A stretch of 64,000 nucleotides of DNA. It comes from Ignavibacteriota bacterium. GTDB taxonomy: Bacteria > Bacteroidota > Ignavibacteria > UBA10030. The position numbers and the translations under genes were made by a program. Numbering within the stretch: position 1 is the stretch's first letter; each line of letters begins with the position of its first letter. The stretch spans positions 1,419,041 to 1,483,040 of the forward strand of contig CAVYML010000009.1 of NCBI GenBank assembly GCA_963769605.1. The letters are read 5' to 3'. The notes under the pieces were generated by a model that was not told the origin of the DNA, did no database searches, and worked only from the letters and a program-made list of their open reading frames with translations. This document shows positions 1-64,000 of this stretch, in pieces.

Positions 1-890
1 AATATGGAACAGTCACCGCGCTTGATGCAGTAACATTAGAAGTGCAGCGGCAGGAGTTCTTCGGCCTGCTGGGTCCCAATGGAGCGGGCAAGACCACGCT
101 GATGAATCTCCTTGTCGGGTATTTCAATCCGGACAGCGGCACGATCACCATCGACGGCGGCACCGTGACTCAGGATACACTGGAGATCAGGAAGAAAATC
201 GGATTTGTTCCGCAAACCCTCGCTTTGTACGACGAGCTTACTGCACAGGAAAATTTAGAAATATTCGGCAAAATGTTCGATATCCCGCGAACGCTCTTAA
301 AGAAGCGTATCGGGGAGCAGCTCCATGCCGTTGAGTTGTACGATAGGCGCAAAGATAAAGTGAAAACATTTTCAGGCGGCATGAAACGACGGCTCAATAT
401 CATTGCGAGCTTGCTGCACGACCCGAAGGTGCTGCTGTGCGACGAACCGACTGTAGGCGTCGACCCTCAATCCCGCAACGCTATCTTCGATTTTCTCACG
501 TCACTGAACAAGCAGGGGATGACAATTATCTATACGACGCATTATATGGAAGAAGCAGAACGGCTTTGCAGCCGTATCGGTATTATCGATCATGGTAAAA
601 TCATTGCATTGGATACTTTAGATAAACTTTTGGAAAAGCTCTCTTACGAAGAAACGATTTCGATTATCAAGAATCCATCGACTGTAAAAAATCGTACGGT
701 ATTTGAGAAATTCGGAACGCTCCTTGAAGAAGACGATCATTATGAGTTAAAACCTGCGGATGGTTTTTTACTGTCGAAATTTTTTGCCGGTATAGAAAAA
801 CAGGGAATAAAATATTCCTGGATTGAATTGCAGCGCCCGACTCTGGAAGCGCTCTTTCTACAATTGACAGGAAGGAGGTTGCGGGATTGA
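1..890 (+). CDS. ABC transporter ATP-binding protein (5' partial; the frame enters the window at nt 3)
   Basis: Translation from nt 3 reads [32 protein letters not shown] (Walker A). Further on are the ABC signature FSGGMKRRL and Walker B LLLCDEP. The true start lies upstream of the window. Confidence 0.9.
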
Positions 891-2200
891 AACAGGTCTA
901 TCGATTATTTAAAAGCTCATACCGGATTTTCTGGAATGACAAAGTCTCCGTCGCATTGACCTTTATCGTGCCACTGGTGCTTATGACCATCTTCGGTGCG
1001 GTTTTCGGCGGATCCGGCTCCGGCCCGCAGGGAATACGGCTGGCGGTATTAAATCAAAGCACGGCTCCCGTAGCGAAAAGTATAGAATCTTCACTCGATA
1101 CGATAAAAGCGTTTTCTGTCATCAAGTCCTTTAAAACGGATTCCGGAAAGACGGTTATGTTCGATACGCTTTCGATTCAGGAATATGTCCGAAGCGGGAA
1201 AGCATCCGCTGCATTAGTTCTGCCGCCCGATACGTATGCAGATACATCCGTCGGACTTTTTGTCAAATTCTATTATGATCCGAAGAATGAAATGGAGATG
1301 CAGACCGTACGGGGACTCATCCAGCAGGTTGTATTCAGCCAGTTCCCTTCGGTCATGGCGCAAAGCGGACTGCGGCAGACCGAGAGATATTTAGGAATCA
1401 AATCCGGAAGCACGTTCAATCGCAATATGGCTTCTCTTATTCATAAATATTTTAAAGTGGATACAAATGTCATTTTACATCCCAGTCTTTCAAATTTTAA
1501 AATAACCGGCAATGATTCTGCCGGAGGCCATGCAAATATCCTTAATAATATCGTGCGCATAGAGAACCAACAGCTTATCGGTAAAGAGATGAAGAATCCA
1601 TGGGCAACCCGGAGTGTGGGTGGATGGGGTGTTATGTTTCTTATGTTCACATTGACAGCTACATCATCATCGTTATTTGATGAGCGGAGATCCGGAGTAC
1701 TTTTGAGAATGCTGACCTCTCCGGTTTCGCGGACACAGATTCTCTGGAACAAGTATATTTTTAATATGTCGTTAGGCATAATTCAATTGCTTTTCATGTT
1801 CGTTTTTGGGTGGTTGATGTTTCAGATAGATATATTTTCGAATTTTTTAAATCTTATGCTGGTCATCATCGCTGCATCGGTAGCGTGCACGGCGCTCGGG
1901 ATGCTCATTGCCGCATTTTCCCAAACCCGCCAGCAGGCAAACGGATTAGGAACGCTGCTGATACTGAGTATGAGTTCAATAGGCGGGGCATGGTTTCCGA
2001 CTTCTTTTATACCTGCAACAGTTCAATTCTTCAGCAAGCTGACGGTTGTGTACTGGACGATAGAAGGTTTTATGGAAGTATTATGGAGAGGCGTAGGATT
2101 TATGTCCATCCTGCCGCATCTTGCAATTTTATTAGGCATCGGTGCGGTGTTCAATATTATCAGCGTCCGTCAATTCAGAAAAGGACATATATTCGATTGA
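887..2200 (+). CDS. ABC-2 family transporter permease
   Basis: 437 aa. An N-terminal TM helix is followed by a large periplasmic loop and then a C-terminal cluster of about 5 TM helices, the ABC-2 topology. Its start overlaps the upstream ATPase stop (ATGA), which implies an operon. Confidence 0.8.
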   Translation: MKQVYRLFKSSYRIFWNDKVSVALTFIVPLVLMTIFGAVFGGSGSGPQGIRLAVLNQSTAPVAKSIESSLDTIKAFSVIKSFKTDSGKTVMFDTLSIQEYVRSGKASAALVLPPDTYADTSVGLFVKFYYDPKNEMEMQTVRGLIQQVVFSQFPSVMAQSGLRQTERYLGIKSGSTFNRNMASLIHKYFKVDTNVILHPSLSNFKITGNDSAGGHANILNNIVRIENQQLIGKEMKNPWATRSVGGWGVMFLMFTLTATSSSLFDERRSGVLLRMLTSPVSRTQILWNKYIFNMSLGIIQLLFMFVFGWLMFQIDIFSNFLNLMLVIIAASVACTALGMLIAAFSQTRQQANGLGTLLILSMSSIGGAWFPTSFIPATVQFFSKLTVVYWTIEGFMEVLWRGVGFMSILPHLAILLGIGAVFNIISVRQFRKGHIFD

Positions 2201-2309
2201 CCCACCTTGGAAAGGTGTCAAAAAAGGTAATCATATTCCCTAACAAATCTGATGGTTTTGAGAGACACCTTTCCAAGGTGTCACTAAGGTGTCACTAAGG
2301 TGTCACTAT
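2201..2309. repeat. Hairpin repeat element, left copy. Arms are CCCACCTTGGAAAGGTGTC (2201-2219) and GACACCTTTCCAAGGTG (2264-2280); three tandem 11-mers GGTGTCACTAA follow (2277-2309)
   Basis: The two arms are reverse complements read directly from the sequence. A near-identical ~80-bp element recurs at 15792..15862. Partial copies of the core are at 2986, 15901 and 16211. Confidence 0.85.
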
Positions 2310-2351
2310 TTCTTCTTTTTAAAAATTGAGAACTGATTCGTGATGTTGTCT

Positions 2352-2687
2352 TCATTCTATGAGGTTGAAAATCTCTCGCCGCCCTGATTCCACAAGGGGG
2401 ATAAATTTGCCATACCATTCTCCGAATTCTTTTGCTCCCATCGCATCTTGCGATGACTTCTCGAATGCCGTGAGGTTTTCGTATGTCGATTCCATGACGA
2501 GTGTATAGAATTCTCCGGTGAGATCGGTCATAAATTGGGCCGGTGCGTGACCGAATTTCTTCATGAGCTCCTGCTGTTCTTTTATGAGGGCTTTAGCGTC
2601 TTTCGCTTTGCCGAACTTCAATGAATGAAAAGAATGCAGTGAATGAGAATATCTTCTTCTTCGTGATGATGAAATCGGTATTCTCAT
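2352..2687 (-). CDS. Hypothetical small protein; the start codon is uncertain (possibly the internal Met, which would give about 70 aa)
   Basis: The ORF is intact but has no recognisable motif. The N-terminal region is Arg/Ser/His-rich and may not be translated. Confidence 0.35.
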   Translation of the reverse strand: MRIPISSSRRRRYSHSLHSFHSLKFGKAKDAKALIKEQQELMKKFGHAPAQFMTDLTGEFYTLVMESTYENLTAFEKSSQDAMGAKEFGEWYGKFIPLVESGRREIFNLIE

Positions 2688-3106
2688 ATTTTATTATTTT
2701 GAAAAACATCAGTTTATTCTAAATCGTTCCATCCGCCTCGCGCTGCTACATGACCTCGTTTCTCGAAGACATTGTTGAGACCTGCGAACAAATCACGCCG
2801 TTTGCAAGGTTTCTGAACAGCGCGGTCATGACAGGGTCCATAATTATGCAGATATTTTTGACATGGTTTATAGCTTACATGGATTTGGAACCTGCCGAAC
2901 CTCAGGAATGACACAAATACGTTGTTTTATATGTCCATAAATTAATGTAAATTTATGGAGTTAGATTCCTTATATTTATGGCAGTGACCTACCTTGGAAA
3001 TGAAGTAAAATTGCACCGGCTGCAAGATTTCTGAACAGCGCGGTTATGTAATTATATTGAATTTGTAGTAATTAACATGATATGATTTATCAATACTAAC
3101 TTTCCG

Positions 3107-3152
3107 AAACCTTGGCAAGGGTTGGGAACCTTGCCAAGGTTTGTCCTTTTAG
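3107..3152 (+). terminator. Terminator-like hairpin: AACCTTGGCAAGG-GTTGGG-AACCTTGCCAAGGTT followed by TTTGTCCTTTT
   Basis: A perfect 13-bp inverted repeat followed by a T-rich tract, lying in the 650-bp intergenic region upstream of fic. The stem is related to the CCTTGG core of the island-boundary repeats. Confidence 0.35.
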
Positions 3153-3347
3153 CAGCAGTCTACTATTTGCTGGGAGAAGAATTCGATAGAAATCCCTTCT
3201 TAATTTTCACTTTGAGGGGCATCGAACAGCTTGTTGTACTTTCAAAAAGGAGATTTTTCTTGATTTAAACAAGAAAATTCTTATTTTAAGATAATGCCAT
3301 AAGTTAAAATACAACCTTTTCTTATTTTAAGATACTCTTGAAAGAAA

Positions 3348-4484
3348 ATGGATATAAAAGACTACAAAGCCGGCAGATACCAGCAGCAAAAACATTATCA
3401 GGCATTCTTTCCGGCAGCAATCAATTCAACCTGGACATGGTCCGATCCGAAAATAAATACGCTCCTCTCCGAAGCAAATCATAAATTAGGCGAATTGAAT
3501 GCATATTCGCTTCGCATTCCGGATGTCGAATATTTTATAGAGATGCACGTCATAAAAGAAGCAACCACTTCCAGCAAGATCGAAGGAACACAAACGGAGA
3601 TCGGCGATGTATTGCTGGCAAGGAAAGATATCGATCCTGAAAAAAGGGACGATTGGCAGGAAGTGCAGAATTATGTAAAAGCAATGAATTATGCCATTGC
3701 AAAACTCAAATCGCTGCCTCTCTCAACCCGCTTGCTCAAAGAAACGCATAAAATTCTGCTCAGTAAAGGGCGCGGAATTACGAAGCAGCCGGGTGAATAT
3801 CGCACAAGTCAGAATTGGATCGGCGGTGCGACGATCCAGGACGCCTTCTTTGTTCCTCCTCCATTTGGAGAGATTCATAGTCTGATGGGCGATTTGGAAA
3901 ACTTTCTTCATAATGATGGAATTGATGTACCGCAATTAATCAAAATTGCGATTGCGCATTATCAATTCGAAACGATCCATCCGTTCCTGGACGGTAATGG
4001 ACGAGTCGGCCGCCTGATGATAGCATTGTATCTTGTCAGCGAAGGATTGCTTGCAAAACCGACATTGTATTTATCGGATTATTTTGAAAAGAATAGAATC
4101 CTCTATTACGATAAACTTTCTATTGCGCGCACATCAAACGACCTTGCACAATGGATAAAGTTTTTCCTTATTGCGGTTATTGAGACATCGAAGAATGGAG
4201 TCAGAACATTTGAACGCATCGTCCGGCTCCGTGAGAAAATCGAAGGGGAAAAGATTATAACACTTGGCAGAAAACTCCCGAAAGCGAAAGAGCTTATGAA
4301 TGTTTTGTACAGCCGGCCAAGTCTCACGGCAGCGGAGGCGGCAGAATGTGTAAAAGTGACGCCGGCTACCGCAAATGCGCTCATCCGAGATTTTGTCAAG
4401 CTGTCGATTTTAATTGAAGTAACAGGCGGAAAGAGAAACAGAAGATTTATTTTTGAGGATTATATTAATCTATTCCAACAATGA
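3348..4484 (+). CDS. fic: Fic family protein (AMPylation/adenylyltransferase fold), class II with an N-terminal inhibitory helix
   Basis: Canonical Fic motif HPFLDGNGRVGRL. The inhibitory-helix motif (S/T)xxxE(G/N) is present upstream as SSKIEG. The length of about 378 aa fits Fic_N + Fic + C-terminal wHTH. Confidence 0.9.
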   Translation: MDIKDYKAGRYQQQKHYQAFFPAAINSTWTWSDPKINTLLSEANHKLGELNAYSLRIPDVEYFIEMHVIKEATTSSKIEGTQTEIGDVLLARKDIDPEKRDDWQEVQNYVKAMNYAIAKLKSLPLSTRLLKETHKILLSKGRGITKQPGEYRTSQNWIGGATIQDAFFVPPPFGEIHSLMGDLENFLHNDGIDVPQLIKIAIAHYQFETIHPFLDGNGRVGRLMIALYLVSEGLLAKPTLYLSDYFEKNRILYYDKLSIARTSNDLAQWIKFFLIAVIETSKNGVRTFERIVRLREKIEGEKIITLGRKLPKAKELMNVLYSRPSLTAAEAAECVKVTPATANALIRDFVKLSILIEVTGGKRNRRFIFEDYINLFQQ

Positions 4485-4563
4485 TTTGCTTGCTGTGTTC
4501 ACAAATGACATTGATGCATTTTGGCAGGAATTTTAATACGTTGTAATAAACAATCATTCGAAC

Positions 4564-7347
4564 ATGGTCAATCAAACACCTGAACAACGAGCGCGCGATT
4601 TAATCGATAAGGCATTGGAGCAATCCAGCTGGATTGTTCAGGATAAGAAAAACATCAATCTCAATGCCGGCGCAGGCATTGCCGTTCGGGAATATCAGAC
4701 CGATGCGGGTCCGGCGGATTATATTTTGTTCGCGGAAAAGAAACCTGTCGGCGTTATTGAAGCAAAGCAAACAAATGAAGGCCTCCATCTCACAGCACAC
4801 GAGCCGCAGACACAGAAATACGCCACAGCAAAACTGAAGCACCTCGATAACCAACCTCTGGTATTCTGCTATGAAAGCACGGGAGATGTAACGCGATTTA
4901 CCGATTACCGCGATCCAAAGCCGCGTTCAAGGGAAGTCTTTACATTCCATAAGCCGGAAACGTTTATTGAGTGGCTGAAGCAGGATGCGTCCTTGCGAGG
5001 ACGGCTGCAGACAATCCCTGCGCTTCCAACAGAACATTTACGCGATTGCCAGATACGCGCTATTAATAACCTTGAGGGATCGTTCAAAGAGAACCGCCCT
5101 CGCGCGTTGATACAAATGGCGACGGGTTCGGGCAAAACATTTACGGCTATTACATCGGTATACCGATTGCTGAAATATGCCGGAGCAAAACGGATTCTTT
5201 TCCTGGTGGATACGAAAAACCTCGGCGAGCAAGCGGAACAGGAATTCATGGCCTATCAGCCAAACGATGACAACCGCAGGTTCATGGAGTTGTATTCCAT
5301 TCAGCGATTGAAAAGCAACTATGTCCCGACCGATACGCATGTCTGCATTTGCACGATTCAGCGCTTGTATTCGATACTCAAAGGAACGGAATTGGACGAA
5401 GCGGCAGAAGAGGAAAATCCGAACGAGCGGAAATACCAGCCGAAGGATCCTGTGCCGGTTGCCTATAATGCAAAAGTGCCCGTCGAGTTCTTCGATTTCA
5501 TTATCATCGATGAATGCCATAGAAGCATTTACAACCTCTGGAAACAGGTACTGGATTATTTCGATTCATTCCTCATCGGACTGACAGCAACACCGGACAA
5601 CCGGACATTCGGTTTCTTCAACCAGAATATCGTTAGCGAATACACACACGAAGAAGCTGTGACCGACGGCGTGAATGTAGGAAGCGACGTCTTTACCATC
5701 GAAACGAAAATCACAAAACAGGGAAGCAGCATCCAGAAGGGACAATATGTCGATAAGCGGGAACGGCTGACGCGCAAGAAGCGATGGGAACAGACGGATG
5801 AAGATGTTGTCTATACCGGCCAGCAATTAGACAATGATGTTGTAAATCCCAGCCAGATACGCCTTATCATCAAAACATTTAAAGAATATCTTCCTGAAAT
5901 ATTTCCTGATCGCCATGATGAACGCGGGGAATTTGAAGTCCCCAAGACACTCGTCTTTGCAAAATCTGATTCGCATGCAGACGATATTATACAAATCATC
6001 AGGGAGGAATTTGCAGAGGAAAATAATTTCTGCCAGAAGATTACATATACGGCAGATAACCCAAAAACCACGCTGTCGTCTTTTCGAGGAGATTATAATC
6101 CTCGCATTGCCGTCACGGTGGATATGATTGCGACGGGAACAGATGTGCGTCCGCTGGAATGTCTGCTCTTTATGCGGGACGTGAAAAGCCGCAATTACTT
6201 TGAGCAGATGAAGGGGCGCGGCACACGAACGTTGTCACTGGATGATCTCCATAAGGTATCCAAAACAGCAAAGTGCACGAAGGATCATTTTGTTATTGTG
6301 GATGCCATCGGCGTAACGAAGAGCATTAAGACCGATATTCATCCGCTGGAACGAAAGCCCACCGTGCCGCTGAAAGATTTGCTGGAATCTGTTGCCGTGG
6401 GTGTGCGGGAAGAAGATTTATTCACATCGCTTGCCAACCGGCTTGTGCGATTAGATAGACAAATTACAGAGCCGGAGCGAAAGCTCTTTGTGGAAAAAGC
6501 GAACGGCAAGACTCCCGCACATGCAGCAAAAGAGCTTCTCAATGCTTATAACCCGGATACGCTTGAGCAGATCAAAGCAGAGATTGCCGGGAAGATGAAG
6601 AATGCATCAGCATCTGAACAACATTCAGCATTCATCACTTATCATTCCTCATTGCTCGAAGAGGCGGCGAGGATTTTTACCGGCGTGCTGAATACGTACA
6701 TCGAGAATGTGCGCAAAATACACGAACAGATTATCGATACGTTGAACCGTGATACGCTTGCCGGAGCAGGATGGCAAGCGGAGAACAAATCAAAAGCGGA
6801 AGCATTAATAAAGGAATTTACCGCGTGGATGGAATCGCATAAAGATGAGATTACTGCACTGCAGATATTTTATAACCAGCTATACCGCAGGCGTGAGCTG
6901 ACGTATGCAATGATATTAGACCTGTGCCAGAAACTGAAATTGGATGCGCCCTCGCTTGCGCCTCTGCACGTCTGGCAGGCGTATGAAATATTGGATACAA
7001 AGACTCAGCACGGCACACCAAAGAGCGAACTGACTGCACTGGTAGCGCTGATACGAACTGTATGCGGCATTAATAAGACATTAACATTGTATGATAAAAC
7101 GGTGGACAGGAATTTCCAGCAATGGATATTGAAAAAGAATGCGGGACAGCATAACCGGTTCACCGACGAGCAGATGCAATGGCTCAGAATGATTAAAGAG
7201 CATGTAGCGATGTCATTCCATATTGAGAAAGACGACTTTGAACTCGATCCGTTTAAGGCCGTGGGCGGATTGGGAAAAATGTGGCAGCTCTTTGGAGAGC
7301 AGATGGATCCGATATTGAATGAGTTGAATGAAAGTCTGGTAGCATGA
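4564..7347 (+). CDS. hsdR: Type I restriction enzyme R subunit (HsdR)
   Basis: The N-terminus is HsdR_N-like (GPADYILFAEKKPVGVIEAKQT). SF2 helicase motifs are MATGSGKTFTAI (motif I), IIIDECHRS (DEAH box) and TGTDVRPL. The C-terminus is EcoEI_R_C-like. 927 aa. Confidence 0.9.
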   Translation: MVNQTPEQRARDLIDKALEQSSWIVQDKKNINLNAGAGIAVREYQTDAGPADYILFAEKKPVGVIEAKQTNEGLHLTAHEPQTQKYATAKLKHLDNQPLVFCYESTGDVTRFTDYRDPKPRSREVFTFHKPETFIEWLKQDASLRGRLQTIPALPTEHLRDCQIRAINNLEGSFKENRPRALIQMATGSGKTFTAITSVYRLLKYAGAKRILFLVDTKNLGEQAEQEFMAYQPNDDNRRFMELYSIQRLKSNYVPTDTHVCICTIQRLYSILKGTELDEAAEEENPNERKYQPKDPVPVAYNAKVPVEFFDFIIIDECHRSIYNLWKQVLDYFDSFLIGLTATPDNRTFGFFNQNIVSEYTHEEAVTDGVNVGSDVFTIETKITKQGSSIQKGQYVDKRERLTRKKRWEQTDEDVVYTGQQLDNDVVNPSQIRLIIKTFKEYLPEIFPDRHDERGEFEVPKTLVFAKSDSHADDIIQIIREEFAEENNFCQKITYTADNPKTTLSSFRGDYNPRIAVTVDMIATGTDVRPLECLLFMRDVKSRNYFEQMKGRGTRTLSLDDLHKVSKTAKCTKDHFVIVDAIGVTKSIKTDIHPLERKPTVPLKDLLESVAVGVREEDLFTSLANRLVRLDRQITEPERKLFVEKANGKTPAHAAKELLNAYNPDTLEQIKAEIAGKMKNASASEQHSAFITYHSSLLEEAARIFTGVLNTYIENVRKIHEQIIDTLNRDTLAGAGWQAENKSKAEALIKEFTAWMESHKDEITALQIFYNQLYRRRELTYAMILDLCQKLKLDAPSLAPLHVWQAYEILDTKTQHGTPKSELTALVALIRTVCGINKTLTLYDKTVDRNFQQWILKKNAGQHNRFTDEQMQWLRMIKEHVAMSFHIEKDDFELDPFKAVGGLGKMWQLFGEQMDPILNELNESLVA

Positions 7348-8471
7348 TGCAGAAAGAATCACAGCAAATCATGATGCAGCATTCGGAAGTAAAGATAAGA
7401 TTGCTAAAACTTTATCTTGAACGATATTTGACTGTCTTAAGCATGTCGAAATACTTCGGTGATATCTATATTTATGATTTGTTCTGTGGTGAGGGAATTT
7501 ATGAAAATGGTGGCAAAGGCAGTCCAATAATTATTTTAGAGACGATTAAACCGATCTATTTCGTGAGTAAAGCAAAAGGAAATGATAAAGATAAATTTAA
7601 TTGTCTGTTTAATGATATAGATTCTGATAAAATAGAAAAATTGAGAGAAGAAATTGCCAACAGGCATCTCTATTATCCAGAAATGGGAAGGTTGGATATT
7701 CGACAAATGGATTACAAGTATCTCCTTCCCTTGGTAAATGAAGAAATAAATACATTCAAGAAGGAAAAGGCATTTGTTTTTATTGATCCCTATGGATACA
7801 AAGATATTAAGGTCTCGGATATTATGAATTTATTAAGCTCTAAAAAGTCTGAAGTGCTTTTATTTCTACCGACACAGTTTATGTTTAGATTTGAAACGAA
7901 GGGAACTCCTGTATGCTTAGTCGATTTTATCAGCGAGCTCATGCCGCAGGAAAAATGGCCAACCAGTAATACCGGAATCAATTTTATAGAAACCTTAACA
8001 GAAGCATTTCGGAAGAAGCTAGGTCCCGATTATTTTACAGACTCCTTTATTATTACACGGGAATTAAATCAATTCTTTTGTCTATTCTTTTTTACAGGCC
8101 ATATTTATGGATTTGATAGGATGCTTGATGCTAAATGGGAGATAGATGCTGAAGAAGGCCGAGGATGGTGCTATCAAACAGGCGATTCATTGTTCGATGA
8201 TGGATGTAAGGTGGCGAATACTCGTAAATTGGAGAACAAGTTGTTAGAGACTTTATCAAAAGGAGAATGCACCAATGGTGAATTATATCGATTTACACTA
8301 CAAAATGGTCATTTGCCTTGCCATTCAAACGAAATATTGACAAACCTTCAAAAGGATGGAAGGTTGGTCGTAACAAAGGCGGATGGAACAATGGCGAGGA
8401 AAGCCGCTTTTTATTTAAGCTACAAGTTATATAAAAATGAACCAGACAAAATTAAAATAAGGTTAAAATAG
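7344..8471 (+). CDS. Three-Cys-motif partner protein (TcmP family), function unknown
   Basis: The N-terminal pattern (KIRLLKLYLERYL...DLFCGEGIYENGGKGSPII) and the ~375 aa size match my recollection of the TcmP family. A Gp37/Gp68 gene follows immediately, which is the defining pairing. The start overlaps the hsdR stop (ATGA). Confidence 0.6.
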   Translation: MMQKESQQIMMQHSEVKIRLLKLYLERYLTVLSMSKYFGDIYIYDLFCGEGIYENGGKGSPIIILETIKPIYFVSKAKGNDKDKFNCLFNDIDSDKIEKLREEIANRHLYYPEMGRLDIRQMDYKYLLPLVNEEINTFKKEKAFVFIDPYGYKDIKVSDIMNLLSSKKSEVLLFLPTQFMFRFETKGTPVCLVDFISELMPQEKWPTSNTGINFIETLTEAFRKKLGPDYFTDSFIITRELNQFFCLFFFTGHIYGFDRMLDAKWEIDAEEGRGWCYQTGDSLFDDGCKVANTRKLENKLLETLSKGECTNGELYRFTLQNGHLPCHSNEILTNLQKDGRLVVTKADGTMARKAAFYLSYKLYKNEPDKIKIRLK

Positions 8472-8472
8472 C

Positions 8473-9204
8473 ATGTCAAAAACTAGCATTGAATGGACGG
8501 AAATGACATGGAATCCTATAACAGGATGCAGCAAAATATCGACTGGTTGTAAATTCTGTTATGCTGAAGTAATGTCAAAAAGATTAAAAGCAATGGGAGT
8601 AGAGAAGTACTCGAATGCTTTTAAATTGACCTTGCATGAAAGCGATTTAAATATTCCATTTGAGTGGAAAAAACCTAAAATCGTTTTTGTCAATTCAATG
8701 AGTGATTTATTTCACAAGGATGTGCCGGTTGCGTACATTCAAAGAATATTTCGAGTTATGAAAGAAAACCCTCAACATGTATTTCAAATATTAACGAAGC
8801 GAGCAGATATATTGTTGAAATATGATAAAAAGAGACTGCTTGAATGGACGCATAATATTTGGATGGGAGTTACTGTCGAAAATGATAAGGTGATGAATAG
8901 AGTTGACATGCTAAAAGCAACAAAAGCGCGAATAAAATTTCTTAGTTGTGAACCGTTGTTGAGCGATCTTCCTAGATTAAATTTAAAAGGCATAGATTGG
9001 GTTATTGTGGGAGGAGAAAGTGGAAGATCGCCAAGACCAATGAAAAAGGAATGGGTCAAGAACATTAAAAATGAATGTAAAAGATCTGATGTCGCATTTT
9101 TCTTCAAGCAATGGGGTGGAACAAATCGAAAAAAGACCGGAAGGATGCTCGATGGGAGAATGTATAGTGAGATGCCAGATTTTCAAACGGTGAATGAAAA
9201 TTAA
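8473..9204 (+). CDS. Phage Gp37/Gp68 family protein (DUF5131), three-Cys-motif protein
   Basis: The N-terminus is SIEWTEMTWNPITGCSKISTGCKFCYAE, the characteristic TKIEWTD-TWNP-TGC...GC-FCY start of PF07505. There is a 1-nt gap after tcmP. Confidence 0.75.
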   Translation: MSKTSIEWTEMTWNPITGCSKISTGCKFCYAEVMSKRLKAMGVEKYSNAFKLTLHESDLNIPFEWKKPKIVFVNSMSDLFHKDVPVAYIQRIFRVMKENPQHVFQILTKRADILLKYDKKRLLEWTHNIWMGVTVENDKVMNRVDMLKATKARIKFLSCEPLLSDLPRLNLKGIDWVIVGGESGRSPRPMKKEWVKNIKNECKRSDVAFFFKQWGGTNRKKTGRMLDGRMYSEMPDFQTVNEN

Positions 9205-9215
9205 TTTTTTAAATA

Positions 9216-10430
9216 GTGGATATAATGAATAGTAATCTGCCGAAACAGTGGAAGGTCTTAAAGCTTGGATATCTATGCAAAACAGCGACTGGTGGGACTC
9301 CTAGAAGAAATAATCCGAATTATTACACTGGCAAAATTCCTTGGGTAAAGTCTGGTGAACTTGATTATAATACGATTTTAGACACAGAGGAAAAGATAAC
9401 CAAAGATGCGATAGAGAACTCCAATGCAAAGCTATTTCCCAAAGGGTCAATACTCATAGCACTATATGGAGCTACCATCGGAAAACTGGCTATTCTCGGA
9501 ATAAATGCTACGACAAACCAAGCAATATGCGCTATATATAAAAGCGCATCTATAGAATCGAAATACCTATTTCATTTTCTTTTCTCGAAGAAACAATTCC
9601 TTGTCAAACAAAGCTTTGGCGGGGCACAACCGAATATAAGCCAAACGATACTAAGAAATCTGGATGTTCCTCTTCCACCACTTCCAGAACAACACCGCAT
9701 CGTTGCCAAAATAGAAGAACTCATTAGTGATTTGGATAAAGGAGTCGAGAGCTTAAAGACCGCACAGCAGCAGCTCAAGACCTACCGCCAGTCCGTGCTC
9801 AAATGGGCGTTTGAAGGCCACTTCACAAATAAGAACATGAAGGAAGGCGAATTGCCGGAGGGATGGAAGTGGGTGAAATTTGGTGACGTTCATGATATTA
9901 AATCAAACCTCGTAGATTCGTTAAAATATTTAGACATGCCCCATATTGCCCCTGATAATATATCCAAAGGAATTGCAAAATTATTAGGTTATAGAACTAT
10001 CAGAGAAGATAAAGTGATCAGTGCAAATCATAAATTTTTTAAAGGTCAAATAGTATATTCAAAAATTCGCCCTAATCTGACAAAAGTTATTATCGCTCCT
10101 ATCGATGGATTATGTAGTGCCGATATGTATCCGATTGATTCCAAGTATAATAATCGATATACGCTTTATTATATGTTGACTAATTCATTTGTTAAGATTG
10201 CATCAAATACTGAATCGCGAACTATTCTTCCAAAAATTAATCAAAAGGGATTAAATGCAATTCCTTTTCCTCTTTGTCCACAAGAAGAGCAAAACCAGAT
10301 TGTCCAAGAAATCGAAAGTCGTTTAAGTGTCTGCGATAAATTAGAAGAGACCATCACAGCAAACTTGCAGCAATGCGAGTCGCTGCGGCAAAGCATATTG
10401 AAGAAGGCGTTTGAAGGAAGGTTAACATAA
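9216..10430 (+). CDS. hsdS: Type I restriction-modification specificity subunit (HsdS)
   Basis: Two target-recognition domains are separated by the conserved central repeat (LPPLPEQHRIVAKIEELISDLDKG...VLKWAFEG) and the C-terminal repeat (CPQEEQNQIVQEIESRLSVCDKLEE...ILKKAFEGRL). The N-terminus is KLGYLCKTATGGTPRRNNPNYY. Confidence 0.9.
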   Translation: MDIMNSNLPKQWKVLKLGYLCKTATGGTPRRNNPNYYTGKIPWVKSGELDYNTILDTEEKITKDAIENSNAKLFPKGSILIALYGATIGKLAILGINATTNQAICAIYKSASIESKYLFHFLFSKKQFLVKQSFGGAQPNISQTILRNLDVPLPPLPEQHRIVAKIEELISDLDKGVESLKTAQQQLKTYRQSVLKWAFEGHFTNKNMKEGELPEGWKWVKFGDVHDIKSNLVDSLKYLDMPHIAPDNISKGIAKLLGYRTIREDKVISANHKFFKGQIVYSKIRPNLTKVIIAPIDGLCSADMYPIDSKYNNRYTLYYMLTNSFVKIASNTESRTILPKINQKGLNAIPFPLCPQEEQNQIVQEIESRLSVCDKLEETITANLQQCESLRQSILKKAFEGRLT

Positions 10431-10447
10431 ATAAAGGATAAAATACT

Positions 10448-12229
10448 ATGAATATAGCACCTCATAGATTAAGCATAGCTCAATTATTTGCGAGTAATAA
10501 CGAACAATTTATTGTTCCATCGTATCAGCGAAGATATGCATGGGGATACAATCAAACAGCAGCACTGTTTGATGATATAGCAATGTTAAAAAAAGAAGAC
10601 GGACATTTATTAGGAATGATTATATTGCATTGCGAAACGCATAGCGGAGATCTTAACAGACCGGAATTAGTTGATGGCCAACAACGGCTGACAACCCTCG
10701 CAATACTATTAAAAGCAATGCAATCGAGGTTCTTAGAATTAGAGAATATGGACAAAGTCTCTGATATAGAAAAAATGCTTACTTGTCATGGTCTCGATGA
10801 GAAAAAACTCCCAAAGTTGGAACTTGGTGATCTTGATCATGATGATTTAAACACACTACTTTCAAATGACCGGACAAAGGAATTCACTAACCATAATATT
10901 AAAGAAGCATACGATAATTTTAAGAATAGGATTGATGTTTTAAAAAACGATGAGTTACAAAAATATTTTTTCTCTTTAACAAATGTGGCAGTTATTATTC
11001 GCCTTGACGTGGAAAAAGCGCAAGATGCATATAAACTTTTTGAAACAATCAATAACCGTGGATTAAGACTATCTCCAACTGATATCATTAAAAATTTCCT
11101 CCTTGGACATGCAGCTAAACTTGAACCAGAGATATTCGTAAAAACGAAATCTTTATGGTCATCGATAATTACGAATCTGGACGGTATTGATTCGGACGAT
11201 TTCCTTAGGCAGTATCTCTGCTCATTATTAGTAAGGAAAGTAAGTTCATCTCAAATGGTGTATGAATTCAAAAAATATTATTTCAAACATATAAAAGATG
11301 CTGATAAACTTGGCGAATTTAGCTATTACGTTGATGAAAAAGTGCTAAATGATGAAGAGGAAACGAATGGGGAAGAATTAACGTCCGAACAAGAAATAGA
11401 TAACGGAAAAGATTCCCAAATAACTATTATAGAGTTCCTACAGAAAATCGAAGAGATTTCAAAAGTTTATAGAAAGATATCGTTAGAAGAATATGAAGAA
11501 GAAAAAGTAAATAGGCATATCAAATATTTAAACAAGATACTTTCAAGACCTACCTATATATTCCTTATGCATTTTTTGCAAAAAAACTTATCTGAAAGCA
11601 TAAAAGTCGAAGTTCTAAAAGTCCTTGAAGCATTTATGCTGCGCCGCCACATTTGCGAAAAAAGGACTGGCGAACTAGACGATATATTCTCAAAAACAAT
11701 GAAGATTATTGAATCAACAGATATTGTAGGTGATTTGCGCAAACAACTTGCTCCCGATGTTCCATCAGATGAAGCATTTAAAAATAGCTTTCCATTGCAT
11801 GTGTTTAAAGGGAAGTTAATCGATCGAGCAAAATATGTACTAGAGCAAATAGAATATCACGTAAATGGAAATACGGGAGAGCTGATCGTCGCCAGCAGTT
11901 CAGAGGTAGAGCTCGAACATGTGATACCACAAACAATATCAACTAAAAGATCCAAGGAAGAATATGGAGATTGGGAAGAATATCTAGGTCCTAATAGTTT
12001 ACAGCTTCATGAGAAATTTATTAACCTCATTGGAAATATGACACTATTGGCAGATGCATTAAACATTCAGGCCTATAACAACCCGTTTGCAAAGAAGAAG
12101 AACAGCTATAAAAAATCAAATTTTGTAATTACAAATGAGTTAGCAAAATTATCTAATTTTAGGTTTCCCAATGTGTCTAAGAGGGGTCAAGCATTAGCGG
12201 AAAAAGCAACAAAGATTTGGAAGGTTTAA
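10448..12229 (+). CDS. DUF262/DUF1524 protein; GmrSD-like modification-dependent (type IV) restriction endonuclease family
   Basis: The N-terminal DUF262 domain has the DGQQR motif (VDGQQRLTTL). The C-terminal DUF1524/His-Me finger-like region has ELEHVIPQ. 593 aa. Confidence 0.75.
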   Translation: MNIAPHRLSIAQLFASNNEQFIVPSYQRRYAWGYNQTAALFDDIAMLKKEDGHLLGMIILHCETHSGDLNRPELVDGQQRLTTLAILLKAMQSRFLELENMDKVSDIEKMLTCHGLDEKKLPKLELGDLDHDDLNTLLSNDRTKEFTNHNIKEAYDNFKNRIDVLKNDELQKYFFSLTNVAVIIRLDVEKAQDAYKLFETINNRGLRLSPTDIIKNFLLGHAAKLEPEIFVKTKSLWSSIITNLDGIDSDDFLRQYLCSLLVRKVSSSQMVYEFKKYYFKHIKDADKLGEFSYYVDEKVLNDEEETNGEELTSEQEIDNGKDSQITIIEFLQKIEEISKVYRKISLEEYEEEKVNRHIKYLNKILSRPTYIFLMHFLQKNLSESIKVEVLKVLEAFMLRRHICEKRTGELDDIFSKTMKIIESTDIVGDLRKQLAPDVPSDEAFKNSFPLHVFKGKLIDRAKYVLEQIEYHVNGNTGELIVASSSEVELEHVIPQTISTKRSKEEYGDWEEYLGPNSLQLHEKFINLIGNMTLLADALNIQAYNNPFAKKKNSYKKSNFVITNELAKLSNFRFPNVSKRGQALAEKATKIWKV

Positions 12230-12234
12230 TGTGA

Positions 12235-12572
12235 GCGACGAAACAATATCAACTATATAGCATTGTCTCCAAAATCTGGTGGTTCTGTAATACACTCCAT
12301 AAAACAAGGAAACGTCATTGTGAGAAATGAGGACATCGACGATGGACGAATGACGAAGCAATCTGATAATCAATGAAGAGATTGCCACGCAACCTAATGG
12401 TCGCTTGCAATGACGGAGCAAGAGAGAGATTGCTTCGCTGCGCTTGCAATGACGAAGTAAGTCGGCATCGTCCTGACGATAGAAAGAAAATATAAGCAAC
12501 GAAACAACATCAACCAATATCATCATCTCCAAAGTCTGGTCGTTTTGCAATACACTCCGCGATGACGGTGTA
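12235..12572. repeat. Structured intergenic region with two extra copies of the hsdM 5' end (12235-12300 degenerate; 12495-12570 near-identical) and internal inverted repeats (CGAAGCAATCT / AGATTGCTTCG; GCAATGACG x3)
   Basis: Direct comparison with 14121..14192, the real hsdM start. The 12516-12570 copy translates to IIISKVWSFCNTLRDDGV. HsdM begins MSVNNSTNSIISKVWSFCNTLRDDGV. Confidence 0.85.
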
Positions 12573-12583
12573 GAAATTAAGCA

Positions 12584-14119
12584 ATGAGTATCGAACAGGT
12601 AAAAAAGTTGTTAAAACAAAAGGAAAGTGTTCGGCTGGAATTCAAGGAGGCCGAAAACGCTTTGCCGTCTAATTTATTCGAATCAATCTGTTCAATGCTC
12701 AATCACGACGGCGGTGATATTCTCTTGGGCGTAAATAATCATGGAGGAGTCGTGGGCGTTAATCCTGCCGCGGTTGATCGGTTGAAGACAGATATTGTAA
12801 ATCTTTCCAATAATCCTCAAAAGCTCGACCCGCCGAATATATTGTTTCCTCTGGTTTATACCGCTGGTGGAAAAAAGGTTATTCATATTCAAATACCCGC
12901 GAGTTCGCAGGTTCATAAGTCCGACCACGATGTATTCGATAGGAGCAATGATGGCGATTATCGCGTTAAGCAGCCGCAGCAAATAGCAGAGATTTATAAT
13001 CGCAAACGCTTACATTATACAGAAGGAATTATTTATCCCTATGTAAAGTTTTCCGATTTTAAGGCGGATCTTTTCCCGAAAGTCCGTAATCTAATAAAAA
13101 GCAATGAAGCCAACCATCCATGGCTTTCTTTGGCCGATCAAGAAATGTTGGAAAAGGCAGGATTGTGGAAAAAGGATTATCAATCCGGAAAAGAAGGATA
13201 TACGCTTGCCGCGGCATTGTTGTTTGGAAAAGATGAAGTCATTCAGCAGATTGTGCCTCATTATAAAACCGATGCCATACTTCGAATAAAAAATAAAGCT
13301 CGATATGATGATCGGGAATATGTCCAGACAAATCTTATCGAATCGTATGAAAAGCTCATGGCGTTTGTTGCCAAGCATTTGCCGGATAAATTCTATAAAG
13401 AGGGGAATCAACGCAGGAGCCTTCGCACTGCCATATTTCATGAAATAGTCTCCAATATCATCGTTCATCGTGAATATACCAATGCCTATCCGGCGACGAT
13501 GATTATCCACCCGGATCGTGTTGAGACCGAGAACGCCAATAACCCAAACGGTCATGGACCGATTATTCTGGGAACATTTACACCTTTTCCTAAAAATCCG
13601 ACGATTGCAAAATTCTTTATTCAATTGGGACTTGTCGAAGAATTGGGATCGGGTTTTATCAATGTGAATCGTCTTATTAAAGAATATGGCGACAAGGGTT
13701 CGCCTCAATTTATTGAAGGAAATACATTCAAAATGGTGATTCCGATAAGCCAAGCACTGATGATGAAACATGCCGGTATTGCCATTCCTATTCCTGGCGA
13801 TGGCGATGAAAGTAAGGGTGCAATTGAGGGAATAAGTGATGCTGTAAATGATGCTGTAAATGATGCTGTAAATGATGCTGTAAATGATGCTGTAAGTGAT
13901 GCTGTAAAAAATCGTCTTAGGGAAGAAGTAATAAGGATCCATACAAACGGCAAGGTGCGACTACCGGAGATTATCGAAATATTTAAAATAAAAAGAGCAA
14001 CAGCACAGAGAGACATGACAACCTTAAAAGAAGCAGGAATTGTCGAGTTTAAGGGATCGCCTAAAAATGGCGGCTATTATCTAACAAAAATGGCAACAAA
14101 GAAGCTGCAAAAATTATGA
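12584..14119 (+). CDS. AlbA_2 (divergent AAA / Schlafen-like DNA-binding) domain protein with a C-terminal ATPase-like region and wHTH; putative defence-associated regulator or sensor
   Basis: The N-terminus (KESVRLEFKEAENALPSNLFESICSMLNHDGGDILLGV) is typical of the PF04326 AlbA_2 domain. The C-terminal segment is HTH-like. It contains an in-frame DAVN x6 repeat. Its stop overlaps the hsdM start. Confidence 0.65.
   Translation: MSIEQVKKLLKQKESVRLEFKEAENALPSNLFESICSMLNHDGGDILLGVNNHGGVVGVNPAAVDRLKTDIVNLSNNPQKLDPPNILFPLVYTAGGKKVIHIQIPASSQVHKSDHDVFDRSNDGDYRVKQPQQIAEIYNRKRLHYTEGIIYPYVKFSDFKADLFPKVRNLIKSNEANHPWLSLADQEMLEKAGLWKKDYQSGKEGYTLAAALLFGKDEVIQQIVPHYKTDAILRIKNKARYDDREYVQTNLIESYEKLMAFVAKHLPDKFYKEGNQRRSLRTAIFHEIVSNIIVHREYTNAYPATMIIHPDRVETENANNPNGHGPIILGTFTPFPKNPTIAKFFIQLGLVEELGSGFINVNRLIKEYGDKGSPQFIEGNTFKMVIPISQALMMKHAGIAIPIPGDGDESKGAIEGISDAVNDAVNDAVNDAVNDAVSDAVKNRLREEVIRIHTNGKVRLPEIIEIFKIKRATAQRDMTTLKEAGIVEFKGSPKNGGYYLTKMATKKLQKL
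13837..13908 (+). repeat. Perfect 12-bp tandem repeat GATGCTGTAAAT, 4 copies plus 2 variants, encoding DAVN-DAVN-DAVN-DAVN-DAVS-DAVK
   Basis: Read directly from the sequence. It is in-frame inside CDS 12584..14119. Confidence 0.95.
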
Positions 14120-15612
14120 GTGTGAACAATTCAACAAACAGCATCATCTCCAAAGTCTGGTCGTTTTGCAACACACTCCGCGATGACGGCGTGGGGTACG
14201 GCGATTACTTAGAACAGCTTACATATCTGCTCTTTCTCAAAATGGCAGACGAGCTTGGCAAGCCGCCATATAACAAAAAGCTGCCTATCCCCAAAGAGTA
14301 TAACTGGGAAAGCTTAAAGAGCAAAAATGGCTCCGAGCTGGAAGCGCAGTATACAACCCTACTGCGCGAGCTTGGCAAACAAAAAGGAATGCTCGGGCAA
14401 ATCTTTACCAAGAGCCAGAATAAAATCCAGGACCCGGCAAAACTCTTTAAGCTCATCGATTTGATCGATAAAGAGCAATGGAATGTAATGGGCGCCGATG
14501 TGAAAGGCGAAATCTACGAAGGGCTGTTAGAGAAAAATGCGGAAGATACCAAGAGCGGGGCGGGACAGTATTTTACACCGCGCGCGCTTATCAAAGTAAT
14601 GGTGGAATGTCTGCGACCCGAACCGAACAAGAAGATCATCGATCCGGCATGCGGTACCGGCGGCTTCTTCTTAACGGCATACGATTACATACTTGCCAAT
14701 CACGAATTGGATAAAGGACAAAAGACATTCCTGAAGTATAAGACTTTCTTTGGCAATGAGATCGTTGCCAATACGCGCCGGCTATGCCTGATGAATCTCT
14801 TTTTGCATAACATCGGCGACATCGAAAGCGAATCGACCATCTCTCCGAACGACTCGCTTATTGCCGATAACAGCGAACGCTACGATTATGTGCTGACAAA
14901 TCCTCCGTTTGGTAAAAAGAGCAGCATGACATTTACGAACGAAGAGGGAGAGCAGGAAAAAGAAGATTTAACCTATAACCGTCAGGACTTTTGGGCAACG
15001 ACGAGCAACAAACAGCTCAACTTTGTGCAGCATATCCATACTATTTTAAAGACAACCGGATTAGCGGCGGTTGTTGTGCCGGATAACGTACTGTTTGAAG
15101 GAGGCGCGGGAGAGACTGTCCGGAAGAAATTATTGGAAACGACAGACCTGCATACCATTTTGCGTCTGCCGACAGGAATTTTTTATGCAAATGGCGTGAA
15201 GGCAAATGTGATATTCTTTGATGCGAAACCTGCCTCCAAAGAACCGTGGACAAAGGAACTCTGGTATTACGATTACAGAACCAATGTGCATCACACGCTC
15301 AAGAAAAGCACATTGAAACAAAGCGACCTGAAAGAATTTGTCGAATGCTACAATCCAAAAAACCCTAACAAGCGGAAAGAGTTATACAACGAGAAAACGA
15401 ACCCCGAAGGCCGCTGGCGGAAATTTACATACGAAGAAATCATCAGCAGAGACAAGACCAGCTTAGACATTACGTGGTTAAAAGATAAATCCTTAGCCGA
15501 TCTGGACAACCTGCCCGATCCTGATGTCCTTGCTGCGGACATAGTCGAGAATCTGGAAGCGGGGCTGGAGAGTTTTAAAGAAATCATAGCATCATTGAAT
15601 GGGAAAGGGTAA
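14116..15612 (+). CDS. hsdM: Type I restriction-modification DNA methyltransferase subunit (HsdM), N6-adenine
   Basis: Motif I is IDPACGTGGFF and motif IV is LTNPPFGKK. The HsdM_N-like N-terminus is SKVWSFCNTLRDDGVGYGDYLEQLTYLLFLKM. 498 aa. Confidence 0.92.
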   Translation: MSVNNSTNSIISKVWSFCNTLRDDGVGYGDYLEQLTYLLFLKMADELGKPPYNKKLPIPKEYNWESLKSKNGSELEAQYTTLLRELGKQKGMLGQIFTKSQNKIQDPAKLFKLIDLIDKEQWNVMGADVKGEIYEGLLEKNAEDTKSGAGQYFTPRALIKVMVECLRPEPNKKIIDPACGTGGFFLTAYDYILANHELDKGQKTFLKYKTFFGNEIVANTRRLCLMNLFLHNIGDIESESTISPNDSLIADNSERYDYVLTNPPFGKKSSMTFTNEEGEQEKEDLTYNRQDFWATTSNKQLNFVQHIHTILKTTGLAAVVVPDNVLFEGGAGETVRKKLLETTDLHTILRLPTGIFYANGVKANVIFFDAKPASKEPWTKELWYYDYRTNVHHTLKKSTLKQSDLKEFVECYNPKNPNKRKELYNEKTNPEGRWRKFTYEEIISRDKTSLDITWLKDKSLADLDNLPDPDVLAADIVENLEAGLESFKEIIASLNGKG

Positions 15613-15791
15613 TATCGCAGATAAAAAACAAGCATAAAACCCCTATAAATATTGAAGAATCTTATGTAATGGTTATGTAATTCACACGTGGGGGAACGAT
15701 GTTTTTGTGCAAATATTAGCGGTTTTTATGTGGCAATTATGTATGGGGAGAAATTAATGACCCACCTTGAAAAGGTGTTAAAAAAATAACT

Positions 15792-15918
15792 GTAATTCCT
15801 AACAAATCTTATGGTTTCGAGTGGCACCTTTCCAAGGTGTTATTACAAATTCCCAAATAAATCCAATGGTTATTGAGGATACCTTGGAAAGGTGTCTCCC
15901 GCAATTCTGATGATTCAA
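15792..15918. repeat. Hairpin repeat element, right copy. Arms are 15792-15810 and 15845-15862, with an additional partial arm at 15901-15918
   Basis: CCCACCTTGAAAAGGTGTT ... GCACCTTTCCAAGGTGTT, and TACCTTGGAAAGGTGTCTCC. The interior (TCCTAACAAATCTTATGGTTTCGAG) matches the left copy (TCCCTAACAAATCTGATGGTTTTGAG). Confidence 0.85.
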
Positions 15919-15926
15919 ATGATCAA

Positions 15927-16027
15927 GTGGGGAATATGCTGGCCTTGGGAGTGGGGAATTGTCGTGGCCCCAGGGGTGGGGAATATGGTGGCCCTAATTA
16001 CCCTTTTAGTGGGGAATTATCGTGGCC
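15927..16027. repeat. Array of four 18-19-bp direct repeats GTGGGGAAT(A/T)(T/G)NNNTGGCC, separated by 6-15 bp (iteron-like or arm-site-like)
   Basis: Copies at 15927-15944, 15951-15969, 15976-15993 and 16009-16027, read directly. A further CCCCACCTTGGAAAGGTG copy follows at 16211-16228. Confidence 0.8.
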
Positions 16028-16395
16028 CTTGACAGAGAGGCTCTGGATTAAATTCCGCGACGCACAATTAATTGAGAAGTATAGTCAGGAAGTATCTGTC
16101 GAAAATATAAGCAAGCTTACGACATCTCAATTGATCTTCCTGACCATTTTAACGGATAAAAGATTAAAGGAGCTGCAAGTATCTCTTGAACAATGAGAAA
16201 AATTCAAGTGCCCCACCTTGGAAAGGTGAAAAGAGTGATAATAATTGACAAGATGATTGTAGCCATATTAAAAACGGAAATTATAAATATTCTTCGTCAT
16301 TGGTTAAGATATTATCCGTGGTATTCTCAATTTAAGCTGGATTGGTTGACAACAAGCGGCATAAATAAATAATTAGAGCAATGCATATAATATTG

Positions 16396-16929
16396 CTAAT
16401 AGCAATGAACATATTTTTTTATCTGAGAATTACCCTGATAGATTGGGTCTGAAGGTATTTGCTTGAGAATGTGTATTTCAGATTTGCTCACTAATATATC
16501 AAAGAGTGTATCTTCGCTTAATTGGTAAACATTCAAGATAATTGTGGATATTACTTTAAGAATTAAAGATACATTGTAATCGCATTCTAAGCGCAAATAG
16601 ACGGCTCTTCTTTTTGAGGTTTCAATAATCCTAATCGTAGAAGGGATGTTCTTCTTTTTCAATTCTGTTTGTACTAATTTAAGGAATTCATATTTTCCTT
16701 TTTTTGTGGGGATAAAAATCGACATGCGTTTCCCAACATCGTAATATCTCTCTGTCAGCATGATAACGGTTTTGTTTATATCGATTAGCAAACTCATGTG
16801 CTTTGCCCAGGGAGTTGGCAAAAGAAATTCAATAATCGAAGATTTAATTGAATTTAAAAGCACATTCTTTTTCAATCCTCTATCAAAATGGCGTGATGAA
16901 AATTTGAATATGTTGTAATAAAGATTCAT
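16396..16929 (-). CDS. Hypothetical protein (AT-rich; possible orphan immunity or accessory gene of the RHS locus)
   Basis: An intact 177-aa ORF in a block that looks markedly more AT-rich than its surroundings (16.2-18.2 kb), downstream of and co-oriented with the RHS toxin gene. No recognisable motif. Confidence 0.4.
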   Translation of the reverse strand: MNLYYNIFKFSSRHFDRGLKKNVLLNSIKSSIIEFLLPTPWAKHMSLLIDINKTVIMLTERYYDVGKRMSIFIPTKKGKYEFLKLVQTELKKKNIPSTIRIIETSKRRAVYLRLECDYNVSLILKVISTIILNVYQLSEDTLFDILVSKSEIHILKQIPSDPIYQGNSQIKKYVHCY

Positions 16930-17033
16930 ACTTATGTCAAAATATGCACAACAATCTTTTAAAGGTCTTTTTTATCCTACTCTTATTTCGTAATAAAATA
17001 TGTTCAATAGGCACGTTTTTAAAATAAGATTTC

Positions 17034-17549
17034 TTAAATACTTTGCTCTTCCTGTTTTTCAAATTCAATTGTCATGACTGTTGTCTGAAACAAACGATCA
17101 ACCGCATGCATATAAGCGCCCGTCCGTTTATCCTTGCGAAAATTGCTTGAATAAAAAATAGCATTGACGATAATACCGGCATAGAAGAAACTTGGTAATA
17201 TCATCCATAACAACAAGAGGCAGCAGACAAATTGACGTGCGCATAATTTTAATCTGCCGATTCGATGCCCATGCAAATCTGTAACTCCGATTTTTATTAC
17301 TGCGTCACCTACTCCCGCAAAATTTGCATACAGCGGCAAACCGATTCCCAAAAAGATCGTATACATTCCCCAAAGTGAATATAGTGTCCAAGAAAACAAT
17401 GAAACATCGGGAATAGGATTGAAATTGTATTTACCTGCAACCATTGCGACAGGGGGAAGAAGAATTATAATATCACATAAGAATGCAACAATCCTTTTCC
17501 AGGGTGCTGCAAGCTTTTTACTTTTCCATTGGATGTTACGTGAAGGCAT
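17034..17549 (-). CDS. Small integral membrane protein, RDD-family-like
   Basis: 171 aa with about 3-4 predicted TM helices. The N-terminus (KRIVAFLCDIIILLPP) resembles the RDD family start (RxxAxxIDxxI). Co-oriented and 3' of the RHS gene. Confidence 0.4.
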   Translation of the reverse strand: MPSRNIQWKSKKLAAPWKRIVAFLCDIIILLPPVAMVAGKYNFNPIPDVSLFSWTLYSLWGMYTIFLGIGLPLYANFAGVGDAVIKIGVTDLHGHRIGRLKLCARQFVCCLLLLWMILPSFFYAGIIVNAIFYSSNFRKDKRTGAYMHAVDRLFQTTVMTIEFEKQEEQSI

Positions 17550-17584
17550 AACGACTTGCTCATTTTATAGATTACATGTCTGGA

Positions 17585-18184
17585 TTATTTTTTGGATGAT
17601 CCGTTTTCCTCCAAAAGAGGCACTACTAATATGGATGCAAATGTTTTAGCAATTAATTTTGAAAATTCAATGACAAGTTTTTTATTATATTGCCTACGTG
17701 CAAAATATAGCGTCTCGCCTATATTATTTGAAAGAATTATTTGGATCACAGCAAAAATGCCTGAATGTCCTGAAGATATCACATCAGCACGAATACCTTT
17801 AATATTTGTTGAATTGATAATCACTTGATTGATACCGCCAAAATATTTCTTATATCCTAGAGTAAGAAAATCATGTTCAACATTGATATTCATCGGATGT
17901 TTAGTTACAGTCCATCTATAAAGGAGAAAAATGATAAGAAATAATAAAATTAAATATAGATAAACAATTTTAGGTGCGGCAACCAATTGTCTAAAAACGA
18001 TAAACGTTATAATAAGCAAAACAAACATTGCTTTTATATCATATCGTCTGTGAAGTCTGAGATAACTATCGCCTTGACTTACTATTTTGTACGGGGCTAT
18101 AGCTTTTTTTAAGTCAATATTGTCAATCATTTTTCCTCCAACTATGAGATTATTATAGCAATAAATCTCTATTTTAATAATCAT
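17585..18184 (-). CDS. Small integral membrane protein, candidate immunity protein for the upstream RHS toxin
   Basis: 199 aa (or about 182 aa from the internal MIDNIDLK start). There are 2-3 hydrophobic TM segments. Its start overlaps the RHS gene stop by about 10 nt. This is the classic position for a polymorphic-toxin immunity gene. Confidence 0.5.
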   Translation of the reverse strand: MIIKIEIYCYNNLIVGGKMIDNIDLKKAIAPYKIVSQGDSYLRLHRRYDIKAMFVLLIITFIVFRQLVAAPKIVYLYLILLFLIIFLLYRWTVTKHPMNINVEHDFLTLGYKKYFGGINQVIINSTNIKGIRADVISSGHSGIFAVIQIILSNNIGETLYFARRQYNKKLVIEFSKLIAKTFASILVVPLLEENGSSKK

Positions 18185-21100
18185 CTAGTTTCCAAATAAC
18201 TTTTGCACCAGCATAGATTGCCATGGTTACATTCATCGTATAAACAAGTTTTTGAAATTTTGGACTTATTACAGAAACATGGGCAAGTGATCCCACTAAT
18301 AAACCAGCACCAATCGCTTCGGAGAGATCACATCCTGCCTCATTAAATCCTAATGTCTTTGCAAGCGCCTGAATGCCGCTGCTCTCTACTTCGTGCGCAT
18401 TCTCCTTTTGTGAATATCTAGCAAAATTATCTGTTCCAGCACCAATCCCAAACATATCTAATCCCGCAGAAATAATATCCGTATAGCTAATAGCTTTTCC
18501 ACCCGAGGCTATTGCTTTATCTAGTATAGCAAGCAAATCTATAACAGCTGCGAAAATAGTAGCTGTGGCTACAGCCTGGCCCTTATTAATACTAAATCCA
18601 AGGTTAATTCCGAAACCAAGATCAGCAACCCCACCATTTATATCAATCATATTCACAGGATTATTACTTGTATAGCAATAGTGATTCGAAGATCCAGATC
18701 CAAATAAAAGCGGATCTTTTCTTGTCCATCTCCCAGTAATTGCATCATAATCTCTTGCTCCAAATCTTACCAATCCCGTTTGCATGTCGTACAATCCTCC
18801 GGCAAATCCCATGGGCACAATTTGTTGACCGATGAAGTTAGTCACATTGCCGAATTCATCATAATCCATCTGTTGAACAACCTGGCCAGTCGATGAATTA
18901 ATTACTTGCCGGACGCTGCCAAGCTGGTCTGTCACAATTCGATATGCAATACCGGCTTTTAAGATGTACTCAGGCGCATTTTGCTTTGTCGCATAAACAA
19001 AATGACTTATGACATTTCCCATACTGTCAACTTCTGCGCTGATTCTTAATTCATCGCTATATAACCATCGTTGAGTAATTTGTCCATTCACCTTCCGTAT
19101 GATACGCCGTCCAGCCCCATCACTGATATACTCAATGCGCGAAGAATTTGGAAGAACCACGGAGAGAAGATTTCCCATCGCATCATAATCGTAACGAGTG
19201 GTATCCGTTCCCGAAATCTTCATCTTTAAATCGCCGTTTTGAGAATAGAAGTATTGAGCATTACCATAATGAAGAAGGCGATCCTGTGCATCATAAAATC
19301 CGCTGTCAACTTGAATGAGAGCAGCATGTGCAATTCGATTTCCATTTGGATCGTAGGAATATGTCGATACTATCGTATCGTTTTTCGATACCTGCAGAAG
19401 CTGTCCCTTTGCATCGTAGAGATAAGTGTATTTTGTTTTTATGCCAGAAACGGAATCGATCTTCTCAGTGATCCTTCCAAGACTGTCCCTTGAGTATCGA
19501 GCCTGATATAGTATGGTTGATCCATAAAGTGTTTGCTGACTTGCAGTTTCTCCGAAAGCATTATAAGTATAATTTGTCACTACACTCCCCAGAGTGTCGC
19601 ATAGTAATAGGTTATTTGCAGGACCCGATTTTAATTTGAGTATTCCTGCAGATATAAGCAAACCATCCTTATCATAAGCAAAATTGATGCTGTCCTTATT
19701 ATTGATGGTCTCTGACAAAATTTCCATATCGTTGTTGTATCTAACCTTTACACTTCCATTGATAGAACCAGTCCAGTGAACATTCTTTGGCAATTGTCCA
19801 TCATACTGATATAATAAAGAGTCTCCATTGGGAGAGATTACTCCAGTGACCAATCCTTTTACTGTGTCATAGAGGAAGGTCATTGTACCTCGATTGTACG
19901 AAATGCATTTCGGCTGTCCAGCTAACGATCCCTTACCGCCATAGAAGAAATCCATATTCAAACTGTCGGGTCTGGCAATTCGCGTGATCTCTTTATCATA
20001 ATTGTAGGATTTTGTCGTTGCTCTCTCGCTGTCACCTGCAAACGGTGGAATATATTTTTGCTCAAGGTCTACAGCCGTGTACTCAAAGTTATGTGACGGT
20101 TTAGAAGGAGGAATAATCGAAAGCATATTTCCATTATGGTCGTACGTGAATGATACTTCCGAAGAATCCGGCAAAATAGTTTCTACCAATCTATCTCCGG
20201 CATCATAAAAGAACTGCGTATTGTGCCCATAAGGATCCGCAACCTTTGCTTGCCTGCCGAGCGAATCGTAGGCATAAGTCGTTATCCTACCGCCCTGTGA
20301 AGTTTGAATCTTCCTTCCTCTTATATCGTACTTATACATTGTTGGTGCAAGTCCCGCTGTGGAATCTTTGATATCTTTTCCTTTTGCATCATAGAACGAA
20401 AAAGTTTTTCTTCCTTCTGCGCTGGTCTTTGTCAGCATCCGTGCATTGCCGTCCCATTGCGTTGTGTATGTCTTTCCATTGACCTGAACATTATCCGTTA
20501 AACCGGTTACACTGTTGCCGGTCATTTGCGTAATGGTGCGGGTCTGGTCCACGGTGGATTGCAGACCGCCCGGAGTATTTACAGTAACATTCTGCAAAGG
20601 TGTCTGCATGCCGAAACGTGGATCAGGCGTTTGCTGATCTGGCGTGTTTGTACCATTTGGAACCGTTGTTGTCGATGTACCGTCGGTACCAATGGTCGTT
20701 ATCGTTTTAAGTCCGTTCGCATCGGTATTGGTCAACACGCGGGAGCCATCGTGCAGCTTATCCACGCGGTATATCGTCTTCTTTCCCATTGCCGTTAATG
20801 AAGTAACCGTATATCCGACGCTGTCATACTGCCGCGATAGATTTGTATAACCACCGGCAGGGTCCATATCTTTTGTCAAATAGCCGAGCGTATCATAAGA
20901 ATAATTGTATGTATTGCCGCGTGCATCGGTTTTACTCGTCATCAATCCACCGGTGGTGTATGTGAATATATTCGATTCATACGCAGGATTTGTTGCCTGC
21001 AATAAATATCCGAGCGTATCAAGCTGCAAATCCGTGCGAACTCCATACGGCGATATAATAGCCGTAGCCATTCCGGCTATGTCCCGATCGATAGTTATAA

Positions 21101-24100
21101 TATTGCTATCGACGTCGACAATCGACGTAAGATGATAGAGAGAATTGTAATTAAATTTATATTTTACAACGCCCGTCAGTGCATCAAGCGTGCGTAAGTG
21201 TCTGCCGCCGTACGAAAAAACGTACTGCTCGCTGCCGTCTTCGGATGCGATGAGGATCTCACTGAGCGAGATGCCGGGAAGAGGCGGAGAAACTTTGAAA
21301 ATATGTGCCCCTTCGCATACATATAAGTTATCGTCAGATCCTGTCGCAATATTCATATAATTTCCAAGTGAGTATGCTCCGGCTGGGCAATTATCCAGCC
21401 AGGAATTACTTCCACCACCCACCACTGTCTTGATGTAACCATCGCTCGATATTCCTCTGACCGCCCCCCATGTAACAAAATACAATGTTCCATCTTTCCC
21501 TAATGCAAGGCTATAAGGGTATCCGACACGCGCATTTACGGCAAGCCCGCCGTCTCCGGAATTATAGTTTTCGCCCGTTCCGGCTATCGTATGTATAATT
21601 CCGTCAGGAGTAATTTTTCTTATATGAGAACCCAAGCCTTCACCGAAATAAATAGTGCCATCATCCGCCACTTTCATGGTTGTAGTTCCGTCATTATGGA
21701 GTCCTCCCGAAACCGGCTGCAACCCTCCATAAAGTGCGGCTTTTGTTGCAGGACCTCCGTCACCACTCGAACCTTGCACGCCATTACCGGCAACTGTTGT
21801 TACAATGCCATCGGGAGAAATTTTTCTGATACGATGGTTGCCTCCTTCAAAGATATAGCAACTTCCATCTTTTCCGAATGCGATAGGAGACGGTTCATAG
21901 AAAAACGCCTGCGTTGCGGGTCCGCCATCTCCGCCAAAAGAATTGGCACGCCAAATTCCGGCATATCGAATTCGTTCTCCATATTGAGTGACCTTCCATA
22001 TTACTCCATTCGACACGTCTGCCACATAGAGATTTCCATCCGGTCCGAAAGCAAGTGAACAACCTAACTGACTAAAGCTACAGCATTTTGCTTGCTTGGT
22101 TGTACTTGAGTCATCCCAAGTATAAACAGCCCAGTTAGCCGGAAGTCCTCCAATTGTACTTATGACACCTGATGAATCTATTTTGCGAATCATATAGTTA
22201 AAATAATGCAATTCATTTGTATTACTAAAGGTGAAATTACTCATTCCAAGATCTGAATTCTGTGTTGCAATTGTCCCTTCCAGGCCTAAAGAAGCGCAGA
22301 CGCTATTGATCGAAACATCTTTCTTCCCCGCAATTGTTGTCGTAACATTATCCATGAGTTGCGCATTACGAATCTGCCCATCGCCTTGATAGAGAGTTCT
22401 GCCGACACAATCGTAACTATGATGGATATTCAAACTCCAGCCGCCTATGCCGAGCGATACGATATCGAATGCGCCGATTTTACCTTCCCAAATTTGTGTT
22501 TTTTGAATCGCTTTTAGTGTCGGGATATATTTCGTCATTTGTGTTCCTGACGGCGTTGCAAAGCAATTGCTGTAATCCGGCGGCAATGCATATTGAGCCG
22601 AATAAGAATAAGTAATCTTTGTCATAATGTTTTGCTGGCCCTGAGTTCTTCGGCCGTACGCGTCCAAACCATCCCAAACAAAATGATAAGTAAGATTTGT
22701 TTGCGGAGAAAAGCTGTAAGTAAACTTTTTCCCGATAATTTCCACATCCAGTGTAATATCAGAAATTCCCTGTGGTAGAGATGCGCCCGTCAGGGGAATA
22801 TCGAGTGCATACGCTTCTTTACGTCCAAAAACCCTGTCGCTCCTATAATTGAGCGTAATACCGGTATTGGTTAGAGGAATCGATTCCGAAAGTGTCTGGT
22901 CCTGTAGTCCGATAACCGATCCTGCAACGACATTGTCTTTTTCAATTTTCGTATAGCGATCCGGCAATGCATTATGCGGTTCTTGCGCGTTCGACGGCCC
23001 GAGCATAGTAAACCCCGCCGCAAACGTTCCCAGATGCGTTATTTCACAGCGCCAGAGCGACTGACCTTTTTTATAGTTCGCAGCAAGATATTGTTGTTCA
23101 GTCGATGAAATTCCTTTCGCGCTAAGCGTATCCGATGATTCCGCAATACCGTCTCCATTATAATCTATCGATGCAATGCTCCCGACTGTATCCATTATTT
23201 TGATTACTTTTCCATTTGTTGATGTCTTCCATACTCCATTCTGCTTATCGTACCAGCCAAAAGGAATTGTCAATCCAACCGGAAAGTTCATTACATTTTC
23301 AAGATAAAAAACTGCCGGCTGACTGAATCGAAGATCTCTTGCCCCGCTGCTCATCATTTCATCGGCACTCAATTCAAAGGCAAAAGTATACGCTACTCCG
23401 GTTGGCAACACCCCCGGAATTGCAAATTCTCCACTTGCATTTGCAGTATATTCGGTCAAACGAAGTGAGACAATATTAACAGGCAGAAGGCTATCGAGCA
23501 AGACAGGAATTAATACCTGAGGGGCTGTTACCGTCTTAAAACAAGTATATGAACAGCTGGACAATATTTTATAGAAATACTTATCAAACACCAAATTCGT
23601 CGATGTACCCGGTCGAATAAACAGAGCAGGTTCCCGTACACCTAAAGAATCAGTTACCTGATCTCCTTGCACTATTTGAGGCATAGATACATCGACATGA
23701 TGCACCACGGTATCCAAAGGCATAAGGATAACATCGTCTGCGTGCCTGTATAATAGTAATCGTGCATCGACTTGCCGTTGTGCCGACAAATATCCTATGC
23801 GTTCATAATTGACAGTGAGGTATGCCCCTCCATTCACGACAAAATCATACATGCCATCGTCTCTGGTGATTGTACTGCCGTATTCATCATGTTTTAATAT
23901 CGTGACACCAACACCTTTAAGGGGTTGATGCTTTTCATTCAATACTCTGCCACGTATGATGGAAACGCGAGCCTTACTAATTGTTCCCGCAGTTACTCCT
24001 TTTTGTATCGGATTCGATCCTGAGTATAAAAATTCGCTCGCATCGCCTATGTTTGTTGCGATAGTTGTATCAAGCTTCGGTGCAATCAATCCGGGATCGG

Positions 24101-26843
24101 GCACCGGCAAAACTCTTGTTACCGATCTATTGAATGTCGATATATTGCCGGCTTGATCGATTGCTGCAATTGAAATCGTATTTTTTCCTTGGATCAAACT
24201 CAGGACGGACTTAAACCCGCCATTTTGATCCGCTCTTTGCAGTATACCATTGATTGTGATCGTTGTACCTGAAGCATCGTTGATGCTGCCAAGGATGGAA
24301 ACGACCGAATCAATAATTGTACCGCCTGCGAGTGGTGCAATAAGGTTAATGATGGGCGGTTTTGTATCGCGGATTATAAATCTCCGTATCGTAATCTTAT
24401 TACCTAAGACATCAGCGGCATCCAGAGTAAATATATTCATGCCTTCATTTAGAGAGAGCGTATCTGTAAACGATCCGTCTGAATGGACAGAAAATGCAAT
24501 ACCATTTATCGTGAATAAGACAGACGTTGAATCTATTACAGAACCGGTTATAATCACTTTTGTGTTATTTGTCATGAGACTATCGGATGGAGTCAGAATG
24601 GTTATATCTGGAGGCTGCGTGTCCAGACGGACATGACGCACGAAAGAGGTAACGTTCCCGGCTCCATCGGTTGAAGATATTTGTATAAGGTTCATTCCTT
24701 CATTTAACGGCAATGTATCATTAAATGAACCATCAGTATGAACATTGATGGCATTATTATTAACCAGCAAAGAGACTTTTGTTGAATCGCTTACGGTTCC
24801 TGTAATTGCAAGAAAATTATTTTTTGTCACTAACGAGTCTGTCGGCGTAATAATTTTCAACACAGGCGACTGCGAATCTTTTCGTACATACAGTGTGTAA
24901 CTTGTTCGATTTCCAGCGGCATCAGTTGCTACAAGTGTTATTGCATTGATCCCTTCAATCAAATTAATTTGCCATGTAAAAGAATTATTCAAAATAGAAA
25001 CACTATCGCCATTTACGGTCAGCAAAACAGTTGTCGAATCCGTTACCATGCCGCCGACAGTTATTGCGGGAAGATTGGTTATGAGACCGTCAACAGGAGA
25101 TTTTAAAACGAGAACCGGAGGCTGGGTATCAAGCCTTATCGTTCGGACAATTGAACTTGTATTTCCGGCTGCATCGACTGCGGCAATTGTGATCGTATTC
25201 AATCCTTCGGACATCGACAGAGTATCGATAAAACTTCCATCGATATTTACAGCATGGACAATCCCATTGATTGTAAGCATCATCGCTGTCGAATCTTTGG
25301 CTGTTCCCGAAACAATGACGGATGGGGAATTGGTAACAGTGAAGCCGGGAGGCTGTGAGACAACCAATGCAGGCGGTGTGCGATCACATACAACCAGCTT
25401 TGTAACCGTCGTCTGATTTCCGGCAGCGTCTGTTGCAACAATTATAATACTTTCTTTTCCTTCGTTTAAAATGACTTCAGAAGAAAATGATCCATTTGTG
25501 ACAGGCACACTTTTCCCATTGACCGTCAATGTTACGGATGTGGAATCGGAGATTGCTCCATTTACCTTGATTGACGAAGCATTTGTAATCATGCTGTCAA
25601 CTGGAGACTGGATATTGCAAACGGGAGGCTGCGTGTCTAAACGCACTGTTCGTACTGCCGAACTGCTATTTCCAGCGGCATCCGTGGCAATGCACGTAAT
25701 CGTATTCAATCCTTCGGTGAGTGTCATGACCGATTGGAACGATCCATCCGATTGAATATCTGCAGGCGAGCCATTGATTGTCAACGTATTATTCCCTGTC
25801 TCGCCGGCAAAAGGAGTTATCACACCCTTAATCGTTAAGGATGTTTGATTTGTAATAAGATTTTCTGCCGGCGCACTGAGCGTAAGAACGAGGGGTTGTG
25901 CATTCATAATCACTTTTCTAATAACGGTCATTGTATTACCGTCATTGTCTCTTGCCTGCACTATAATAGTGTTCAGTCCTTCCTGAAGCGGCACATCGGA
26001 AGAAAATTCTCCGTGATGCACGGGGACTTTTACTTTATTAATCATTACGGTGACTTTTTGGCTGCCCTGCTGTTCCGCAACCGTGCCATAGACATGAACG
26101 GTCGAACTTGCTGTGACGAATCCATCCGCAGGCGCGGTGACAATGAGCAGCGGACGTACGGCTGTTGCTTTACGTTCGCGGATTTCCCACGTCAAAGGCT
26201 TGCCATCGAAAATGACGGAAAAAACATTATGATGTACTCCCGGTCTGAAAACCTCCGGCTGACCGCGGTCAAATGGAGAAGGCTCTAAATGATTGAGCGG
26301 CCCGATTGGAATTGGTACTTCAAAAAGATTCTCGTTTTGATAACCAAAATATGCCGTAAAGCTTCCATCAACGTTGACGGCGATATTATCCACTATTGGA
26401 AAAATTGCATGCAGATGTTTTATGCAATGCAGACGTAAGAACGATCCCCGTTTCCCTTCCAGGAAAATTTCTATTTTACAGTTTCCTTTTAAGCGGATTT
26501 CTTTTTCTATTTTATCGAAGTCTTTTGCAAAATCGGACGCTGAACAGATCACTTCTCCGTTGACCTTGATCGTTGCGCCGGTGATCCGGTTTTGTCTGCT
26601 GTCGGAATCGCCGTTGAAAATTTCCAATGTAAAAGGAATTTCATCTTGTACCGGTAGAAAGATGGTTTCCGTATAGTGATTTGATGTCTCTGCAGGATCA
26701 CTGCCGGGTATACGTTCGTATTTTTTTAGTGCAAGTATTTCCCAATCGTCATCCCCCGCGGGAATCAGCGGCTGCATCGGTTGAGCGAAGGAGAGTGAAA
26801 AAAACACGACCCCTGAGAATATTCCCCACGAAATGTTTTTCAT
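18174..26843 (-). CDS. Secreted teneurin-like RHS/YD-repeat polymorphic toxin: signal peptide, about 9 tandem Ig-like domains, carboxypeptidase-regulatory-like domain, NHL beta-propeller, YD-repeat shell, Rhs core, and a variable hydrophobic Gly/Ala-rich C-terminal toxin domain
   Basis: 2889 aa. The signal peptide is MKNISWGIFSGVVFFSLSFAQP. Tandem ~90-aa repeats of the form LDTQPPV..SPVDS..TN...V.G...DST.V.LTVNG...DGSF...L.L.EG.N.I...A.D.AGN are present. The CarbopepD_reg-like segment is RGRVLNEKHQPLKGVGVTIL...GMYDF. NHL-like blades carry GDGGPAT motifs. There are many YD repeats (YDALGR, YDANGN, YDSLGR). The Rhs core end is ARDYDAITGRWTRKDPL...NHYCYTSNNPVNMIDINGG. After it comes a 151-aa C-terminal domain. 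Confidence 0.88.
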   Translation of the reverse strand: MKNISWGIFSGVVFFSLSFAQPMQPLIPAGDDDWEILALKKYERIPGSDPAETSNHYTETIFLPVQDEIPFTLEIFNGDSDSRQNRITGATIKVNGEVICSASDFAKDFDKIEKEIRLKGNCKIEIFLEGKRGSFLRLHCIKHLHAIFPIVDNIAVNVDGSFTAYFGYQNENLFEVPIPIGPLNHLEPSPFDRGQPEVFRPGVHHNVFSVIFDGKPLTWEIRERKATAVRPLLIVTAPADGFVTASSTVHVYGTVAEQQGSQKVTVMINKVKVPVHHGEFSSDVPLQEGLNTIIVQARDNDGNTMTVIRKVIMNAQPLVLTLSAPAENLITNQTSLTIKGVITPFAGETGNNTLTINGSPADIQSDGSFQSVMTLTEGLNTITCIATDAAGNSSSAVRTVRLDTQPPVCNIQSPVDSMITNASSIKVNGAISDSTSVTLTVNGKSVPVTNGSFSSEVILNEGKESIIIVATDAAGNQTTVTKLVVCDRTPPALVVSQPPGFTVTNSPSVIVSGTAKDSTAMMLTINGIVHAVNIDGSFIDTLSMSEGLNTITIAAVDAAGNTSSIVRTIRLDTQPPVLVLKSPVDGLITNLPAITVGGMVTDSTTVLLTVNGDSVSILNNSFTWQINLIEGINAITLVATDAAGNRTSYTLYVRKDSQSPVLKIITPTDSLVTKNNFLAITGTVSDSTKVSLLVNNNAINVHTDGSFNDTLPLNEGMNLIQISSTDGAGNVTSFVRHVRLDTQPPDITILTPSDSLMTNNTKVIITGSVIDSTSVLFTINGIAFSVHSDGSFTDTLSLNEGMNIFTLDAADVLGNKITIRRFIIRDTKPPIINLIAPLAGGTIIDSVVSILGSINDASGTTITINGILQRADQNGGFKSVLSLIQGKNTISIAAIDQAGNISTFNRSVTRVLPVPDPGLIAPKLDTTIATNIGDASEFLYSGSNPIQKGVTAGTISKARVSIIRGRVLNEKHQPLKGVGVTILKHDEYGSTITRDDGMYDFVVNGGAYLTVNYERIGYLSAQRQVDARLLLYRHADDVILMPLDTVVHHVDVSMPQIVQGDQVTDSLGVREPALFIRPGTSTNLVFDKYFYKILSSCSYTCFKTVTAPQVLIPVLLDSLLPVNIVSLRLTEYTANASGEFAIPGVLPTGVAYTFAFELSADEMMSSGARDLRFSQPAVFYLENVMNFPVGLTIPFGWYDKQNGVWKTSTNGKVIKIMDTVGSIASIDYNGDGIAESSDTLSAKGISSTEQQYLAANYKKGQSLWRCEITHLGTFAAGFTMLGPSNAQEPHNALPDRYTKIEKDNVVAGSVIGLQDQTLSESIPLTNTGITLNYRSDRVFGRKEAYALDIPLTGASLPQGISDITLDVEIIGKKFTYSFSPQTNLTYHFVWDGLDAYGRRTQGQQNIMTKITYSYSAQYALPPDYSNCFATPSGTQMTKYIPTLKAIQKTQIWEGKIGAFDIVSLGIGGWSLNIHHSYDCVGRTLYQGDGQIRNAQLMDNVTTTIAGKKDVSINSVCASLGLEGTIATQNSDLGMSNFTFSNTNELHYFNYMIRKIDSSGVISTIGGLPANWAVYTWDDSSTTKQAKCCSFSQLGCSLAFGPDGNLYVADVSNGVIWKVTQYGERIRYAGIWRANSFGGDGGPATQAFFYEPSPIAFGKDGSCYIFEGGNHRIRKISPDGIVTTVAGNGVQGSSGDGGPATKAALYGGLQPVSGGLHNDGTTTMKVADDGTIYFGEGLGSHIRKITPDGIIHTIAGTGENYNSGDGGLAVNARVGYPYSLALGKDGTLYFVTWGAVRGISSDGYIKTVVGGGSNSWLDNCPAGAYSLGNYMNIATGSDDNLYVCEGAHIFKVSPPLPGISLSEILIASEDGSEQYVFSYGGRHLRTLDALTGVVKYKFNYNSLYHLTSIVDVDSNIITIDRDIAGMATAIISPYGVRTDLQLDTLGYLLQATNPAYESNIFTYTTGGLMTSKTDARGNTYNYSYDTLGYLTKDMDPAGGYTNLSRQYDSVGYTVTSLTAMGKKTIYRVDKLHDGSRVLTNTDANGLKTITTIGTDGTSTTTVPNGTNTPDQQTPDPRFGMQTPLQNVTVNTPGGLQSTVDQTRTITQMTGNSVTGLTDNVQVNGKTYTTQWDGNARMLTKTSAEGRKTFSFYDAKGKDIKDSTAGLAPTMYKYDIRGRKIQTSQGGRITTYAYDSLGRQAKVADPYGHNTQFFYDAGDRLVETILPDSSEVSFTYDHNGNMLSIIPPSKPSHNFEYTAVDLEQKYIPPFAGDSERATTKSYNYDKEITRIARPDSLNMDFFYGGKGSLAGQPKCISYNRGTMTFLYDTVKGLVTGVISPNGDSLLYQYDGQLPKNVHWTGSINGSVKVRYNNDMEILSETINNKDSINFAYDKDGLLISAGILKLKSGPANNLLLCDTLGSVVTNYTYNAFGETASQQTLYGSTILYQARYSRDSLGRITEKIDSVSGIKTKYTYLYDAKGQLLQVSKNDTIVSTYSYDPNGNRIAHAALIQVDSGFYDAQDRLLHYGNAQYFYSQNGDLKMKISGTDTTRYDYDAMGNLLSVVLPNSSRIEYISDGAGRRIIRKVNGQITQRWLYSDELRISAEVDSMGNVISHFVYATKQNAPEYILKAGIAYRIVTDQLGSVRQVINSSTGQVVQQMDYDEFGNVTNFIGQQIVPMGFAGGLYDMQTGLVRFGARDYDAITGRWTRKDPLLFGSGSSNHYCYTSNNPVNMIDINGGVADLGFGINLGFSINKGQAVATATIFAAVIDLLAILDKAIASGGKAISYTDIISAGLDMFGIGAGTDNFARYSQKENAHEVESSGIQALAKTLGFNEAGCDLSEAIGAGLLVGSLAHVSVISPKFQKLVYTMNVTMAIYAGAKVIWKLDDY

Positions 26844-27245
26844 AAATCCCCCTTATAGGTAGTTACGATGGTAGTTATTTCATTAATCCTCTTTTAAATA
26901 CATGTAGTGTCAAGTTTTTCGATCCGGCATAAGAATCCGCCAGCCATCACGTCAGAGCAAAAATAAGTTAGATGAAAAGTCTGCGCTTTTCCCCAAACCT
27001 TGCTTCTCCTGTGCAGACCTGTCGGTATTATATAAAACTCCTGAATAACATGCAAGAAGTTCAAAGATTAATTTTTGTCTTAATGTCCTCGTCGGAAGCT
27101 TATTTGCCCATATTCAATAAGACGTCTTTTGTCCTGATAAAAACATTGTTGAAACTTTCTTGCTGTCCATTTCGTAAGGTTGGCAGGATTCAATTTATTG
27201 ATAAACGGCATGAAAGACGAATGGGATTTAAGAAGGAGGTATCTC

Positions 27246-27794
27246 ATGAAACACAAAATTGTTGCACTTTCGGTCATTCTGCTTACGGCTGCCTTATTCC
27301 ATCAGGCGGCTGCGCAGACAAAATGTATTTGGATGGTTAAGTCAATAAACGGCGAGCAGGTACAAAAGATCGCTGTTTCCGTTCCCCTGGTAAAGTTCTT
27401 TGCCAGTGAAGATGGAAATTTCGATATCAACGGCGAGAAAATATCGTACAAATCGCTTATGGAAACGTACCGGGATGGGTCTATTATAGAGATAAAGGAC
27501 AGTACCGATAATGGCGTGACCAAAGTTTACGGCGGGAAGTTCGATCAGGATATGAAAGAAAGCTCGGACAGGAACGACCGCCTCTTTATGGAAAGCTCCG
27601 ATAAAGGAGGCGAACCGAAGGTTTCTCAAATGCGCGTGAAATCAGTTGAAGCGGTAAGCATCTTGCTTGCGATGATCGGTTCGAAAGACCTCGACAAGGA
27701 TATCGACGGGATCGAATCCGTGCTCGAACAGGGCGGCGTGCTGTATGTCCGCGACAATGAAAAAGATTCCCGGCTTTGGATTTACGTTAATTGA
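27246..27794 (+). CDS. Hypothetical secreted protein
   Basis: A signal peptide (MKHKIVALSVILLTAALFHQAAAQ) is followed by a hydrophilic D/E/K-rich region. No recognisable domain. The start was chosen at the internal Met of ORF 27180..27794. Confidence 0.45.
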   Translation: MKHKIVALSVILLTAALFHQAAAQTKCIWMVKSINGEQVQKIAVSVPLVKFFASEDGNFDINGEKISYKSLMETYRDGSIIEIKDSTDNGVTKVYGGKFDQDMKESSDRNDRLFMESSDKGGEPKVSQMRVKSVEAVSILLAMIGSKDLDKDIDGIESVLEQGGVLYVRDNEKDSRLWIYVN

Positions 27795-27810
27795 CCTCAG
27801 TCCCTCTGTA

Positions 27811-27886
27811 GCCGACGTCGGAAACATCCGCGATGACCCGCCAGAAGATGATGCAGGTCGGGTAAAACCGTCGCGGCTACAAAGCG
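27811..27886. repeat. Palindromic intergenic repeat (GTAGCCGACG...CGTCGCGGCTACAA hairpin) enclosing CCGCGATGACCCGCCAGAAGATGATGCAGGTCGGG
   Basis: Related copies are at 28100..28262 and 30782..30862. Shared segments are CGCGACGACCCGCCAGAAGATGATGCAGGTCGGG and CCGTCGCGGCTACAA. Confidence 0.8.
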
Positions 27887-28099
27887 GATGCAAAGCGGTT
27901 TATTTAAGCTTTTAAACCAAGAACTACGAACTAAGCACCAAGAACTTTCTTTTTACAATTGACCATTCACTATTCCTACCCCGTTTGACTCTCCTGCAAA
28001 TCATCGGTACATTGAAATAATGAATTGAAAATTTGTTCAGCATGTTCTGAATAGTTCCCCTGAAGATAGGGACAGGTTGATATTGGGAATGTCCGGCGA

Positions 28100-28262
28100 C
28101 CTGCCCGACTGACGACGCCCGCCAAAATGCGCAGCGGGTTGGCAGTCATTCAGGCGGGTGACGTCGGATGCATCCGCGACGACCCGCCAGAAGATGATGC
28201 AGGTCGGGCCCGCCAAAAGGTAAAGCAAGCGGGTAAACAAACCCGTCGCGGCTACAAGAGAA
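28100..28262. repeat. Second copy of the GTAGCCGCG/CGTCGCGGCTACAA palindromic repeat family, upstream of lon
   Basis: The 33-bp core CCAGAAGATGATGCAGGTCGGG is shared with 27826-27858. It ends with CCCGTCGCGGCTACAAGAG. Confidence 0.8.
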
Positions 28263-28369
28263 TCTCGGATATTTGGAACAGGCTGGCTCATTGCTGAAAT
28301 TTTTTTTAAGTCCGCTTTCTGAGTCACCCGTTCAGAACCGGACTTTTGTAGTTCAAGGATTTTACCAGT

Positions 28370-30766
28370 ATGAATGAAAAAATCAAAGGTCTCCAGCAAG
28401 TTGAAACGCTGGATGAAATTCCTACGATCCTTCCTGTTTTACCGCTGCGGGATGTGGTCGTTTTTCCTTATATGATTTTTCCCGTTCTCGTAGGACGGGA
28501 AACTTCTCTGCGCGCCGCCAATGCAGCGCTCGACCGGGGGAAAAATATACTTCTCGTGGTGCAGAAAAATTCCACCGTCGATGAACCGGGAGAAGACGAT
28601 ATTTTCCGCGAAGGAACCGTTGCAAAAATTCTGCAGATGCTCAAACTACCGAACGGATTGATGAAAATTCTCGTGGATGGTGTGGCTCAGGCTACGATAA
28701 AAAAAATCGTGCCAAACAAATTATTTCTGGAAGCGGAAATTATTATCAACCGCTCGGACGCGCCTGCGGGACGTGAAATCGAAGCTCTTGTCCGCCACGT
28801 TTCTTCCCTCTTTGCAGAATATGTGCGCTTGAACCGGAACATCCCGCCGGAAGCGCTCATGGCATACGACGGCATCAAGGAACCGCAGCGTAAAATGTTT
28901 TATATAGCGTCCAACCTTGTTCAGGGCGTGGAAACAAAACAGCGGATTTTACAGACGACGAACCTGCGCGATCAATTATATGATCTTTCCAAAATCCTGA
29001 CGACCGAAATCGATATCCTTAAAATAGAGCGGGACATCGACACGAAAGTGCAGGACAATATTCAAAAATCGCAGCGCAAGTATTTTATTCAGGAACAGAT
29101 AAAAATTCTGCAGGATGAACTTGGAGACGACGAAGCTTCGCCGGAACTTTCTAAGCTGAAAGTTCAATTGAAGTCGGCGAAGATGCCCAAGGAAATCGAA
29201 GAGAAGGCGATGGAAGAGTTCAACAAGCTCAGAAAAACGCCTCCCATGTCGCCGGAGTTTTCCGTGGGACGGAATTATCTGGATTGGATGGTCTCCGTTC
29301 CGTGGTATAAGCGAACCAAGGACGACCTGAATGTCGATCATGTTAAAAATATTCTTGATACGGATCATTACGGCTTAGATAAACCGAAAGAACGCATCTT
29401 AGAGCATATTGCAGTTCTGAATTTAGTCAAAGAAATGCGCGGGCAGATCCTTTGCTTTGTAGGGCCTCCCGGAGTGGGCAAAACTTCTCTGGCAAAATCG
29501 ATTGCACGCGCGCTTGGAAGAAAATTTGTCCGCATGTCGCTCGGCGGCATACGGGATGAAGCGGAAATTCGCGGTCATCGAAGAACGTATATCGGTTCAA
29601 TGCCGGGAAAAATAATTCAGTCGATGAAGCGCGCAGGCGTTGTGAATCCCGTAATCCTCATGGATGAAGTCGACAAGATGAGCGCCGATTTCCGGGGCGA
29701 TCCTTCCTCGGCGCTTCTGGAGGTTCTTGATCCGGAACAAAACACCACTTTCAACGATCATTATCTGGATATCGATTACGATCTCTCAAAGGTTATGTTC
29801 ATCACAACGGCGAATGTCCGTTATGCTATTCCGCTTCCGCTGCAGGACCGGATGGAGGTGATAGAACTCCCCGGATATCTCGATCATGAAAAAAAGGAAA
29901 TCGCACGCCGGCATATTTTTGCCAAGCAGCTTGCCGAACACGGACTGAAGCCGGAAAATTTCCAATTAGACGACGATGCGATACTGCGCATTATCAATGA
30001 ATATACGCGGGAGTCGGGTGTTCGGAACCTCGAACGTGAAATTGCAAATTTATGCCGCAAGGTGGCAAAGGAAATGGTTCTTGCCGATCAGAAAAACGGC
30101 GGCAAAAAGAAAACAAAGGATGTTATTGCGATCAATGCGATAAATATCGAGAAGTATCTGGGCGTGCCTAAATTCCGTACAAAGGCGGCAGAGCGGCTGC
30201 CCCGCATCGGTTCCGTTACCGGTCTGGCATGGACGAGCGTCGGAGGCGATATCCTAAGCGTTGATGTAACCATCATGCGCGGGGCGGAACGCCTGACGCT
30301 GACCGGTCAGCTCGGCGATGTTATGAAGGAATCGGCGCAGGCGGCATTGAGCTATATCCGCTCGAACTCGCGAACGTTCGGCCTTTCGCCGGAATTCAAT
30401 AAAGGAAAAGAAATTCATATCCATTTGCCTGAAGGTGCGATTCCGAAAGACGGGCCTTCGGCCGGAATTACGATGGCCATGGCAATCGTTTCCGCCGCAG
30501 GGAATCGTCCCGCGCGGAACGACGTTGCAATGACCGGAGAAATTACGCTGCGCGGGAATGTGCTGCCTATCGGAGGCCTGAATGAAAAATTGCTTGCGGC
30601 GAAAAGGAGCGGTATCAAGACGGTGTTGATTCCGAAAGAGAACGTTAAGGATCTGACTGAAATTGCGGAAGAAGCGAAAAAAGATCTTTCCATTGTTCCC
30701 ATTGAAACCATAGAAGATGCTTTGCCGTACGTATTCGGGAAAAAGAAAAAGAGCAAAAAACGCTGA
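28370..30766 (+). CDS. lon: ATP-dependent Lon protease
   Basis: Lon N-domain LPVLPLRDVVVFPYMIFP; Walker A GPPGVGKTSLAKS; catalytic Ser in DGPSAGITMAMAIVSA with the downstream Lys. 798 aa. Confidence 0.95.
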   Translation: MNEKIKGLQQVETLDEIPTILPVLPLRDVVVFPYMIFPVLVGRETSLRAANAALDRGKNILLVVQKNSTVDEPGEDDIFREGTVAKILQMLKLPNGLMKILVDGVAQATIKKIVPNKLFLEAEIIINRSDAPAGREIEALVRHVSSLFAEYVRLNRNIPPEALMAYDGIKEPQRKMFYIASNLVQGVETKQRILQTTNLRDQLYDLSKILTTEIDILKIERDIDTKVQDNIQKSQRKYFIQEQIKILQDELGDDEASPELSKLKVQLKSAKMPKEIEEKAMEEFNKLRKTPPMSPEFSVGRNYLDWMVSVPWYKRTKDDLNVDHVKNILDTDHYGLDKPKERILEHIAVLNLVKEMRGQILCFVGPPGVGKTSLAKSIARALGRKFVRMSLGGIRDEAEIRGHRRTYIGSMPGKIIQSMKRAGVVNPVILMDEVDKMSADFRGDPSSALLEVLDPEQNTTFNDHYLDIDYDLSKVMFITTANVRYAIPLPLQDRMEVIELPGYLDHEKKEIARRHIFAKQLAEHGLKPENFQLDDDAILRIINEYTRESGVRNLEREIANLCRKVAKEMVLADQKNGGKKKTKDVIAINAINIEKYLGVPKFRTKAAERLPRIGSVTGLAWTSVGGDILSVDVTIMRGAERLTLTGQLGDVMKESAQAALSYIRSNSRTFGLSPEFNKGKEIHIHLPEGAIPKDGPSAGITMAMAIVSAAGNRPARNDVAMTGEITLRGNVLPIGGLNEKLLAAKRSGIKTVLIPKENVKDLTEIAEEAKKDLSIVPIETIEDALPYVFGKKKKSKKR

Positions 30767-30781
30767 TGGCGAAATTGTTAT

Positions 30782-30862
30782 TGTAGCCGCGGATGATTCC
30801 GCGACGACCTCCCGATAATATTTAACAACATTCTCGGGACAAGCTGTCGCGGCTACAATGCG
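30782..30862. repeat. Third copy of the palindromic repeat family (GTAGCCGCGGATG...GTCGCGGCTACAATGCG), probably also the lon terminator
   Basis: An inverted repeat of GTAGCCGCG lies immediately 3' of the lon stop. Confidence 0.75.
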
Positions 30863-31003
30863 CTTATATAAAAATAAATATAAAAATTCTCTGGATTCTG
30901 TCTGTCAAGTTCTGTATTGTTGTATAAGCATTTTATAATTCTAAGGTTTTAAATTCTTCATTCTGAATTCTTATTCTGAATTCTGTATTCTTAATTCTTA
31001 CTT

Positions 31004-32776
31004 ATGGACTATCAGGTAACAGCTCGAAAATGGCGCCCCATGATCTTCGACGATGTCGTCGGTCAGGGGCATGTTACGAGCACTTTGCGCAATGCCATTG
31101 CATCGAACCGCGTGGCGCATGCGTATTTGTTCAGCGGCACACGCGGCTGCGGCAAGACGACGACGGCGCGAATATTAGCCCGCGCCTTGAATTGTTCCGC
31201 ACCGGTCAATCAGAATCCGGACAATACATGCGTCATTTGCAAAGAAATTATAGACGGGCGCAGCATGGATGTTATCGAGATCGACGGCGCGTCCAACCGC
31301 GGTGTCGATGAAATCCGCAACCTGCGCGATTCCGTCCGCTATGCACCGACGCACGGAAAATATAAAATATACATTATCGATGAAGTGCACATGCTGACAA
31401 AAGAAGCGTTCAATGCGCTTCTGAAAACTCTGGAAGAGCCTCCGGTGCATGTGGTCTTTGTCTTTGCAACAACGGAAGTACACAAAGTACCGATGACGAT
31501 CCTTTCCCGATGCCAGAGATTCGATTTCCGGCGGATTGCCGTGGACGAAATCATCAAGACGCTTTCCACGATTGCAAAAGCAGAACAGATAACGATCGAC
31601 GACGAATCGCTGATGATTATTGCAAAACGGGCGGAAGGTTCGCTGCGCGATTCGGAAAGTATTTTTGATCAAGTTCGTGCGTTTTGCGGAAACGACATTA
31701 AGGCTTCGGATTTGCTGAAAGCATTCAACGTTGTCGATCTGGAGATGTATTTCCGCGTAACGGAATTTTTGAAAACGAAAAATGCCGGAGCGGCAGTTGC
31801 CTTAGTCGATGAGATCATGAAGAACGGATACGATCTGCGCGAATTTGTCGGCGGGCTTGCGGAACATTTTCGGAATCTTCTTGTTGTCCATGCTACCGGC
31901 TCGACGCAGCTCGTTGAAGGCTCCGAGCATGTAAAACAGCGGTACGAATTCGAAGGAAAAATTTTCCCGGAAGCCGATATTCTCCGGTATATAAAACAAA
32001 CCAACGAACTTGAACAATCGCTCCGCTGGGCTGCACAGCCCCGGTATCGCCTTGAAGCGGCGCTGCTGCAGATGGTTTCCATGGAAGGATCGCAAGACCT
32101 GGGTGAACTCCTGCAGCGGTTTGAAGATCTGAAAAAAAAACTTGAAAACGGAGCAGCTTCTTCCTTCTCTTCCGCACCGGTTGTTCAGGCAGCGATGCCG
32201 CTCTCTTCGACGGAATTGCAGATTCGGGGTGAAGCGACAGCCGGATATCTCAAGAGCAAATCGGCGCATTCCTACTCTTCTCTCATCGGGACGGATCTGG
32301 CGCGTCTGGCCGGCGTTCCGCGGACTTCGCCGTCCTTTTTTGCTCCGGTTACGCAAAATCAGCCGGTTTCCATGACGCAGGCTCGTTCCATGACAAGAGA
32401 AGATGTTCTTGAACATTGGAAAAACTTTGTAAACAATGTCGCTCAGGAAAAAATTGCCGTGGGAACTTCCCTGCGGGAAGCACAGATTGTCGACGTTAAA
32501 AACGGATTCCTGCGTATTGCATGCGCAGACGATTATAGTTTTTCTTCACTCAAGCGTCATAAAGAATTTTTATCTGAAAAACTTCGTCAGGTTTCCGGAA
32601 AACACGTCGTTGTCGAACCCGTACTGCATGTGCTTCCAGATGCAGTTTCCATGGTAATAAAAACGACGGATGCTGCGCCGGAGGAAAAAATCGAAAAAAA
32701 CGGAAACCGTCAGGAAGTCGAACATCCCGTGCTTCAGTTCTTAAAACGGGAACTCGACGCTGAACGCATGGAGTAA
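31004..32776 (+). CDS. dnaX: DNA polymerase III subunits gamma/tau
   Basis: The N-terminus is MDYQVTARKWRPMIFDDVVGQGHV. Walker A is GTRGCGKTTTARILA. The SRC motif is in ILSRCQRFDFRRI. 590 aa. It contains an internal A9 run (see findings). Confidence 0.95.
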   Translation: MDYQVTARKWRPMIFDDVVGQGHVTSTLRNAIASNRVAHAYLFSGTRGCGKTTTARILARALNCSAPVNQNPDNTCVICKEIIDGRSMDVIEIDGASNRGVDEIRNLRDSVRYAPTHGKYKIYIIDEVHMLTKEAFNALLKTLEEPPVHVVFVFATTEVHKVPMTILSRCQRFDFRRIAVDEIIKTLSTIAKAEQITIDDESLMIIAKRAEGSLRDSESIFDQVRAFCGNDIKASDLLKAFNVVDLEMYFRVTEFLKTKNAGAAVALVDEIMKNGYDLREFVGGLAEHFRNLLVVHATGSTQLVEGSEHVKQRYEFEGKIFPEADILRYIKQTNELEQSLRWAAQPRYRLEAALLQMVSMEGSQDLGELLQRFEDLKKKLENGAASSFSSAPVVQAAMPLSSTELQIRGEATAGYLKSKSAHSYSSLIGTDLARLAGVPRTSPSFFAPVTQNQPVSMTQARSMTREDVLEHWKNFVNNVAQEKIAVGTSLREAQIVDVKNGFLRIACADDYSFSSLKRHKEFLSEKLRQVSGKHVVVEPVLHVLPDAVSMVIKTTDAAPEEKIEKNGNRQEVEHPVLQFLKRELDAERME

Positions 32777-32927
32777 CGCTTGATTTTTGAAAAGGAATCA
32801 TCTACTTTATAGAGAGAATAGAGGAAAGCTGCATCGGAAATTGTTAGAGAATTGTGCGATAGTTATATGTGAATGAACGAGTATCTCTAACAATGCTGTG
32901 TGGTGAAAAAAGTCGACCCGGCACGCG

Positions 32928-33985
32928 TTGTCGGGTTTTTTATTATCGGTGAATATGAAGCTGTTTCGTCTTATCACGCTGATGCTGTTCCTTGCTGCCG
33001 CTGCGCTGCAGGCTCAAGAAATTGCAAAATACGCCGGGGAATTTCTTTCCCTCGGTGTCGGAGGGAGAGCTCTGGCTTTAGGCGGGGCGCAGGCTGCACT
33101 CGCTAACGACGCCACTGCGGGTTATTGGAATCCTGCCGCCCTGACAAGGATCATTTATCCGGAATTCATTCTCATGCACGATGAACGCTATGCCGGGTTG
33201 GTGAATTACGATTATGCGGCGGTAGCAGTGCCGTACGGAACCGATGCTACGCTCGGACTGAGCATCATGCGGCTTGGAGTCGACGGCATAGCGAATACGC
33301 AAACAGCCGGCGTCGACGCAAACGGCAATCCGCTGCCGCCGGGTCAATTATTGAATTTCAGCCAACTGGATTACAGCCAGATTACGTATTTCAATTCGTC
33401 GGATTGGGTCGCGTATTTTTCGTACGCCCAGAAATATTCGGAAGATTTTTGTACGGCATTAATGTAAAAATTATACGCGAATCGATCGCTGATGCATCCG
33501 CTACAGGATTCGGTTTCGATATCGGTGCGCTTTATACGCCGACCGACCGGTGGTCGATAGGCCTGAATGCACAGGATATTACGACAACACTGGTTGCATG
33601 GTCGACAGGAACGAACGAACTTGTGTCGCCGACATTGAAATTCGGCACGGCATATAGTTTCGATTTTTTAAGCGGTCGATTTTCACCGACGGTCGATGTC
33701 GATGTCCGGTTTGAAAACCGGCAGACGGCCTCGATTGCCTACCTGGGGCCGGTCAGCTTTGACCCGCACGAAGGGCTGGAGTATGAATATAAATCGACGC
33801 TTGCATTGCGCATCGGTTACAGCGACGTCAAACAAATGACGCTTGGCGCGGGGATCCATTTGAATAAACTCGACATCGATTATTCCTTTGCCCGTTTCGG
33901 AACTGACAATGACCTCGGTGATACGCATCGGATTTCTCTGCGGTTTATTCTCCGCGCAGATAAGTATGCGCGCGATTCAAAATAA
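32928..33985 (+). pseudogene. FadL/PorV-like outer-membrane beta-barrel protein, apparently frameshifted near 33430-33445 (ORFs 32928..33467 and 33404..33985)
   Basis: A signal peptide is followed by LGVGGRALALGGAQAALANDATAGYWNPAAL, the N-terminal motif of the FadL-like/PorV family. The second ORF continues beta-strand-like alternating patterns and ends in a C-terminal aromatic. The two ORFs overlap by 64 nt in different frames. Confidence 0.45.
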
Positions 33986-33995
33986 TTTCTTTTCC

Positions 33996-35531
33996 ATGAA
34001 TCTTTTTTATCCACATGAAGCGTCAAGCATGTCTTCTGGGCGGGATCCCGGGCGAAGACGAATGATTCTTGCGATCGTTCTTGCATTTTTAATTGCTGCC
34101 GCTCTACATGCCGTGCTTTTTTCTTCCGGATTCTACGGTATATCCGGAGACGAGTCGGGAAGAACGCTCGATGCGATAGCCTGGATGCGGACGGGAAAGC
34201 CGCAGTCGAATGTCTGGCTTCCGCTGCATCGGATCCTTGTTGCCGCCGGTTTGTCGCTCTTGAATAATTGCTTCGTCGTCCCGAGAATACTTTCATTCTT
34301 CTTCGGGCTTACATCGCTTCTCGGAATAATCGTTCTTGCGCATGAATTGTTTCACCGCAGGAAGGCGACGGTTCTGACGGCATTCCTGGCTGCTGTCTTT
34401 GGACCGCGCGTCATCCTGAGTGTTGTGCCGTTGACGGAATTAGAATGTATGACATTCATCGTTTTTACGATGATTTATTATTTACGATGGATCCGTACGG
34501 CAGAACCTTCCGCCTTGCTTGCGGCTTCGGTATATGCGGTAATCGGAACAACGGTCCGTTATGAAGCATGGATTTTTGTTTTCGTTTTACTGCTCCTGCT
34601 TTCATTCGATTCAGAATCACGAAAAACGATTTTCATGAAATGGTGGCTTGCTCCGCTTGTCATTGTTATAACATGTGCTTTTCCGGTATGCTGGATTATC
34701 GATTCCTATCGTGAATATCATGTCTTTATGGTGTTCGTTTCCCCGCAGCACAAGCAATACGGCACTGTAGATCCTTATGCATTTCTTAAATTCCTATGGC
34801 GCAACCCTGCTGCTCAGTTTATTGCTCAAAATGGAGTATCGCTGAATTTGGTGGGAATTTTTCCGGTTATCAGATTTATCAAGACGGATAAGAAACTCCG
34901 CAGGATTATATTGCTGCCGGCAATTGCGGTGATCATTTTCGGCGCAGCCGGATTGGCCGGCGTAAAATTTACAACGCACAACCCGTGGCGAATTGCAGTT
35001 TTATGGAGCTGTCTTATGATTCCGTTTACCGCGGTTTGGATAATCGAACAGCAGGAGCGGTTTCAAAAAAACAGCCGCAAAGCTGCCGTAGTTCTCGTAA
35101 TAATTTTAATGTTTTTATGTCAACTTGCATGGATGACAGAAAATCCTGTCTTTACGAAGACCCGTTATGATGCGGGCATCTATTTGCGCACTTTCGTCCG
35201 GCCTCTGCTCGGACCGGGAGATAAAATCTTGATAGATACGAGAAAATGGGATTATCTCGATCTCCTTGTTGTTTCAAACGCGCCGGAAAGGTTTGTACTT
35301 AATTCCGGTCCGTACCCGTACAAGCCGGAAAAAAACATCCTCGACGCAGCAATTCCAGTCGATTTGAGAGTACCGGCAGCGCAGCGGTATCGTTATTTAG
35401 CCTTCGAAACACCGTTATCATTCGATACTTGCGCCGAAGCTTCCGAAGAAAAAGTGTTTTCAAACAAAGAGTGGACGATCTATAAAATTAATCTTCTCAC
35501 AGCTTCCGTTCCCGCCGAATGGCCGAAGTAA
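33996..35531 (+). CDS. ArnT/PMT-like (GT39/GT83) membrane glycosyltransferase
   Basis: A polytopic membrane protein. The first periplasmic loop carries the DE motif (YGISGDESGRTLDAIAWMRTG), typical of 4-amino-4-deoxy-L-arabinose-transferase-like or protein-mannosyltransferase-like enzymes. The start was chosen at the first Met after the upstream stop. Confidence 0.55.
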   Translation: MNLFYPHEASSMSSGRDPGRRRMILAIVLAFLIAAALHAVLFSSGFYGISGDESGRTLDAIAWMRTGKPQSNVWLPLHRILVAAGLSLLNNCFVVPRILSFFFGLTSLLGIIVLAHELFHRRKATVLTAFLAAVFGPRVILSVVPLTELECMTFIVFTMIYYLRWIRTAEPSALLAASVYAVIGTTVRYEAWIFVFVLLLLLSFDSESRKTIFMKWWLAPLVIVITCAFPVCWIIDSYREYHVFMVFVSPQHKQYGTVDPYAFLKFLWRNPAAQFIAQNGVSLNLVGIFPVIRFIKTDKKLRRIILLPAIAVIIFGAAGLAGVKFTTHNPWRIAVLWSCLMIPFTAVWIIEQQERFQKNSRKAAVVLVIILMFLCQLAWMTENPVFTKTRYDAGIYLRTFVRPLLGPGDKILIDTRKWDYLDLLVVSNAPERFVLNSGPYPYKPEKNILDAAIPVDLRVPAAQRYRYLAFETPLSFDTCAEASEEKVFSNKEWTIYKINLLTASVPAEWPK

Positions 35532-35667
35532 TCCTTTATCTGAAAAATCCGGTTTTTTGCCCCCATCCCCTGTTTATGTGTTGACAATTCAATTACAGTA
35601 TAATATTATCGTCCTGAGTTTCACACTTACACTATCATAAAAACACTATTTAAAAAAGGGGGATATC

Positions 35668-36153
35668 ATGAAAGCCTGTCTTTTTGTAATGCTCTGTTCA
35701 TTTTCAACGATTGCACTTGCACAATCGGCAAGCGCGACCGCAAACGTCTCTGCAAATATGACGACCATGCTTACTGTAACGCGAAATTCCGATTTGACTT
35801 TTGGTACGGTAACACAGGGTGCAACTTCTTCCGTAGCTTCCAATTCGTCGAATGCTGCGGAGTTTATGGTTTACGGCGCGGCCAGCACGTCGACATCGGT
35901 CAGCATAACATATCCAGCAGCTCTCAAGAACGGTTCGAACACTATGACGTTCAACGCCAACGTCTATCCGCGAACCAATACAACCAGTTCGTATACGTCC
36001 GGCACATCTCTCTTTACGGATTATTCGAGCGGTACGGCAAACACCTCTTCTATCGGATATCTCTATATTTTTGTCGGCGGATCCGTAACAACTGCTTCGA
36101 ATCAGGCGTCCGGTTCTTATTCCGCGACGATCACGGTTACAGTTTCTCAATAG
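35668..36153 (+). CDS. Secreted pilin-like protein of the spore-coat-U/Csu (archaic chaperone-usher) type
   Basis: A signal peptide is followed by a Thr/Ser-rich beta-rich sequence. The C-terminus ends GSYSATITVTVSQ, resembling the SCPU-domain C-terminal G-Y-x-(D/T)-T-(L/I)-T-V-T-V motif. Confidence 0.45.
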   Translation: MKACLFVMLCSFSTIALAQSASATANVSANMTTMLTVTRNSDLTFGTVTQGATSSVASNSSNAAEFMVYGAASTSTSVSITYPAALKNGSNTMTFNANVYPRTNTTSSYTSGTSLFTDYSSGTANTSSIGYLYIFVGGSVTTASNQASGSYSATITVTVSQ

Positions 36154-36255
36154 ATTCAAAAAGACATTTTTCACATGGGTGACAACTGTTCTTCAAGGAT
36201 CGAGAAAGTGTAACGCTCAAACTAATGCAGCGACATTGCCGGGGGGACTTGCCGC

Positions 36256-38853
36256 GTGGTTCTTTATAAGGCAAACATTCTTATGTGGGCGGTTGTGTTT
36301 CTTTATTTTACACGACCGCTCTTTTCTTCTGCTCCGGAAACGGAAGAACCGGAAGCGGTGTCTTTCAGAGTTCGATATAATCGCGGCGGCGTGAATGATA
36401 TTGTCGAGGCACAAGCGACCGATGCATCGGTGTATTTTTCCATCCGGGAATTGTTTGCACTTCTTCATGTCGATTGTGAGATCGACAGCAGCGGTAATGC
36501 TGTTCGCGGGTTTTACTGTTCTTTTGAACGGCGCTATGAAATCGACAATGTGCGGCATGCAGCCTGCATCGATGAAGACACATTGTTTTATTCTTCGAAC
36601 GATATGCTTGTCATCGGCCGTGAACCGTATCTTGCGGCGGAATTCTTCGGACGAATGTTCCATCTCTTTTTCACAATCGAAATGAATCAGTTAAAGGCGG
36701 TTTTGAAAACGGAAGAATTACTGCCTGTTGCAGCGGAACGGGAGCGTGAGGAGTGCAGGGAAAAAATGGCTGAAAAAAAGTCTTTGCGTTGTGCATACCC
36801 GCTTCTCTATAATAGAAAGAGAGCGCTCTTTGGCGGCGGTGTAGCGGATTATACTTTTACGGGAGTCCATACCGGCGGCAATACTTGTTTGTCTGCGACG
36901 CTCCGTACCGGAGCGGAGGCTTTCGGCGGTGAATTCAACGGTACCGTGAATATGCTCTACGATCGCAATCTATGGGAAAACGAGGATGCCTATGCTCAAT
37001 GGAGATATGTTTTTGATCCATCGGAAGTCGTTTCCTCCGTTTCGCTCGGGTCCATTTCCGCAGAGGGATTAACGGCGAAACAATTTACCGGCCTTCAAAT
37101 ATCGAACGAGCCCGTTGTTCCGCGTGAAGTGTATCAAACGATCGTACTCCGGGAGCAAACACATCCGGACTGGACTGTCGGGGTTTATGCGGACGAAAAG
37201 CTTGTAGAATCCAAACGCGCAGATGCGGCCGGCGTTGTGCAGTTCGATGTTCCGCTAATGTACGGTACAAATATTTATACGCTGCGCATGTACGGACCGG
37301 CGGGTGAAGTTGAAATTGAACGAAAACGGATTCAGATTCCTTTTGCATTCGTGCCTCCCAAAACTCTGGACTATACGATCGATGCCGGAAGCCTGTCTTA
37401 TGAACACATTTTCTTTTCCCGGGTGCAATGCATGTATGGAATCAGCGAGCGTGTGAGCAACCGTTTGTCTCTTGAATTTATCAATGATATGCTGTGCAGC
37501 CGTCCTGTTCTGACCGATCTTCTTTCACTGCGTCTCGGAGAAAGTATTTTAGCCGCTGTGGAAGCTTCGCCTGCAGTGCGATACGGCGCCGATGTACAGA
37601 TTATTACGCCAGCTCGATGGCAATGGGGTATCAGTGCGATGCGGTTTGAAAAAAATGAATATTATAACAAGGCTTCAGAAAAAGCAGCATATCGTACTAT
37701 AGCTTCTTTGCCTTTCGTTCTTGGAGACTTGCAATCCTCTCTTCATGCTGCCGCTTCCAGAACCTGCTCGGGAGCGTTTACGACGGATGAAGGGAGTGCA
37801 GGCTTTTCGGTTTCTCCGGGTTCATGGAGTGTCGATCTTATAGAGCGTTCCGGCCGGTCGTTTGACGGGAATGTTCTTTATGGAAAAACCTCTACTCTCA
37901 CCGGTGCGCTGCTCTGCGGATTTTCCGGCGGGTTTGGGCGCTCTTCAGTCATAGGTGATTTGCTCTTGAATACCTCCGTGACGTTCGATCAATATGTCCG
38001 GAAGGCGAGTCTGTTCTCCTGCAATCTTTCCGCCTGCATTTTCAAAACGGGGCGATGTCAGATAGGAATGGAACGCGATATGCTCAACGGCCGCACAACC
38101 GCCACGATTCTACTAACCTTCGATTTCGATTGCATGCATACGGCGTCGTTGGTTCAGTACGGCAGCCATGAAGCTGCAACACAAACGATCAGCGGAGCGC
38201 TTGTATTCGACGAAGCAAACGGGAATGTCGATATGTTCGGCAGGCCATGGGACGGAACAACCGGAGCCGAAATTCGCATGTTTTTGGATCGCAACGGCAA
38301 CGGCCGCTGCGATTCCAACGAGTCGCCGGTGGACGGTTCGGCCGGCATCGGACATGCGGCAGCTTTTCAAAAAAAGGAAAACGGCAGAATCAAGCTGTGG
38401 AAACTGCTTCCGTACGAACGTTACGATGTCGATATAAGGTATGCCGCTCTTGAAAATAATTTGTGGGTACCGAAGTATACTGCTTTTTCTTTTATCACGG
38501 ATCCGAACTCGCTCAAACTTATCGATGTCCCTTTTGTTGCGGTGGGACTTATCGAAGGGAAGGTAGCGTGCAGCGGAAGAGATGAGGACCAGCTGCTCAC
38601 CAATGTTCAGGCAGTCGTGCGGAGAGAGGATGGTTCGTACCTGCAGACCATACGGATTTTTCAGGATGGGTCGTTGTATTACATCGGTATCCCTCCCGGT
38701 AAATACCGGATCTCGCTCGATTCAATTCGGCTCGCATCCGAAAATCTTATTTCGGAGCCGGCGGAACGGGAGTTTGAAATTCATGCAACGGCACAAGGAG
38801 ATGAAGTATCCGGTCTGGATTTTGTTTTGCATGAAATAAATACGGGGCATTAA
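36256..38853 (+). CDS. Large outer-membrane usher-like protein
   Basis: 865 aa, the size of a chaperone-usher usher (about 800-880 aa). It is beta-strand-rich and sits between two pilin-like genes and a chaperone-like gene. I could verify no diagnostic motif by eye. Confidence 0.35.
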   Translation: MVLYKANILMWAVVFLYFTRPLFSSAPETEEPEAVSFRVRYNRGGVNDIVEAQATDASVYFSIRELFALLHVDCEIDSSGNAVRGFYCSFERRYEIDNVRHAACIDEDTLFYSSNDMLVIGREPYLAAEFFGRMFHLFFTIEMNQLKAVLKTEELLPVAAEREREECREKMAEKKSLRCAYPLLYNRKRALFGGGVADYTFTGVHTGGNTCLSATLRTGAEAFGGEFNGTVNMLYDRNLWENEDAYAQWRYVFDPSEVVSSVSLGSISAEGLTAKQFTGLQISNEPVVPREVYQTIVLREQTHPDWTVGVYADEKLVESKRADAAGVVQFDVPLMYGTNIYTLRMYGPAGEVEIERKRIQIPFAFVPPKTLDYTIDAGSLSYEHIFFSRVQCMYGISERVSNRLSLEFINDMLCSRPVLTDLLSLRLGESILAAVEASPAVRYGADVQIITPARWQWGISAMRFEKNEYYNKASEKAAYRTIASLPFVLGDLQSSLHAAASRTCSGAFTTDEGSAGFSVSPGSWSVDLIERSGRSFDGNVLYGKTSTLTGALLCGFSGGFGRSSVIGDLLLNTSVTFDQYVRKASLFSCNLSACIFKTGRCQIGMERDMLNGRTTATILLTFDFDCMHTASLVQYGSHEAATQTISGALVFDEANGNVDMFGRPWDGTTGAEIRMFLDRNGNGRCDSNESPVDGSAGIGHAAAFQKKENGRIKLWKLLPYERYDVDIRYAALENNLWVPKYTAFSFITDPNSLKLIDVPFVAVGLIEGKVACSGRDEDQLLTNVQAVVRREDGSYLQTIRIFQDGSLYYIGIPPGKYRISLDSIRLASENLISEPAEREFEIHATAQGDEVSGLDFVLHEINTGH

Positions 38854-38892
38854 AAATAATTCTCATGCAATATTTGAATTGATACCGGGACT

Positions 38893-39390
38893 ATGAGGAC
38901 TCAGCACAAAAACATTTTCAGTAAAATACAAAGGACCTGCTTTTTTGTCCTTTTCTTTCTCCGGCCCATGCCTTCCAACGGGCAGCCGGTGATCAGCATT
39001 GTGTGTCGGAACGATGTGACGATTGGAACGATCAGCGCCGGTTTTTCGCAGCACGTGCAGCCGGCCTCGCTTTACGCCGCAAAGTTTGAAGTTCACGTAA
39101 CGAAAGCCATGGATGTGCTGGTACAATTCACTCTTCCGCAGCAGTTATCGTGTCCGGGGGGCGGGAGCAGCATCGATCTTCGCTTCGAACACGATTGCGC
39201 ACGATGGTCGCCGGTCGATAATGTTTCTTCGGCAACATCGTTCGATCCTCAGGTGCCTTTAACAATTCATATTGAACCGAATCAAACCGTTTATCTCTGG
39301 GTCGGTACCGTTGCTTCTGCTCCCGTAAAAAGTCAGGCCGGGACATATAACGGTTCCATCACTTGCACTGTTCAGCAAATATCACAATGA
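38893..39390 (+). CDS. Secreted SCPU/Csu-type pilin-like protein
   Basis: The C-terminus ends GTYNGSITCTVQQ (SCPU-like). It has a paired-Cys SCPGGG motif. About 165 aa. Confidence 0.45.
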   Translation: MRTQHKNIFSKIQRTCFFVLFFLRPMPSNGQPVISIVCRNDVTIGTISAGFSQHVQPASLYAAKFEVHVTKAMDVLVQFTLPQQLSCPGGGSSIDLRFEHDCARWSPVDNVSSATSFDPQVPLTIHIEPNQTVYLWVGTVASAPVKSQAGTYNGSITCTVQQISQ

Positions 39391-39417
39391 AAGAATAACG
39401 AAAAAAACGGGACTCTT

Positions 39418-40233
39418 ATGAAAACACTTCAGCTTTCGATTCTTATGTTTTTTTGTTTTCTTCGTCTTTCTGCACAGGTCGCCGTCGCTCCCCCGATCGT
39501 TTTTTGCAGTCCCGATCATCGCTTTGGCGATCTTATTATCGAAAACCGGACCACAACGCCGCAGGAAGTTTCCGTAGAATTTAAATTCGGATATCCGTTG
39601 TCGGATTCTCTCGGTGCAATGAACATGCAATTCGGTGATACGGCAACCGAGAAAGAATTGTCTCTGAAACCGTATATTAGACTATTTCCCAAAAAATTTA
39701 TTATGCAGCCGGGCGATAAACAAATTGTCCGTATCGCCGCAAATGTTCCGGCTTCTCTTAAGGACGGATTTTACTGGACGCGCGTTATAACGACAAGCGC
39801 CGAACAGAAGGGACAAGTCGATACGATACGGAAAGACATTACAACGACGCTGAATTATATTTTTAAGCAGGTAACGACTGCTGTGTATCAAAAAGGTATG
39901 CTCACAAACGGCATAACAATCACCGGAAAAGGAGTTGCGAAAAATAACGCAGGGACGCTGATTCTTTGGTACATCAATAAAAACGGCAACGCACCCTATT
40001 TTGGCACGGCAACGGCAAAAATTTTCGATGCAGACGACGTTCTTGTCGATGAGATAAGAGAAACTATCGCGGTTTATGTTTCGATGATGAAGTGTTCTCT
40101 TCTGACAAAAAATCTCCCGGCAGGAACGTATACTGTCGACATCTCACTTGCCCCTCAGCGCAACGACATTCCTGCGGATCAAATCCGGTATTGTTCCGCG
40201 TACGAACAACGCTTTACCGTTGTTCTTCCATAA
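39418..40233 (+). CDS. Periplasmic pilus chaperone-like protein (PapD/CsuC-like Ig fold)
   Basis: Signal peptide. The N-terminal pattern VAVAPPIVFCSPDHRFGDLIIENRTTTPQEVSVEFKFGY resembles the v.v.P..v......l.v.N.....v.v.. pattern of chaperone N-domains. About 270 aa. Confidence 0.4.
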   Translation: MKTLQLSILMFFCFLRLSAQVAVAPPIVFCSPDHRFGDLIIENRTTTPQEVSVEFKFGYPLSDSLGAMNMQFGDTATEKELSLKPYIRLFPKKFIMQPGDKQIVRIAANVPASLKDGFYWTRVITTSAEQKGQVDTIRKDITTTLNYIFKQVTTAVYQKGMLTNGITITGKGVAKNNAGTLILWYINKNGNAPYFGTATAKIFDADDVLVDEIRETIAVYVSMMKCSLLTKNLPAGTYTVDISLAPQRNDIPADQIRYCSAYEQRFTVVLP

Positions 40234-40754
40234 CTCGAATAGATGGAGAGAATGCACAAGCGTAATCCTGCCGGTCAGTGGAATGTTTTCGAGGCTTCAC
40301 TTAAATACGGCTAACGACTGAAGACAAGCTGCCAATTGCCGCGGAGCGGGAAAGGGAGGAACAGCTGCAAATTGCAGAGGCGCAGAAAAAAATTCATACC
40401 TCCTATCCACTTTTTTCGTTCTGTTTTTCTATTTATCATATTAGCCCGTAGTATTTTAAGGCAGCATTTTTTTCATTGTAGCCAATGCCAGTTTACCCTC
40501 ATTGCGGCAATGCCGACTGATGACATGTTTATTCAAGCATTTTATACATTATAAGTGCTTGACCTTAGAAGAAGATTAAATTTCCGAAGTGGCCTATTAT
40601 TTTTGATCAACCGAAAAATCATCGAAAACAGACCAAAACAGGCATGCACCTTTCATTTTAATAATAAGAGATCTAAAAGATTTTTATTGACTTCTGAAAA
40701 AAACCTTTTTACATTATCGCATTACATATCCTATCACATATCATACATCTGACA

Positions 40755-41492
40755 ATGGATAATATTTTCATACCTGTAGAAAAAAGAAGACTTCTGAGCA
40801 GTGTTGTTGAGTCTCAGATTGAAGAAGCTATACGGAAAAAAACATTTCTGCCTGGCGAGAAAATTCCTTCGGAGTCACAGTTGTGCCAACAATTTAACGT
40901 TAGCCGCACTGCCGTTCGTGAGGCTCTGCGTATGCTTAGTGCACGCGGCATGATTAACATTGTGAAAGGGAAAGGAATCTTCGTTTGTCATATTTCGGCT
41001 GAAACGGTCATGAATCCCATCCGCTTGTATCTGGAAATGAAGCAAGAACGCGACTATGTGTTCGATCTTGTGCATGCTCGCCAGATTATCGAACCTCCCA
41101 TTGCTGCTTCGGCAGCTTTGCATCACACGGAAGAAGACGCAGAAAAACTTAAAAAAGATCAGGATGATCTAGAGCAAAGCAATGGTGATTACAAAGAACT
41201 GACCCGATTGGACATGCTCTTTCACTTAGACATTGCAAAGGCATCTGAAAATTCTATAATTCCTCTCATTCTAGATCCGATCCACCAGTTGATTCCACCG
41301 ATCAAGTCGTCTGTCTATGCAACGGTAGCTGATGCGAAGCAGTCTGCTGTCGAATGGCACAGAAAGATTCTCATTGCAATATTGCAGAGAGATGCAGAGG
41401 GAGCACGCGCGGCAATGCAGCACCATCTCGAGATTGCAGAAAAGCATGCGGAGCAGATGCTGCAGAATAAGCAACAACTGCACAAAATCTGA
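40755..41492 (+). CDS. GntR family transcriptional regulator (FadR/FCD subfamily)
   Basis: The N-terminal wHTH is PSESQLCQQFNVSRTAVREALRMLSARGMINIVKGKGIFV. The C-terminus is an all-helical FCD-like domain. 245 aa. It lies upstream of the TonB receptor and hexuronate genes. Confidence 0.85.
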   Translation: MDNIFIPVEKRRLLSSVVESQIEEAIRKKTFLPGEKIPSESQLCQQFNVSRTAVREALRMLSARGMINIVKGKGIFVCHISAETVMNPIRLYLEMKQERDYVFDLVHARQIIEPPIAASAALHHTEEDAEKLKKDQDDLEQSNGDYKELTRLDMLFHLDIAKASENSIIPLILDPIHQLIPPIKSSVYATVADAKQSAVEWHRKILIAILQRDAEGARAAMQHHLEIAEKHAEQMLQNKQQLHKI

Positions 41493-41635
41493 AACCGCCG
41501 ACCGCAATCGAGGAAGACGCGAAGGATGATGATAAAGACGTTTGCGGGCGGCAAGGATAATGAAAAAAAATTCCGATCGGAGATAGTTCAAACAAAAGTT
41601 TCCAACGAACCCATCTTGTAAGGAGTCATAAGTAT

Positions 41636-44600
41636 ATGAAATTGTCCTTCGTGTTGTTGTCATTGGCGCTTTGTCTCATCTTCCTTCCTCTTGCTGCTCG
41701 AGGGCAAGGTACACTCACGGGAACAGTGAGAGATTCTTCCACTCATGAAACGATTATTGGTGCCAATATTATTCTCTTGGGTTCGTCGCTTGGATGCGCA
41801 ACAAACCTCGATGGAGAATTTCGACTCACTGCGATTCCTGAAAAGATATTTCGTATCAGGATAACTTGTATAGGATATGAAGCACGGGAATTCGAAATCG
41901 ATTTTAGTAAAATAAATTCCGCCAGCCTGGATGTTCAGCTTCCTCCCAAGGCTATAAGCATGGGGGAAGTTGTTGTTCTGGGTCAAATGCGCGGACAACT
42001 GCAGGCTATCAACCAGCAAGTTACATCCAAAACGATCGTAGATGTCGTATCGGAAGAAAAGATTCAAGAACTGCCCGACGCAAACGCTGCCGAATCGATC
42101 GGACGACTGCCGGGTGTTTCCCTTATTCGGTCCGGGGGCGAGGCAACCAACGTAGTTTTGCGCGGATTGAGTTCGAAATTCAGCAATATCACTGTCGATG
42201 GCGTTAAAATTCCTCCGACGGATCCAAACTCACGCGATGTGGATCTGAGCATGATATCACAAAGTGCATTGTCGGGCATTGAATTGCATAAGACTCTTAC
42301 AGCCGACCAGGATGCAGATGCGATTGCGGGATCGATCAATCTGGTCACCAAGAAGGCACCTTCAGAACGTCTCCTTCAATTTGATCTCAAAGGTGACTAC
42401 AACTATCTCATGGAATCGGCAGGACAGTACCGATTTTACGGGCCGATATGGAGAGCGATTCTTCGACGATATTCTCGGTGTGCAGATCCAGGGCAACGCG
42501 GAGCAGAAGATTCGAAGCAGAGAGGATATCTCAAACCACTACTCCATGAGTAATAACTCGGCCAGTCTGTTCCCTATCCTCGATGGACCTGCCGATGTTT
42601 ACGGAAATACCTACACGCTGGATCAGATTACGAGAACGTTTACAGATGAACAGCGTAAAAGAAATGGGGGGCAGGCAATCTTCGATGTGAATACTCCAGA
42701 CAGCGGTTCGGTAAAACTCTCCGGGTTGTATAGTGAAACCAATAAAAATACGATGGTTTATAGCAGGATACTCCCCAATGGGTATGGTGGACCGGATTTT
42801 GACTATCAGTATACCCAACAACAAATCAGCACAGTCAATACCTCCATCCAGGGAATCAATTATCTTTTAGGGTTGACTGTCGATTGGAATCTTGCGTATG
42901 CACAATCGAAGATCACAAACCCGGATGGATTTCGTGCATCGTTCCAGCAGGGTGGGTCAGACCCTAATAATTTTTCGACCGTCGTGCTCGATAGTTCTGA
43001 AATCATTCATCAAGAAAACTTCGACAAAGAACAGACATTTCAACTGAACCTTTCGCGAAAAGTAGCATTAGGGGATGCGTTTGCGGATGAATTTAAGTTT
43101 GGAGGCAAGTATAAGGACAAGACGAGGTGGATGAACAACAGCGGTTTCAACTGGAACAACTATCGCTCATTCAACAGTTTTGAGAACGCAGATGGAACAC
43201 CGATCAGTTATGCCGGAACTCGATTTGCGGGTGTAACAACAACGGCGCCGTCTCTTTCCTACTTTCTAGATACACCTGTACCTACGCGCAATTTGATGGG
43301 CATGTACATGTTAACACCACTCATCAATGAAGATGCCTTCAAACAGTGGTATGCCCTGAACAAGAATGCGATCTATCCGTCTTCACCTGCCGATTACGGT
43401 CCGAATGCGCTGGCTGTTCTCAGCGACTACAATGTAATAGAACGAGTGTCGAGCGGCTATTTAATGAATACGCTTGATATAGAGCAGCGCACGACTCTTA
43501 TTCTCGGAATCCGCGTGGAGAAAGAATCCAACAATTACGGTGCGGAGAACTCAGACCGATCGGTGGGTGGAACCGGATCGGTTTCACTGATTACAGGGAA
43601 GATCATGGATACGACTGCGAACTACCAGGAGACGATTTGGCTTCCGAGTGCACAGCTGACATATAAAGCTGCGGACTATCTGACGTTGAGATTTGCAGCA
43701 TACCGGGCGCTGGCACGTCCGGACTTCGATCTGCGTCTGCCGCAATTTGCATATAGCACTACGACTCAGGTCTTTGTTCTTGGGAATCCGAATCTGAAAG
43801 ATGCAAAGGCATGGAACTACGAGGTCAATACACAACTCTTCGACAATATCATCGGCCTCTTCTCCGTATCGGTGTACTATAAAGTCATTGACGACATGTT
43901 TCATCAAACGAATGATTTGGAAATTAGCTGGCCTGCCGGAGGACCTAATACACTCATAGGGAACAATGGATGGACGACGAATGCAGCGTCGGGACTCATA
44001 TATCGAATGGACAATCTGCTCGATCAATTAAACCTGTCCTCGTGGAAAAACAACGCTGTGTTTAACAGTATTCTCACCAGCAATGCCTACAAAGCGAATA
44101 TTGCCTACAACTCTCCTGATCTGTCGTACGCGTGGGGGTTGGAGATAGAGCATCAAATAAACTTTATGTTTCTTCCCGTCTCATGGCTTCAAAATGTGAC
44201 GCTCTCCTATAATCTGTCCTTTGCGCGTTCGAGGACGAATATTCTGGTCGGAACAGAGGTTGTTGATACGACGTATACTCCCGGCACAACAGGAGCTCAT
44301 GGAAAACCTCCGAAATTAAATTTTCTGGAAGACGGGGTCCCGATATGGCAAACACACCAATCGGAAGATCAACCCACTTTCTATATGAATGTGGCTCTCG
44401 GGTATGACATCAAAGGATTTTCCATCAGGCTCTCCGTGTACCATCAAGCCCAGTACACGGCACAGTACTCTGCAGCCGGAACATCTGATGCGATTGTAGA
44501 TCCGTTTACGAAGTGGGATCTCGCTGTAAGGCAGCAAATCTCATCAACAATCTCACTCTTTGCGAATGTGAACAACATTTTCAACAAACAGGAAACGACA

Positions 44601-44696
44601 TCACGATACAATAATCTGTTCAATTGGGGATACCTGCCGAAAACGGCGGAATTATACGGCACATCCGTGGATTTTGGAGTGCGGGTATCAATATAA
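41636..44696 (+). pseudogene. TonB-dependent outer-membrane receptor (SusC/RagA-like with CarboxypepD_reg N-domain), apparently frameshifted near 42430-42480 (ORFs 41636..42553 and 42264..44696)
   Basis: Signal peptide. The carboxypeptidase-regulatory-like domain is GTLTGTVRDSSTHETIIGANIILLGSS...DGEF. The plug domain is DVVSEEKIQELPDANAAESIGRLPGVSLIRSGGEATNVVLRGLS. The long C-terminal beta-barrel continues in a second frame. Confidence 0.7.
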
Positions 44697-44716
44697 TGAA
44701 GATGAGAACTCGGTTC

Positions 44717-44851
<135 letters not shown>

Positions 44852-44879
44852 TCAATTCATATCAGGTAAGGAGTGCATC

Positions 44880-47075
44880 ATGAAAAGTTGTATCTTTGGT
44901 TTTTTGTTGCTCTATCTGATCGTTCCGACAAGAGCATGGAGTCAGGAAGATACCCTCAGTATCCCTGACCTCTATGGAACAAATATGTTCCTCAACACGA
45001 TCATCGCGGCAGATACGGCAGGGACTGGATGGCAGGGTGCTGGCGGAGCGACCGCATGGCAAAACCACACGCGAGTCTATGTTCTGGCGAAGAACGGATA
45101 CTATCCGTGTAATGCAAAGATTAATGTAGGTTTAAATAGGAAGTTGTCTATACGCGCAAATGTAGGCAACTATATTATTCCCGCTCATGGCGGTGATTGG
45201 AGGCCTCAAATTTATTTATACCCGGTCAGCGGTACGCCTCCCGCATATTTCGTTGATTTAGTTGGTACGAATGATACATTGGTTTTGTCGAATGTTTCCC
45301 TCTGCGGTATTGACGAAAGTCAAGTCGGTACATTGGATAAAGTGCAAGGGAATATAATAGAAATTCAATCAGCAGGCAGTGGCAGTATCTTTATCGACAA
45401 TTGCGTGATAAAGACGGTTAATGGACAGCTCATGCAGATAGGTGCATCGGGAGCATGTCATGCGAATACAATCAGGATAACAAACTCGATCTTTGCAGAT
45501 ATGGGTTTCCTTGGCATGTCCAATCTTGGCGCCGGCAGAGGGATTGACCTTCGCAACTCGGAAGTGGACAGTCTTATCATTCTCAATAATACATTCATTA
45601 ATTTCCAGGATCGTATTGTGAGGCATTTGATTTCTCTCGCTCCGATCCATAGTATCCAATTTGACCACAACACGATCATTAATGGTATGAGCTATTGCGG
45701 TACTCTTTCGTTCGGCTGGGTAGACTCAATGAGCAGTGGTCCGTTTGAAATTAAAAACAATCTTTTTGTTGACAACTTTGCAATGGGGCCGGACACTGAC
45801 CTTGTGCGGCAGAGCGAGTTCACAGATAGTCCCGATTTAGATCCTGTGAATGGTTATGCTAAAATGAGTTGGATTGTCGCACGCCCGAATACAACGAGTC
45901 ATAATACGCCGTGGAATATTTCCAATAACTATTATAGCATCTCCGATTCCGGATTGGCGTTGCGGGCATTGGCAAGTCCCTATATGAGAGTGCCTCCGTC
46001 CACACTGTATCCCGGTGCTGCAGAACCGATTATGACGTCCAACATAAAAAAACAATTGGCGTTAAATGGCGGAGATACGGTTAAGGCATTCCAAAAGGTG
46101 TCTGTTGCTCCTTCCGTGGTTCCGTCGTTAATGACGAAATTAGTTCGATGGTACTATTCGCCGCTTTCTGCCGGCGTTGGCGGAAATAGTGTAAACAATG
46201 TTGGTGCCGGTGCTGGAAGACAGAAAACAGGATCCAGCGGCACGCCTGCCACAAACTTCATCCACGATGCCACGAACAACGTTTGGGTGTATGACTTTAA
46301 CCGACGGTCAACAGTGTTTTATATGGACACGCTTAACGCCTCGTTCTCTTCGATCGTCGATCTTTCTCATGCAGCATCGGATGGGCAGATAGTTGGCGAC
46401 CCGCGTTGGTCGTTCAGTATCATCCCCGTTCTCACTTTCTCCGTAACACCCAAAACCATCGCTTTCGATACTGTAAGCGAGAACACCAGCAAAAAGGATT
46501 CGGTAATTGTTTCCAATGCCGGAGGCAATACAGCTTTAGTCATCGATTCGGTAAAATCGACGGCGGCGGTATTTACAATTTCGCCTGTTTCGAAATCAAT
46601 TCCAGCGGGTCAAAGCGCCTATTTTGTGATCACATTCTCTCCGACGGCGGCGCACACAAATAGTAATGCGTCGATTGTTTTTTATCACAATGCCCCTTCG
46701 CTGAAAGACACCGTTTTGGTTTCCGGGACAGGCGGACTGCCACCTACAGGAGTTCCGGGATCACAATCAAATCTTCCGACCGTGTTTAAATTACACAACA
46801 GTTATCCCAATCCTTTTAATCCTTCGACGACAATTCAATATGATTTGCCGCAGGAAAGCAAGGTTATGATCAAAGTTTATTCGATCCTGGGTCAACAGAT
46901 TGCCACGTTAGTCGATGGTGTTGTTCCAGCCGGTTATCATCAGGTAATTTGGAGGGGTAGCAGGGATGACGGTAAGACGGTAGCTGGGGGAGTCTACTTC
47001 TATCGCATCTTTGCACAGCCGCTCGGCAAGGGATCCGGTCTTGTGCAGACGAAGAAAATGGTGATGCTTAAATAA
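44880..47075 (+). CDS. Secreted right-handed beta-helix protein (pectate-lyase-like fold) with a C-terminal T9SS sorting domain
   Basis: Signal peptide. It has repetitive N-x-(T/S)-(I/F) beta-helix-like turns (NNTFINF, DHNTIINGM, IKNNLFVDN). The C-terminus NSYPNPFNPSTTIQYDLPQESKVMIKVYSILGQQIATLVDG...GVYFYRIFAQ...KKMVMLK matches the Por_Secre_tail (type A CTD) consensus. Confidence 0.75.
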   Translation: MKSCIFGFLLLYLIVPTRAWSQEDTLSIPDLYGTNMFLNTIIAADTAGTGWQGAGGATAWQNHTRVYVLAKNGYYPCNAKINVGLNRKLSIRANVGNYIIPAHGGDWRPQIYLYPVSGTPPAYFVDLVGTNDTLVLSNVSLCGIDESQVGTLDKVQGNIIEIQSAGSGSIFIDNCVIKTVNGQLMQIGASGACHANTIRITNSIFADMGFLGMSNLGAGRGIDLRNSEVDSLIILNNTFINFQDRIVRHLISLAPIHSIQFDHNTIINGMSYCGTLSFGWVDSMSSGPFEIKNNLFVDNFAMGPDTDLVRQSEFTDSPDLDPVNGYAKMSWIVARPNTTSHNTPWNISNNYYSISDSGLALRALASPYMRVPPSTLYPGAAEPIMTSNIKKQLALNGGDTVKAFQKVSVAPSVVPSLMTKLVRWYYSPLSAGVGGNSVNNVGAGAGRQKTGSSGTPATNFIHDATNNVWVYDFNRRSTVFYMDTLNASFSSIVDLSHAASDGQIVGDPRWSFSIIPVLTFSVTPKTIAFDTVSENTSKKDSVIVSNAGGNTALVIDSVKSTAAVFTISPVSKSIPAGQSAYFVITFSPTAAHTNSNASIVFYHNAPSLKDTVLVSGTGGLPPTGVPGSQSNLPTVFKLHNSYPNPFNPSTTIQYDLPQESKVMIKVYSILGQQIATLVDGVVPAGYHQVIWRGSRDDGKTVAGGVYFYRIFAQPLGKGSGLVQTKKMVMLK

Positions 47076-47179
47076 GGACTTTTGAAAGCATACATGTGAA
47101 TTGTGAAGCATCCAGTTCGAGTTGTTTTGGACTGGATGCTTCGTATATTTGTAAGGAAGAAGAAAGAGACGAAAAAGCG

Positions 47180-47932
47180 ATGAATGCATTTAGCTTATTG
47201 AACGAAGTAGCAATTGTTACAGGAGCTGGTACGGGATTAGGAAGAGGCATTGCACAAGGTTTTGCAGAATCGGGCGCAGATCTTATGCTGGTGGACTATG
47301 TCCCAAGCACTAAGACGGCAGAAGAAATTAAAGCGATGGGCAGAAAAGCTGTCACCATGATCGCAGATTTAATGACCACGGCGCTGATTCCCGGTATCGT
47401 TGAAGAAACTGTACGCGCATTTGGGAAAGTCGATATCCTTGTCAACAACGCCGGGATTATTCGCCGGACACCGGCAATCGATTTCTCGGAGAAGGATTGG
47501 GACGATGTTATGGCCATTAACTCAAAAACGGTGTTTTTTTTCTGTCAGGCTGTTGCACGGGATATGCTCAAACGGCATCATGGAAAAATTATCAACATTG
47601 CATCGCTGCTGGCGTTTCAAGGCGGTATCATTGTTCCATCGTATGCCGCGAGCAAAGGAGCTGTCGCACAAATCACAAAAGCGCTTGCGAACGAATGGGC
47701 ATCACAGGGAATCAACGTAAATGCAATCGCTCCCGGCTACATGGCAACAAACAACACCAAAGCATTGCGGGAAGATCAAAAACGCGAGAAGGCTATTATT
47801 GAACGCATCCCTGCAGGACGCTGGGGAACGCCGGACGATCTTAAAGGTACGGCTGTATTCCTTGCTTCCCATGCATCGGATTATGTGCACGGACATGTGC
47901 TGGTTGTCGACGGCGGATGGATGGCCAGATAA
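47180..47932 (+). CDS. kduD: 2-dehydro-3-deoxy-D-gluconate 5-dehydrogenase (SDR family)
   Basis: TGAGTGLGRG is the Rossmann Gly motif. NNAG and catalytic YAASKGA are present. About 250 aa. It lies next to kduI. Confidence 0.8.
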   Translation: MNAFSLLNEVAIVTGAGTGLGRGIAQGFAESGADLMLVDYVPSTKTAEEIKAMGRKAVTMIADLMTTALIPGIVEETVRAFGKVDILVNNAGIIRRTPAIDFSEKDWDDVMAINSKTVFFFCQAVARDMLKRHHGKIINIASLLAFQGGIIVPSYAASKGAVAQITKALANEWASQGINVNAIAPGYMATNNTKALREDQKREKAIIERIPAGRWGTPDDLKGTAVFLASHASDYVHGHVLVVDGGWMAR

Positions 47933-48035
47933 GTCTATAGGTTAGTCCATTGCGTTCATGACGTGCTTTTCGCTTCTCGCTTTCCCTGCATTATTGGAAA
48001 AGAGAAACAAAATATTTTTTCAAATCAAGAATCCT

Positions 48036-48995
48036 ATGAATACAATACTCGAGCATATCGGTCTTTTGGGAATCCTCCCTGTGGCCATAGTTGAAGATGA
48101 GAGAAAAGCATCTTTGCTCGCACAGACATTGCGAGCGAACGCTTTGCCGGTGATTGAAGTAACCTTCCGTACGCAAGCTGCGGTTCGTGTTATCGAACGT
48201 ATCGCGTCTGATGCTTCGCATATCACCGTCGGGGCAGGAACCGTTTTATCCACAGATCAGGTAAAAGAAGCAGTGAATGCCGGTGCAAGTTTTATTGTCT
48301 CTCCGGGTTTGAATCCCAAAGTGGTGGAATATTGCCTGGTCCGGAATATCCCCGTAGTTCCCGGCCTTGCAACACCGACGGAAATTCAGTGCGCACTGGA
48401 ATATAATCTTGAAGTGGTAAAATTTTTTCCGGCCGAGGCATGCGGAGGACTGCCATACTTGCAGGCTATTGCAGCGCCATTTAAGAATTTGAAGTTTATT
48501 CCAACCGGAGGTATTGATCAATCGAACTTTCTGCCGTACCTTCAATGTCCGGAAGTACTGGCATGTGGAGGAAGCTGGATGGTGAAACAGGAGCTTCTTA
48601 AGGAAAATCAGTTCGAGAAAATCGGCGCATTGATTCGTCTGGCAATTACAGGCATGCTTGGATTCGGACTTCGACATATAGGAATGAACTCCGCTTCCCC
48701 AAAGGAGGCAGTTGCTGTTGCGCAACAACTGGAAGAAATATTTCACATGGAGCAAAGGGAAACGCCCGGCTCGATTTTTCTCGGAACGGGATTCGAAGTA
48801 TTAAAGAGGCAGTATCTTGGAACACACGGACACATCGCCATTGCGACAAATTTCATCGACCGCGCGGTTGCACATCTTGCGCTGAAAGGCGTGCGTGTCA
48901 AGGAAGAGACCCGCGATGTACGAAACGGTAAACTTGCTGCGGTTTATCTTGACATGGAAATCGGCGGATACGCAGTGCATCTTCTTCAAGTGTAA
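48036..48995 (+). CDS. eda: KDPG/KHG aldolase (Eda) fused to a C-terminal ~110-aa VOC/glyoxalase-like domain
   Basis: The Eda core is LPVIEVTFRT...VGAGTVL...ASFIVSPG...PGLATPTE...VKFFPAE...FIPTGGI. The C-terminal extension is HIGMNSASPKEAVAVAQQLEEIF...HIAIATNFIDRAVAHLALKGVRV, a beta-alpha-beta-beta-beta VOC-like pattern. The start was chosen at MNTILEH. Confidence 0.75.
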   Translation: MNTILEHIGLLGILPVAIVEDERKASLLAQTLRANALPVIEVTFRTQAAVRVIERIASDASHITVGAGTVLSTDQVKEAVNAGASFIVSPGLNPKVVEYCLVRNIPVVPGLATPTEIQCALEYNLEVVKFFPAEACGGLPYLQAIAAPFKNLKFIPTGGIDQSNFLPYLQCPEVLACGGSWMVKQELLKENQFEKIGALIRLAITGMLGFGLRHIGMNSASPKEAVAVAQQLEEIFHMEQRETPGSIFLGTGFEVLKRQYLGTHGHIAIATNFIDRAVAHLALKGVRVKEETRDVRNGKLAAVYLDMEIGGYAVHLLQV

Positions 48996-49023
48996 TAGTT
49001 CGCATAGAAAGGAATGATGAAGT

Positions 49024-49857
49024 ATGGATGTTCGTTATAGTACGGATCCGGAACGATTTAAAACGATGCCGCCGGAGTCTCTGCGAACGATGTTTTTGAT
49101 CGATAATCTCTTTGTTCCCGATGAAGTGCCTGTGACCTATTCGGATATCGACCGGTCGATTACAGGTTCGGCTGTTCCAAAAACTAAGATCCTGACACTG
49201 CTGGCATCAAAGAAAGAAATGGCATCTGAGTATTTTGCGGAAAGAAGGGAAATCGGTATTATCAATATCGGCGGCACGGGTTCGATTATCGTAGATGTCA
49301 ATGTATTTATGCTGGAACGGAAGGATGCACTCTACATTGGCCGCGGTGCACGAACGATAGAATTCAAGAGCGTAAAAGAATCCGATCCGGCGAAGTTCTA
49401 TTTTGTCAGTTATCCGGCCCATAAGGAATTCCCGACAACATTCGTTCCCTTTGCAGATGCCGACTGCTCGAGTTTGGGAAGTCAACAGGATGCCAACAAG
49501 CGCACGATCAATAGATTGATCCATGCCGGCGGTGTAAAGAGCTGTCAACTTGTGATGGGACTGACGGAACTGGAAGAAGGAAACGTGTGGAATACTATGC
49601 CGCCGCACACGCATCAACGCCGGTCGGAAGTGTATATGTATTTTAATATGCAGCCCAGTGTAGTTGTTGCACACTTCATGGGTCAGCCGGAAGAAACGAG
49701 ACATATCATCATTCGGGACGAGCAGGCAGTGCTCAATCCGAGCTGGTCGATTCACTCCGGCGTAGGAACTCGGAGCTACAGTTTTATCTGGGCGATGGGG
49801 GGAGAAAATCAGGTGTTTAACGACATGGATGATGTTCCTATGAGTCTGCTTCGGTAA
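49024..49857 (+). CDS. kduI: 5-dehydro-4-deoxy-D-glucuronate isomerase
   Basis: The N-terminus MDVRYSTDPERFKTMPPESLRTMFLIDNLF and the 277-aa length match KduI. It has a cupin-like HxH motif (PPHTHQRRSE). Confidence 0.85.
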   Translation: MDVRYSTDPERFKTMPPESLRTMFLIDNLFVPDEVPVTYSDIDRSITGSAVPKTKILTLLASKKEMASEYFAERREIGIINIGGTGSIIVDVNVFMLERKDALYIGRGARTIEFKSVKESDPAKFYFVSYPAHKEFPTTFVPFADADCSSLGSQQDANKRTINRLIHAGGVKSCQLVMGLTELEEGNVWNTMPPHTHQRRSEVYMYFNMQPSVVVAHFMGQPEETRHIIIRDEQAVLNPSWSIHSGVGTRSYSFIWAMGGENQVFNDMDDVPMSLLR

Positions 49858-49885
49858 AGATAATTTCTGTCAAGGGAAGAAAAAA

Positions 49886-51097
49886 ATGAAAAAAGGCAAT
49901 CTCGATAACCTCTTTAGAATTTCGGTACTGAAAAAAACCATTTATATCATGTCGGTTTTATGTACGATGTCGATCTGCGTTTTTGGAAAGGATACAGGAG
50001 CACACATCATGCTCTCGAATCCGCTATCCATCGATCGTCCGAATGAAATGATCGTCCTTGGATGGAATGAGATCAGGAAAATCATACCTGAAGTAAAAAA
50101 GGAAACGATCCATGTGCTCGAAGCGAAAACGCACATCGAAATGCCGCTGCAGATCGTGGAAGACAACGGTGCGCCGGCAGAGGTGATTTTTCTTGTTTCG
50201 TTGAGATCGTACGAAACGAAAGAATTCGATGTTGAATCGTCTGCTCGAAAGAGACCGGTCCTCGAATCGTTGACCGATGCACGTTATATGCTCCCGCGCC
50301 AGGATGTCGCGTGGGAGAATGACAGGATTGCTCATCGGATGTACGGCCCGGCGCTTGCAAAGGAATCGAATAACGGCATTGACGTCTGGACGAAGCGTGT
50401 ACGGTATCCGATAGTAGAAAAATGGTATCGCGGCGATGAGACGCCCGGATCTGCAAGAATCTCGTATCATGAAGACCATGGCGAAGGAGCCGATTTCTTT
50501 GAAGTCGGTCGTTCACTCGGCGATGGAAGCTGCGCCCTTATTGAAGGAGATTCTTTGTACCAGCCGGGTGTGTTCGAATCATACAAAATACTTGCGACAG
50601 GCCCTCTTCGTGCAATGTTCGAAGTTTCGTACAAACCGGTACGATTCAGGAATCTCGAAATCAGGGAAATAAAACGCATCACGCTGGATGCAGGAAGCAA
50701 TCTCAATAAAATAGAAGTAACCTATCGGTGTGATTCCGCAAAGGGCGGCGTCCCATTTGCAGCGGGTCTTGTCAAACGAGAAGGCATAAAAGTTTATTGG
50801 GATAAGGATCATCATTGGGCATCATTATGGGGGCAAACGACGGAAAACGAAGAGAACGGATCGTTGGGAACCGGTCTTGTCGTACCCAAAGAAACCTTCA
50901 CTGGAATGCACGAAACCGCCGTACATCTTCTTGTCACAGGAACAGCCGAATTAGGCAAGACAGCAGTGTATTATGCGGGTGCAGGGTGGACACGCAGCGG
51001 CGATTTTAAGAATGCCGATGAATGGAACCAATACCTTGCAATATACGCGAAGCGGATCGAAGGTCCTTTGAAGATTTTGATATCGGCAAAAGAATGA
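49886..51097 (+). CDS. Hypothetical exported protein (possibly a DUF4861-type protein, as often seen in pectin loci)
   Basis: Signal peptide and a 403-aa size. It lies in the pectin/hexuronate cluster. The family assignment is unverified. Confidence 0.4.
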   Translation: MKKGNLDNLFRISVLKKTIYIMSVLCTMSICVFGKDTGAHIMLSNPLSIDRPNEMIVLGWNEIRKIIPEVKKETIHVLEAKTHIEMPLQIVEDNGAPAEVIFLVSLRSYETKEFDVESSARKRPVLESLTDARYMLPRQDVAWENDRIAHRMYGPALAKESNNGIDVWTKRVRYPIVEKWYRGDETPGSARISYHEDHGEGADFFEVGRSLGDGSCALIEGDSLYQPGVFESYKILATGPLRAMFEVSYKPVRFRNLEIREIKRITLDAGSNLNKIEVTYRCDSAKGGVPFAAGLVKREGIKVYWDKDHHWASLWGQTTENEENGSLGTGLVVPKETFTGMHETAVHLLVTGTAELGKTAVYYAGAGWTRSGDFKNADEWNQYLAIYAKRIEGPLKILISAKE

Positions 51098-51164
51098 GCG
51101 TTCCAAAATTCCGGATCAAGTCAGGAAAAAGCACCAGAATATTCGAGAAACTCTTGAAGGAGGA

Positions 51165-52523
51165 GTGATGCCCTCAATAACGGAAGAAAAAATAAAGATC
51201 GGCAATTATCGGTGGGTTATTTGTGCATTGCTCTTTTTTGCCACGACCCTCAACTACATGGATCGACAGGTCATCAGCTACTTGAAACCGTTCTACTGCA
51301 AATCAATCGACGCAGGCGGATTCGGCTGGACGAATTCTGATTTTTCGTATGTCACTTCGTTCTTTACGGCTTTCTACGCCGGGATGACTATTCTTGCCGG
51401 TTGGGTTATCGACCGGATCGGCACCAAACGCGGATTGGCCGGATCGCTCATTGTCTGGTCTTTTGCGGGAATTGCGAACGCCTTCGCAGGCGCATCTGTC
51501 GCAGTGCATGTGTTCATTCGCAGTATTTTTGCTGTCGGGGAAGCGGGCAATTTCCCTGCATCGATCAAAACAGTAGCGGAGTGGTTCCCGAGAAAAGAAC
51601 GGGCGCTGGCAACAGGCATTTTCAACAGCGGATCGAATGTGGGAGCGATGATTGCGGCTCTGTTTGTGCCGTGGTGTATGGTGTTTTACGGCGAACAGCT
51701 TGGATGGAAAATGGCGTTTGCGTATACCGGTGGAGTCGGATTCCTCTGGCTGATTTTTTGGTTCTGGTTCTATAACTCGCCTTCGAAGCAAAAGAAACTT
51801 CTCAAAGCAGAGTTTGATTACATTCATGAAGGAGACGTTCCCGTTCAGACTTCGGTAAAAACGGAAAAAGTGCCATGGGGAAAACTTTTCGGCTATCGCC
51901 AGACATGGTCGTTTTTCTTCGGAAAATTTCTTACGGATGGTATTTGGTGGTTCTATCTCTTCTGGTTGCCCGACTATTTGATTAAGCAATTCGGTCTAGC
52001 GCCGGCCGATGTGAAATGGCCGACATTTATCGTTTATGGCGTTGCGATTATTGGAAGCGTCTACGGCGGTGGCATTCCCTTTATCTTCATGAACAAGGGG
52101 ATGCATGTGTATAAGGCCCGTATGACTACGATGATCATTATCGCGTTTTTCCCGCTGGCAGTTCTCTTTACGCAGTACTTCGGGAATGTGGAGCGCTTCG
52201 GCGGAACGGCGATGTACATGGCTGTGGCTGTAATCTGTATCGGTGCAGCTGCGCACCAGGCGTGGTCTGCGAACCTGTTCACGACAGTATCCGACATGTT
52301 TCCCAAAAAGGCAGTGGGTTCCGTTACCGGCATCGGCGCTATGGCCGGAGGAATAGGCGGTGTGTTTGTTCAATTGCTGGCCGGCAAATTGACCGATGTT
52401 TTCATCACAGCACCCCAGACGGCGTATATGATTATGTTTGTAATTTGCGGGTTGTCGTATATAAGTGCATGGGGCATCATGAAATTACTGGTTCCCCTTC
52501 ATAAACCAATAACTGATTTGTAA
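51165..52523 (+). CDS. exuT: MFS transporter, hexuronate transporter (ExuT)-like
   Basis: About 12 TM helices. The N-terminus is KIGNYRWVICALLFFATTLNYMDRQVIS, as in the ExuT/anion:cation symporter family. 452 aa. Confidence 0.75.
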   Translation: MMPSITEEKIKIGNYRWVICALLFFATTLNYMDRQVISYLKPFYCKSIDAGGFGWTNSDFSYVTSFFTAFYAGMTILAGWVIDRIGTKRGLAGSLIVWSFAGIANAFAGASVAVHVFIRSIFAVGEAGNFPASIKTVAEWFPRKERALATGIFNSGSNVGAMIAALFVPWCMVFYGEQLGWKMAFAYTGGVGFLWLIFWFWFYNSPSKQKKLLKAEFDYIHEGDVPVQTSVKTEKVPWGKLFGYRQTWSFFFGKFLTDGIWWFYLFWLPDYLIKQFGLAPADVKWPTFIVYGVAIIGSVYGGGIPFIFMNKGMHVYKARMTTMIIIAFFPLAVLFTQYFGNVERFGGTAMYMAVAVICIGAAAHQAWSANLFTTVSDMFPKKAVGSVTGIGAMAGGIGGVFVQLLAGKLTDVFITAPQTAYMIMFVICGLSYISAWGIMKLLVPLHKPITDL

Positions 52524-52568
52524 ATAAAATGTGCTCGAATTTATAATCGATCTCCACGATGTGTCCAA

Positions 52569-53402
52569 ATGAATCTGCAAGATGTTACAGAAGCATATGA
52601 TTTTATAGGAAAGACTGTCGTCATTACGGGCGGCGGCGGTGTGTTGTGCGGACAGATTGCACGCTGCCTTGCCGGCTGTAATGCCAACATCGCTCTTCTT
52701 GACCGCGATGTTTCGCTTGGCGAAAAAGTTCTGTCGACATTAAACGGTACGAAAGGCAAGCATAAGGTAATATTTATCGATGTGCTCGATAAGGTCAAAG
52801 TACAGGAAGCTGCCGATCAAACGCTTTCCGAATTCGGAAAAATAGATATTCTCATCAACGGCGCCGGCGGAAACAATCCCAGAGCAACAACCAATCCCGA
52901 ACAGTCGTTCTTCGATATTCCGAGCGAAGCCATTCAATTTGTTTCGAATCTGAATCTTATGGGGACAATTCTGCCGAGTCAGGCATTCGGCAGGAAAATG
53001 GTAGAACAAAAAGAAGGTATCATTCTCAACGTTTCCTCCATGAATGCTTTCCGGCCGCTGACGCGCATTCCGGCATACTCGGCTGCAAAAGCAGCCGTCA
53101 GTAATTTTACGCAATGGCTGGCCGTGCATATTGCACAGGAGTATTCGCCCGCGATTCGCGTAAATGCCATTGCGCGTGGTTTTTTCCTGACGAAGCAGAA
53201 TAGATTCTTATTGACGGAAAAGGAAACCGGAGCACTCACTGCCCGCGGGAAAAAAATTCTTGATCATACGCCGATGGGGCGTTTCGGCGTTCCGGAAGAT
53301 TTACTTGGTGCTGTGCTTTGGCTGCTCTCACCTGTGTCGAAATTCGTTACGGGAATCGTGCTGCCCATCGACGGCGGATTCTCGGCTTTCTCAGGAGTGT
53401 AG
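52569..53402 (+). CDS. SDR family oxidoreductase (candidate SDR-type D-mannonate/altronate oxidoreductase)
   Basis: VITGGGGVLCG is the Gly motif. NGAGG and catalytic YSAAKAA are present. 277 aa. It sits between exuT and the sugar kinases. Confidence 0.7.
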   Translation: MNLQDVTEAYDFIGKTVVITGGGGVLCGQIARCLAGCNANIALLDRDVSLGEKVLSTLNGTKGKHKVIFIDVLDKVKVQEAADQTLSEFGKIDILINGAGGNNPRATTNPEQSFFDIPSEAIQFVSNLNLMGTILPSQAFGRKMVEQKEGIILNVSSMNAFRPLTRIPAYSAAKAAVSNFTQWLAVHIAQEYSPAIRVNAIARGFFLTKQNRFLLTEKETGALTARGKKILDHTPMGRFGVPEDLLGAVLWLLSPVSKFVTGIVLPIDGGFSAFSGV

Positions 53403-53428
53403 AAAAAAGATACTGATTACAATAACAG

Positions 53429-54529
53429 ATGAAAAAGGAGTTTGAGATGAGTCAGGGTTTGAATATTCTTCCGCAGCGTGCATATGATTTGATTTCTCTG
53501 GGCGCGCTGGTACATCGGCTGGATCCGGGAATTATTCCGTTCAGGAAAGCAGCACAATGCCGGATCCACGTCAGCGGCGGGGAGTTTAATCTCGCGGCGA
53601 ACATTGCGGATTGTTTTCGGCTTAGGACAGGAATTGTATCGGCGATGGTAGATTATCCCATCGGCGATCTCATTGCCGAGCGTGTAAGAGCTATGGGCGT
53701 GCAGCCGTTCTATAAGCACTTTACGCACAATGGCGTGAACGGACCGAACATGGCTGCAGTCTACAGTGATCGAGGATACGGCGTACGTCCGCCGGTGGTC
53801 TTCTACAACCGTTCGAATGAAGCCGGCGCTCAGTTGAAACCCGGCGACTTCGATTGGAATACAATCTTTGACGGCGGCGTGCGATGGTTCCATAGCGGCG
53901 GCATTTTTGCAGCGCTGTCTGAAACTACGGGCGAGCTCATCATCGAGGGAATGAAAGCGGCAAAGAAAGCCGGTGCGGTTGTCAGCTTCGACCTGAACTT
54001 CCGCGAGAAACTTTGGAACATCTGGGGCGGACAGAAAAAAGCGGCGGAAGTTGTAGCACGAATCGTAGAAAATACCGACGTGCTCGTTGGAAATGAAGAA
54101 GACCTTCAAAAAGGACTGGGAATCCCCGGACCTGAGGTTGCTGCAAAATCAAAACTCGATCCGAGCGCTTTTATCGGTATGATTGATACCGTTGTAAAAA
54201 AATATCCCAATGTTAAAGTCATTGCAACGACCCTCCGCGAAGTGCACTCGACGAATCATCATACCTGGGGTGCGGTTGCATGGGTCGACGGCAAAGCATA
54301 CACTTCGCCGGCATGCGAGCTCGATGTCGTGGATCGAGTGGGCGGCGGCGACGGATTTGCAAGCGGATTCTTTTATGGATTGCTTGCAGGAGAATCTCCT
54401 GAAGAAGCGGTAAAGCTCGGCTGGGCGCATGGCGCTTTGTTGACGACAACACCCGGCGATACGACAATGGTCACCGTGGAGCAAGTTCGCTCGTTTGCCA
54501 AAGGAGGCTCTGCAAGGATTCAGCGGTAA
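53429..54529 (+). CDS. kdgK: PfkB family sugar kinase (2-dehydro-3-deoxygluconokinase-like)
   Basis: PfkB signature 2 is DRVGGGDGFASGF. The ribokinase-like fold is about 366 aa. Confidence 0.75.
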   Translation: MKKEFEMSQGLNILPQRAYDLISLGALVHRLDPGIIPFRKAAQCRIHVSGGEFNLAANIADCFRLRTGIVSAMVDYPIGDLIAERVRAMGVQPFYKHFTHNGVNGPNMAAVYSDRGYGVRPPVVFYNRSNEAGAQLKPGDFDWNTIFDGGVRWFHSGGIFAALSETTGELIIEGMKAAKKAGAVVSFDLNFREKLWNIWGGQKKAAEVVARIVENTDVLVGNEEDLQKGLGIPGPEVAAKSKLDPSAFIGMIDTVVKKYPNVKVIATTLREVHSTNHHTWGAVAWVDGKAYTSPACELDVVDRVGGGDGFASGFFYGLLAGESPEEAVKLGWAHGALLTTTPGDTTMVTVEQVRSFAKGGSARIQR

Positions 54530-54600
54530 AATGCAACGATGAACAATATTTATTTTTCAGGAACTGCTGAGCGAGCATTCTCGCGCTTGAAAGGAAGATC

Positions 54601-55686
54601 ATGGGACTGAAGATTCAAGAAGCAAATAAATGTGAATTTGATTTATTGACACTCGGGGAATGCATGATTCGTCTTAGTCCTCCCGGTCATCAACGGTTAG
54701 AACTAACGCCGTTCCTGGAGATTTATGCCGGGGGCGGCGAATACAATGTTGCTTACGCACTTTCCCGATTCGGGTTGAAAGCAGGATGGATTTCCCGCCT
54801 TGTGGACAATCCGCTGGGACAGTTTATTCGCAACCATGCACAGGCGAGCGGGATGGATCTCAGCGAAGTTGTCTGGGCACCGTTCGATGGTATCGGTAGA
54901 ACCGAACGGATCGGTTTGAACTTCAGCGAGGTGGGGATCGGAGTACGGCCAAGCACCGTTGTGTATGATCGCGGTCATACAGCTGTTTCCCATATGAAAT
55001 CCGGCGATGTGGATTGGAAAAGAATCTTCATGCATCGGAAAGCCCGTTGGTTCCATACCAGCGGCATTTTTACAGCGTTGAGCGATAGTTGCACTGCCGT
55101 TGCATTGGAAGCGTTGAAGGCCGCACATGATGCCGGATGCATCGTCAGCTATGATTTGAATTTTCGCAGCAGGCTCTGGTCATGCCAGAAAGCGATCACT
55201 ATAACGAAGACGCTTGTCCCGTACATTGATGTGCTCATCGGTAATGAAGAGGATTTTCAAAAAGTATTGGGATTTGAAGTAGAAGGCACAGACAGCAGTT
55301 TCAAGCATCTTCCGGTGGAAGCGTATAAAGAAATGGTGAAGAAAGTGGTTGCCGCATATCCGAACGTTCAGGTTGTAGGAACCACACTCCGCGAAGTTGT
55401 AAGCGGGCTGAAAAATAATTGGTCTGCGATTGTTTACGCAGAAGGCGAGTTTGTGGAATCGAAAAAATATGAAAATCTGGAGATTGAAGACCGTGTTGGC
55501 GGCGGCGATGGATTCTGCAGCGGACTCATTTACGGTTTACTCCAGGGAATGAAACTTCAGGAGTGTGTCGAATTGGGTGCTGCGCATGGCGCACTGACAC
55601 AAAGCACGCGCGGGGATTCCACCATGGCGACACTTGCAGAAGTCAAACATGTCATGGACGGAGGGTCCGCAAGGATTGTACGATAG
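54601..55686 (+). CDS. PfkB family sugar kinase, paralog (candidate gluconokinase/KDG kinase)
   Basis: DRVGGGDGFCSGL. The N-terminus is LLTLGECMIRLSP, as in the KdgK family. 361 aa. Confidence 0.7.
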   Translation: MGLKIQEANKCEFDLLTLGECMIRLSPPGHQRLELTPFLEIYAGGGEYNVAYALSRFGLKAGWISRLVDNPLGQFIRNHAQASGMDLSEVVWAPFDGIGRTERIGLNFSEVGIGVRPSTVVYDRGHTAVSHMKSGDVDWKRIFMHRKARWFHTSGIFTALSDSCTAVALEALKAAHDAGCIVSYDLNFRSRLWSCQKAITITKTLVPYIDVLIGNEEDFQKVLGFEVEGTDSSFKHLPVEAYKEMVKKVVAAYPNVQVVGTTLREVVSGLKNNWSAIVYAEGEFVESKKYENLEIEDRVGGGDGFCSGLIYGLLQGMKLQECVELGAAHGALTQSTRGDSTMATLAEVKHVMDGGSARIVR

Positions 55687-55795
55687 TGTGGAAGAAAAAT
55701 ATGTATTGCTCTGCCAATACCGAGAATTTTATATTCGGGGAATGTTACAGGCGCTTTTCCTGTTCCTCAATATAAAGATGTAAAGAAGGAGAAGA

Positions 55796-57073
55796 GTGAT
55801 GATATTCTACGCACGCGGCGGTGAACATGATGTTTTGGAAAATGTGGATTTGTGCCGGGCCATCGATGAAGCCTTTGAAAAGCTCGGACAAAGGAAAAAA
55901 GTTCTCGCCATTCCACCGGACTTTACCCGCTTCCATTCTCAGGCGGGAATCCTGACGGAAATGCTGTGGAACTATTACAAGGATGCCCTCACCGATATTC
56001 TTCCCGCTCTGGGAACTCACTCAGCGATGACGGAACATGAACTGCGAACGATGTACGGTTCTACGCCGCTCAACCTTTTTCGTGTTCACGATTGGCGTCG
56101 TGATGTTGTAACGCTCGGTGAAGTGCCTTCCGATTTCATCTGCCGGGAGTCCGAAGGAAAACTCGATTATGCCTGGAAAGCGCAGGTGAATAAACTGCTT
56201 GTCGAGGGCGGCTTTGATTTAATCGTCTCTATCGGACAGGTGGTGCCGCACGAAGTTGTCGGCATGGCGAACTATAACAAAAATGTTTTTGTCGGAACAG
56301 GCGGACCGGAAGGAATTAACAAAAGCCATTTTCTCGGTGCAGTCTACGGTATGGAACGTATTATGGGACGTGCCGATAATCCCGTGCGGCGTGTGTACAA
56401 TTACGCATCGGACCATTGTTCAGACAGCCTGCCGCCGATTGTGTATGTGCTAACCGTCGTTGGACGCGGCAGCGACGGAAGCCTGAAAGTACGCGGCCTC
56501 TACATCGGCGACGATGCCGAATGCTTCAACCGGGCGTCGGAACTTTCTCTTAAAGTGAATTTTGAAATGCTGGAAGAACCGTTGAAAAAAGTCGTCGTGT
56601 ATCTCGACCCTTCGGAATTCAAGAGTACATGGCTGGGGAATAAAAGTATCTACCGCAGCCGCATGGCTCTTGCGGACGGCGGCGAGCTGATTATTCTTGC
56701 GCCGGGATTGAAAGAATTCGGCGAGGATAAACGGATTGATGCCCTGATTCGAAAGTACGGTTATCGCGGAACGCCGGAAACGCTTGCACGTGTAAAAGAA
56801 TCGGACGAACTGAAAAAAAACCTGAGTGCAGCGGCGCATCTTATACACGGTTCTTCCGAAGGACGTTTCTCCATTACCTACTCTCCCGGCTATTTGACGA
56901 AACAGGAGATCGAGAGCGTGAATTTTCACTACGCGAATCTCGGGCAGGTGATGAAGAAATATAATCCGGAAAAACTATCCGACGGGGTGAACGTTTTGCC
57001 GGATGGTGAAGAGATTTTCTATATTTCAAATCCGGCGCTCGGATTGTGGGCGTGCAGGATTCGATTTGTTTGA
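55796..57073 (+). CDS. LarA-family (DUF2088, nickel-pincer-dependent alpha-hydroxyacid racemase/epimerase-like) protein
   Basis: The pattern VLAIPPDFTRFHSQAGIL ... ALGTHSAMTEHELRTMYG matches LarA-family motifs (D-x-TR ... A-x-G-T/H-H-R/S-x-M-T/S) and the ~425 aa length. The start may be at 55799. Confidence 0.55.
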   Translation: MMIFYARGGEHDVLENVDLCRAIDEAFEKLGQRKKVLAIPPDFTRFHSQAGILTEMLWNYYKDALTDILPALGTHSAMTEHELRTMYGSTPLNLFRVHDWRRDVVTLGEVPSDFICRESEGKLDYAWKAQVNKLLVEGGFDLIVSIGQVVPHEVVGMANYNKNVFVGTGGPEGINKSHFLGAVYGMERIMGRADNPVRRVYNYASDHCSDSLPPIVYVLTVVGRGSDGSLKVRGLYIGDDAECFNRASELSLKVNFEMLEEPLKKVVVYLDPSEFKSTWLGNKSIYRSRMALADGGELIILAPGLKEFGEDKRIDALIRKYGYRGTPETLARVKESDELKKNLSAAAHLIHGSSEGRFSITYSPGYLTKQEIESVNFHYANLGQVMKKYNPEKLSDGVNVLPDGEEIFYISNPALGLWACRIRFV

Positions 57074-57120
57074 AACGATGTGTGGCAATGATAAACATGA
57101 ATAAGGAAGAAAAAAGATCT

Positions 57121-58575
57121 ATGGAACAAAAAGCTGATATCGGTTTAGTCGGCCTGGCAGTAATGGGCGAAAACCTTGTAATTAATATGGAGAGCCGCGG
57201 ATTTACCGTTGCGGTGTACAACCGTACGGTCGAAAAGGTCGATGCCTTTACCGGCGGCCGGGGCCGCGGGAAGAAAATAATCGGAACGCATTCTCTGCAT
57301 GAACTTGCCGGCGCTTTGAAAGGGCCGCGCAAGATTATGCTCATGGTAAAAGCAGGCAAAGCGGTGGATGATTTCATCGAGCAATTGATCCCGTTGCTTT
57401 CACCCGGCGACATTATCATCGACGGAGGTAATTCGCATTTTCCGGATACTATACGAAGAACAAAGTACGTGGAATCTAAAGGACTTCTCTACATCGGCAC
57501 CGGTGTATCGGGCGGTGAAGAAGGCGCACTCAAAGGCCCGTCAATCATGCCCGGCGGTTCGCCTGCCGCATGGCCGCATATAAAACCGATTTTCCAGGCA
57601 ATTGCTGCAAAGGTAGAAGACGGAACTCCATGCTGCGATTGGGTCGGGGAAAACGGAGCGGGTCATTTCGTGAAAATGGTACATAACGGCATAGAGTACG
57701 GCGATATGCAGCTTATCTGTGAAGCATATCAAATTATGAAAGAATTGCTCGGCATGTCCGCTTCCGCCATTCATAAAGTGTTCAAACGCTGGAATGAGGG
57801 CGAATTGAACAGTTATCTGATCGAAATAACGCGCGACATCCTTGCATACAAAGACACAGACGGTAAACCGCTCGTAGATAAAATTCTTGACACTGCAGGA
57901 CAAAAAGGGACTGGAAAATGGACGAGCGTTTCCTCTCTCGATCTCGGTATTCCGCTCACGCTGATCAGCGAAGCTGTTTATGCACGATGTCTTTCCGCAA
58001 TGAAAGACGAACGCATGGCTGCGTCAAAAATTTTAAGCGGGCCGGAGAAAAAAAATATAAAGAACAAAGAAGCGTTCCTGCGTGATCTGGAAAAGGCGCT
58101 GTACGCTTCCAAAATTATATCATACACGCAGGGCTATGTGCTTATGCGAGCGGCTGCCGAAGAGTATAAATGGAACCTCAACTACGGCGGCATAGCGCTG
58201 CTCTGGCGCGGCGGCTGCATCATTCGTTCGGTCTTCCTCGGAAGAATCAAGGAAGCATTCGACCGGAATCCGCAGCTTTCCAATCTGCTGCTGGATCCTT
58301 TTTTCAAAGAGACTATTGAAAAGTCGCAGAAGTCATGGCGTCGTGTGGTGTCGACGGCTGCCTTGAATGGAATTTGGATGCCGTCATGCTCGACAGCGTT
58401 GAGCTACTACGATGGATTTCGCAGCGCACGGCTGCCTGCGAATTTACTGCAGGCCCAGCGCGACTTCTTCGGTGCTCATCAATATGAGCGTGTCGACAAA
58501 CCGCGCGGTGAATTCTTCCACACGAACTGGACGGGGCACGGAGGAGAAACGGCTTCTTCGTCGTACATCGTTTAA
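57121..58575 (+). CDS. gnd: 6-phosphogluconate dehydrogenase, decarboxylating
   Basis: The N-terminal NADP-binding motif is IGLVGLAVMGENLVINMESRGFTVAVYNRT. Also present are GDIIIDGGNS and HNGIEYGDMQLI. 484 aa from the internal Met. Confidence 0.9.
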   Translation: MEQKADIGLVGLAVMGENLVINMESRGFTVAVYNRTVEKVDAFTGGRGRGKKIIGTHSLHELAGALKGPRKIMLMVKAGKAVDDFIEQLIPLLSPGDIIIDGGNSHFPDTIRRTKYVESKGLLYIGTGVSGGEEGALKGPSIMPGGSPAAWPHIKPIFQAIAAKVEDGTPCCDWVGENGAGHFVKMVHNGIEYGDMQLICEAYQIMKELLGMSASAIHKVFKRWNEGELNSYLIEITRDILAYKDTDGKPLVDKILDTAGQKGTGKWTSVSSLDLGIPLTLISEAVYARCLSAMKDERMAASKILSGPEKKNIKNKEAFLRDLEKALYASKIISYTQGYVLMRAAAEEYKWNLNYGGIALLWRGGCIIRSVFLGRIKEAFDRNPQLSNLLLDPFFKETIEKSQKSWRRVVSTAALNGIWMPSCSTALSYYDGFRSARLPANLLQAQRDFFGAHQYERVDKPRGEFFHTNWTGHGGETASSSYIV

Positions 58576-58680
58576 TAAGACAAAAAAACAAAATCAATGG
58601 TTGGAGTTCCTGTTTTGAAGTATTGGAAGCATGTTTTTCGGCAAGAAGATGCGGAAAAAAGGCGTAGAGATACGTGAAGG

Positions 58681-60090
58681 ATGACGCCGATGAACCGGAG
58701 AAGACCAACCTGTTTTATTTTTGTATTCGCTTATGCTACTCTCTCGTTTTATGCGCATGCGCAAATAGATACAAATGCGGGATGGCAAGCGATGCCTTCC
58801 CTGTTTCAGCGGATTGTGCCGCCGTCATTCCCCGATAAGGATTTCGATATTACAAACTTCGGAGCGAAGGGAGACAGCATAACAGATTGCACGGCTGCAT
58901 TTGAGAAGGCGATTACAGAGTGTAACGCATCCGGCGGCGGCCGGGTGATCGTTCCAACAGGCATATTTCTGACGGGCGCACTGCATTTGAAAAGTCACGT
59001 GCATCTGTACGTGTCCCGAGGCGCGGTCATCCGGTTCAGTATCGATCCGAAGAAATATATTCCCCTTGTGTATACGCGGTGGGAGGGTACCGAGTGCATG
59101 AATTATTCTCCTCTTATATATGCTTTTGAGCAGGAAGACATTGCTGTGACAGGCGAAGGTATTCTTGAAGGTCAGGGGTCGAACGAGCATTGGTGGAGCT
59201 GGAAAGGAAAGAGAGAAACTGGATGGCGTGCCGGCATGCCGAATCAATTGGCTGCTCGCACAGAGCTCCTTGAGATGGCAGAGAAGAACGTTCCCGTTGC
59301 GAAACGTATTTTTGGGGAAGGAGCATACCTGCGTCCGAATTTCTTCGAACCGTATCGATGTAAGAATGTGCTGTTGCAAGGTGTGACATTGAGAAACTCA
59401 CCGATGTGGTTTATAAATCCCGTTCTCTGCAAGAATGTGTCCATCATTGGTGTGACAACCGACGGACTCGGTCCAAACAACGATGGCTGTGACCCGGAAT
59501 CCTGTGCCGATGTCTTAATAGAAAATTGCGTCTTCAATAACGGCGACGATTGCATTGCGGTGAAATCAGGAAGAAATGCAGATGGCCGGCGTATTAATGT
59601 CCCGTGTGAGAATATTGTTATACGCGGGTGTACTATGAAGAATGGACATGGCGGTGTCGTGATCGGCAGTGAAGTCTCCGGCGGAATAAGAAATGTGTTT
59701 GCCGAAAATAATGTTATGGATAGTCCGGAATTCGATCGAGTATTGAGAATCAAGACAAATGCCACGCGCGGAGGCGTGATTGAAAATGTGTTTCTCCGGA
59801 ACATCAGGGCCGGGCAGGTGACCGATGCGATCGTGAAGGTCGATTTCTTCTATGAAGAAGGCGACAGCGGCGGTTTTGTGCCGATTGTGCGGAATATTGA
59901 TGTGCGAAATATCAGCAGTAAGAAGAGCAGGTTTGGGATCTGGATTCGTGCGTTTGTTCGCTCTCCAGCAGAGAATATTCATATCGAAGATTGCATTTTT
60001 GAAAATGTTGCGGAAGCAAACGTCATCGAGAATGTGAAGAATATGACCCTCATAAACGTGCAAACGAAGCAGAATGAAAAAATGAAGTGA
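58681..60090 (+). CDS. Glycoside hydrolase family 28 (polygalacturonase/exo-poly-alpha-galacturonosidase)
   Basis: Signal peptide. The GH28 motifs are NDGCDP, GDDCIAVKSG, GHGGVVIGSE and RIKT. 469 aa. Confidence 0.88.
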   Translation: MTPMNRRRPTCFIFVFAYATLSFYAHAQIDTNAGWQAMPSLFQRIVPPSFPDKDFDITNFGAKGDSITDCTAAFEKAITECNASGGGRVIVPTGIFLTGALHLKSHVHLYVSRGAVIRFSIDPKKYIPLVYTRWEGTECMNYSPLIYAFEQEDIAVTGEGILEGQGSNEHWWSWKGKRETGWRAGMPNQLAARTELLEMAEKNVPVAKRIFGEGAYLRPNFFEPYRCKNVLLQGVTLRNSPMWFINPVLCKNVSIIGVTTDGLGPNNDGCDPESCADVLIENCVFNNGDDCIAVKSGRNADGRRINVPCENIVIRGCTMKNGHGGVVIGSEVSGGIRNVFAENNVMDSPEFDRVLRIKTNATRGGVIENVFLRNIRAGQVTDAIVKVDFFYEEGDSGGFVPIVRNIDVRNISSKKSRFGIWIRAFVRSPAENIHIEDCIFENVAEANVIENVKNMTLINVQTKQNEKMK

Positions 60091-62102
60091 GAGAAATGCC
60101 GGTTCGCAAAAAAGAAACGGATACGCAGATGCTGAAGAAACTTTTGGTATGTAGCATGTTCTTTTGTTTGTCGGCAAGTGTTGGAGCCGCTGCTGCACGG
60201 ACGATAGCAAAACAGGATGAACGCTGGTCGGAACGAATTGCAAAAAGCTTTCTTTCGATGCATCCGGATTCTATTTCTTATCCTGCAGAGTTGAAGTCCC
60301 GCAAATGGAATTACGAACAGGGAGTGATGATGGAAGCCTTCTTCCATCTATGGCAGGAGACGGAGGACAGCGAGTACGTACGTTACATCAAAAAAAATCT
60401 CGATTACTATATAGACTCTGCCGGCACGATCCGCACCTACCGCTTCGACGAATATCAACTGGATAACATAACGCCGGGAAAAGCTCTGCTGAGGATGTAC
60501 GATCTTACGGGCGAGAAAAAATACATCTCAGCCGCCGCAACGCTTCGCCGGCAGCTCGCAGAACAGCCCCGCACGAGTGAAGGCGGTTTCTGGCACAAGA
60601 AGATATACCCGCATCAAATGTGGCTTGACGGAATGTATATGGCGGAACCGTTCTACGGTCTCTATTCCCGGATGACGGGCGACTCAGCAGCCTTTGACGA
60701 TATAGTGAAGCAATTTACCCTGTGCGCCGGTTATTGCTTCGATCCCAAAAGCGGTCTTTATTTTCATGGGTGGGATGAAAGCAAGCAGCAGCGATGGGCG
60801 AATCCCGAAACGGGCTGCTCGCCGAGTCTGTGGGGACGTTCCATCGGGTGGTACACGATGGGACTTGTGGACGCGCTGGAGTATATTCCCCCGCAGCATT
60901 CGCAACAGCAGGCTCTTCTGAAAATTCTCAATGATGTATGCACTCATCTGCTTCCGATGCGTGATGAGAAAACAAAACTGTGGTATCTTATTGTGGACAA
61001 ACCGAATGCAAAAGGAAACTATATTGAATCGTCCGCATCGGCGATGTTCGCGTATGTCTTTGCAAAAGGAGCACGTCTCGGTTATTTGCCGGCCGAGTTT
61101 CGGCAGCGGGCGGAAGAAACATTTAACGGGCTCTTGAATTATGCAGTGACGGTCGATTCATCGGGCATTGTTCATCTCGAAGATGTGTGCAGTGTTGTCG
61201 GACTTGGCGGCAATCCGTATCGCGACGGGAGCCTGTCATATTATGCCTGCGAGCCGCAGCGCACGGATGATTTTAAAGGATACGGGCCTTTTTTAATGGC
61301 GGCAATTGAATTGGAGCGAGGAGATCACACGATCGATGTTCCATCTCTCAAACCGAAGAAAATAGTCGCTCTGGATTATTATTTCAACTGCGAATGGCGA
61401 CGCGTGGATATGTCGCTGGTGCAGTATCATTATGTGTGGGAAGACACGATGAATTCCGGATTCTCGCAACTCGGTGCAATCATCAAAAGTCTCGGAGCCG
61501 AAATCGCTGCAGTGCATGAATCTCCTACGAGCAGCCTGCTACGCAAGTATCAAGTCTACATGATCGTTGATCCCGATACTCCTGAAGAGACGGCACATCC
61601 CAACTATGTATCGGAATCCGCCATTCAATCTATTGTTCCATGGGTTAAAGCCGGCGGCGTGCTGGTGTTGATGGCAAATGATTCTGGGAATGCTGAATTT
61701 ACCCATTTTAACAAATTGGCCGAACGGTTCGGCGTGCATTTCAATGAAGATAGTTATCATCGTGTGAAGGGAAAAGCATATGACATGGGAAAGAGTGATA
61801 AACTTCCACTACATCCTGCGTTTAAAGATGTGAAGCAGATATTTCTAAAAGAAATATGTTCTCTTACTTTGCAGGAACCTGCAGAACCGATATTAGTAGA
61901 ACAGGGTCATGTATTTATGGCAAGCGCGCGCATCGGACACGGTCTCGTCTTTGCCGTTGGTGATCCTTGGTTCTATAACGAATATATGGAGATGCGAAAA
62001 CTTCCCGCTGCTTTTGAAAACAGTAAAGCTGCAAGGAATCTCTTCCATTGGCTCTTGGGACAAGCGCAAGATCCATGTAAATCGAATTCTGAGATAAAAT
62101 GA
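60087..62102 (+). CDS. Glycoside hydrolase family 105/88 (unsaturated rhamnogalacturonyl/glucuronyl hydrolase, YteR-like) fused to a C-terminal ~290-aa domain of unknown function
   Basis: The N-terminal half resembles YteR/YesR (alpha/alpha-6 barrel; WNYEQGVMMEAFFHLW...GGFWHKKIYPHQMWLDGMYMAEPFY...HGWDES). The C-terminal half (KIVALDYYFN...GGVLVLMANDSGN...GDPWFYNEY) has no assigned family. The start overlaps the upstream GH28 stop. Confidence 0.7.
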   Translation: MREMPVRKKETDTQMLKKLLVCSMFFCLSASVGAAAARTIAKQDERWSERIAKSFLSMHPDSISYPAELKSRKWNYEQGVMMEAFFHLWQETEDSEYVRYIKKNLDYYIDSAGTIRTYRFDEYQLDNITPGKALLRMYDLTGEKKYISAAATLRRQLAEQPRTSEGGFWHKKIYPHQMWLDGMYMAEPFYGLYSRMTGDSAAFDDIVKQFTLCAGYCFDPKSGLYFHGWDESKQQRWANPETGCSPSLWGRSIGWYTMGLVDALEYIPPQHSQQQALLKILNDVCTHLLPMRDEKTKLWYLIVDKPNAKGNYIESSASAMFAYVFAKGARLGYLPAEFRQRAEETFNGLLNYAVTVDSSGIVHLEDVCSVVGLGGNPYRDGSLSYYACEPQRTDDFKGYGPFLMAAIELERGDHTIDVPSLKPKKIVALDYYFNCEWRRVDMSLVQYHYVWEDTMNSGFSQLGAIIKSLGAEIAAVHESPTSSLLRKYQVYMIVDPDTPEETAHPNYVSESAIQSIVPWVKAGGVLVLMANDSGNAEFTHFNKLAERFGVHFNEDSYHRVKGKAYDMGKSDKLPLHPAFKDVKQIFLKEICSLTLQEPAEPILVEQGHVFMASARIGHGLVFAVGDPWFYNEYMEMRKLPAAFENSKAARNLFHWLLGQAQDPCKSNSEIK

Positions 62103-62181
62103 TGCCGATGCAGAAAGATGTTCTTGATCGACGATCCAATGGTGAATCCTGAAAAGAAATAAGAAAGGCTGAAACAGTTAG

Positions 62182-63858
62182 TTGAAACATTGGGAATATT
62201 TATTTATTGGTTTACTCAGTGCAGTGCCGGGTGTCCGGCCGGTTATTGCTCAAACAGCCATGGATTCGGTATCGAAGTTCGTCGAGCCGGGACATAAGAG
62301 AATTCAGATTCCTTCATTTCCGGACCGGAGCGTCGACATCATTGCTCACGGTGCTTTTGGTGACGGTCAAACGCTAAATACAAAAGCATTTGCGGACGCC
62401 ATTGAAGCATGTTCGCAAGCGGGCGGCGGGAGAGTTGTTGTTCCCGCAGGGATTTGGTTAACGGGACCAATCGTTTTGAAGAGTAAAATCAATCTGCATC
62501 TTGAAAATGGAGCCGTCATTCTCTTTAGCAAGAGACTGGCGGACTATCCGATTCTTCCACAACCAACACCGACTTCGAAGAATTATTCCTATCCACCTAT
62601 GATCTCCGGTTTTAATCTGATGAATGTCGCAATAACTGGAGATGGCATTGTCGATGGCAATGGAGATGTCTGGAGGCCGAGGAAAAAAGAAAAGTATTCA
62701 CCGCATGAATGGGAAGAGATTGTCTCTTCCGGAGGCGTGATGAATAGGGCCGGATCCGTATGGTGGCCCTCGAAGGAATCTTTGCACGGCGAGGAATACT
62801 TGATGGCGCTGAAGAAGAAAAAACTCCCAGTTACTGCGGGTAATGTGGAAGTCATGCGGGAATATCTACGTCCGAATTTGATTGAGCTGTTCGGATGCAA
62901 GAATGTTCTGTTCGATGGTCCATCGTTTCAAAATTCTCCGAAGTATGTCCTTTATCCGACGCAATGCGAGAATGTCACGATCCAGAATACAGCAGTACGT
63001 AATCCGTGGAATGCACAAAACGGCGATGGTATAGATATCAACGCATGCCACGATGTCCTCATCTCCCATTGCACGGTAGATGTGGGGGATGATGGTATTT
63101 GTTTGAAGTTAGGGAAGCCGGATCCGGAACGTGGATGGAGCGTTGCATGCGAGAACATCAGAATAGAAAACTGCACCGTTTTTCGGGCGCATGGCGGTTT
63201 CGTCATCGGGAGCAGCACGGATGGCGGTGCGCGAAATGTGGCAGTACAGAATTGCATTTTCAGCGGAACGGATGTCGGACTTCGATTGAAATCAGGCAGG
63301 AATCATACAGGAATTGTGGAGGATATCCACATTGATGGCATTCGCATGAAGGATATTCGAGGAGAAGCGATTGTGTTCGATCTCTACTATGAAAACATTC
63401 CGGCGGCGGGTGATCGCGTTGCGGATACATCGGCGAAAGTTCTCGAGCAGAAGGGGGAACTGCCGTTCTTCAGAAACTTCACAATTGAAAATATCACTTG
63501 TGTCGGTGCGCAGTACGCTATTCACATCAACGATTTACCGGAATGTTGTGTACGAAACATCGCATTCAATCATCTGATCATTGAAGCGGAACGAGGCCTC
63601 CAATGCACGAATAGCGAGGCAATGAGTTTTCGTGATTTGCATCTTGTTGTGCATAGCGGACCGGCCTTTGTGTTTCAGGATGCAAGCAATATTTCTCTCG
63701 ACGATGTTACTGCGTCAGGATATGGAAAAATATTCTTGCAGGTAAATGGGTCACGCTCAAAAGCTATCCATTTGAAGAACATCCATGCATCGAAAGAACA
63801 AAAACAAATTGTTTTGGGAACTGAATGTTCTTCGGATGTCGTGAACGAAGAACCCTAA
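62182..63858 (+). CDS. Glycoside hydrolase family 28 (polygalacturonase/rhamnogalacturonase), second copy
   Basis: GDGIDI, GDDGICLKLG, AHGGFVIGSS and RLKSG motifs. 558 aa. Confidence 0.85.
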   Translation: MKHWEYLFIGLLSAVPGVRPVIAQTAMDSVSKFVEPGHKRIQIPSFPDRSVDIIAHGAFGDGQTLNTKAFADAIEACSQAGGGRVVVPAGIWLTGPIVLKSKINLHLENGAVILFSKRLADYPILPQPTPTSKNYSYPPMISGFNLMNVAITGDGIVDGNGDVWRPRKKEKYSPHEWEEIVSSGGVMNRAGSVWWPSKESLHGEEYLMALKKKKLPVTAGNVEVMREYLRPNLIELFGCKNVLFDGPSFQNSPKYVLYPTQCENVTIQNTAVRNPWNAQNGDGIDINACHDVLISHCTVDVGDDGICLKLGKPDPERGWSVACENIRIENCTVFRAHGGFVIGSSTDGGARNVAVQNCIFSGTDVGLRLKSGRNHTGIVEDIHIDGIRMKDIRGEAIVFDLYYENIPAAGDRVADTSAKVLEQKGELPFFRNFTIENITCVGAQYAIHINDLPECCVRNIAFNHLIIEAERGLQCTNSEAMSFRDLHLVVHSGPAFVFQDASNISLDDVTASGYGKIFLQVNGSRSKAIHLKNIHASKEQKQIVLGTECSSDVVNEEP

Positions 63859-63904
63859 GAGGGATGGCGGCCGCGTTATTTATCGTGCAATCCAAAAGAA
63901 GACC

Positions 63905-64000
63905 ATGAATCAGATAAACAGACTTATTATAATCATTCTCTGTTTATGGTGGTCAAACGCACGGGCAGGGGAAAACGCAACGGTCATTGTCGCGCGAGAC
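63905..64000 (+). CDS. Hypothetical secreted protein (3' partial, runs off the window)
   Basis: ATG at 63905. It has a signal-peptide-like N-terminus MNQINRLIIIILCLWWSNARAGE. Truncated by the window end. Confidence 0.4.
   Translation, partial: MNQINRLIIIILCLWWSNARAGENATVIVARD

Follow-up and report, generated by a model that had tools for sequence, protein, structure and literature searches.

Hairpin repeats, probably of the REP-doublet kind, around a defense island in Ignavibacteriota

Many defense islands lack an integrase, and their turnover is poorly understood. In the window analyzed here (a 64,000-nucleotide stretch of one contig from an Ignavibacteriota bacterium), such an island lies between hairpin elements, which raises the question of whether the repeats moved it. 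The original prediction was that they may be MITE-like elements or recombination sites that mobilized or targeted the island. We agree that they form a MITE/REP-like multicopy family, but not that the two bracketing copies, E1 and E2, are ends or att sites that mobilized or targeted anything. The ~85-bp hairpins are dispersed around the genome of this lineage. They probably represent a lineage-specific, noncoding repeat of the REP-doublet kind, similar to REPINs and BIMEs, in a rearrangement-prone neighborhood, and not an att site or a transposon end.

The repeat unit is a 15-nt imperfect palindrome (CACCTT-GGA-AAGGTG) that occurs twice, inverted, on either side of a 44- to 48-nt spacer. With up to 2 mismatches allowed, the arm CACCTTGGAAAGGTG is found six times in the 64 kb, versus 0.13 times expected by chance, and all six occurrences fall within 2203-2280 or 15763-16228. 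A profile search of the window likewise recovered copies at 2.2 to 3.0 kb and 15.8 to 16.2 kb only. On the left, E1 (2199-2284, plus strand, like all elements below; left arm 2203-2217, loop, right arm 2266-2280) supplies with its first bases the TGA stop codon of an ABC-2 permease gene, and its predicted fold has a 17-bp stem and a 44-nt loop (-34.4 kcal/mol, z = -4.05). Its right end bears three tandem copies of the 11-nt AAGGTGTCACT (2275-2307), versus one copy in the sister genome. A truncated element, TGACCTACCTTGGAAATGAAGTAAAA, follows at 2985-3010, where homology to relatives ends. On the right, E2 (15759-15841) is located downstream of hsdM and is overlapped by E3 (15825-15898), the arm at 15825-15839 being common to both. 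E3 shows the rare TCC...GGA configuration, with a 40-nt loop and an arm at 15880-15894, and is extended to the right by four direct repeats of GTGGGGAATWTNNTGGCC (15895-16034, homologous to L004 5254-5369); three short-read contigs end within this extension, at position 15969. A lone arm, the remnant of a singlet, lies at 16210-16237. The pair of hairpins originally described is real, but the second had been placed at 15792-15862, a range that straddles E2 and E3. Similarly, the extra arms reported near 2986 (the truncated copy) and at 16211 (the lone arm) were recovered, while the one reported at 15901 is the E3 arm at 15880-15894.

Several features of these elements are those of REP doublets, namely, inverted imperfect palindromes, a spacer, and a long predicted hairpin. 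Stems measure 15 to 17 bp, and 89% of the pair cells are paired over 16 copies, versus 36 to 55% when the partner is slid. The arms are better conserved than the spacer (mean pairwise identities of 98.5% and 61%, respectively), although this arm invariance is partly an artifact, because the sister-genome copies were collected in a scan that demanded exact arms. In REPINs and BIMEs, orientation is set by the center of the palindrome, and of the two configurations one is common and the other rare (PMC3337134); the center triplets observed here, GGA/TCC in eight copies and TCC/GGA in three (unmatched in five), match these two doublet configurations. The bracketing hairpins are not the nearly identical pair that had been proposed. 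Only 82.6% identical, E1 and E2 represent different subfamilies; E2 shares 91.8% identity with L014, an unrelated copy in the sister metagenome-assembled genome (MAG), and E1 is 94.2% identical to L005, its orthologue in that MAG. Their origin in a single-event duplication was rejected on sequence grounds.

The island between the hairpins had been described as wholly defense related. This is correct for SoFic (Fic_N plus Fic; 3348-4484) and for the type I restriction-modification (R-M) operon that follows, in which unrelated genes stand between hsdR (4564-7347), hsdS (9216-10430), and hsdM (14116-15612), all on the plus strand. PDC-M30A (TcmP partner, GMT-wHTH) and PDC-M30B (DUF5131) lie between hsdR and hsdS (7344-9204), and a GmrSD-type (HEC-06-like) type IV restriction enzyme (10448-12229) and an AlbA_2/HATPase_c_4 protein (12584-14119) are also encoded within the operon; two remnants of the hsdM 5' end (12228-12311 and 12489-12571) are found upstream of the AlbA_2 gene. 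The exception is the minus-strand gene at 2352-2687, next to E1, which belongs to the NIPSNAP family (~98 amino acids in homologues), is present in many Ignavibacteria and Bacteroidota, and is not defense related; with this identification, a reading of the small open reading frame (ORF) as a mobile-element gene was rejected.

Three further features separate the NIPSNAP gene from SoFic. A conserved segment, M (2891-2984, plus strand, with a small hairpin at about 2935-2958), directly precedes the full element L014 in the sister MAG and is found on the opposite side of NIPSNAP in the sister clade. The CCTTGGCAAGG hairpin (3107-3142, plus strand), recognized in the original prediction, has a 14-bp stem (-25.2 kcal/mol) and is 97% identical to one downstream of a sister-clade SNF2 helicase gene. 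A 77-bp relic (3152-3228) is 98.7% identical to the interior of a gene called in the sister clade that has a weak SWIM-domain match, and we read it as a putative deletion scar. At the other end of the island, the ORF at 15873-16196 matches no family and lacks conservation outside the repeat module; it is therefore probably not a gene. Beyond it, the right flank encodes a 2,889-amino-acid RHS/teneurin-type toxin and low-GC small ORFs instead of the housekeeping genes that had been announced. As predicted, tests of long ORFs throughout the window revealed no integrase or transposase.

The gene content of the island is of an already known type. As in the TgvAB type I R-M locus of Vibrio VPI-2 (PMC11411939), GmrSD-like and other small systems are embedded between hsdR, hsdS, and hsdM; HEC-06 GmrSD-like candidates are cited in that work, and HEC-06 is also a PADLOC family. 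The locus studied here differs in carrying three inserts (PDC-M30A/B, GmrSD, and AlbA_2) in one operon, in the duplicated hsdM 5' ends, which are insertion scars, and in having sister genomes with other inserts in the same scaffold.

Comparison with relatives covered three lineages, all represented by metagenome assemblies, in which repeats can cause breaks or mis-joins. For the 8-kb chunks of the sister MAG, ORF continuity was uninformative as to order, which was settled by looking up the sister NIPSNAP protein. In this MAG, the E1 orthologue follows the same NIPSNAP gene, with a different type I R-M island beyond, and the ABC permease and NIPSNAP genes share one neighborhood, with 7.25 kb of transport genes, absent from the source genome, between them. 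Because of this difference, E1 marks a non-defense indel rather than the edge of the island. In the sister clade, at least 11 contigs combine NIPSNAP, a 95%-identical SoFic gene, and variable sets of restriction-type genes; three of them (L044 to L046) have the same type I R-M backbone as the window, with an HsdR allele only ~71% identical and different inserted genes. None of these contigs has a full hairpin within 10 kb, so that relatives keep such a locus without a full copy nearby, a finding that the original prediction had itself named as contrary to its reading. The homologous island of sister-clade genomes does contain an IS200/IS605-family Y1 transposase gene, around which there are no CACCTT arms. 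The window island has duplicated hsdM 5' ends and its relatives have duplicated hsdS 3' ends.

The comparison shows that homology breakpoints between relatives recur at the position of element copies or within them. In the window, the stop codon of the ABC permease gene is fused to the left edge of E1, versus TAA and 7.25 kb in the sister MAG; L014 (position 3950) and L001 (position 4591) part at the right edge of an element; homology stops at the truncated arm at window position 2985; and an element remnant follows RecQ in the sister clade. The suggestion that copies tend toward the borders of segments differing between relatives is thus borne out. E1 is shown to be a resident copy downstream of the conserved NIPSNAP gene, and the copies downstream of hsdM, E2 and E3, come from another subfamily. 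In the relatives compared, an empty site containing just one element copy was not found.

The family is present at tens of copies per genome, all extragenic. In the sister MAG, at least 13 full copies occupy 10 loci, including a tandem array of three (L006) and a pair of direct copies around HipBA (L015). With the singlets and truncated copies of the window, the family is dispersed and multicopy, as REP sequences are; it comprises both shared-arm arrays and decayed single arms, and 9 of 12 copies lie at most 200 bp downstream of a co-oriented gene. About half of the sister-MAG copies stand beside housekeeping genes, many with such genes on both sides, and the remaining half, roughly, adjoin toxin-antitoxin (TA), R-M, or DUF4143-ATPase modules, which could point to a more active part in the gain of cassettes. 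This distribution is not that of hundreds of random copies, which had been named beforehand as the pattern of a generic REP with no association to islands. Among 185,579 species genomes scanned, the sister MAG was the sole match, the apparent matches in other phyla being rejected as tRNA genes or unrelated tandem repeats. Scans and BLAST searches of viral contigs, JGI metagenomes, plasmids, and phages yielded no copy (nothing at all, or spurious tRNA or tandem-repeat matches), and the family is absent from more distant NIPSNAP loci. A separate, GC-rich repeat family with GTAG heads is also present in the window and looks more like canonical REP sequences.

Neither a target-site duplication (the flanks of 13 copies have no k-mer consistently in common) nor a clean presence/absence of the element with both flanks intact was found, all differences spanning larger segments. 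Neither the window nor the surroundings of the 13 copies yielded a cognate RAYT, Y1_Tnp, or other transposase, and no tRNA or tmRNA was found as a possible integration target. Searches of Rfam, at gathering and permissive thresholds, returned only chance matches to miRNA-like hairpins. Scans for sigma-70 promoters and terminators gave nothing at E1 or E2, whose stems are not followed by a T-run; only the hairpin at 3107-3142 was called terminator-like.

REPINs and BIMEs, which are REP doublets associated with RAYT transposases (Bertels and Rainey; PMC3116915, PMC3337134), are the closest in structure, with inverted short imperfect palindromes, a less conserved spacer, and a long hairpin. They are also extragenic, form tandem clusters and decaying singlets, and have a vertical, lineage-specific distribution. 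The elements described here differ from them in their Ignavibacteriota host, their copy number (tens, not hundreds), their AT richness, and the lack of a GTAG head; a cognate RAYT was found neither in the window nor next to the 13 copies. Neisseria dRS3/NIME arrays (PMC1797815) also have short 6-N-6 palindromes bounding ~50- to 150-bp spacers, share a palindrome between neighboring units, and adjoin strain-variable genes, and they were proposed to promote recombination and gene replacement. However, the likeness is one of architecture only, since the dRS3 consensus (ATTCCCN8GGGAAT) and host are unrelated and the copy number here is far lower; moreover, dRS3 is a known phage integration target, a link not seen for the present elements. 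MITEs such as Correia elements are likewise small, noncoding, intergenic, and multicopy, with terminal inverted repeats, but here there is no target-site duplication and each arm is itself palindromic; searches of plasmids, phages, viral contigs, and the 185,579 species genomes outside the sister MAG matched no parent insertion sequence that shares these ends. Finally, integron attC sites and CALIN arrays consist of directly oriented hairpin sites of ~60 to 140 bp, which follow genes and bracket cassettes, TA pairs among them. An attC identity was rejected, as the arms read CACCTTGGAAAGGTG, with no RYYYAAC...GTTRRRY core visible and no IntI or other integrase in the window; in addition, the cassette genes here have either orientation, and one "cassette" measures 12.7 kb.

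Could E1 and E2 nevertheless be the attL and attR of an integrative island that lost its integrase? The direct orientation of the two terminal copies, a left junction that coincides exactly with a stop codon, and the lower GC content of the interior fit such an origin, which is already largely refuted and which we regard as highly improbable: the two copies belong to different subfamilies and E2 is closer to an unrelated copy, the sister MAG, with its different island, keeps E1 beside NIPSNAP, the difference on the left is made of transport genes and not of the island, and neither a single-copy empty site nor an integrase in the window was found. Recombination sites of the attC or dRS3 type, at which a putative site-specific or HUH recombinase would exchange cassettes (the 12.7-kb defense block, HipBA, and an S41 peptidase being candidates), are a tentative alternative that we consider doubtful. 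Direct copies do stand on both sides of HipBA in the sister MAG, and in the window they bracket the island as well as the NIPSNAP cassette. Element edges coincide exactly with breakpoints, dimeric proteins bind short palindromes like these 6-3-6 arms, a Y1 gene is present in the homologous sister islands, and a comparable hypothesis has been published for the Neisseria arrays (PMC1797815). Yet there is no recombinase near any copy, the Y1 gene has no CACCTT arms around it, flanking copies are neither chimeric nor especially alike, the orientation of cassette genes is mixed, numerous copies are flanked by housekeeping genes to the left and right, and the sister clade keeps the island scaffold without full elements.

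It is rather unlikely, in our view, that the hairpins act at the RNA level only, as 3' stabilizers, terminators, or structural RNAs that accumulated passively and whose position around the island is coincidental. Their location shortly downstream of co-oriented genes, the high stability of the predicted hairpin, the conservation of the arms far above that of the loop, and the known co-option of REP doublets for attenuation (PMC3337134) are in line with this view. Against it, the stem is followed by no T-run, E1 and E2 received no terminator-like call, no Rfam family was matched, and four homology breakpoints, independent of one another, that fall at copies or within them, as well as the clustering of all window copies in 14 of 64 kb, would be left unexplained.

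We thus favor a REPIN/BIME-like dispersed repeat in an unstable neighborhood. Long palindromes would be sites prone to breakage or recombination: copies may be extruded into hairpin or cruciform structures, or a trans-acting enzyme (for instance, a Y1/HUH transposase) may cut them, and the segments between copies may then be deleted, translocated, or replaced. The neighborhood running from RecQ through NIPSNAP to the type I R-M genes would be repeat rich and unstable, and we infer that the island lies between two copies for this reason and not because the copies carried it. Where it stands, a copy probably also gives the transcript of the upstream gene a 3'-terminal RNA hairpin. The turnover of the island itself probably follows another route, in which cassettes are exchanged inside the conserved Fic/type I R-M scaffold, leaving the duplicated hsdM 5' ends (or, in relatives, hsdS 3' ends) behind.

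A bolder proposal, to which we give little credence, is that the CACCTT hairpins are sites for a trans-acting enzyme, with an IS200-like Y1 protein such as that of the sister islands as one candidate, that drives cassette exchange without an integrase. If this were true, cutting of hairpin DNA would exchange defense blocks and TA pairs, and Ignavibacteriota would possess a cassette system resembling integrons or NIME arrays.

Finding an island between two repeats provides no evidence that they moved it, and the genome-wide distribution of the family and the orthologous loci should be checked before repeat-driven mobility is inferred. This locus suggests that two ordinary routes of turnover act jointly in an uncultured lineage: palindromic extragenic repeats serve as rearrangement junctions around the island, and cassettes are swapped within a Fic/type I R-M scaffold that is itself conserved, with duplicated hsd gene ends as the trace.

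The repeat family is built on an arm, the 15-nt imperfect palindrome CACCTT-GGA-AAGGTG; a full unit comprises two inverted arms around a spacer. Allowing up to two mismatches, the arm CACCTTGGAAAGGTG matches six times in the 64-kb window, versus 0.13 expected by chance, and all six matches fall within 2203-2280 or 15763-16228. Full units are E1 (2199-2284) and E2 (15759-15841), with spacers of 44 to 48 nt, and a third, E3 (15825-15898), overlaps E2 and re-uses its right arm as a left arm. There are also a truncated copy (2985-3010) and a lone arm (16210-16237), and a profile made from 12 copies detected no others in the remaining 48 kb. Both hairpins of the original prediction exist, albeit the second range was about 30 nt off and straddled E2 and E3. 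As RNA, E1 folds into a 17-bp stem (-34.4 kcal/mol, z = -4.05), and the 150-nt E2-E3 stretch (15756-15905) reaches -42.2 kcal/mol (z = -4.3). As single-stranded DNA, the long stem of E1 forms again (z = -5.0), while E2 alone is far weaker (-9.9 kcal/mol, z = -1.9).

When 185,579 species genomes were scanned for the pattern, the family was recovered in one other genome only, that of Ignavibacteriota MAG MFD01476.bin.2.1 (the sister MAG), whose genes in common with the source genome are 95 to 98% identical. Scan matches from other phyla were rejected as element copies, being either tRNA genes or unrelated tandem repeats. No real match came from viral contigs, JGI metagenomes, plasmids, or phages, and more distant NIPSNAP loci carried no copies. 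The sister MAG holds at least 13 full copies at 10 loci, about half of them housekeeping and about half beside accessory modules. Neighbors are a Fer4 protein and an S9 peptidase (L004), UvrD followed by three copies in tandem (L006), HSP20 and ParE (L009), RecQ and a DUF4143 ATPase (L016), an acyl-ACP thioesterase (L019), an ABC-F protein and an Fe-hydrogenase (L024), an S41 peptidase missing from the source (L014), and the NIPSNAP gene beside another type I restriction-modification (R-M) island (L005); at L015, two copies in direct orientation surround HipBA. For nine of 12 copies, a co-oriented gene ends no more than 200 bp upstream, and a role as an RNA hairpin at transcript 3' ends is probable. 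The hairpin is, in sum, a dispersed, lineage-specific family. At the right end of E1 (2275-2307), the 11-nt AAGGTGTCACT occurs in three tandem copies, and once in the orthologous sister-MAG element. Four direct repeats, GTGGGGAATWTNNTGGCC, follow E3 (about 15927-16028; counterpart at L004 5288-5369); this module is kept after an E3-type copy on another sister-MAG contig, and three independent short-read contigs all end inside it, at 15969.

An ABC ATPase and an ABC-2 permease lie to the left of E1. Between E1 and E2, a small NIPSNAP-family ORF (2352-2687, minus strand) is followed by SoFic, HsdR, PDC-M30A/B (a TcmP partner and DUF5131), HsdS, a GmrSD/HEC-06-type enzyme, an AlbA_2 protein, and HsdM. 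The gene content is as predicted with one exception, since the NIPSNAP ORF, which has 94 homologues among related bacteria, is not defense related. GmrSD-like genes embedded in type I R-M operons have been described before (PMC11411939). As anticipated, none of the long ORFs tested along the window proved to be an integrase or a transposase. The flanks had been described as housekeeping; the right one instead carries a 2,889-aa RHS/teneurin YD-shell toxin (18174-26843, minus strand). This protein contains Glucodextranase-B repeats, and low-GC small ORFs, one of the RDD family, follow its gene (16396-18184); together they are probably toxin-tip and immunity cassettes.

E1 and E2 had been proposed to delimit an island that they may have mobilized or targeted, and the comparison with relatives argues against their being its ends. 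They are only 82.6% identical to each other; E1 shares 94.2% identity with the sister-MAG copy that follows NIPSNAP, E2 91.8% with an unrelated copy of the same MAG. In the window's orientation, the sister-MAG contig reads ABC ATPase, ABC-2 permease, a 7.25-kb stretch of transport and small genes with one element copy within, an E1-type element, NIPSNAP, and an island of DUF4143 ATPase, HsdM, DUF1016, ORF6N, AlbA_2, HsdS, Abi_C, and HsdR. Therefore, NIPSNAP and a different type I R-M island occupy the same place as in the source. The left-side difference is an indel of non-defense genes, one end of which coincides exactly with the left edge of E1; the permease terminates in GAT-TGA-CCCACC in the source versus GAT-TAA-TTTCAC in the sister MAG. 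The sister clade was sampled at L039, L040, and L044-L053 (a further ten loci), taken from 24 contigs read that encode the same 131-aa NIPSNAP protein. Its order is RecQ, NIPSNAP, Fic (95% identical to the window's), and then variable restriction-type gene sets, with either the same HsdR...HsdS...AlbA_2-HsdM scaffold carrying other inserts or a different SNF2/Eco57I-type set. The sampled loci are free of full hairpins within 10 kb, so the scaffold exists without flanking hairpins.

Homology breakpoints between relatives, in a comparison of only three lineages, all metagenome assemblies, fall at or inside element copies. They include E1 at its left edge; the L014 copy at its right edge, beyond which the S41-peptidase segment occurs in the sister MAG only; the truncated copy at 2985, where source, sister MAG, and L014 part; and, in the sister clade, a decayed copy right after RecQ, aligning with the sister MAG's intact post-RecQ copy. 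RecQ and NIPSNAP are about 25 kb apart in the sister MAG, in a stretch bounded by element copies, and about 300 bp apart in the sister clade, where two element remnants lie in the gap. Between NIPSNAP and Fic, the window has a debris patchwork of an "M" segment, the truncated copy, a hairpin 97% identical to one following an SNF2 helicase elsewhere, and a 77-bp piece from the interior of a SWIM-domain gene. Separately, upstream of its ABC transporter, the source has a DUF559 gene (Vsr-like endonuclease; L001 7134-7952) that the sister MAG lacks (L014 1397-1427); this indel of about 800 bp has no hairpin element at either end.

Each arm is itself a 6-3-6 palindrome, its direction set by the central triplet only. 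Across 16 aligned copies, identity is 98.5% at 24 outer arm positions (a value inflated by the exact arms demanded in the scan) versus 61% in the spacer, and long-stem pairing holds in 89% of cells versus 36 to 55% with a slid partner. Central triplets are GGA/TCC in eight copies, TCC/GGA in three, and unmatched in five. REP doublets (REPINs) are likewise imperfect palindromes oriented by their center, with a common and a rare configuration, variable spacers, clusters, and decaying singlets, an architecture that the CACCTT element matches (PMC3337134). The Neisseria dRS3/RS arrays resemble it in the palindrome common to adjacent units and the variable genes alongside (PMC1797815). Copies show no target-site duplication and no attC core motif, and the element has no match in Rfam. 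It might alternatively be a true cassette-recombination site, which we consider unlikely. We read it instead as an extragenic repeat of the REPIN/BIME kind; its long palindromes would be the junctions at which segments are deleted, translocated, or replaced in an unstable, repeat-rich neighborhood, the breakage or recombination step being our deduction. A second, GC-rich hairpin family with GTAG heads (TGTAGCCGCGACG...CGTCGCGGCTACA) looks like a canonical REP/REPIN; it is intergenic around the Lon gene (27808-27882, about 28160-28258, and 30783-30858) and also adjoins CACCTT copies in the sister MAG (L009, L016, and L024).

Turnover within the island bears a signature of another kind than at its borders. 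The first ~80 nt of hsdM (compare 14110-14192) are duplicated twice upstream of the AlbA_2 gene, at 12489-12571 (92% identity) and, more decayed, at 12228-12311 (about 61 to 73%). These copies look like scars of cassette insertions before hsdM. In the sister clade, copies of the hsdS 3' end enclose a small cassette. Judged from these sequences, the duplicated ends point to a putative cassette exchange anchored in conserved hsd genes. The homologous sister-clade operon also contains an IS200/IS605-family Y1 transposase gene (L045 3008-3472, also L044 and L046) with no CACCTT arms around it. Just upstream, duplicated hsdS 3' ends (~150 bp) border a 116-aa gene; the duplication includes three small 6-3-6 hairpins (GATGCC-GAA-GGCATC and others).

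On its 5' side, the conserved NIPSNAP gene (window 2352-2687; L037, L038, and L041-L047) adjoins different defense sets in several relatives: SoFic with a type I R-M system; a DUF4143 ATPase with another type I R-M system; ORF6N, DUF4357, Dam methylase, ParB_N, and PRTase-CE; or PLD-SNF2, KilA-N, and an Eco57I-type methylase. Some relatives have no defense genes there. This side of NIPSNAP is a candidate defense hot spot independent of the hairpins. Some sister-clade genomes hold a second NIPSNAP copy (L045 17445-18355) between direct repeats of a ~85-bp segment resembling window 2741-2829, and others (L044 17445-17611) have the segment once, without the gene; the pattern resembles an indel of a small cassette bounded by direct repeats.

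What stands of the original prediction is a multicopy, MITE/REP-like hairpin family at breakpoints; that the hairpins are the ends of the island does not. The CACCTT element belongs to a known kind, the REP-doublet/NIME-like repeats, as does the adjoining type I R-M defense island to its own, and, in our reading, the island lies between copies because of its location, not because the copies carried it.

Follow-up and report, generated by a model that had tools for sequence, protein, structure and literature searches.

A tcmP-DUF5131 gene pair in a type I restriction-modification operon of an Ignavibacteriota bacterium, a further instance of the anti-phage candidate PDC-M30

Genes embedded in type I restriction-modification (R-M), BREX and DISARM operons were the source of the defence candidate PDC-M30 (Payne et al. 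2024 preprint, bioRxiv 10.1101/2024.01.29.577857). The same preprint describes PrrC as being found almost only inside type I R-M loci (Payne et al. 2024, 10.1101/2024.01.29.577857). In the literature that we searched, PDC-M30 appeared in prevalence tables only, with a prevalence correlation reported for P. aeruginosa, and no functional study of the DUF5131 (Gp37/Gp68) or TcmP family was found. This agrees with an earlier note on this DNA, according to which neither family has an established function. For RlmJ, the 23S rRNA m6A2030 methyltransferase with which TcmP is compared below, the roles of motif IV and of K18 and D164 are described, and essential residues were defined by mutagenesis (PMC3814359).

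In the window, a stretch of 64,000 nucleotides from an Ignavibacteriota bacterium, tcmP and a DUF5131 gene lie between hsdR and hsdS (Table 1). The two PDC-M30 models held in PADLOC-DB v2 matched adjacent genes on the same strand, 1 nt apart: PDC-M30A (PDLC04566) matched TcmP (1e-145, residues 1-374 of 375) and PDC-M30B (PDLC04569) matched DUF5131 (2.5e-124, residues 1-239 of 243). The gene order, the adjacency and the type I R-M-embedded setting are the same, with no difference of substance. The candidate PDC-M41 has the DUF5131 partner in common, but its TcmP-like partner is shorter and matched weakly here (1e-9). Judging by these profile matches, the pair is another instance of the anti-phage candidate PDC-M30 and not a new discovery. 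The earlier note had proposed an undescribed system; PADLOC-DB v2 already lists this one, built by the same reasoning from type I R-M embedding. What is new here is the DUF5131 motifs and core resembling spore photoproduct lyase (SPL), the fold-level annotation and the residues to mutate, together with evidence for the autonomy of the pair rather than R-M dependence and a second recurrent context, SOS/translesion genes.

Table 1. Genes of the operon and sequence features of the two proteins, in positions of the window.
Feature	Position	Strand	Remarks
hsdR	4564..7347	+	EcoAI/EcoEI-like type I restriction subunit; ResIII and EcoEI_R_C; Pfam and NCBIfam matches
tcmP	7344..8471	+	375 aa
TcmP putative motif I-like SAM-binding loop, D45-L-F-C-G-E-G51	7476..7496	+	directly after strand beta1 (model)
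TcmP motif IV-like D148-P-Y-G-Y152	7785..7799	+	after strand beta4
TcmP C-terminal winged helix-turn-helix (GMT-like wHTH)	8190..8387	+	PF22560, residues 283-348; helices/strands 294-345 in model
DUF5131 / Gp37-Gp68 family gene	8473..9204	+	243 aa; predicted small radical-SAM-superfamily enzyme
DUF5131 cysteine triad C19-x6-C26-x2-C29 (CKFCYA)	8527..8559	+	presumed [4Fe-4S] site; codons read directly
DUF5131 G180-G181-E182 (GGE, within VGGESG)	9010..9018	+	invariant in the same homologue sets as the triad
DUF5131 fourth invariant cysteine C202	9076-9078	+	conserved in the same homologue sets
hsdS	9216..10430	+	type I specificity subunit; PF01420 3.4e-41; PADLOC Specificity_I 5.5e-88
GmrSD-type enzyme (DUF262 and DUF1524)	10448..12229	+	PF03235 and PF07510; PADLOC HEC-06 1.9e-77
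AlbA_2/Schlafen and HATPase_c_4 protein	12584..14119	+	PF04326 1.1e-14
hsdM	14116..15612	+	type I methyltransferase subunit; PF02384 1.9e-69 and PF12161; PADLOC MTase_I 7e-197

The host operon encodes HsdR, HsdS and HsdM on one strand, and each exceeds its Pfam cut-offs. The junctions of the pair, read directly from the sequence, are as tight as had been claimed. The TGA stop of hsdR (7345-7347) shares an ATGA (7344-7347) with the ATG of tcmP at 7344; another ATG, at 7347, is an alternative tcmP start. The gene ends at 8471, leaving 1 nt to the ATG of the DUF5131 gene at 8473. The claimed distance of 11 nt from the end of DUF5131 (9204) to hsdS holds for a GTG start at 9216, but the true start is probably the ATG at 9225, 20 nt on, because HsdS has 401 aa in an independent gene call and the PADLOC profile alignment begins at residue 4. 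The same 375/243-aa pair was found in independent gene calls on four other contigs with identical DUF5131. The account of a pair nested in the type I operon and tightly coupled to it between hsdR and hsdS stands, but it had overlooked the GmrSD and AlbA_2/Schlafen genes between hsdS and hsdM, the latter of which overlaps the start of hsdM with its end. As these two are also nested, the operon carries several passengers besides tcmP-DUF5131. A scan for sigma-70 promoters and for terminators, uninformative for a Bacteroidota genome, gave fewer promoter-like sites than shuffled sequences did and, from hsdR to hsdM, no terminator that was convincing.

Both family assignments proposed earlier were borne out by HMM searches, TcmP by TIGR04474 (1.4e-42; 146.4 bits against a cut-off of 53) and DUF5131 by PF07505 over the whole profile (1.6e-97; 326 bits against a gathering cut-off of 28.9; profile positions 1-243).

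In its structural model, TcmP has a helix at the N-terminus, followed by a Rossmann core like that of SAM methyltransferases (residues ~41-270) and, at the C-terminus, by a winged helix (283-348), which is presumed to be a nucleic-acid-binding domain. The SAM-binding fold for which a structure check had been suggested is thus present in the model: a seven-strand Rossmann fold with a Gly-rich motif I loop after beta1 and an acidic residue after beta2, as in class I SAM-dependent methyltransferases. Among 128 representatives (28-52% identity), D45 and G51 were conserved at 100% and G49 at 97%, and in the motif IV-like segment D148 at 99%, P149 at 100%, G151 at 95% and Y152 at 99%. H13 (7380-7382) and K17 (7392-7394), an invariant residue in helix 1, were also conserved. 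The residues conserved in at least 90% of these representatives (D45xxxG49xG51, N90-D91, D148-P149-x-G151-Y152, H13 and K17) occupy the positions of SAM-methyltransferase motifs.

The DPYGY motif appears to sit where RlmJ and the DNA m6A methyltransferases have their catalytic DPPY. When D148 and K17 are matched to D164 and K18 of RlmJ, by eye and not by superposition, the conserved residues of TcmP appear to parallel the mutagenesis-defined essential residues of RlmJ. Sequence homology was not detectable when TcmP profiles were aligned with E. coli RlmJ by hhalign (probability <1%), so the link to RlmJ rests on the fold and on the order of motifs judged by eye. Sequence searches of the PDB gave chance matches only, for both proteins and for the TcmP profile. 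There are differences from RlmJ as well. Motif IV of RlmJ is DPP(Y/F), and its inserted helical subdomain after motif I is absent from TcmP, in which a conserved GSP follows 7 residues past motif I where about 50 residues intervene in RlmJ. TcmP adds the C-terminal wHTH and always has a radical SAM enzyme as its partner. Because motif IV is DPYGY and not DPPY, catalysis by TcmP stays putative, and this counts against the explanation that we prefer below. The evidence from fold and motifs nevertheless supports the suggestion of the earlier note that the pair has a nucleic-acid-modifying function.

DUF5131 is listed in the radical SAM superfamily. Its C19, C26 and C29 did not vary among 40 close homologues, nor among homologues from phages and bacteria with identities as low as 36%, and the CX6CX2C triad, the GGE and C202 are invariant from Bacteroidota to actinophages. 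In radical SAM enzymes, the GGE motif contacts SAM. The triad spacing departs from the canonical CX3CX2C; an aromatic residue precedes the last cysteine. A partial TIM-barrel core accompanies the GGE-type motif, and in a low-confidence model this core was closest to SPL and, with it, to PFL-activase and viperin. The model is poor (pLDDT 63, and below 50 in the N-terminal 73 residues, which include the cluster loop) because the alignment input was too similar (at least 70% identity). SPL, PFL-activase and viperin have CX3CX2C, whereas DUF5131 has the longer spacing, only 243 aa and a dedicated methyltransferase-like partner. On these motifs and this model, DUF5131 is presumed to be a small radical-SAM enzyme with a cluster site. 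A role as a glycyl-radical-type activase of TcmP, acting through the conserved G272-R-G274-W loop, was considered and dropped, as the motif and the fold are unlike those of glycyl radical enzymes.

In a set of 80 loci from 80 genomes, 69 had an intact tcmP-DUF5131 pair, with a gap of -20 to +15 nt (median 2). The pairing is not due to chance. For neighbourhoods we used 51 well-flanked loci. The pair was nested in a type I operon in 7-8 of them (~15%) and had any R-M gene within three genes in 12 (~24%), leaving ~76-85% of pairs without an R-M neighbour. The nested pairs all lay between R and S. They came from two type I families, only 25-31% identical to each other, and stood in two gene orders, R-pair-S-M and M-S-pair-R (L051 and L060). 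Elsewhere, a type ISP R-M enzyme overlaps tcmP (Leptospira p74 and L078). HsdR or HsdS made up 13 of 130 immediate neighbours, far above the ~0.1% expected from typical gene content. The neighbourhood check that had been called for is therefore positive for enrichment beside R-M genes, but most pairs are found without them. Constant adjacency to hsdR was rejected because other genes intervene in four loci (L004, L006, L016 and L061); the pair adjoins hsdS more constantly.

These observations bear on the idea, raised in the earlier note by analogy with PrrC and RloC, that the ATP-dependent restriction complex gates the pair or cooperates with it. The pair might be a guard triggered by phage proteins that block HsdR, HsdM or HsdS, as PrrC is, or an additional activity that modifies or demodifies the same m6A-based mark of self and non-self. 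The ATGA overlap with hsdR, which allows translational coupling, the distance of at most 20 nt to hsdS, the exact hsdR-hsdS placement, the overlapping type ISP enzyme and the neighbour enrichment all argue for it, as does the m6A-methyltransferase-like character of TcmP, given that type I and type ISP enzymes use m6A. PrrC and RloC share this position in type I operons, with hsdS on one side and hsdR on the other. The prr locus is mirrored by the gene order of the two M-S-pair-R loci. However, near-exclusive embedding is a feature of PrrC, whereas the pair is embedded in a minority of its loci and has standalone copies, and the ABC-ATPase-like N-domain and C-terminal anticodon nuclease of PrrC/RloC are absent from it (Pfam, NCBIfam and PADLOC). 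Furthermore, a Fic gene, a HigA-like gene or small ORFs fill the same R-S gap in sister operons, which suggests that the gap is an insertion hot spot.

Composition also argues against a restriction-gated accessory. The GC3 of the pair is 0.33-0.35, compared with 0.52 for hsdR, which is like the host, and 0.56 for hsdM; the pair is foreign in composition relative to these two genes. The GC3 of hsdS (0.35) and of the GmrSD gene (0.29) is also low. TcmP proteins of R-M-nested loci fall into at least six clades, whereas the HsdR (58-67% identical) and HsdM (72-77%) of the same loci are uniformly related; nested TcmP appears to have undergone replacement or rapid divergence. The hsdR-hsdS interval would then be an exchange hot spot, and the whole inner block of tcmP, DUF5131, hsdS, GmrSD and AlbA_2, flanked by conserved hsdR and hsdM, seems to have come in by exchange. 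Taking both sides together, we consider gating by the restriction complex quite unlikely.

In about 10 of the 51 well-flanked loci (~20%), the pair follows a PA0069-family radical SAM gene (NF033668, 4e-140) and LigT at a distance of 25-42 nt, divergent from umuD-umuC. P. aeruginosa has 15 SOS genes, of which PA0069 is one. In another four lineages (L026, L053, L054 and L012), the pair has Y-family polymerase or S24 peptidase genes as neighbours. The pair could accordingly be an SOS-induced module for damage repair or tolerance, in which DUF5131 would reverse a base lesion or adduct by SPL-like radical chemistry and TcmP would be a lesion-recognizing or base-flipping subunit, its presence in defence islands reflecting mobility and not immunity. 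The SOS-type context is kept across genera of Chitinophagaceae as one clade and looks vertical, which fits repair better than defence. However, a context found mostly in one clade implies few independent events, and umuDC and S24 genes are themselves frequent on mobile elements. Repair would also leave the R-M nesting and the adjacency to a prophage immunity repressor unexplained. We regard this explanation as unlikely.

About 57% of the well-flanked loci had neither R-M nor SOS neighbours. Some pairs adjoin carboxyltransferase, RNase E/G or amidase genes at ordinary chromosomal sites; others are beside integrases or IS elements on plasmids, or on conjugative plasmids and ICE-like elements by helicase and transfer genes. 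In one prophage, the pair lies between the integrase and the immunity repressor, in the lysogeny module. Still others lie in defence islands. The statement that the pair recurs near defence genes was confirmed, its neighbours elsewhere including HamA, KAP NTPase, AAA_15/21, Fic, HD and type ISP genes; a PADLOC scan of immediate neighbours did not yield a usable count of defence genes, as it was swamped with HsdS models redundant with one another. The statement that Gp37/Gp68 homologues occur in phages was likewise correct: DUF5131 was present in 178 phage records and TcmP in 5.

The copies in phages, on plasmids and ICE-like elements and beside integrases and IS elements would fit counter-defence by a mobile element, in which the pair would hypermodify the DNA of its carrier (phage, ICE or plasmid) against recipient restriction, and the copy in a chromosomal R-M operon would be left over from the passage of such elements. 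The two enzymes are both of modification type, and the pair lacks a nuclease or any other obvious effector. However, tcmP has the same orientation as the immunity repressor gene in the single phage that we studied closely, which suggests lysogenic and not lytic or entry expression, most phages lack TcmP, and many chromosomal copies lack mobile-element hallmarks. We see only a slight chance that this explanation is correct.

Our preferred explanation, for which we judge the chances to be about even, is that the two enzymes form an autonomous module, mobile by horizontal transfer, which modifies nucleic acids chemically by means of SAM; here this instance of PDC-M30 is carried as a co-expressed passenger of a type I R-M operon. 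Its autonomy and mobility are supported by the loci free of R-M and SOS genes, the ordinary chromosomal sites, the integrase, IS and plasmid sites and the prophage module. Also in favour of this explanation are the profile matches to PDC-M30, the conserved motifs of both proteins, the tight pairing, the foreign GC3, the six or more clades of nested TcmP and the defence-type neighbours. The winged helix of TcmP would bind the target, and the RlmJ-like pocket would bind SAM and capture a flipped-out base, most likely adenine. DUF5131, which is small and has no nucleic-acid-binding domain of its own, would form a 5'-deoxyadenosyl radical, by means of its [4Fe-4S] cluster and another SAM, for a step on the same base or nucleotide, the two proteins acting as putative physical partners. 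The modified or demodified base may then mark or disable DNA or RNA when hosts, phages and mobile elements are in conflict. As most phages have DUF5131 without TcmP, DUF5131 can work without it, which weakens the step in which TcmP targets DUF5131. Other points against this explanation are the lack of a nuclease or similarly obvious effector, the undetected sequence homology of TcmP to RlmJ, the poor DUF5131 model and the SOS-type context that looks vertical in Chitinophagaceae. That the pair recurs in exactly the R-S interval of two type I families unrelated to each other, and also adjoins type ISP enzymes, hints at a closer functional tie to restriction enzymes than the word passenger implies.

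The Dnd/Ssp phosphorothioation and Dpd 7-deazaguanine systems are likewise mobile multi-enzyme cassettes in defence islands that modify DNA, as the pair is proposed to do. Some systems of this type use Fe-S or radical SAM chemistry. We found no homology between their components and the pair, with which no cognate restriction partner is conserved. A bolder reading, very unlikely in our view, would make the pair a new kind of radical-SAM chemistry, for immunity or repair, that targets DNA itself and is a functional partner of the translocating type I and type ISP restriction enzymes. In one version, TcmP would flip adenine or N6-methyladenine and the DUF5131 radical would convert, remove or damage the base, so that the protective methylation of a phage would be erased, the host mark hypermodified or the strand broken.

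Because the module is already catalogued as PDC-M30, its value for this window is modest. It is widespread, with 3,537 TcmP clusters at 50% identity in addition to the phage genomes that carry DUF5131, and the SOS/translesion context offers an alternative, testable function. To our knowledge, no characterised defence system uses radical SAM chemistry together with base-flipping methyltransferase-like chemistry. Should the pair prove to work in defence or repair, it would contribute a radical SAM enzyme acting on nucleic acids with a base-flipping methyltransferase-like partner.

The tcmP gene and the neighboring gene for a DUF5131 (Gp37/Gp68) protein lie between hsdR and hsdS, in a run of seven co-oriented genes at 4564-15612. 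The hsdR stop codon is overlapped by the tcmP start codon in the ATGA at 7344-7347, and a single nucleotide separates tcmP from the DUF5131 gene. In the external gene calls for four contigs that carry an identical DUF5131 gene, the same proteins of 375 and 243 amino acids were found, together with an HsdS of 401 amino acids starting 20 nt past the DUF5131 gene. The overlap, the 1-nt gap and the matching gene calls therefore confirm what the earlier note had observed: the nesting in a type I R-M operon is real, and the gene pair itself is conserved. A scan for terminators from hsdR to hsdM found none that was convincing.

Genes of the type I R-M operon and the gene preceding it, in window coordinates
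Feature	Position	Strand	Remark
SoFic-type Fic/DOC gene	3348-4484	+	79 nt upstream of hsdR; PADLOC SoFic, 2.7e-116
hsdR	4564-7347	+	
tcmP	7344-8471	+	
DUF5131 gene	8473-9204	+	
hsdS	9216 or 9225-10430	+	
GmrSD-type gene (DUF262/DUF1524)	10448-12229	+	between hsdS and hsdM; matches PADLOC HEC-06
AlbA_2/Schlafen + HATPase_c_4 gene	12584-14119	+	between hsdS and hsdM
hsdM	14116-15612	+	

The window lies on a chromosome and belongs to a metagenome-assembled genome of the Bacteroidota. Its DUF5131 protein is 100% identical to one encoded on a 1.69-Mb contig, and an ABC transporter, lon and dnaX are found in the flanks. A perfect hairpin with a 14-bp stem (AAACCTTGGCAAGG...CCTTGCCAAGGTTT, 3107-3142) sits on the upstream border of the low-GC island and could either terminate the preceding ABC-transporter operon or mark an island boundary. 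Directly downstream of the defence island is an ORF of 2,889 amino acids (18174-26843, minus strand); three small ORFs come after it on that strand, and one of them belongs to the RDD family.

The proteins were assigned to families. TcmP matched TIGR04474 above the cut-off (1.4e-42), with a PF22560 winged helix at its C-terminus, and its partner matched PF07505 (1.6e-97). Both also gave end-to-end matches in PADLOC-DB v2, TcmP to PDC-M30A (1e-145) and DUF5131 to PDC-M30B (2.5e-124). The PDC set originates from Payne et al. (bioRxiv 10.1101/2024.01.29.577857), who gathered genes nested within type I R-M, BREX and DISARM operons and curated 145 "phage defence candidates"; of the systems they confirmed by experiment, all seven came from a separate, Hma-embedded candidate set. 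The pair was thus already in a public annotation tool when it was proposed as an undescribed system, and the reasoning behind that proposal repeats a published approach, since the PDC set was built from R-M-embedded genes. We searched the literature for a functional study of either family and found none; PDC-M30 was mentioned only in P. aeruginosa prevalence tables. The pair is a further instance of a catalogued, uncharacterised candidate.

The operon holds at least three nested passengers, not one. HEC-06, matched by the GmrSD-type gene, was placed among GmrSD-like phage defences by Payne et al. (bioRxiv 10.1101/2024.01.29.577857). AlbA_2 homologues occupy the same spot in sister operons (for example, locus L004 of our comparison set). 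Fic genes were seen within sister R-M operons (L016) as well as close to the pair at other loci (L015, L037 and L056). Base composition at third codon positions (GC3) was host-like in hsdR (0.52), hsdM (0.56) and lon (0.53) but 0.29-0.37 in the five genes from tcmP to AlbA_2 (7344-14119). This sharp break suggests replacement of the operon interior en bloc, probably through recombination between the two outer genes, hsdR and hsdM, which are conserved. In sister operons the gap between hsdR and hsdS was also filled by Fic, a HigA-like gene or small ORFs, and we infer that this interval is a hot spot collecting passengers.

A pattern scan with one genome per species yielded 80 loci, most of them in Bacteroidota because the patterns were derived from the subfamily of the window. 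The pair was intact in 69 of these, the spacing of the two genes ranging from -20 to +15 nt (median 2). Gene context was counted in the 51 loci where each side had two or more genes. The pair lay between hsdR and hsdS in 7-8 of them, a type I or type ISP gene was within three genes in 12, SOS or translesion genes were neighbors in 10, and about 29 had neither R-M nor SOS/translesion neighbors. The commonest immediate neighbors were Radical_SAM (8), HsdS (7) and HsdR-type (5-6) genes, followed by many singletons including housekeeping genes; second neighbors included HamA, KAP NTPase, AAA_15/21, Fic, HD, N6_Mtase and LigT.

The R-M association is real but not obligatory. Two nested architectures were found: R-pair-S-(variable)-M in an EcoAI/EcoEI-like family (HsdR 58-67% and HsdM 72-77% identical to those of the window), and M-S-pair-R (L051 and L060) in another type I family, where identity is just 25-31%. 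In addition, tcmP was overlapped by an upstream type ISP single-polypeptide R-M enzyme in Leptospira biflexa plasmid p74 (L085, 1007-7907) and in one genome of the Chthoniobacterales (L078, 581-5814), so that a second class of translocating restriction enzyme accompanies the pair in two unrelated phyla. In a neighbor-joining tree, R-M-nested TcmPs were spread over at least six clades and intermingled with those that are not nested. The earlier note had likened the pair to PrrC and RloC as an accessory gated by the R-M system. PrrC is described as almost exclusively embedded (Payne et al., bioRxiv 10.1101/2024.01.29.577857), whereas the pair is nested in only a minority of loci (7-8/51), a distribution that does not support such gating. 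We consider an R-M-coupled accessory unlikely.

A second recurrent context was seen in Chitinophagaceae (L029, L033, L039, L040, L044, L045, L073 and truncated relatives), where the pair follows, in a conserved block, a radical SAM gene of the PA0069 family (NF033668, 4e-140) and a gene for a LigT-like 2H phosphoesterase. The block is divergent from umuD-umuC, and with these two genes it covers about 7,000-11,900 in each of the seven named loci; its gaps are 25-42 nt between the radical SAM gene and tcmP and 2-7 nt between tcmP and the DUF5131 gene. It may be a four-gene SOS-linked operon with two different radical SAM enzymes. PA0069 counts among the 15 P. aeruginosa SOS genes (bioRxiv 10.1101/2022.03.14.484287, citing Cirz et al. 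2006). Genes for a Y-family polymerase or an S24 peptidase also adjoin the pair in Sphingobacterium, a Bacteroidia MAG, Kapaibacterium and Bdellovibrio. This recurrent neighborhood is the best evidence that the pair might be an SOS-linked repair module, but in the tree most of the signal comes from one clade, and we regard that explanation as doubtful.

TcmP is a large family (3,537 clusters at 50% identity). In a confident AlphaFold2 model from 48 homologues (pLDDT 86), a long helix at the N-terminus precedes a Rossmann core of seven strands (approximately 41-270), and residues 275-375 form a winged helix. Among 128 full-length representatives, 28-52% identical to the window protein, the positions conserved in at least 90% were H13, K17, Y24, L25, Y28, D45, G49, G51, Y53, G59, S60, N90, D91, F146, D148, P149, G151, Y152, E170, P176, R182, F183, G256, W265, G272 and N311. 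Mapped on the model, D45xxxG49xG51 comes after beta1 as motif I, N90-D91 after beta2 at the acidic position that binds ribose, and D148-P-x-G-Y after beta4 as motif IV. The pattern is collinear with that of RlmJ (H13-A-D-V-L-K18, D40xxxGxGxY, GSP and I-D164-P-P-Y, in RlmJ numbering), where K18 and D164 are essential by mutagenesis (PMC3814359). This conservation and collinearity thus point to strong purifying selection on active-site-type residues, consistent with SAM binding and base capture. The model resembles an RlmJ-type enzyme at the fold level, yet TcmP appears to lie outside the RlmJ family because profile comparison of the two detected no match, motif IV is DPYGY rather than DPPY, and the helical subdomain of RlmJ is absent.

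DUF5131 is more conserved, with a mean column identity of 82% among its 40 nearest homologues from Bacteroidota and Verrucomicrobiota. Invariant in homologues from bacteria and phages, with identities as low as 36%, were C19-x6-C26-x2-C29-Y-A, NSxSD, LTKR, EPL, G180-G181-E182-S-G, C202 and FKQWG; C159 was not conserved. RadicalSAM.org places the family in Megacluster-5-2, alongside spore photoproduct lyase at 5-3. Our reading of the sequence is that DUF5131 is a minimal radical SAM enzyme whose cluster motif is non-canonical and which has one additional, presumably essential cysteine. The protein lacks a nucleic-acid-binding domain of its own. When the window was compared with loci L001-L078, DUF5131 was 64-74% identical but TcmP only 42-70%. 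TcmP diverges much faster, in its rate more like HsdS, and the asymmetry may reflect diversifying target recognition in TcmP.

Both families also occur on mobile elements. Phage records with DUF5131 numbered 178 and were mainly those of temperate actinophages and of Burkholderia phages; phage TcmP was limited to five Gordonia phage records. Gordonia phage ThankyouJordi (L081, 4983-6850) has the two genes in convergent orientation, DUF5131 as gp41 and a TcmP-like "methyltransferase" as gp42. They are bounded by the integrase gene (gp38) and that of the immunity repressor (gp43), and gp42 comes after the repressor gene and is co-oriented with it. In actinophages this region usually houses host-protective genes expressed from the prophage. 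Plasmid-borne TcmP was seen in at least six phyla and in haloarchaea, beside integrases, IS elements, helicases and conjugation genes. That the pair serves mobile elements as anti-restriction is, in our judgment, very unlikely. On a P. aeruginosa conjugative plasmid (L086, 3755-7272), two TcmP-annotated genes flank a frameshift-split DUF5131 frame (tblastn pieces 5184-5663 and 5660-5902) where the plasmid annotation has no gene; the stretch adjoins a DEAD/DEAH helicase gene and ICE transfer genes.

We give roughly an even chance to the best-supported reading, that the pair is an autonomous, mobile, two-enzyme SAM-dependent module for nucleic-acid modification, co-expressed with the type I system and mechanistically independent of it. 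TcmP would be the subunit that does the targeting, captures the base and possibly methylates, with the radical step falling to DUF5131. The window itself adds insight at the level of annotation only; the mechanism of the pair, if shown, would be new.

Follow-up and report, generated by a model that had tools for sequence, protein, structure and literature searches.

A Sec-exported teneurin-like protein of an Ignavibacteriota bacterium with a polymorphic, presumed toxin tip and a probable two-helix membrane immunity protein

The largest gene in a 64,000-nucleotide stretch of DNA from an Ignavibacteriota bacterium (contig CAVYML010000009.1, positions 1,419,041 to 1,483,040; hereafter the window) encodes a teneurin-like protein (TLP), and it is a clear further example of the TLP class, described and structurally solved in 2026, and does not represent a novel type of system. 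The reading favored here, to which a probability of roughly 0.8 is assigned, is that of a Sec-exported polymorphic toxin that would carry a caged, membrane-active C-terminal domain (CTD), with a protein of two transmembrane (TM) helices as its immunity factor and with the tip supplied by an exchangeable cassette. All features described below lie on the minus strand.

The gene occupies positions 18174-26843 and is by far the largest open reading frame (ORF) in the window, a single uninterrupted frame of 8.7 kb with an ATG start that encodes 2889 amino acids plus a stop codon, as read from the ORF list and its translation; an earlier sequence-only reading had called a secreted RHS gene of 8.7 kb, the window's largest, at exactly these coordinates. 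On a public contig of the same organism (ENA ERZ25039473 contig_12474; L003) a 1-nt insertion (an extra G, at window position ~19895) splits the gene into three pieces, as might be seen if the ORF were a decaying pseudogene or an assembly artefact. However, the change there is a single inserted G, and since lon and dnaX are also split on that contig, its frame breaks are most likely long-read assembly (indel) errors; the window copy is intact throughout its 8.7 kb and homologous to full-length TLPs along its entire length, which makes decay or artefact very improbable.

Among structures in the PDB the protein is closest to the TLP of Bacillus inaquosorum (BiTLP; 9pt5_A/9ifo_A, E=0, 1119 bits), with which it aligns continuously from the TTR domain through the core. 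Animal teneurins 2-4 match it at E ~1e-84 over ~900 residues that span the NHL propeller, the YD shell and the core, and the parallel with animal teneurins drawn in the sequence-only reading is thereby borne out. The order of domains from the N-terminus is Sec signal peptide, two beta-sandwiches, eight Ig-like repeats, TTR, a TIP-equivalent region, FN-plug, NHL, YD shell, Rhs core and a 151-aa CTD, so that FN-plug, NHL and YD shell follow one another in order with TTR and TIP upstream of FN-plug. The succession of TTR, NHL, YD, core and tip proposed earlier is recovered by teneurin-specific Pfam models in the same order and by the NCBIfam model Rhs_assc_core, and the domain searches set beforehand as a check found NHL, YD-shell and Rhs core alike. 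The description of this domain train as unusually complete does not hold, since it is the standard bacterial TLP architecture, BIG-TTR-TIP-FN-plug-NHL-YD-shell-CTD, for which cryo-EM structures are available (Raoelijaona et al., Nat Commun 2026, PMC13018210). With BiTLP and other TLPs the protein shares the domain order, a CTD of ~15 kDa, both autocleavage sites and an immunity-type gene directly downstream, and with BiTLP also the hydrophobic character of the CTD; however, the published survey covered isolates of six phyla (PMC13018210), and the present host, an FCB-group diderm of the Ignavibacteriota, belongs to a phylum outside those six.

Residues 1-20 (MKNISWGIFSGVVFFSLSFA/QP, where the slash marks the inferred cleavage site; 26784-26843) were read from the translation as a Sec signal peptide, in agreement with the earlier call. 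The leader is of the signal-peptidase-I type and, unlike that of BiTLP, has no lipobox cysteine; comparable leaders occur in related TLPs (e.g. ...SEAFA/Q). A prepilin-type leader (G7 followed by a hydrophobic stretch) was considered and rejected, as Glu is lacking at +5 and the N_methyl model gave no match. Two further features that set the N-terminal part apart from BiTLP are a pair of beta-sandwich domains (aa 32-144 and 147-230; 26154-26750), which are CBM/PPC-like and of which the first is common to many TLPs and to other giant Ig-repeat proteins, and a tract of eight tandem Ig-like repeats (aa 231-908; 24120-26153) matched by Pfam Glucodextran_B in 8 stretches (E 1.4e-119) and by Big_13. 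Internal repeat BLAST places the eight at residues 231-314, 316-403, 405-489, 490-572, 574-656, 658-741, 743-826 and 828-908; the sequence-only reading had counted nine Ig-like domains, and aa 32-230 belong instead to the two other beta-sandwiches. The repeats presumably form a stalk.

The TTR domain is of the teneurin type (aa 957-1032; 23748-23975; Pfam TTR_TEN1-4, E 1.3e-21) and its region aligns with BiTLP residues 383-470; the CarboxypepD_reg model scores under its cut-off. In bacterial TLPs the TIP domain sits between TTR and FN-plug (PMC13018210), and the segment found there in the window protein (aa 1033-1299, boundaries approximate; 22947-23747) was assigned as TIP-equivalent by BiTLP alignment alone, which runs continuously over BiTLP residues ~483-715. 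The FN-plug (aa 1300-1506; 22326-22946) is matched by Pfam FN-plug_TEN1-4 at residues 1347-1416 with 26.5 bits, just below the cut-off of 27.8. It is followed by the NHL beta-propeller (aa 1507-1860; 21264-22325), which is recognized by Pfam TEN_NHL (E 5e-17; E 1.3e-21 in 4 stretches when the region is scanned alone), by the NHL repeat model and by alignment with the NHL repeats of BiTLP, and by the YD-repeat shell (aa 1861-2660; 18864-21263; Pfam TEN_YD-shell, E 5.9e-37, and RHS_repeat), which aligns with BiTLP and with teneurin-2, -3 and -4 over ~900 residues. The shell ends in the Rhs-associated core (18630-18863), where Rhs_assc_core matches residues 2661-2737 with 59.7 bits against a cut-off of 32.5.

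Both autoproteolysis sites are conserved in sequence, and cleavage itself is predicted at each. At the N-terminal site in the FN-plug the cut is predicted at G1308/S1309 (codons 22917-22922), where 'NVVAG/SVIG' aligns with 'CNKEG723/S724IIG' of BiTLP; Gly-Ser is present at this position in ~62 of 68 aligned homologues, and the residues that follow are mostly I/V-I-G/E. At the core, the TLP autoprotease comprises a conserved Arg and a pair of Asp, each within a DPxG-type motif, with a spacing of 24 residues between the motifs; the first motif varies at its glycine among TLPs (PMC13018210). The corresponding residues R2697, D2710 and D2734 align residue by residue with R2103, D2116 and D2140 of BiTLP, the roles of which in autoproteolysis are those given in PMC13018210, and the core cut is predicted after G2738 in the motif '...NPVNMIDINGG/V', located by script, with L2144 as its BiTLP counterpart. 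The two core motifs read DPLL and DING, and the second, as DINGG and not DPxG, differs from that of BiTLP. The proline of the second motif also varies among related TLPs, but the substitution may still affect core cleavage. A further difference from BiTLP concerns C719, the cysteine that tethers the CTD to the FN-plug: because the equivalent residue is Asn, release of the CTD may proceed differently here.

Comparison with better-known YD-shell proteins places these features in context. Animal teneurins (Ten1-4, Ten-m) share with the window protein the superfold of TTR, FN-plug, NHL and YD-shell, but the window protein has no type II transmembrane/intracellular N-terminus and no EGF match, carrying a signal peptide and Ig repeats instead, and its CTD has no antibiotic-binding-like or Tox-GHH C-terminus (no Pfam match). 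In contrast to animal teneurins the Rhs autoprotease motif is kept, and for that reason cleavage and caging of the tip are predicted, in place of the threading outside the shell found in teneurins. T6SS Rhs effectors with membrane-active tips (e.g. P. aeruginosa Tse5) and other Rhs cocoons (RhsA, Tc toxin TcB-TcC) resemble the window protein in having a YD shell closed by a core aspartyl protease, a cognate immunity gene and arrays of orphan cassettes, and also in the encapsulated C-terminal toxin that is predicted here. In the window protein, shell and core match T6SS Rhs proteins (8h8a, E 2e-31; Tse5; RhsA) and, weakly, TcdB2-TccC3, as they would if it were an Rhs effector delivered by a T6SS or formed a cocoon of the Tc-toxin BC type and were not a Sec-dependent TLP. 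However, a signal peptide and Ig stalk take the place of a PAAR or VgrG-binding N-terminus, so that export would be via Sec and not on a T6SS spike; the TTR, FN-plug and NHL domains (plug and propeller) are teneurin-specific, and TLPs outscore all other matches by a wide margin. Neither the protein nor the neighbouring ORFs gave a PAAR, VgrG or Hcp match, and no PAAR, VgrG, Hcp or TcA gene was seen among the larger ORFs of the window; delivery by either route is exceedingly improbable.

The CTD (aa 2739-2889; 18177-18629; 151 aa, 15.6 kDa), the presumed toxin, is the part in which homologues part company. In all 40 of 40 tabulated homologues the body is kept and the CTD, a segment of 100-190 aa following a PxxxxDxxG motif, is unrelated; P0002 and P0003 are 57-87% identical to the window protein throughout the segments of the body and lack similarity to it in the CTD, and no similarity was found to the CTDs of 120 body homologues. 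A comparison of C-termini had been proposed in the sequence-only reading, and its outcome, a kept body with unrelated C-termini, is the one foreseen; judged by this pattern of constant body and variable tip, the protein behaves as a polymorphic toxin. The CTD family, unrelated to that of BiTLP, is very rare: an exhaustive HMMER search of 1.84 billion representatives returned 3 relatives, and a word-indexed search of 5.8 billion proteins 1 homologue. Searches against Pfam (E up to 10, with all four CTD-family members), NCBIfam and PDB profiles gave nothing meaningful, and in the same three collections no match to Tse5-CT, to colicin pore domains or to CdiA ionophores, including any sequence similarity to Tse5-CT.

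What travels with this tip is the gene that follows it. ORF 17585-18130 (181 aa counted from M19 of a 199-aa ORF; GC3 0.22) starts 43 nt past the TLP stop codon on the same strand, and its product, which has no Pfam match, contains two adjacent TM helices (a hydrophobic hairpin at aa ~49-96) and a C-terminal domain of ~100 aa. The closest relative of the CTD, P0121 (72% identity), is an orphan core+CTD ORF and the only close CTD homologue; directly after it, with the same 11-nt ORF overlap as in the window, lies P0123 (59% identity), the only homologue of ORF 17585-18130 outside this organism. This co-occurrence argues that ORF 17585-18130 is probably the cognate immunity gene. The small membrane-protein genes placed downstream in the sequence-only reading are thus present, as this two-helix hairpin ORF and as an RDD-family membrane protein of 171 aa (17034-17549; Pfam RDD, E 8.9e-11; hydrophobic segments), but only the former is tied to the tip by co-occurrence; the RDD gene, 35 nt past the immunity gene on the same strand, has no counterpart in the other TLP loci compared. 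Farther along, ORF 16396-16929 (177 aa) shares 47% identity over 165 aa with the product of L005 16673-17179 (168 aa), which in a syntenic relative lies directly downstream of the main TLP, hence in the immunity position, beside a different CTD. By this relationship ORF 16396-16929 is probably an orphan immunity gene; by tblastn, the main CTD of the relative is absent from the window. Judged by strand and short gaps only, the TLP gene would be co-transcribed with the downstream genes; a scan of 15600-28400 for sigma-70 promoters and intrinsic terminators gave nothing interpretable for an operon, and the host may use other promoter types.

The tip and its neighbour also bear marks of exchange. 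The 3' shell/core tract at 18643-19347, by nucleotide comparison with L005, matches an orphan cassette of that related Ignavibacteriota MAG (L005 17240-17944) at 92.2% identity over 705 nt, whereas elsewhere the gene shares 73-78% identity with the main TLP of L005, the own 3' end of which is only 65% identical; the similarity to the orphan cassette stops at the codon of D2734 in the core motif. GC3 falls from 0.36-0.43 in the gene body to 0.25 in the CTD. Comparison thus shows the 3' shell/core tract, CTD and immunity gene to be one exchangeable cassette: its GC3 is lower than that of the body, the module occurs as an orphan elsewhere, and the 5' arm shares 92% identity with an orphan cassette. 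Orphan core-CTD arrays lie downstream of many related TLPs; within the window tblastn revealed no further orphan core or CTD remnants, and there are no tRNA genes marking island borders. Orphan cassettes, evident here, are not mentioned in the published account of TLPs (PMC13018210).

The co-inheritance of tip and neighbour bears on whether the protein is mainly an adhesin or a cell-cell recognition receptor like animal teneurins, acting in kin recognition or aggregation with a non-toxic passenger CTD. The large Ig stalk, the NHL propeller and the CBM/PPC-like N-terminal domains would suit such a role, and a signalling or social function is left open by the TLP paper (PMC13018210). However, the autoprotease residues are kept where animal teneurins lost the motif, and the hypervariable tip co-inherited with its neighbour gene, the orphan cassettes and the orphan immunity gene point to a toxin-immunity arms race and not to a receptor, which leaves a chiefly adhesive function decidedly improbable.

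With regard to the activity of the tip, the CTD is hydrophobic (GRAVY +0.48) and rich in Ala, Gly, Ile and Leu (26% Ala+Gly), with one strongly hydrophobic segment of ~28 aa, a second weaker one and small-xxx-small motifs. Its AlphaFold2 model, made from a 4-sequence alignment, is all-helical but of low confidence (pLDDT 45), and since this model is unreliable, the reading as a pore-former derives from composition and from the fact that the neighbour genes encode membrane proteins. From composition and context, the CTD may be a membrane-inserting toxin that permeabilises or depolarises the cytoplasmic membrane. Such an activity has precedents: the BiTLP CTD, likewise hydrophobic, permeabilises E. 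coli only if sent to the periplasm (PMC13018210), and membrane-active tips are described for the Rhs toxin Tse5 and for ionophoric CdiA-CTs. The latter, as outlined in PMC11630599, and pore-forming colicins likewise pair a small hydrophobic helical toxin with a small membrane immunity protein. The analogy is limited to mechanism; no relationship is detectable at the sequence level, and the scaffold used for delivery is another one. The CTD might instead be an enzyme or another non-membrane toxin, the two-TM protein working otherwise or not being an immunity factor at all: ADP-ribosyltransferases, nucleases, proteases and HINT-type toxins are known among the CTDs of other TLPs (PMC13018210), and the present one belongs to no recognisable family and has several acidic residues (pI ~5). 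However, it carries no catalytic-family signature and is unusually hydrophobic, Ala/Gly-rich and predicted all-helical. Each of the four CTD-family members is moreover followed by a membrane-protein gene (multi-pass in the other three), and neighbours of this kind are typical of membrane-targeting toxins, as with colicin and CdiA ionophore immunity; an enzymatic or otherwise non-membrane tip is therefore considered unlikely.

In the mechanism proposed for a membrane-active tip, the YD shell would enclose the 151-aa CTD, which would be cut free after G2738 and stay caged until its release at a target cell, both steps being modelled by homology on BiTLP and Rhs/Tc proteins; the CTD's size and hydrophobicity would fit a cytotoxic domain packed inside the shell. 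On release the CTD would insert into the cytoplasmic membrane and permeabilise or depolarise it, as its composition and context suggest, and the two-TM protein would protect the producer by neutralising the toxin within the membrane.

Surface display and contact-dependent action of the protein, put forward in the sequence-only reading, are plausible. The protein itself contains no beta-barrel, T9SS tail or lipobox, the genes beside its own encode neither an anchor nor a device for export across the outer membrane, and no pseudopilin, A24 peptidase, GspE or secretin homologue occurs anywhere in the window. A Sec-exported counterpart is WapA of Bacillus subtilis, which is attached to the wall and has a signal peptide, a surface-retention module, YD repeats, a polymorphic C-terminal toxin and a downstream immunity gene; to our knowledge, however, WapA lacks the teneurin superfold of TTR, FN-plug and NHL and acts in a monoderm.

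As a separate observation, TLP genes or orphan arrays lie beside type II secretion-like genes at eight related FCB-group loci, and the window locus is not among them. At the linked loci these TLP genes or arrays most often sit between a gene for an MshEN-type ATPase and a secretin gene. The syntenic TLP locus of the closest sequenced relative (L013) is likewise without secretion genes, and in that MAG the secretion cluster lies next to orphan TLP cassettes on another contig (L017).

Bacterial TLPs are the presumed source of animal teneurins, and their structures date only from 2026. This locus and its metagenomic relatives show uncultured Ignavibacteriota and Bacteroidota to be common hosts of the family as well, and the source names of homologues point to further members in Gemmatimonadota, Kryptoniota, Nitrospinota-type and Binatia MAGs. 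The locus shows TLP tips to diversify by orphan-cassette recombination, as is known for Rhs and CdiA toxins, and it adds an uncharacterised, hydrophobic candidate toxin/immunity pair. The recurrent linkage of TLPs to type II secretion-like genes in relatives, absent from the window, offers a lead on how a caged toxin may exit from a diderm cell. It is tentatively suggested, as a possibility considered rather doubtful, that the TLPs of FCB diderms (Ignavibacteriota and Bacteroidota MAGs) are cargo of a dedicated type II secretion-like machine and that the CTD and two-TM protein form a new membrane-toxin/immunity family. Sec would then bring the TLP to the periplasm, and an apparatus of pseudopilin, GspE, GspF and secretin (type IV filament family) would move it through the outer membrane or onto it; the window TLP would have moved to its lon/dnaX-restriction island locus, with the machine encoded elsewhere. 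If this is true, a T2SS-like machine would supply the 'missing delivery machinery' of the 2026 TLP paper (PMC13018210).

The gene at 18174-26843 (minus strand) is a single unbroken ORF of 2889 codons with an ATG start, and ORF calling and translation confirm that it is real, intact and, as the sequence-only reading had it, the largest of the window. In the organism's public contig (ENA ERZ25039473 contig_12474) the gene lies in three pieces, split by one extra G at window position 19895 (about 12725 in that contig). Decay would be one explanation; however, lon and dnaX are also broken there, so gene calls on that contig are unreliable and the breaks point to long-read indel errors rather than to decay. 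In Pfam order the protein carries eight Ig-like stretches of the Glucodextran_B type (E 1e-119), a teneurin TTR-like domain (aa 957-1032, E 1e-21), a teneurin FN-plug (aa 1347-1416; 26.5 bits, slightly below the 27.8 cut-off), a teneurin NHL domain (E 1e-21 when the region is scanned alone) and a teneurin YD shell (E 6e-37) with RHS repeats, and NCBIfam places an Rhs-associated core at aa 2661-2737. The proposed succession of TTR-like domain, NHL, YD shell and Rhs core is thus recovered by both databases together, whereas the nine Ig domains counted earlier become eight (aa 231-908) in an internal repeat search. The leader, as read from the sequence, is of signal-peptidase-I type and has no lipobox. 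The first N-terminal beta-sandwich (aa 32-144, within window 26154-26750) recurs near the N-termini of many giant Ig-repeat proteins that are not teneurin-like (e.g. P0094, P0100, P0102, P0104, P0105 and P0113); PF27332, present in precomputed Pfam lists, may be its family.

When the protein was searched by sequence over all PDB chains, two chains named 'Teneurin-like protein', 9pt5_A and 9ifo_A, stood out as the best matches (about 1100 bits, E=0), aligned from the TTR domain through the Rhs core; vertebrate teneurins 2-4 came next (about 1e-84), with the cocoons of T6SS Rhs and Tc proteins far lower. Both entries are the teneurin-like protein (TLP) of Bacillus inaquosorum, BiTLP (Raoelijaona et al., Nat Commun 2026; PMC13018210). 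In bacterial TLPs the domains run BIG-TTR-TIP-FN-plug-NHL-YD-shell-CTD, the protein cuts itself at two sites, the shell encloses a toxic, polymorphic C-terminal domain (CTD) of about 15 kDa, and an immunity gene lies immediately 3' (PMC13018210); every sequence-level feature by which that study recognizes TLPs was found in the window protein. At the FN-plug site NVVAG1308|S1309VIG aligns to CNKEG723|S724IIG of BiTLP, and Gly-Ser is present there in about 62 of 68 aligned homologues, followed mostly by I/V-I-G/E. In the core, R2697, D2710 and D2734 align to the catalytic R2103, D2116 and D2140 of BiTLP, and G2738 to L2144, its last ordered residue preceding the cut; the released tip is therefore predicted to be aa 2739-2889 (151 aa, 15.6 kDa). 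Unlike BiTLP, where the second core motif is DPxG and an FN-plug cysteine disulfide-links the tip, the window protein has DINGG (the proline varies among related TLPs too) and its clade has Asn at the cysteine position; its N-terminal module also differs from that of BiTLP.

Comparison of 120 retrieved homologues shows that every body segment is conserved (57-87% identity over all segments to the homologues P0002 and P0003), whereas in none of them is similarity to the window tip detectable; the homologues carry a PxxxxDxxG motif followed by 100-190 unrelated residues. The variable tip on a conserved body that had been anticipated is thus observed. The CTD family is tiny: a word search of 5.8 billion proteins returned one homologue, and exhaustive HMMER over 1.84 billion cluster representatives returned three (P0121, 72%; P0124, 47%; P0125, 50%). 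P0121, encoded by an orphan 'core+CTD' ORF of a metagenomic contig, is followed by a 199-aa protein 59% identical to the product of the ORF just downstream of the window TLP (17585-18130, minus strand), with an 11-nt ORF overlap as in the window. Since this partner is the sole homologue that the window ORF has beyond its own organism, tip and neighbour gene move together. A further CTD-like tblastn match (48% identity), 3' of the main TLP in the Bacteroidota MAG SPRUCE_123 (locus L006), is apparently a further orphan.

A syntenic locus (L005/L013), with lon/dnaX on one side and a type I restriction system on the other, is present in the Ignavibacteriota MAG MFD01476.bin.2.1, the closest genome. 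Its main TLP is 69% identical to that of the window and has a different tip; 3' of it lies an orphan cassette whose shell/core arm is 92.2% identical in nucleotides to window 19347-18643, whereas the remainder of the window gene is 73-78% identical to the main TLP gene and the 3' ends of the two only 65%. The 92.2% tract ends exactly at the D2734 codon, and the orphan tip beyond it is distantly related to the window tip (hhalign 88%, E 3e-6). Conversely, the relative's main TLP has in the immunity position a gene to which window ORF 16396-16929 is 47% identical; the window lacks the matching toxin tip, so this ORF has the look of an orphan immunity gene. GC3 declines along the locus: the body has 0.36-0.43, the core 0.32, the CTD 0.25 and the immunity gene 0.22. 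Together, the identity step, orphan cassettes, orphan immunity gene, GC3 drop and pairing of tip with neighbour show cassette replacement of the classic kind, via recombination in the conserved shell/core, like that known for Rhs and CdiA systems.

By sequence, the product combines a Sec-type leader, an eight-Ig stalk and a superfold with both cut sites. In the proposed mode of action, the cleaved tip would stay inside the shell until release, as structures of BiTLP, Rhs and Tc proteins suggest, and would then act on membranes, to judge from composition and context; surface display and dependence on contact, as proposed earlier, are plausible. The CTD has a GRAVY of +0.48, 26% Ala+Gly, two hydrophobic segments (a strong one of about 28 aa and a weaker one), small-xxx-small motifs and an all-helical predicted secondary structure. 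The partner genes of all four CTD family members encode multi-pass membrane proteins, that of the window a two-helix hairpin with basic flanks. The BiTLP tip is likewise hydrophobic and permeabilizes E. coli only if directed to the periplasm (PMC13018210), and further precedents are Tse5, an Rhs toxin, and the ionophoric tips of CdiA. Because Pfam and PDB profile searches match the CTD to no known toxin family, we put the toxin/immunity reading of CTD and downstream ORF at a probability of about 0.8 and consider a membrane mechanism somewhat more likely than not.

Directly beyond the toxin locus on the left is a defence island (3348-15612) with Fic/DOC, hsdR (4564-7347), hsdS (9216-10430) and hsdM (14116-15612) of a type I restriction-modification system, GmrSD (10448-12229), a Schlafen/AlbA_2 ATPase-like protein (12584-14119), DUF5131 and a GMT-wHTH protein. 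The syntenic relative has at the same place a different type I system plus Abi_C and GIY-YIG genes. Between the probable cognate and orphan immunity genes lies a small RDD-family membrane protein gene (17034-17549), for which the other TLP loci examined hold no counterpart. To the right follow lon, dnaX, a PorP/SprF-like, T9SS-associated ORF (33404-33985, perhaps split from ORF 32928-33467) and a pectin/uronate utilization locus (40755-63858). After the PorP/SprF-like ORF come large ORFs of 547 and 865 aa without Pfam match and a DUF4402 protein; the stretch 32928-38853 is possibly a cluster for a surface structure or for T9SS cargo. The pectin/uronate locus includes a GntR/FCD regulator, KduI, KDPG aldolase, short-chain dehydrogenases, PfkB kinases, an MFS transporter, two GH28 copies, GH88, DUF4861 and an apparently split TonB-dependent receptor (41636-42553 and 42264-44696).

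Among polymorphic toxin loci of the bacterial teneurin-like kind, that of the window is a textbook case, and the earlier observation and interpretation were essentially right. The new points are modest: the leader type, a rare hydrophobic toxin/immunity family not yet characterized, the explicit cassette-exchange signature, and the phylum, as the genomes nearest to this one come from Ignavibacteriota and Bacteroidota MAGs (FCB group) and the 2026 survey lists six phyla that include neither (PMC13018210).

No delivery machinery is evident for TLPs (PMC13018210), and no T6SS, T9SS-cargo or T2SS genes adjoin the window TLP. Clustering of the flanking ORFs of related loci shows that, in Bacteroidota and Ignavibacteriota MAGs, TLP genes of its clade lie time and again within or next to a set of type II secretion-like genes. 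In loci L006 (2747-5500, 21389-23404), L007 (51-4720, 19417-21394), L029 (7031-9782), L030 (5200-9690, 23522-28245) and L031 (6385-9314, 29355-30215), a pseudopilin, an A24 prepilin peptidase and an MshEN-type GspE ATPase lie in that order on one strand upstream of the TLP, with GspF farther upstream in L007 and L030; in L006, L007, L030 and L031 the TLP with its immunity/orphan array has a secretin 3' of it, which in L006 and L030 comes after a rhomboid protease gene. The genes are arranged differently in L017 (14154-19076), L020 (3-989) and L032 (19767-27892), the last with T2SS-G, T2SS-K, secretin and GspE between two TLP genes. Some related loci also encode a membrane protein that contains a Peptidase_S26 (signal-peptidase-I) domain; its gene occupies the immunity position right after the main TLP in L006 (15295-16329) and closes the orphan-cassette array of L031 (27286-28362). 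GspE identity among the linked loci is 44 to 94%, and their TLPs, which also have Sec leaders, are 36-62% identical to that of the window. Homologues of these secretion proteins are absent from the window, from syntenic L013 and from the flanks of TLP loci of other phyla; since L017 and L013 belong to the same MAG, one genome has a TLP at lon/dnaX and, on a second contig, the secretion cluster together with orphan cassettes. A search of the literature turned up no description of such linkage. Because the loci are phylogenetically related, we offer the link as a hypothesis and not a result; although unproven, it is more interesting than the modest novelties of the window locus, and the type II secretion-like set may be the export route for the Sec-dependent caged toxins of the related loci.

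Follow-up and report, generated by a model that had tools for sequence, protein, structure and literature searches.

The window analysed here, a stretch of 64,000 nucleotides from an Ignavibacteriota bacterium, encodes a giant Rhs-type protein with a 151 amino acid C-terminal tail, and the question that this locus raises is what that tail does. A preliminary description had suggested that it is a membrane-disrupting toxin lying behind a non-canonical Rhs cleavage motif and countered by membrane proteins encoded downstream. On balance, and with modest confidence, we favour the reading that the tail (the tip) is a membrane-damaging toxin, pore-forming or permeabilising, of an already known kind rather than a new type of system; hydrophobic membrane-permeabilising tips with two-TM immunity proteins are known from Tse5/Tsi5 and from the BiTLP CTD.

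The carrier protein and its predicted cleavage junction

18174..26843, minus strand: bacterial teneurin-like protein (TLP) / YD-shell polymorphic toxin, 2889 amino acids, identified from Pfam, NCBIfam and PDB phmmer searches
18630..18863, minus strand: Rhs-associated core / aspartyl autoprotease plug, residues 2661-2738, matching positions 1-75 of the 76 in the TIGR03696 profile
18630..18644, minus strand: junction motif D-I-N-G-G, read from the sequence and aligning with DPxG(L) of relatives

The reading frame at 18174..26843 is intact over its 8.7 kb in the window copy and, judged by sequence comparison, its product is a giant bacterial teneurin-like (Rhs/YD-shell) protein with a swappable C-terminal toxin tip. 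A signal peptide is followed by eight Ig-like repeats, TTR, FN-plug, NHL propeller, YD shell, the Rhs-associated core and the tip. Pfam matches comprise Glucodextran_B (eight copies), TTR_TEN1-4 (1.3e-21), TEN_NHL (5.4e-17), TEN_YD-shell (5.9e-37) and RHS_repeat, with the FN-plug (8e-6) marginally short of the Pfam cutoff, and the NCBIfam model TIGR03696 matches residues 2661-2737 at 3.1e-16, exceeding its cutoff. Searching PDB sequences with phmmer retrieves the bacterial ‘Teneurin-like protein’ 9pt5/9ifo (E values of 4.7e-128 and 5.8e-205), and the Pfam and phmmer matches together establish the presence of the superfold formed by TTR, FN-plug, NHL propeller and YD-shell.

The 9pt5/9ifo entries represent BiTLP, the bacterial TLP of Bacillus inaquosorum (Raoelijaona et al., Nat Commun 2026; PMC13018210). 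This superfold and the geometry of the catalytic R/D/D residues are common to both proteins, as are a polymorphic CTD of ~15 kDa and an immunity gene immediately downstream. The window protein differs in the length of its tip (151 amino acids, as against ~93 for the BiTLP CTD), in its junction (DINGG rather than DPxGL), in the eight Ig-like repeats of its N-terminal region and in its host, a diderm of the Ignavibacteriota. If confirmed, these assignments would bring the Ignavibacteriota within the range of the recently described teneurin-like toxins of bacteria.

The Rhs core ends with SSNHYCYTSNNPVNMIDINGG, in which DINGG corresponds to residues 2734-2738, and translation of the ORF confirms the earlier count of exactly 151 amino acids beyond it (18177..18629). 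The putative catalytic residues are R2697 (18753-18755), D2710 (18714-18716) and D2734 (18642-18644), and their spacing (R, 13 residues, D, 24 residues, D) is the same as that of R2103, D2116 and D2140, the catalytic residues of BiTLP that serve as the reference (PMC13018210). A catalytic role for this Arg and the two Asp has been demonstrated for BiTLP, for Tse5 and for further Rhs proteins (PMC13018210, PMC10684867). Cleavage is predicted to occur after G2738 and before V2739. When set against the canonical PxxxxDPxG(L), the junction PVNMIDINGG retains P, D and G, with Ile in place of Pro at position 2 and Gly in place of Leu at position 5. Across 81 related junctions D is invariant and G is found in 79, whereas Pro occupies position 2 in 45 and Leu occupies position 5 in 50, so that neither of the latter residues can be considered defining. 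Positions 2, 3 and 5 in fact vary widely among otherwise typical relatives, giving variants that include DYNGG, DINGL, DISGN, DPKGN and DVSGT.

The term ‘non-canonical’ therefore describes DINGG correctly in so far as it differs from the textbook DPxGL, but has little meaning beyond that, and with the Arg/Asp/Asp set intact at the BiTLP spacing DINGG is, as far as sequence can indicate, not a broken motif. It could be argued instead that replacing DPxGL by DINGG abolishes autoproteolysis, leaving the tip covalently attached as in metazoan teneurins: Gly is the last motif residue in only 1 of the 81 relatives and Ile the second in 2 of the 81, and at the last position the seven members of the tip family introduced below have G, G, N, T, Q, N and T, with Leu in none. 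We regard this as improbable, as R2697, D2710 and D2734 are all in place, D and G hardly ever change in a motif whose other positions vary freely, and the TIGR03696 alignment runs through the motif. If cleavage does take place at the Leu-free junctions of all seven members, the Rhs aspartyl autoprotease must tolerate small or polar residues before the cleavage site.

The toxin tip and its relatives

18591..18629, minus strand: variable linker VADLGFGINLGFS, residues 2739-2751, missing in P0001 and P0002 and different in L008
18177..18590, minus strand: conserved toxin-tip domain, residues 2752-2889 (138 amino acids), predicted to be all-helical with ~5 helices
18522..18578, minus strand: QAVATATIFAAVIDLLAIL, the segment of highest hydrophobicity, tip residues 18-36; mean Kyte-Doolittle value over 19 residues 2.03, Eisenberg <H> 0.74
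18423..18461, minus strand: best-conserved motif, LDMFGIGAGTDNF, tip residues 57-69, with Asp58 and Asn68 invariant in 7/7 family members
18192..18317, minus strand: C-terminal putative helical hairpin, AIGAGLLVGSLAHVSVISP, loop KFQK and LVYTMNVTMAIYAGAKVIW; Kyte-Doolittle 1.58 and 1.15

The linker includes an imperfect 18-nt tandem duplication (LGFGIN / LGFSIN, 13 of 18 nucleotides identical). In terms of hydrophobicity the tip ranks second among 77 C-terminal tips of related proteins, with a GRAVY of +0.48 against a mean of -0.38 for those tips, and the Kyte-Doolittle value of QAVATATIFAAVIDLLAIL is the maximum for any 19-mer in the entire 2889 amino acid protein. Gly and Ala together account for 26.5% of the tip, Ala alone (15.2%) reaching the top value among all 151 amino acid windows of the protein, and I, L, V, F, M and W for a further 33%. 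The earlier statement that small and hydrophobic residues dominate the tip fits these figures but was too strong, given that 16% of residues are charged (net charge -4) and that there is a single uncharged run of 19 or more amino acids, the 19 residues of AIGAGLLVGSLAHVSVISP, which is also the only one of bilayer-spanning length. Prediction of TM and amphipathic helices in the 151 amino acids gives a borderline result: the segment at 2.03 lies above the Kyte-Doolittle threshold of 1.6 used for TM segments, but those at 1.58 and 1.15 lie below it, and the amphipathic window has a muH of 0.46.

The glycine-zipper-like spacing that had also been proposed does not survive scrutiny. The tip contains three GxxxG, 17 small-xxx-small and five triple-small motifs, none in excess of 5000 composition-preserving shuffles of the tip (P = 0.25, 0.51 and 0.62), one of the three GxxxG motifs sits in the non-conserved linker and there is no GxxxGxxxG. 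The signal is one of composition, not spacing, and the shuffle test and the zero count of GxxxGxxxG rule out a glycine-zipper membrane toxin.

Relatives of the tip are few. An exhaustive phmmer search of 1.8 billion representatives and two word-indexed searches of 5.8 billion proteins identified only three, P0001, P0002 and P0003/L008, with tip domains 72%, 47% and ~47% identical to that of the window protein. More distant members are present in L006 (hhalign probability 93%, E 2.5e-7) and in L007 and the second orphan of L001 (HMM E 1e-17 to 1e-19), whilst in metagenome DNA a profile of four tip sequences yielded one further copy of the P0001 locus and nothing else. The family, very rare, undescribed, mildly hydrophobic and predicted to be all-helical, has ~7 divergent members, all of them on cores of this clade or in orphan cassettes. 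Only three columns are invariant in the seven-sequence alignment, one Ala, Asp58 and Asn68. All members have a GRAVY above zero (+0.19 to +0.55) but the two most distant members have no Kyte-Doolittle window above 1.33, below TM thresholds, and strong hydrophobicity is therefore not a family-wide property.

Among relatives whose cores are 50-91% identical, the tips are unrelated and range from 50 to 250 amino acids, and the tip family recurs in cassettes composed of an orphan core fragment and a tip (L001, L006); both observations support the tip being, on comparative grounds, a genuine polymorphic-toxin C-terminal module. Other polymorphic toxins had been suggested as places to look for the tip, and it is indeed found there, on related cores and in the orphan cassettes.

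No match to the tip was obtained in Pfam, NCBIfam, PHROGs or PDB sequences, even at E<=1 to 10, nor in plasmids and phages by tblastn, and four tip-family members gave no match to PF01024 or any other Pfam family at E<=10. These searches, together with the lack of invariant His, Cys or Arg, uphold the earlier view that the tip has no nuclease or deaminase signature; with no invariant Glu in the seven-member alignment either, HEPN, nuclease, deaminase and ART readings are ruled out. AlphaFold2, supplied with a four-sequence alignment, returns an all-helical model of five helices at low confidence (pLDDT 44.7), among them helices at tip residues 103-121 and 123-150. A Foldseek search of PDB with this model yields nothing significant (best E 0.49), and we rejected the top hits, generic helical bundles such as a HEPN toxin and MakA, as meaningless.

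Probable membrane protein partners and a proposed mode of action of the tip

17585..18130, minus strand: candidate cognate immunity gene; its product of 181 amino acids has a hairpin of two TM segments (residues 34-52 and 52-70), then a C-terminal domain of ~110 amino acids
17034..17549, minus strand: RDD-family membrane protein, 171 amino acids (Pfam RDD, 8.9e-11), with TM segments

The mechanically defined ORF of the 181 amino acid protein starts at 18184, in overlap with the stop codon of the toxin gene; a likelier start is the ATG at 18130, which lies behind GGAGG. Public gene calling also gives 181 amino acids, and the GGAGGAAAAATG sequence is conserved. The two TM segments have Kyte-Doolittle values of 2.34 and 2.53. 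Scans of Pfam, NCBIfam and PHROGs gave no match to the protein, its AlphaFold2 model is of low confidence (pLDDT 44.8) and a protein homology search recovered only one relative besides itself. In L001, a 59%-identical homologue directly follows the 72%-identical tip, both being conserved across their full length in this other genome, and a 28%-identical paralogue is also present. A TM-hairpin protein in fact follows every member of the tip family, drawn from three families (imm181, i287 and DUF6585-like), between the first two of which hhalign detects no relationship (probability 6%). From this synteny, the 181 amino acid two-pass membrane protein is probably the immunity partner of the tip. 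The 171 amino acid RDD protein, the only neighbour with a family match in these scans, has no homologue in the related loci, is not conserved beside other tip-family members and is possibly accessory. That the immunity candidates downstream are integral membrane proteins, as had been proposed, is borne out by the TM segments found in both products.

If the tip does act on membranes, the following sequence of events can be envisaged. The Sec-exported TLP would serve as carrier, with its 151 amino acid tail as an exchangeable toxin module surrounded by the YD shell. The Rhs aspartyl autoprotease (R2697, D2710, D2734) would cleave after D-I-N-G-G2738, freeing a ~15.5 kDa fragment made up of the short variable linker and the 138 amino acid helical domain. 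In a neighbouring cell, the Ala/Gly-rich helical bundle would enter the cytoplasmic membrane via its N-terminal hydrophobic helix and C-terminal helical hairpin and there dissipate the membrane potential or permeabilise the membrane, the invariant Asp58/Asn68 motif probably contributing to helix-helix association or lining an ion path. The producer would be shielded by the downstream 181 amino acid two-TM protein, binding the toxin inside the membrane.

Precedents come from several systems. The BiTLP CTD is hydrophobic and predicted to contain a TM segment, and it makes E. coli cells permeable if directed to their periplasm (PMC13018210). Tse5-CT (~149 amino acids) forms ion-selective pores and its immunity protein Tsi5 has two TM segments (PMC9637101, PMC10684867). 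As is predicted for the window protein, Tse5 (RhsP1) of Pseudomonas aeruginosa has an Rhs shell around a hydrophobic, non-enzymatic tip of ~150 amino acids that is released by a two-Asp autoprotease; the window tip, with its TM/amphipathic helix candidates, and its two-TM immunity candidate share these traits and, by analogy, may follow the same functional logic. Tse5 differs in being a T6SS/PAAR-type Rhs protein without the teneurin superfold, with the motif DPXG-X19-DPXG cut after Leu. Ionophoric CdiA-CT toxins of CDI systems fold as bundles of five helices and insert into the inner membrane; CdiI proteins, which are two-helix TM hairpins of 72-100 amino acids, are predicted to engage the helices of these toxins within the bilayer (PMC11630599). 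The five helices of the low-confidence tip model and the TM hairpin of its partner are reminiscent of these, but the carrier is CdiA rather than a YD shell and the window partner has an extra ~110 amino acid domain. With the colicin pore domain (PF01024) the likeness is one of concept only, a soluble helical bundle with a hydrophobic hairpin near its C-terminus and integral membrane immunity proteins; the tip domain has 138 rather than ~200 amino acids and ~5 rather than 10 predicted helices.

Sequence similarity of the tip to the BiTLP CTD, colicin pore domains or other known membrane toxins was not detectable. Alignments to BiTLP and all other Rhs structures end exactly at the junction, that to 9pt5_A stopping at chain residue 2145 (query residue 858), and a tip profile search of PDB at E<=10 did not retrieve 9pt5. 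The same profile gave only a chance hit among all PDB sequences, from which Tse5-CT is possibly absent, the Tse5 chain that matches the core being shell only (8cp6_B, 1121 amino acids).

The membrane-damaging reading thus draws on the hydropathy of the tip, the lack of an enzymatic family match or of invariant His, Cys or Arg, the TM-hairpin protein beside each family member, the all-helical model and the precedents above. It is weakened by the borderline TM propensity, the net charge of -4 and the less hydrophobic distant members, by glycine-zipper spacing no better than chance, by the low confidence of the tip and partner models, by a fold search with the tip model that found nothing significant, by the lack of detectable sequence similarity to known membrane toxins, and by the fact that a membrane-anchored immunity protein would equally suit a toxin acting in the periplasm. 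In a different view, the toxin would be a soluble helical bundle rich in Ala whose enzymatic or target-binding activity has escaped recognition and is aimed, for example, at a lipid carrier, a membrane protein or another target in the periplasm or associated with the membrane. Its membrane-anchored neighbour would then neutralise it at the periplasmic face, not inside the bilayer. The weak hydrophobicity of the distant members, too low for TM helices, and the charged residues fit such a toxin, the polar Asp...Asn motif that is the best-conserved feature of the family (7/7) might serve in catalysis or binding, the immunity candidates have a ~100 amino acid soluble domain past the TM hairpin, and the top fold matches, although not significant, are soluble helical bundles, HEPN toxins among them. 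Permissive searches nevertheless found no enzymatic family, no His, Cys, Arg, Glu or Lys of the sort typical of nucleases, deaminases, ARTs and HEPN proteins is invariant, every member has a positive GRAVY where other tips average -0.38, and all neighbouring candidates are integral membrane proteins; we consider a soluble toxin rather unlikely.

A third possibility is that there is no active toxin-immunity pair at all, the hydrophobic helical domain being a membrane-entry or translocation device, an anchor or a decayed, non-functional module. Glycine-zipper or hydrophobic segments can serve translocation instead of killing in other effectors, as is reported for Tde1 (PMC10240207), the gene is split by two 1-nt insertions, and hence two frameshifts, in the public assembly of the same contig (which also counts against the membrane-damaging reading), and frameshifts occur at or just past the junction in L006 and L007. 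These frameshifts look like assembly errors, however, to judge from long-read-style contig names and the position of one at a GATC site. The window ORF is intact, no further domain follows the tip to act as cargo, and tip and partner are conserved together in L001; we think this possibility very unlikely.

A fuller version of the membrane-damaging reading, which we consider less likely than not, is that the tips are small helical toxins, ionophoric or pore-forming, of a family not described before, with the signature D-x-[FWY]-G-x-x-[AG]-x-x-x-N, restricted to TLPs of Ignavibacteriota-type soil/peat bacteria and diversified in orphan arrays, with junctions that never have Leu before the predicted cleavage site, and neutralised in the membrane by TM-hairpin proteins of at least three families without detectable sequence relationship. 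If confirmed, this would add a new sequence family to the few membrane-targeting Rhs/YD-shell tips, of which Tse5-CT and the BiTLP CTD have been characterised. It would also offer a compact test case, a domain of 138 amino acids in which two polar residues are invariant and for which there are several alternative immunity proteins in the membrane. From this it could be learnt how helical toxins of marginal hydrophobicity enter membranes and by what means they are stopped there.

Further sequences downstream

16396..16929, minus strand: soluble protein, 177 amino acids, with a 47%-identical homologue in L006 (2433-2939)

The L006 homologue of this protein is encoded directly 3' of a different TLP tip (junction DFDGN followed by 116 amino acids), and from this arrangement the window gene is probably an orphan that provides immunity against another toxin tip. 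No orphan Rhs fragments were found downstream within the window. G+C content is 42% in the core but 29-34% around the immunity gene, a drop of the kind that a displaced module would show.

A teneurin-like protein and its junction motif

The locus represents a known kind of system, a TLP (bacterial teneurin-like protein)/Rhs polymorphic toxin with a hydrophobic C-terminal tip and a membrane immunity protein. The features discussed are:

18174..26843, reverse strand: TLP gene, an ORF of 2889 aa
18630..18644, reverse strand: DINGG, residues 2734-2738
18177..18629, reverse strand: tip, exactly 151 residues after DINGG
18591..18629, reverse strand: 13-aa linker of the tip, VADLGFGINLGFS, which separates the predicted cut site from the conserved domain
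17585..18130, reverse strand: candidate immunity gene, 181 aa, ATG behind a conserved GGAGG
16396..16929, reverse strand: soluble 177-aa protein, no family match

Pfam assigns to the protein eight Glucodextran_B/Big_13 Ig-like repeats followed by teneurin TTR, FN-plug, NHL, YD-shell and RHS repeats, and the NCBIfam model TIGR03696 (Rhs-associated core) matches residues 2661-2737. Among PDB sequences it is matched best by two bacterial 'Teneurin-like protein' structures solved recently, 9pt5 and 9ifo (the Bacillus inaquosorum protein, BiTLP). The shell half gives an E-value of 4.7e-128 and the TTR-to-NHL half one of 5.8e-205; metazoan teneurins and T6SS Rhs proteins match far less well. On these matches the protein is a bacterial TLP in the sense of Raoelijaona et al. 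2026 (PMC13018210). The closest cores, 91% and 77% identical, are in Ignavibacteriota MAGs.

The Rhs core terminates in ...GSGSSNHYCYTSNNPVNMIDINGG. The preliminary description, whose coordinates and quoted peptides are correct, took the DINGG at this point to be a non-canonical cleavage motif. DINGG is indeed a minority variant, but the motif itself is loose: in 81 junctions taken from 79 related loci, D is present in all 81 and G at position 4 in 79, whilst Pro occupies position 2 in 45 and Leu position 5 in 50, and variants include DINGL, DYNGG, DISGN, DLNGL and DSSGH. Since only the D and G are near-constant, DINGG reads as a minority form of a naturally loose motif rather than a sign that the catalytic apparatus has been replaced. 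The BiTLP autoprotease comprises R2103, D2116 and D2140, with the cut following L2144 (PMC13018210); that of the Pseudomonas aeruginosa Rhs toxin Tse5 involves D1141 and D1164, with the cut site at L1168|I1169 (PMC10684867). The corresponding R2697, D2710 and D2734 are intact at spacings of 13 and 24 residues, exactly as in BiTLP, and cleavage is likely to follow G2738. All seven tip-family members have a non-Leu last motif residue (G, G, N, T, Q, N, T), which either moves along with the tip module or suits it.

The public ENA contig_12474 (ERZ25039473) matches the window at 99.97% identity, differing by substitutions at 23873, 21904, 20027, 11841 and 8732 and by two extra single bases, at 18790 and 19894, one of them at a GATC site. 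These split the toxin gene, a single intact ORF in the window, into ORFs of 2325, 379 and 203 aa. The insertions are probably long-read assembly errors, although in the sampled population the gene may truly be a pseudogene. Two close relatives from Ignavibacteriota MAGs (L006 3714-3735 and L007 3646-3870) carry a frameshift exactly at or just past the Rhs junction, after which a homologous tip resumes in another frame. Counting contig_12474, three assemblies have indels near the junction, which may stem from systematic errors in sequencing or mark a genuine hotspot of phase variation or decay.

A rare family of hydrophobic tips

The tip stands apart in composition from the rest of the protein, with 26.5% Gly+Ala and 15.2% Ala (every other 151-aa window has at most 9.9% Ala), 33% ILVFMW, 16% charged residues, a net charge of -4 and a GRAVY of +0.48. 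The last value ranks second among 77 C-terminal tips of related proteins (mean -0.38), the sole tip above it being a homologue. The segment QAVATATIFAAVIDLLAIL is the top hydrophobic 19-mer of the whole protein (Kyte-Doolittle 2.03), 1.6 being reached elsewhere in the 2889 aa at just two sites; AIGAGLLVGSLAHVSVISP reaches 1.58 and is the sole uncharged run of at least 19 aa, and LVYTMNVTMAIYAGAKVIW reaches 1.15. These values are marginal for genuine TM helices, and hydrophobicity is lower in the two most distant family members (Kyte-Doolittle maximum ~1.3, GRAVY ~+0.2). The glycine-zipper-like spacing proposed earlier does not hold up: GxxxG (3), small-xxx-small (17) and triple-small ladders (5) show no excess over 5000 same-residue shuffles (P = 0.25, 0.51 and 0.62), and GxxxGxxxG is absent from the tip.

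Exhaustive phmmer against 1.8 billion representative proteins, word-indexed searches of 5.8 billion proteins and a metagenome DNA scan together yielded only three relatives, and a profile built from these, run over the fetched loci, added three more divergent members:

P0001: 72% identity to the tip, junction DPKGN
P0002: 47% identity, junction DVSGT
P0003: 50% identity across the matched stretch, same tip sequence as the full-length TLP of locus L008, junction DYNGG
L006 3701-4114: divergent member, hhalign probability 93%, E 2.5e-7
L007 3819-4253: divergent member, HMM E 8e-19
L001, second orphan cassette: divergent member, HMM E 1e-17

All members lie on cores of the same TLP clade or in orphan cassettes of core fragment plus tip, a hallmark of Rhs C-terminal displacement. 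One peat metagenome contig (L001 13-3473, the same as L085) carries a compact orphan array in the order: i287-like membrane protein, paralogue of the 181-aa protein, orphan core fragment with tip (P0001), homologue of the 181-aa protein, and a second orphan comprising a core fragment and a divergent tip belonging to the same superfamily. In this array several paralogous tips from one family stand in a row with membrane-protein partners.

The conserved tip domain begins IN-x-GQAV. The linker preceding it, an addition relative to the homologous tips, contains an imperfect 18-nt tandem duplication, CTTGGTTTCGGAATTAAC / CTTGGATTTAGTATTAAT (encoding LGFGIN / LGFSIN), that is missing from the homologues. 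Only three columns are invariant in the seven-member alignment, namely one Ala together with Asp58 and Asn68 (tip numbering) of the motif LDMFGIGAGTDNF; there is no invariant His, Cys, Arg, Glu or Lys. Pfam gave no match for any family member searched, even at E<=10, and nothing meaningful emerged from PDB or PHROGs with the tip profile or from plasmid and phage genomes. The family is new and very rare inside a known kind of system.

Downstream genes and candidate immunity proteins

The gene downstream of the tip is best read as starting at the ATG of 17585..18130, the mechanical ORF start at 18184 probably being a by-product of the toxin's ...LDDY* codons. In its product ~110 residues come after two strong TM segments (Kyte-Doolittle 2.34 and 2.53). 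The sole homologue in 5.8 billion proteins, 59% identical, lies directly 3' of the 72%-identical tip in the L001 array, with a 28% paralogue one cassette upstream. Other tip-family members precede different proteins that likewise start with a TM hairpin, those in L003, L004 and L008 belonging to the 'i287' family and that in L007 being a DUF6585-like 170-aa protein. The 181-aa and i287 families show no significant relationship (hhalign probability 6%).

The next gene in the window encodes an RDD-family membrane protein and is not conserved with the tip. The product of 16396..16929 is 47% identical to that of L006 2433-2939, which sits immediately after another, unlike TLP tip (junction DFDGN, then 116 Ala/Gly-rich residues); 16396..16929 is therefore probably an orphan immunity gene that has been retained in the absence of its toxin. 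G+C content falls from ~42% in the Rhs core to 26-40% across 16300-18300, and to 29-34% at 17585..18300 (immunity gene and tip end), the whole window being 44.8%; the drop is consistent with a tip and immunity module gained by C-terminal displacement.

Directly downstream of the toxin operon, gene calls and Pfam reveal a defence island at 7344..15612 (forward strand):

type I restriction-modification: HsdM-like N6_Mtase/Eco57I and HsdS Methylase_S
GmrSD (type IV restriction)
503-511-aa protein without family; DUF5131; GMT-wHTH protein

Proposed mode of action of the tip

Two precedents exist for the arrangement. The ~149-aa Tse5 tip inserts spontaneously into lipid monolayers, forms ion-selective pores and depolarises cells, and the matching immunity protein, Tsi5, sits in the inner membrane with 2 TM segments (PMC9637101, PMC10684867). 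The hydrophobic C-terminal domain of BiTLP, with one predicted TM region, deformed membranes in simulations and, when sent to the periplasm, rendered E. coli permeable to propidium (PMC13018210). In addition, the ionophore toxins of CDI systems, which are bundles of five helices, are neutralised by CdiI proteins that form two-helix hairpins (PMC11630599).

By all the tests applied the tip is non-enzymatic; it is predicted to be all-helical, shows a mild but consistent hydrophobicity and has TM-hairpin proteins as partners. Taken together, these properties make a membrane-depolarising or permeabilising toxin the best-supported reading, one that we favour with modest confidence. The preliminary description, largely right in what it observed, had reached a similar and reasonable interpretation; of the arguments it put forward, however, those from a glycine zipper and from a non-canonical cleavage motif do not hold. 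The main rival, which we think rather unlikely, is that the tip is an unrecognised soluble helical toxin using the invariant Asp/Asn motif; a membrane-anchored immunity protein is also compatible with a soluble toxin acting in the periplasm. AlphaFold2 models of tip and partner have low pLDDT (44.7 and 44.8) because the alignments are shallow, and a fold search with the low-confidence tip model returned nothing significant.

Gly/Ala-rich hydrophobic tips also follow the junction in many other TLP/YD relatives of unrelated phyla (L009, L010, L027, L039, L040, L053, L058, L064, L074 and L080), so that tips of the membrane type seem to form a common class on this scaffold. The tip of L053 reads GGGIGGAIGGAIGGGIGSAIGGGIGG, a true glycine-zipper run.
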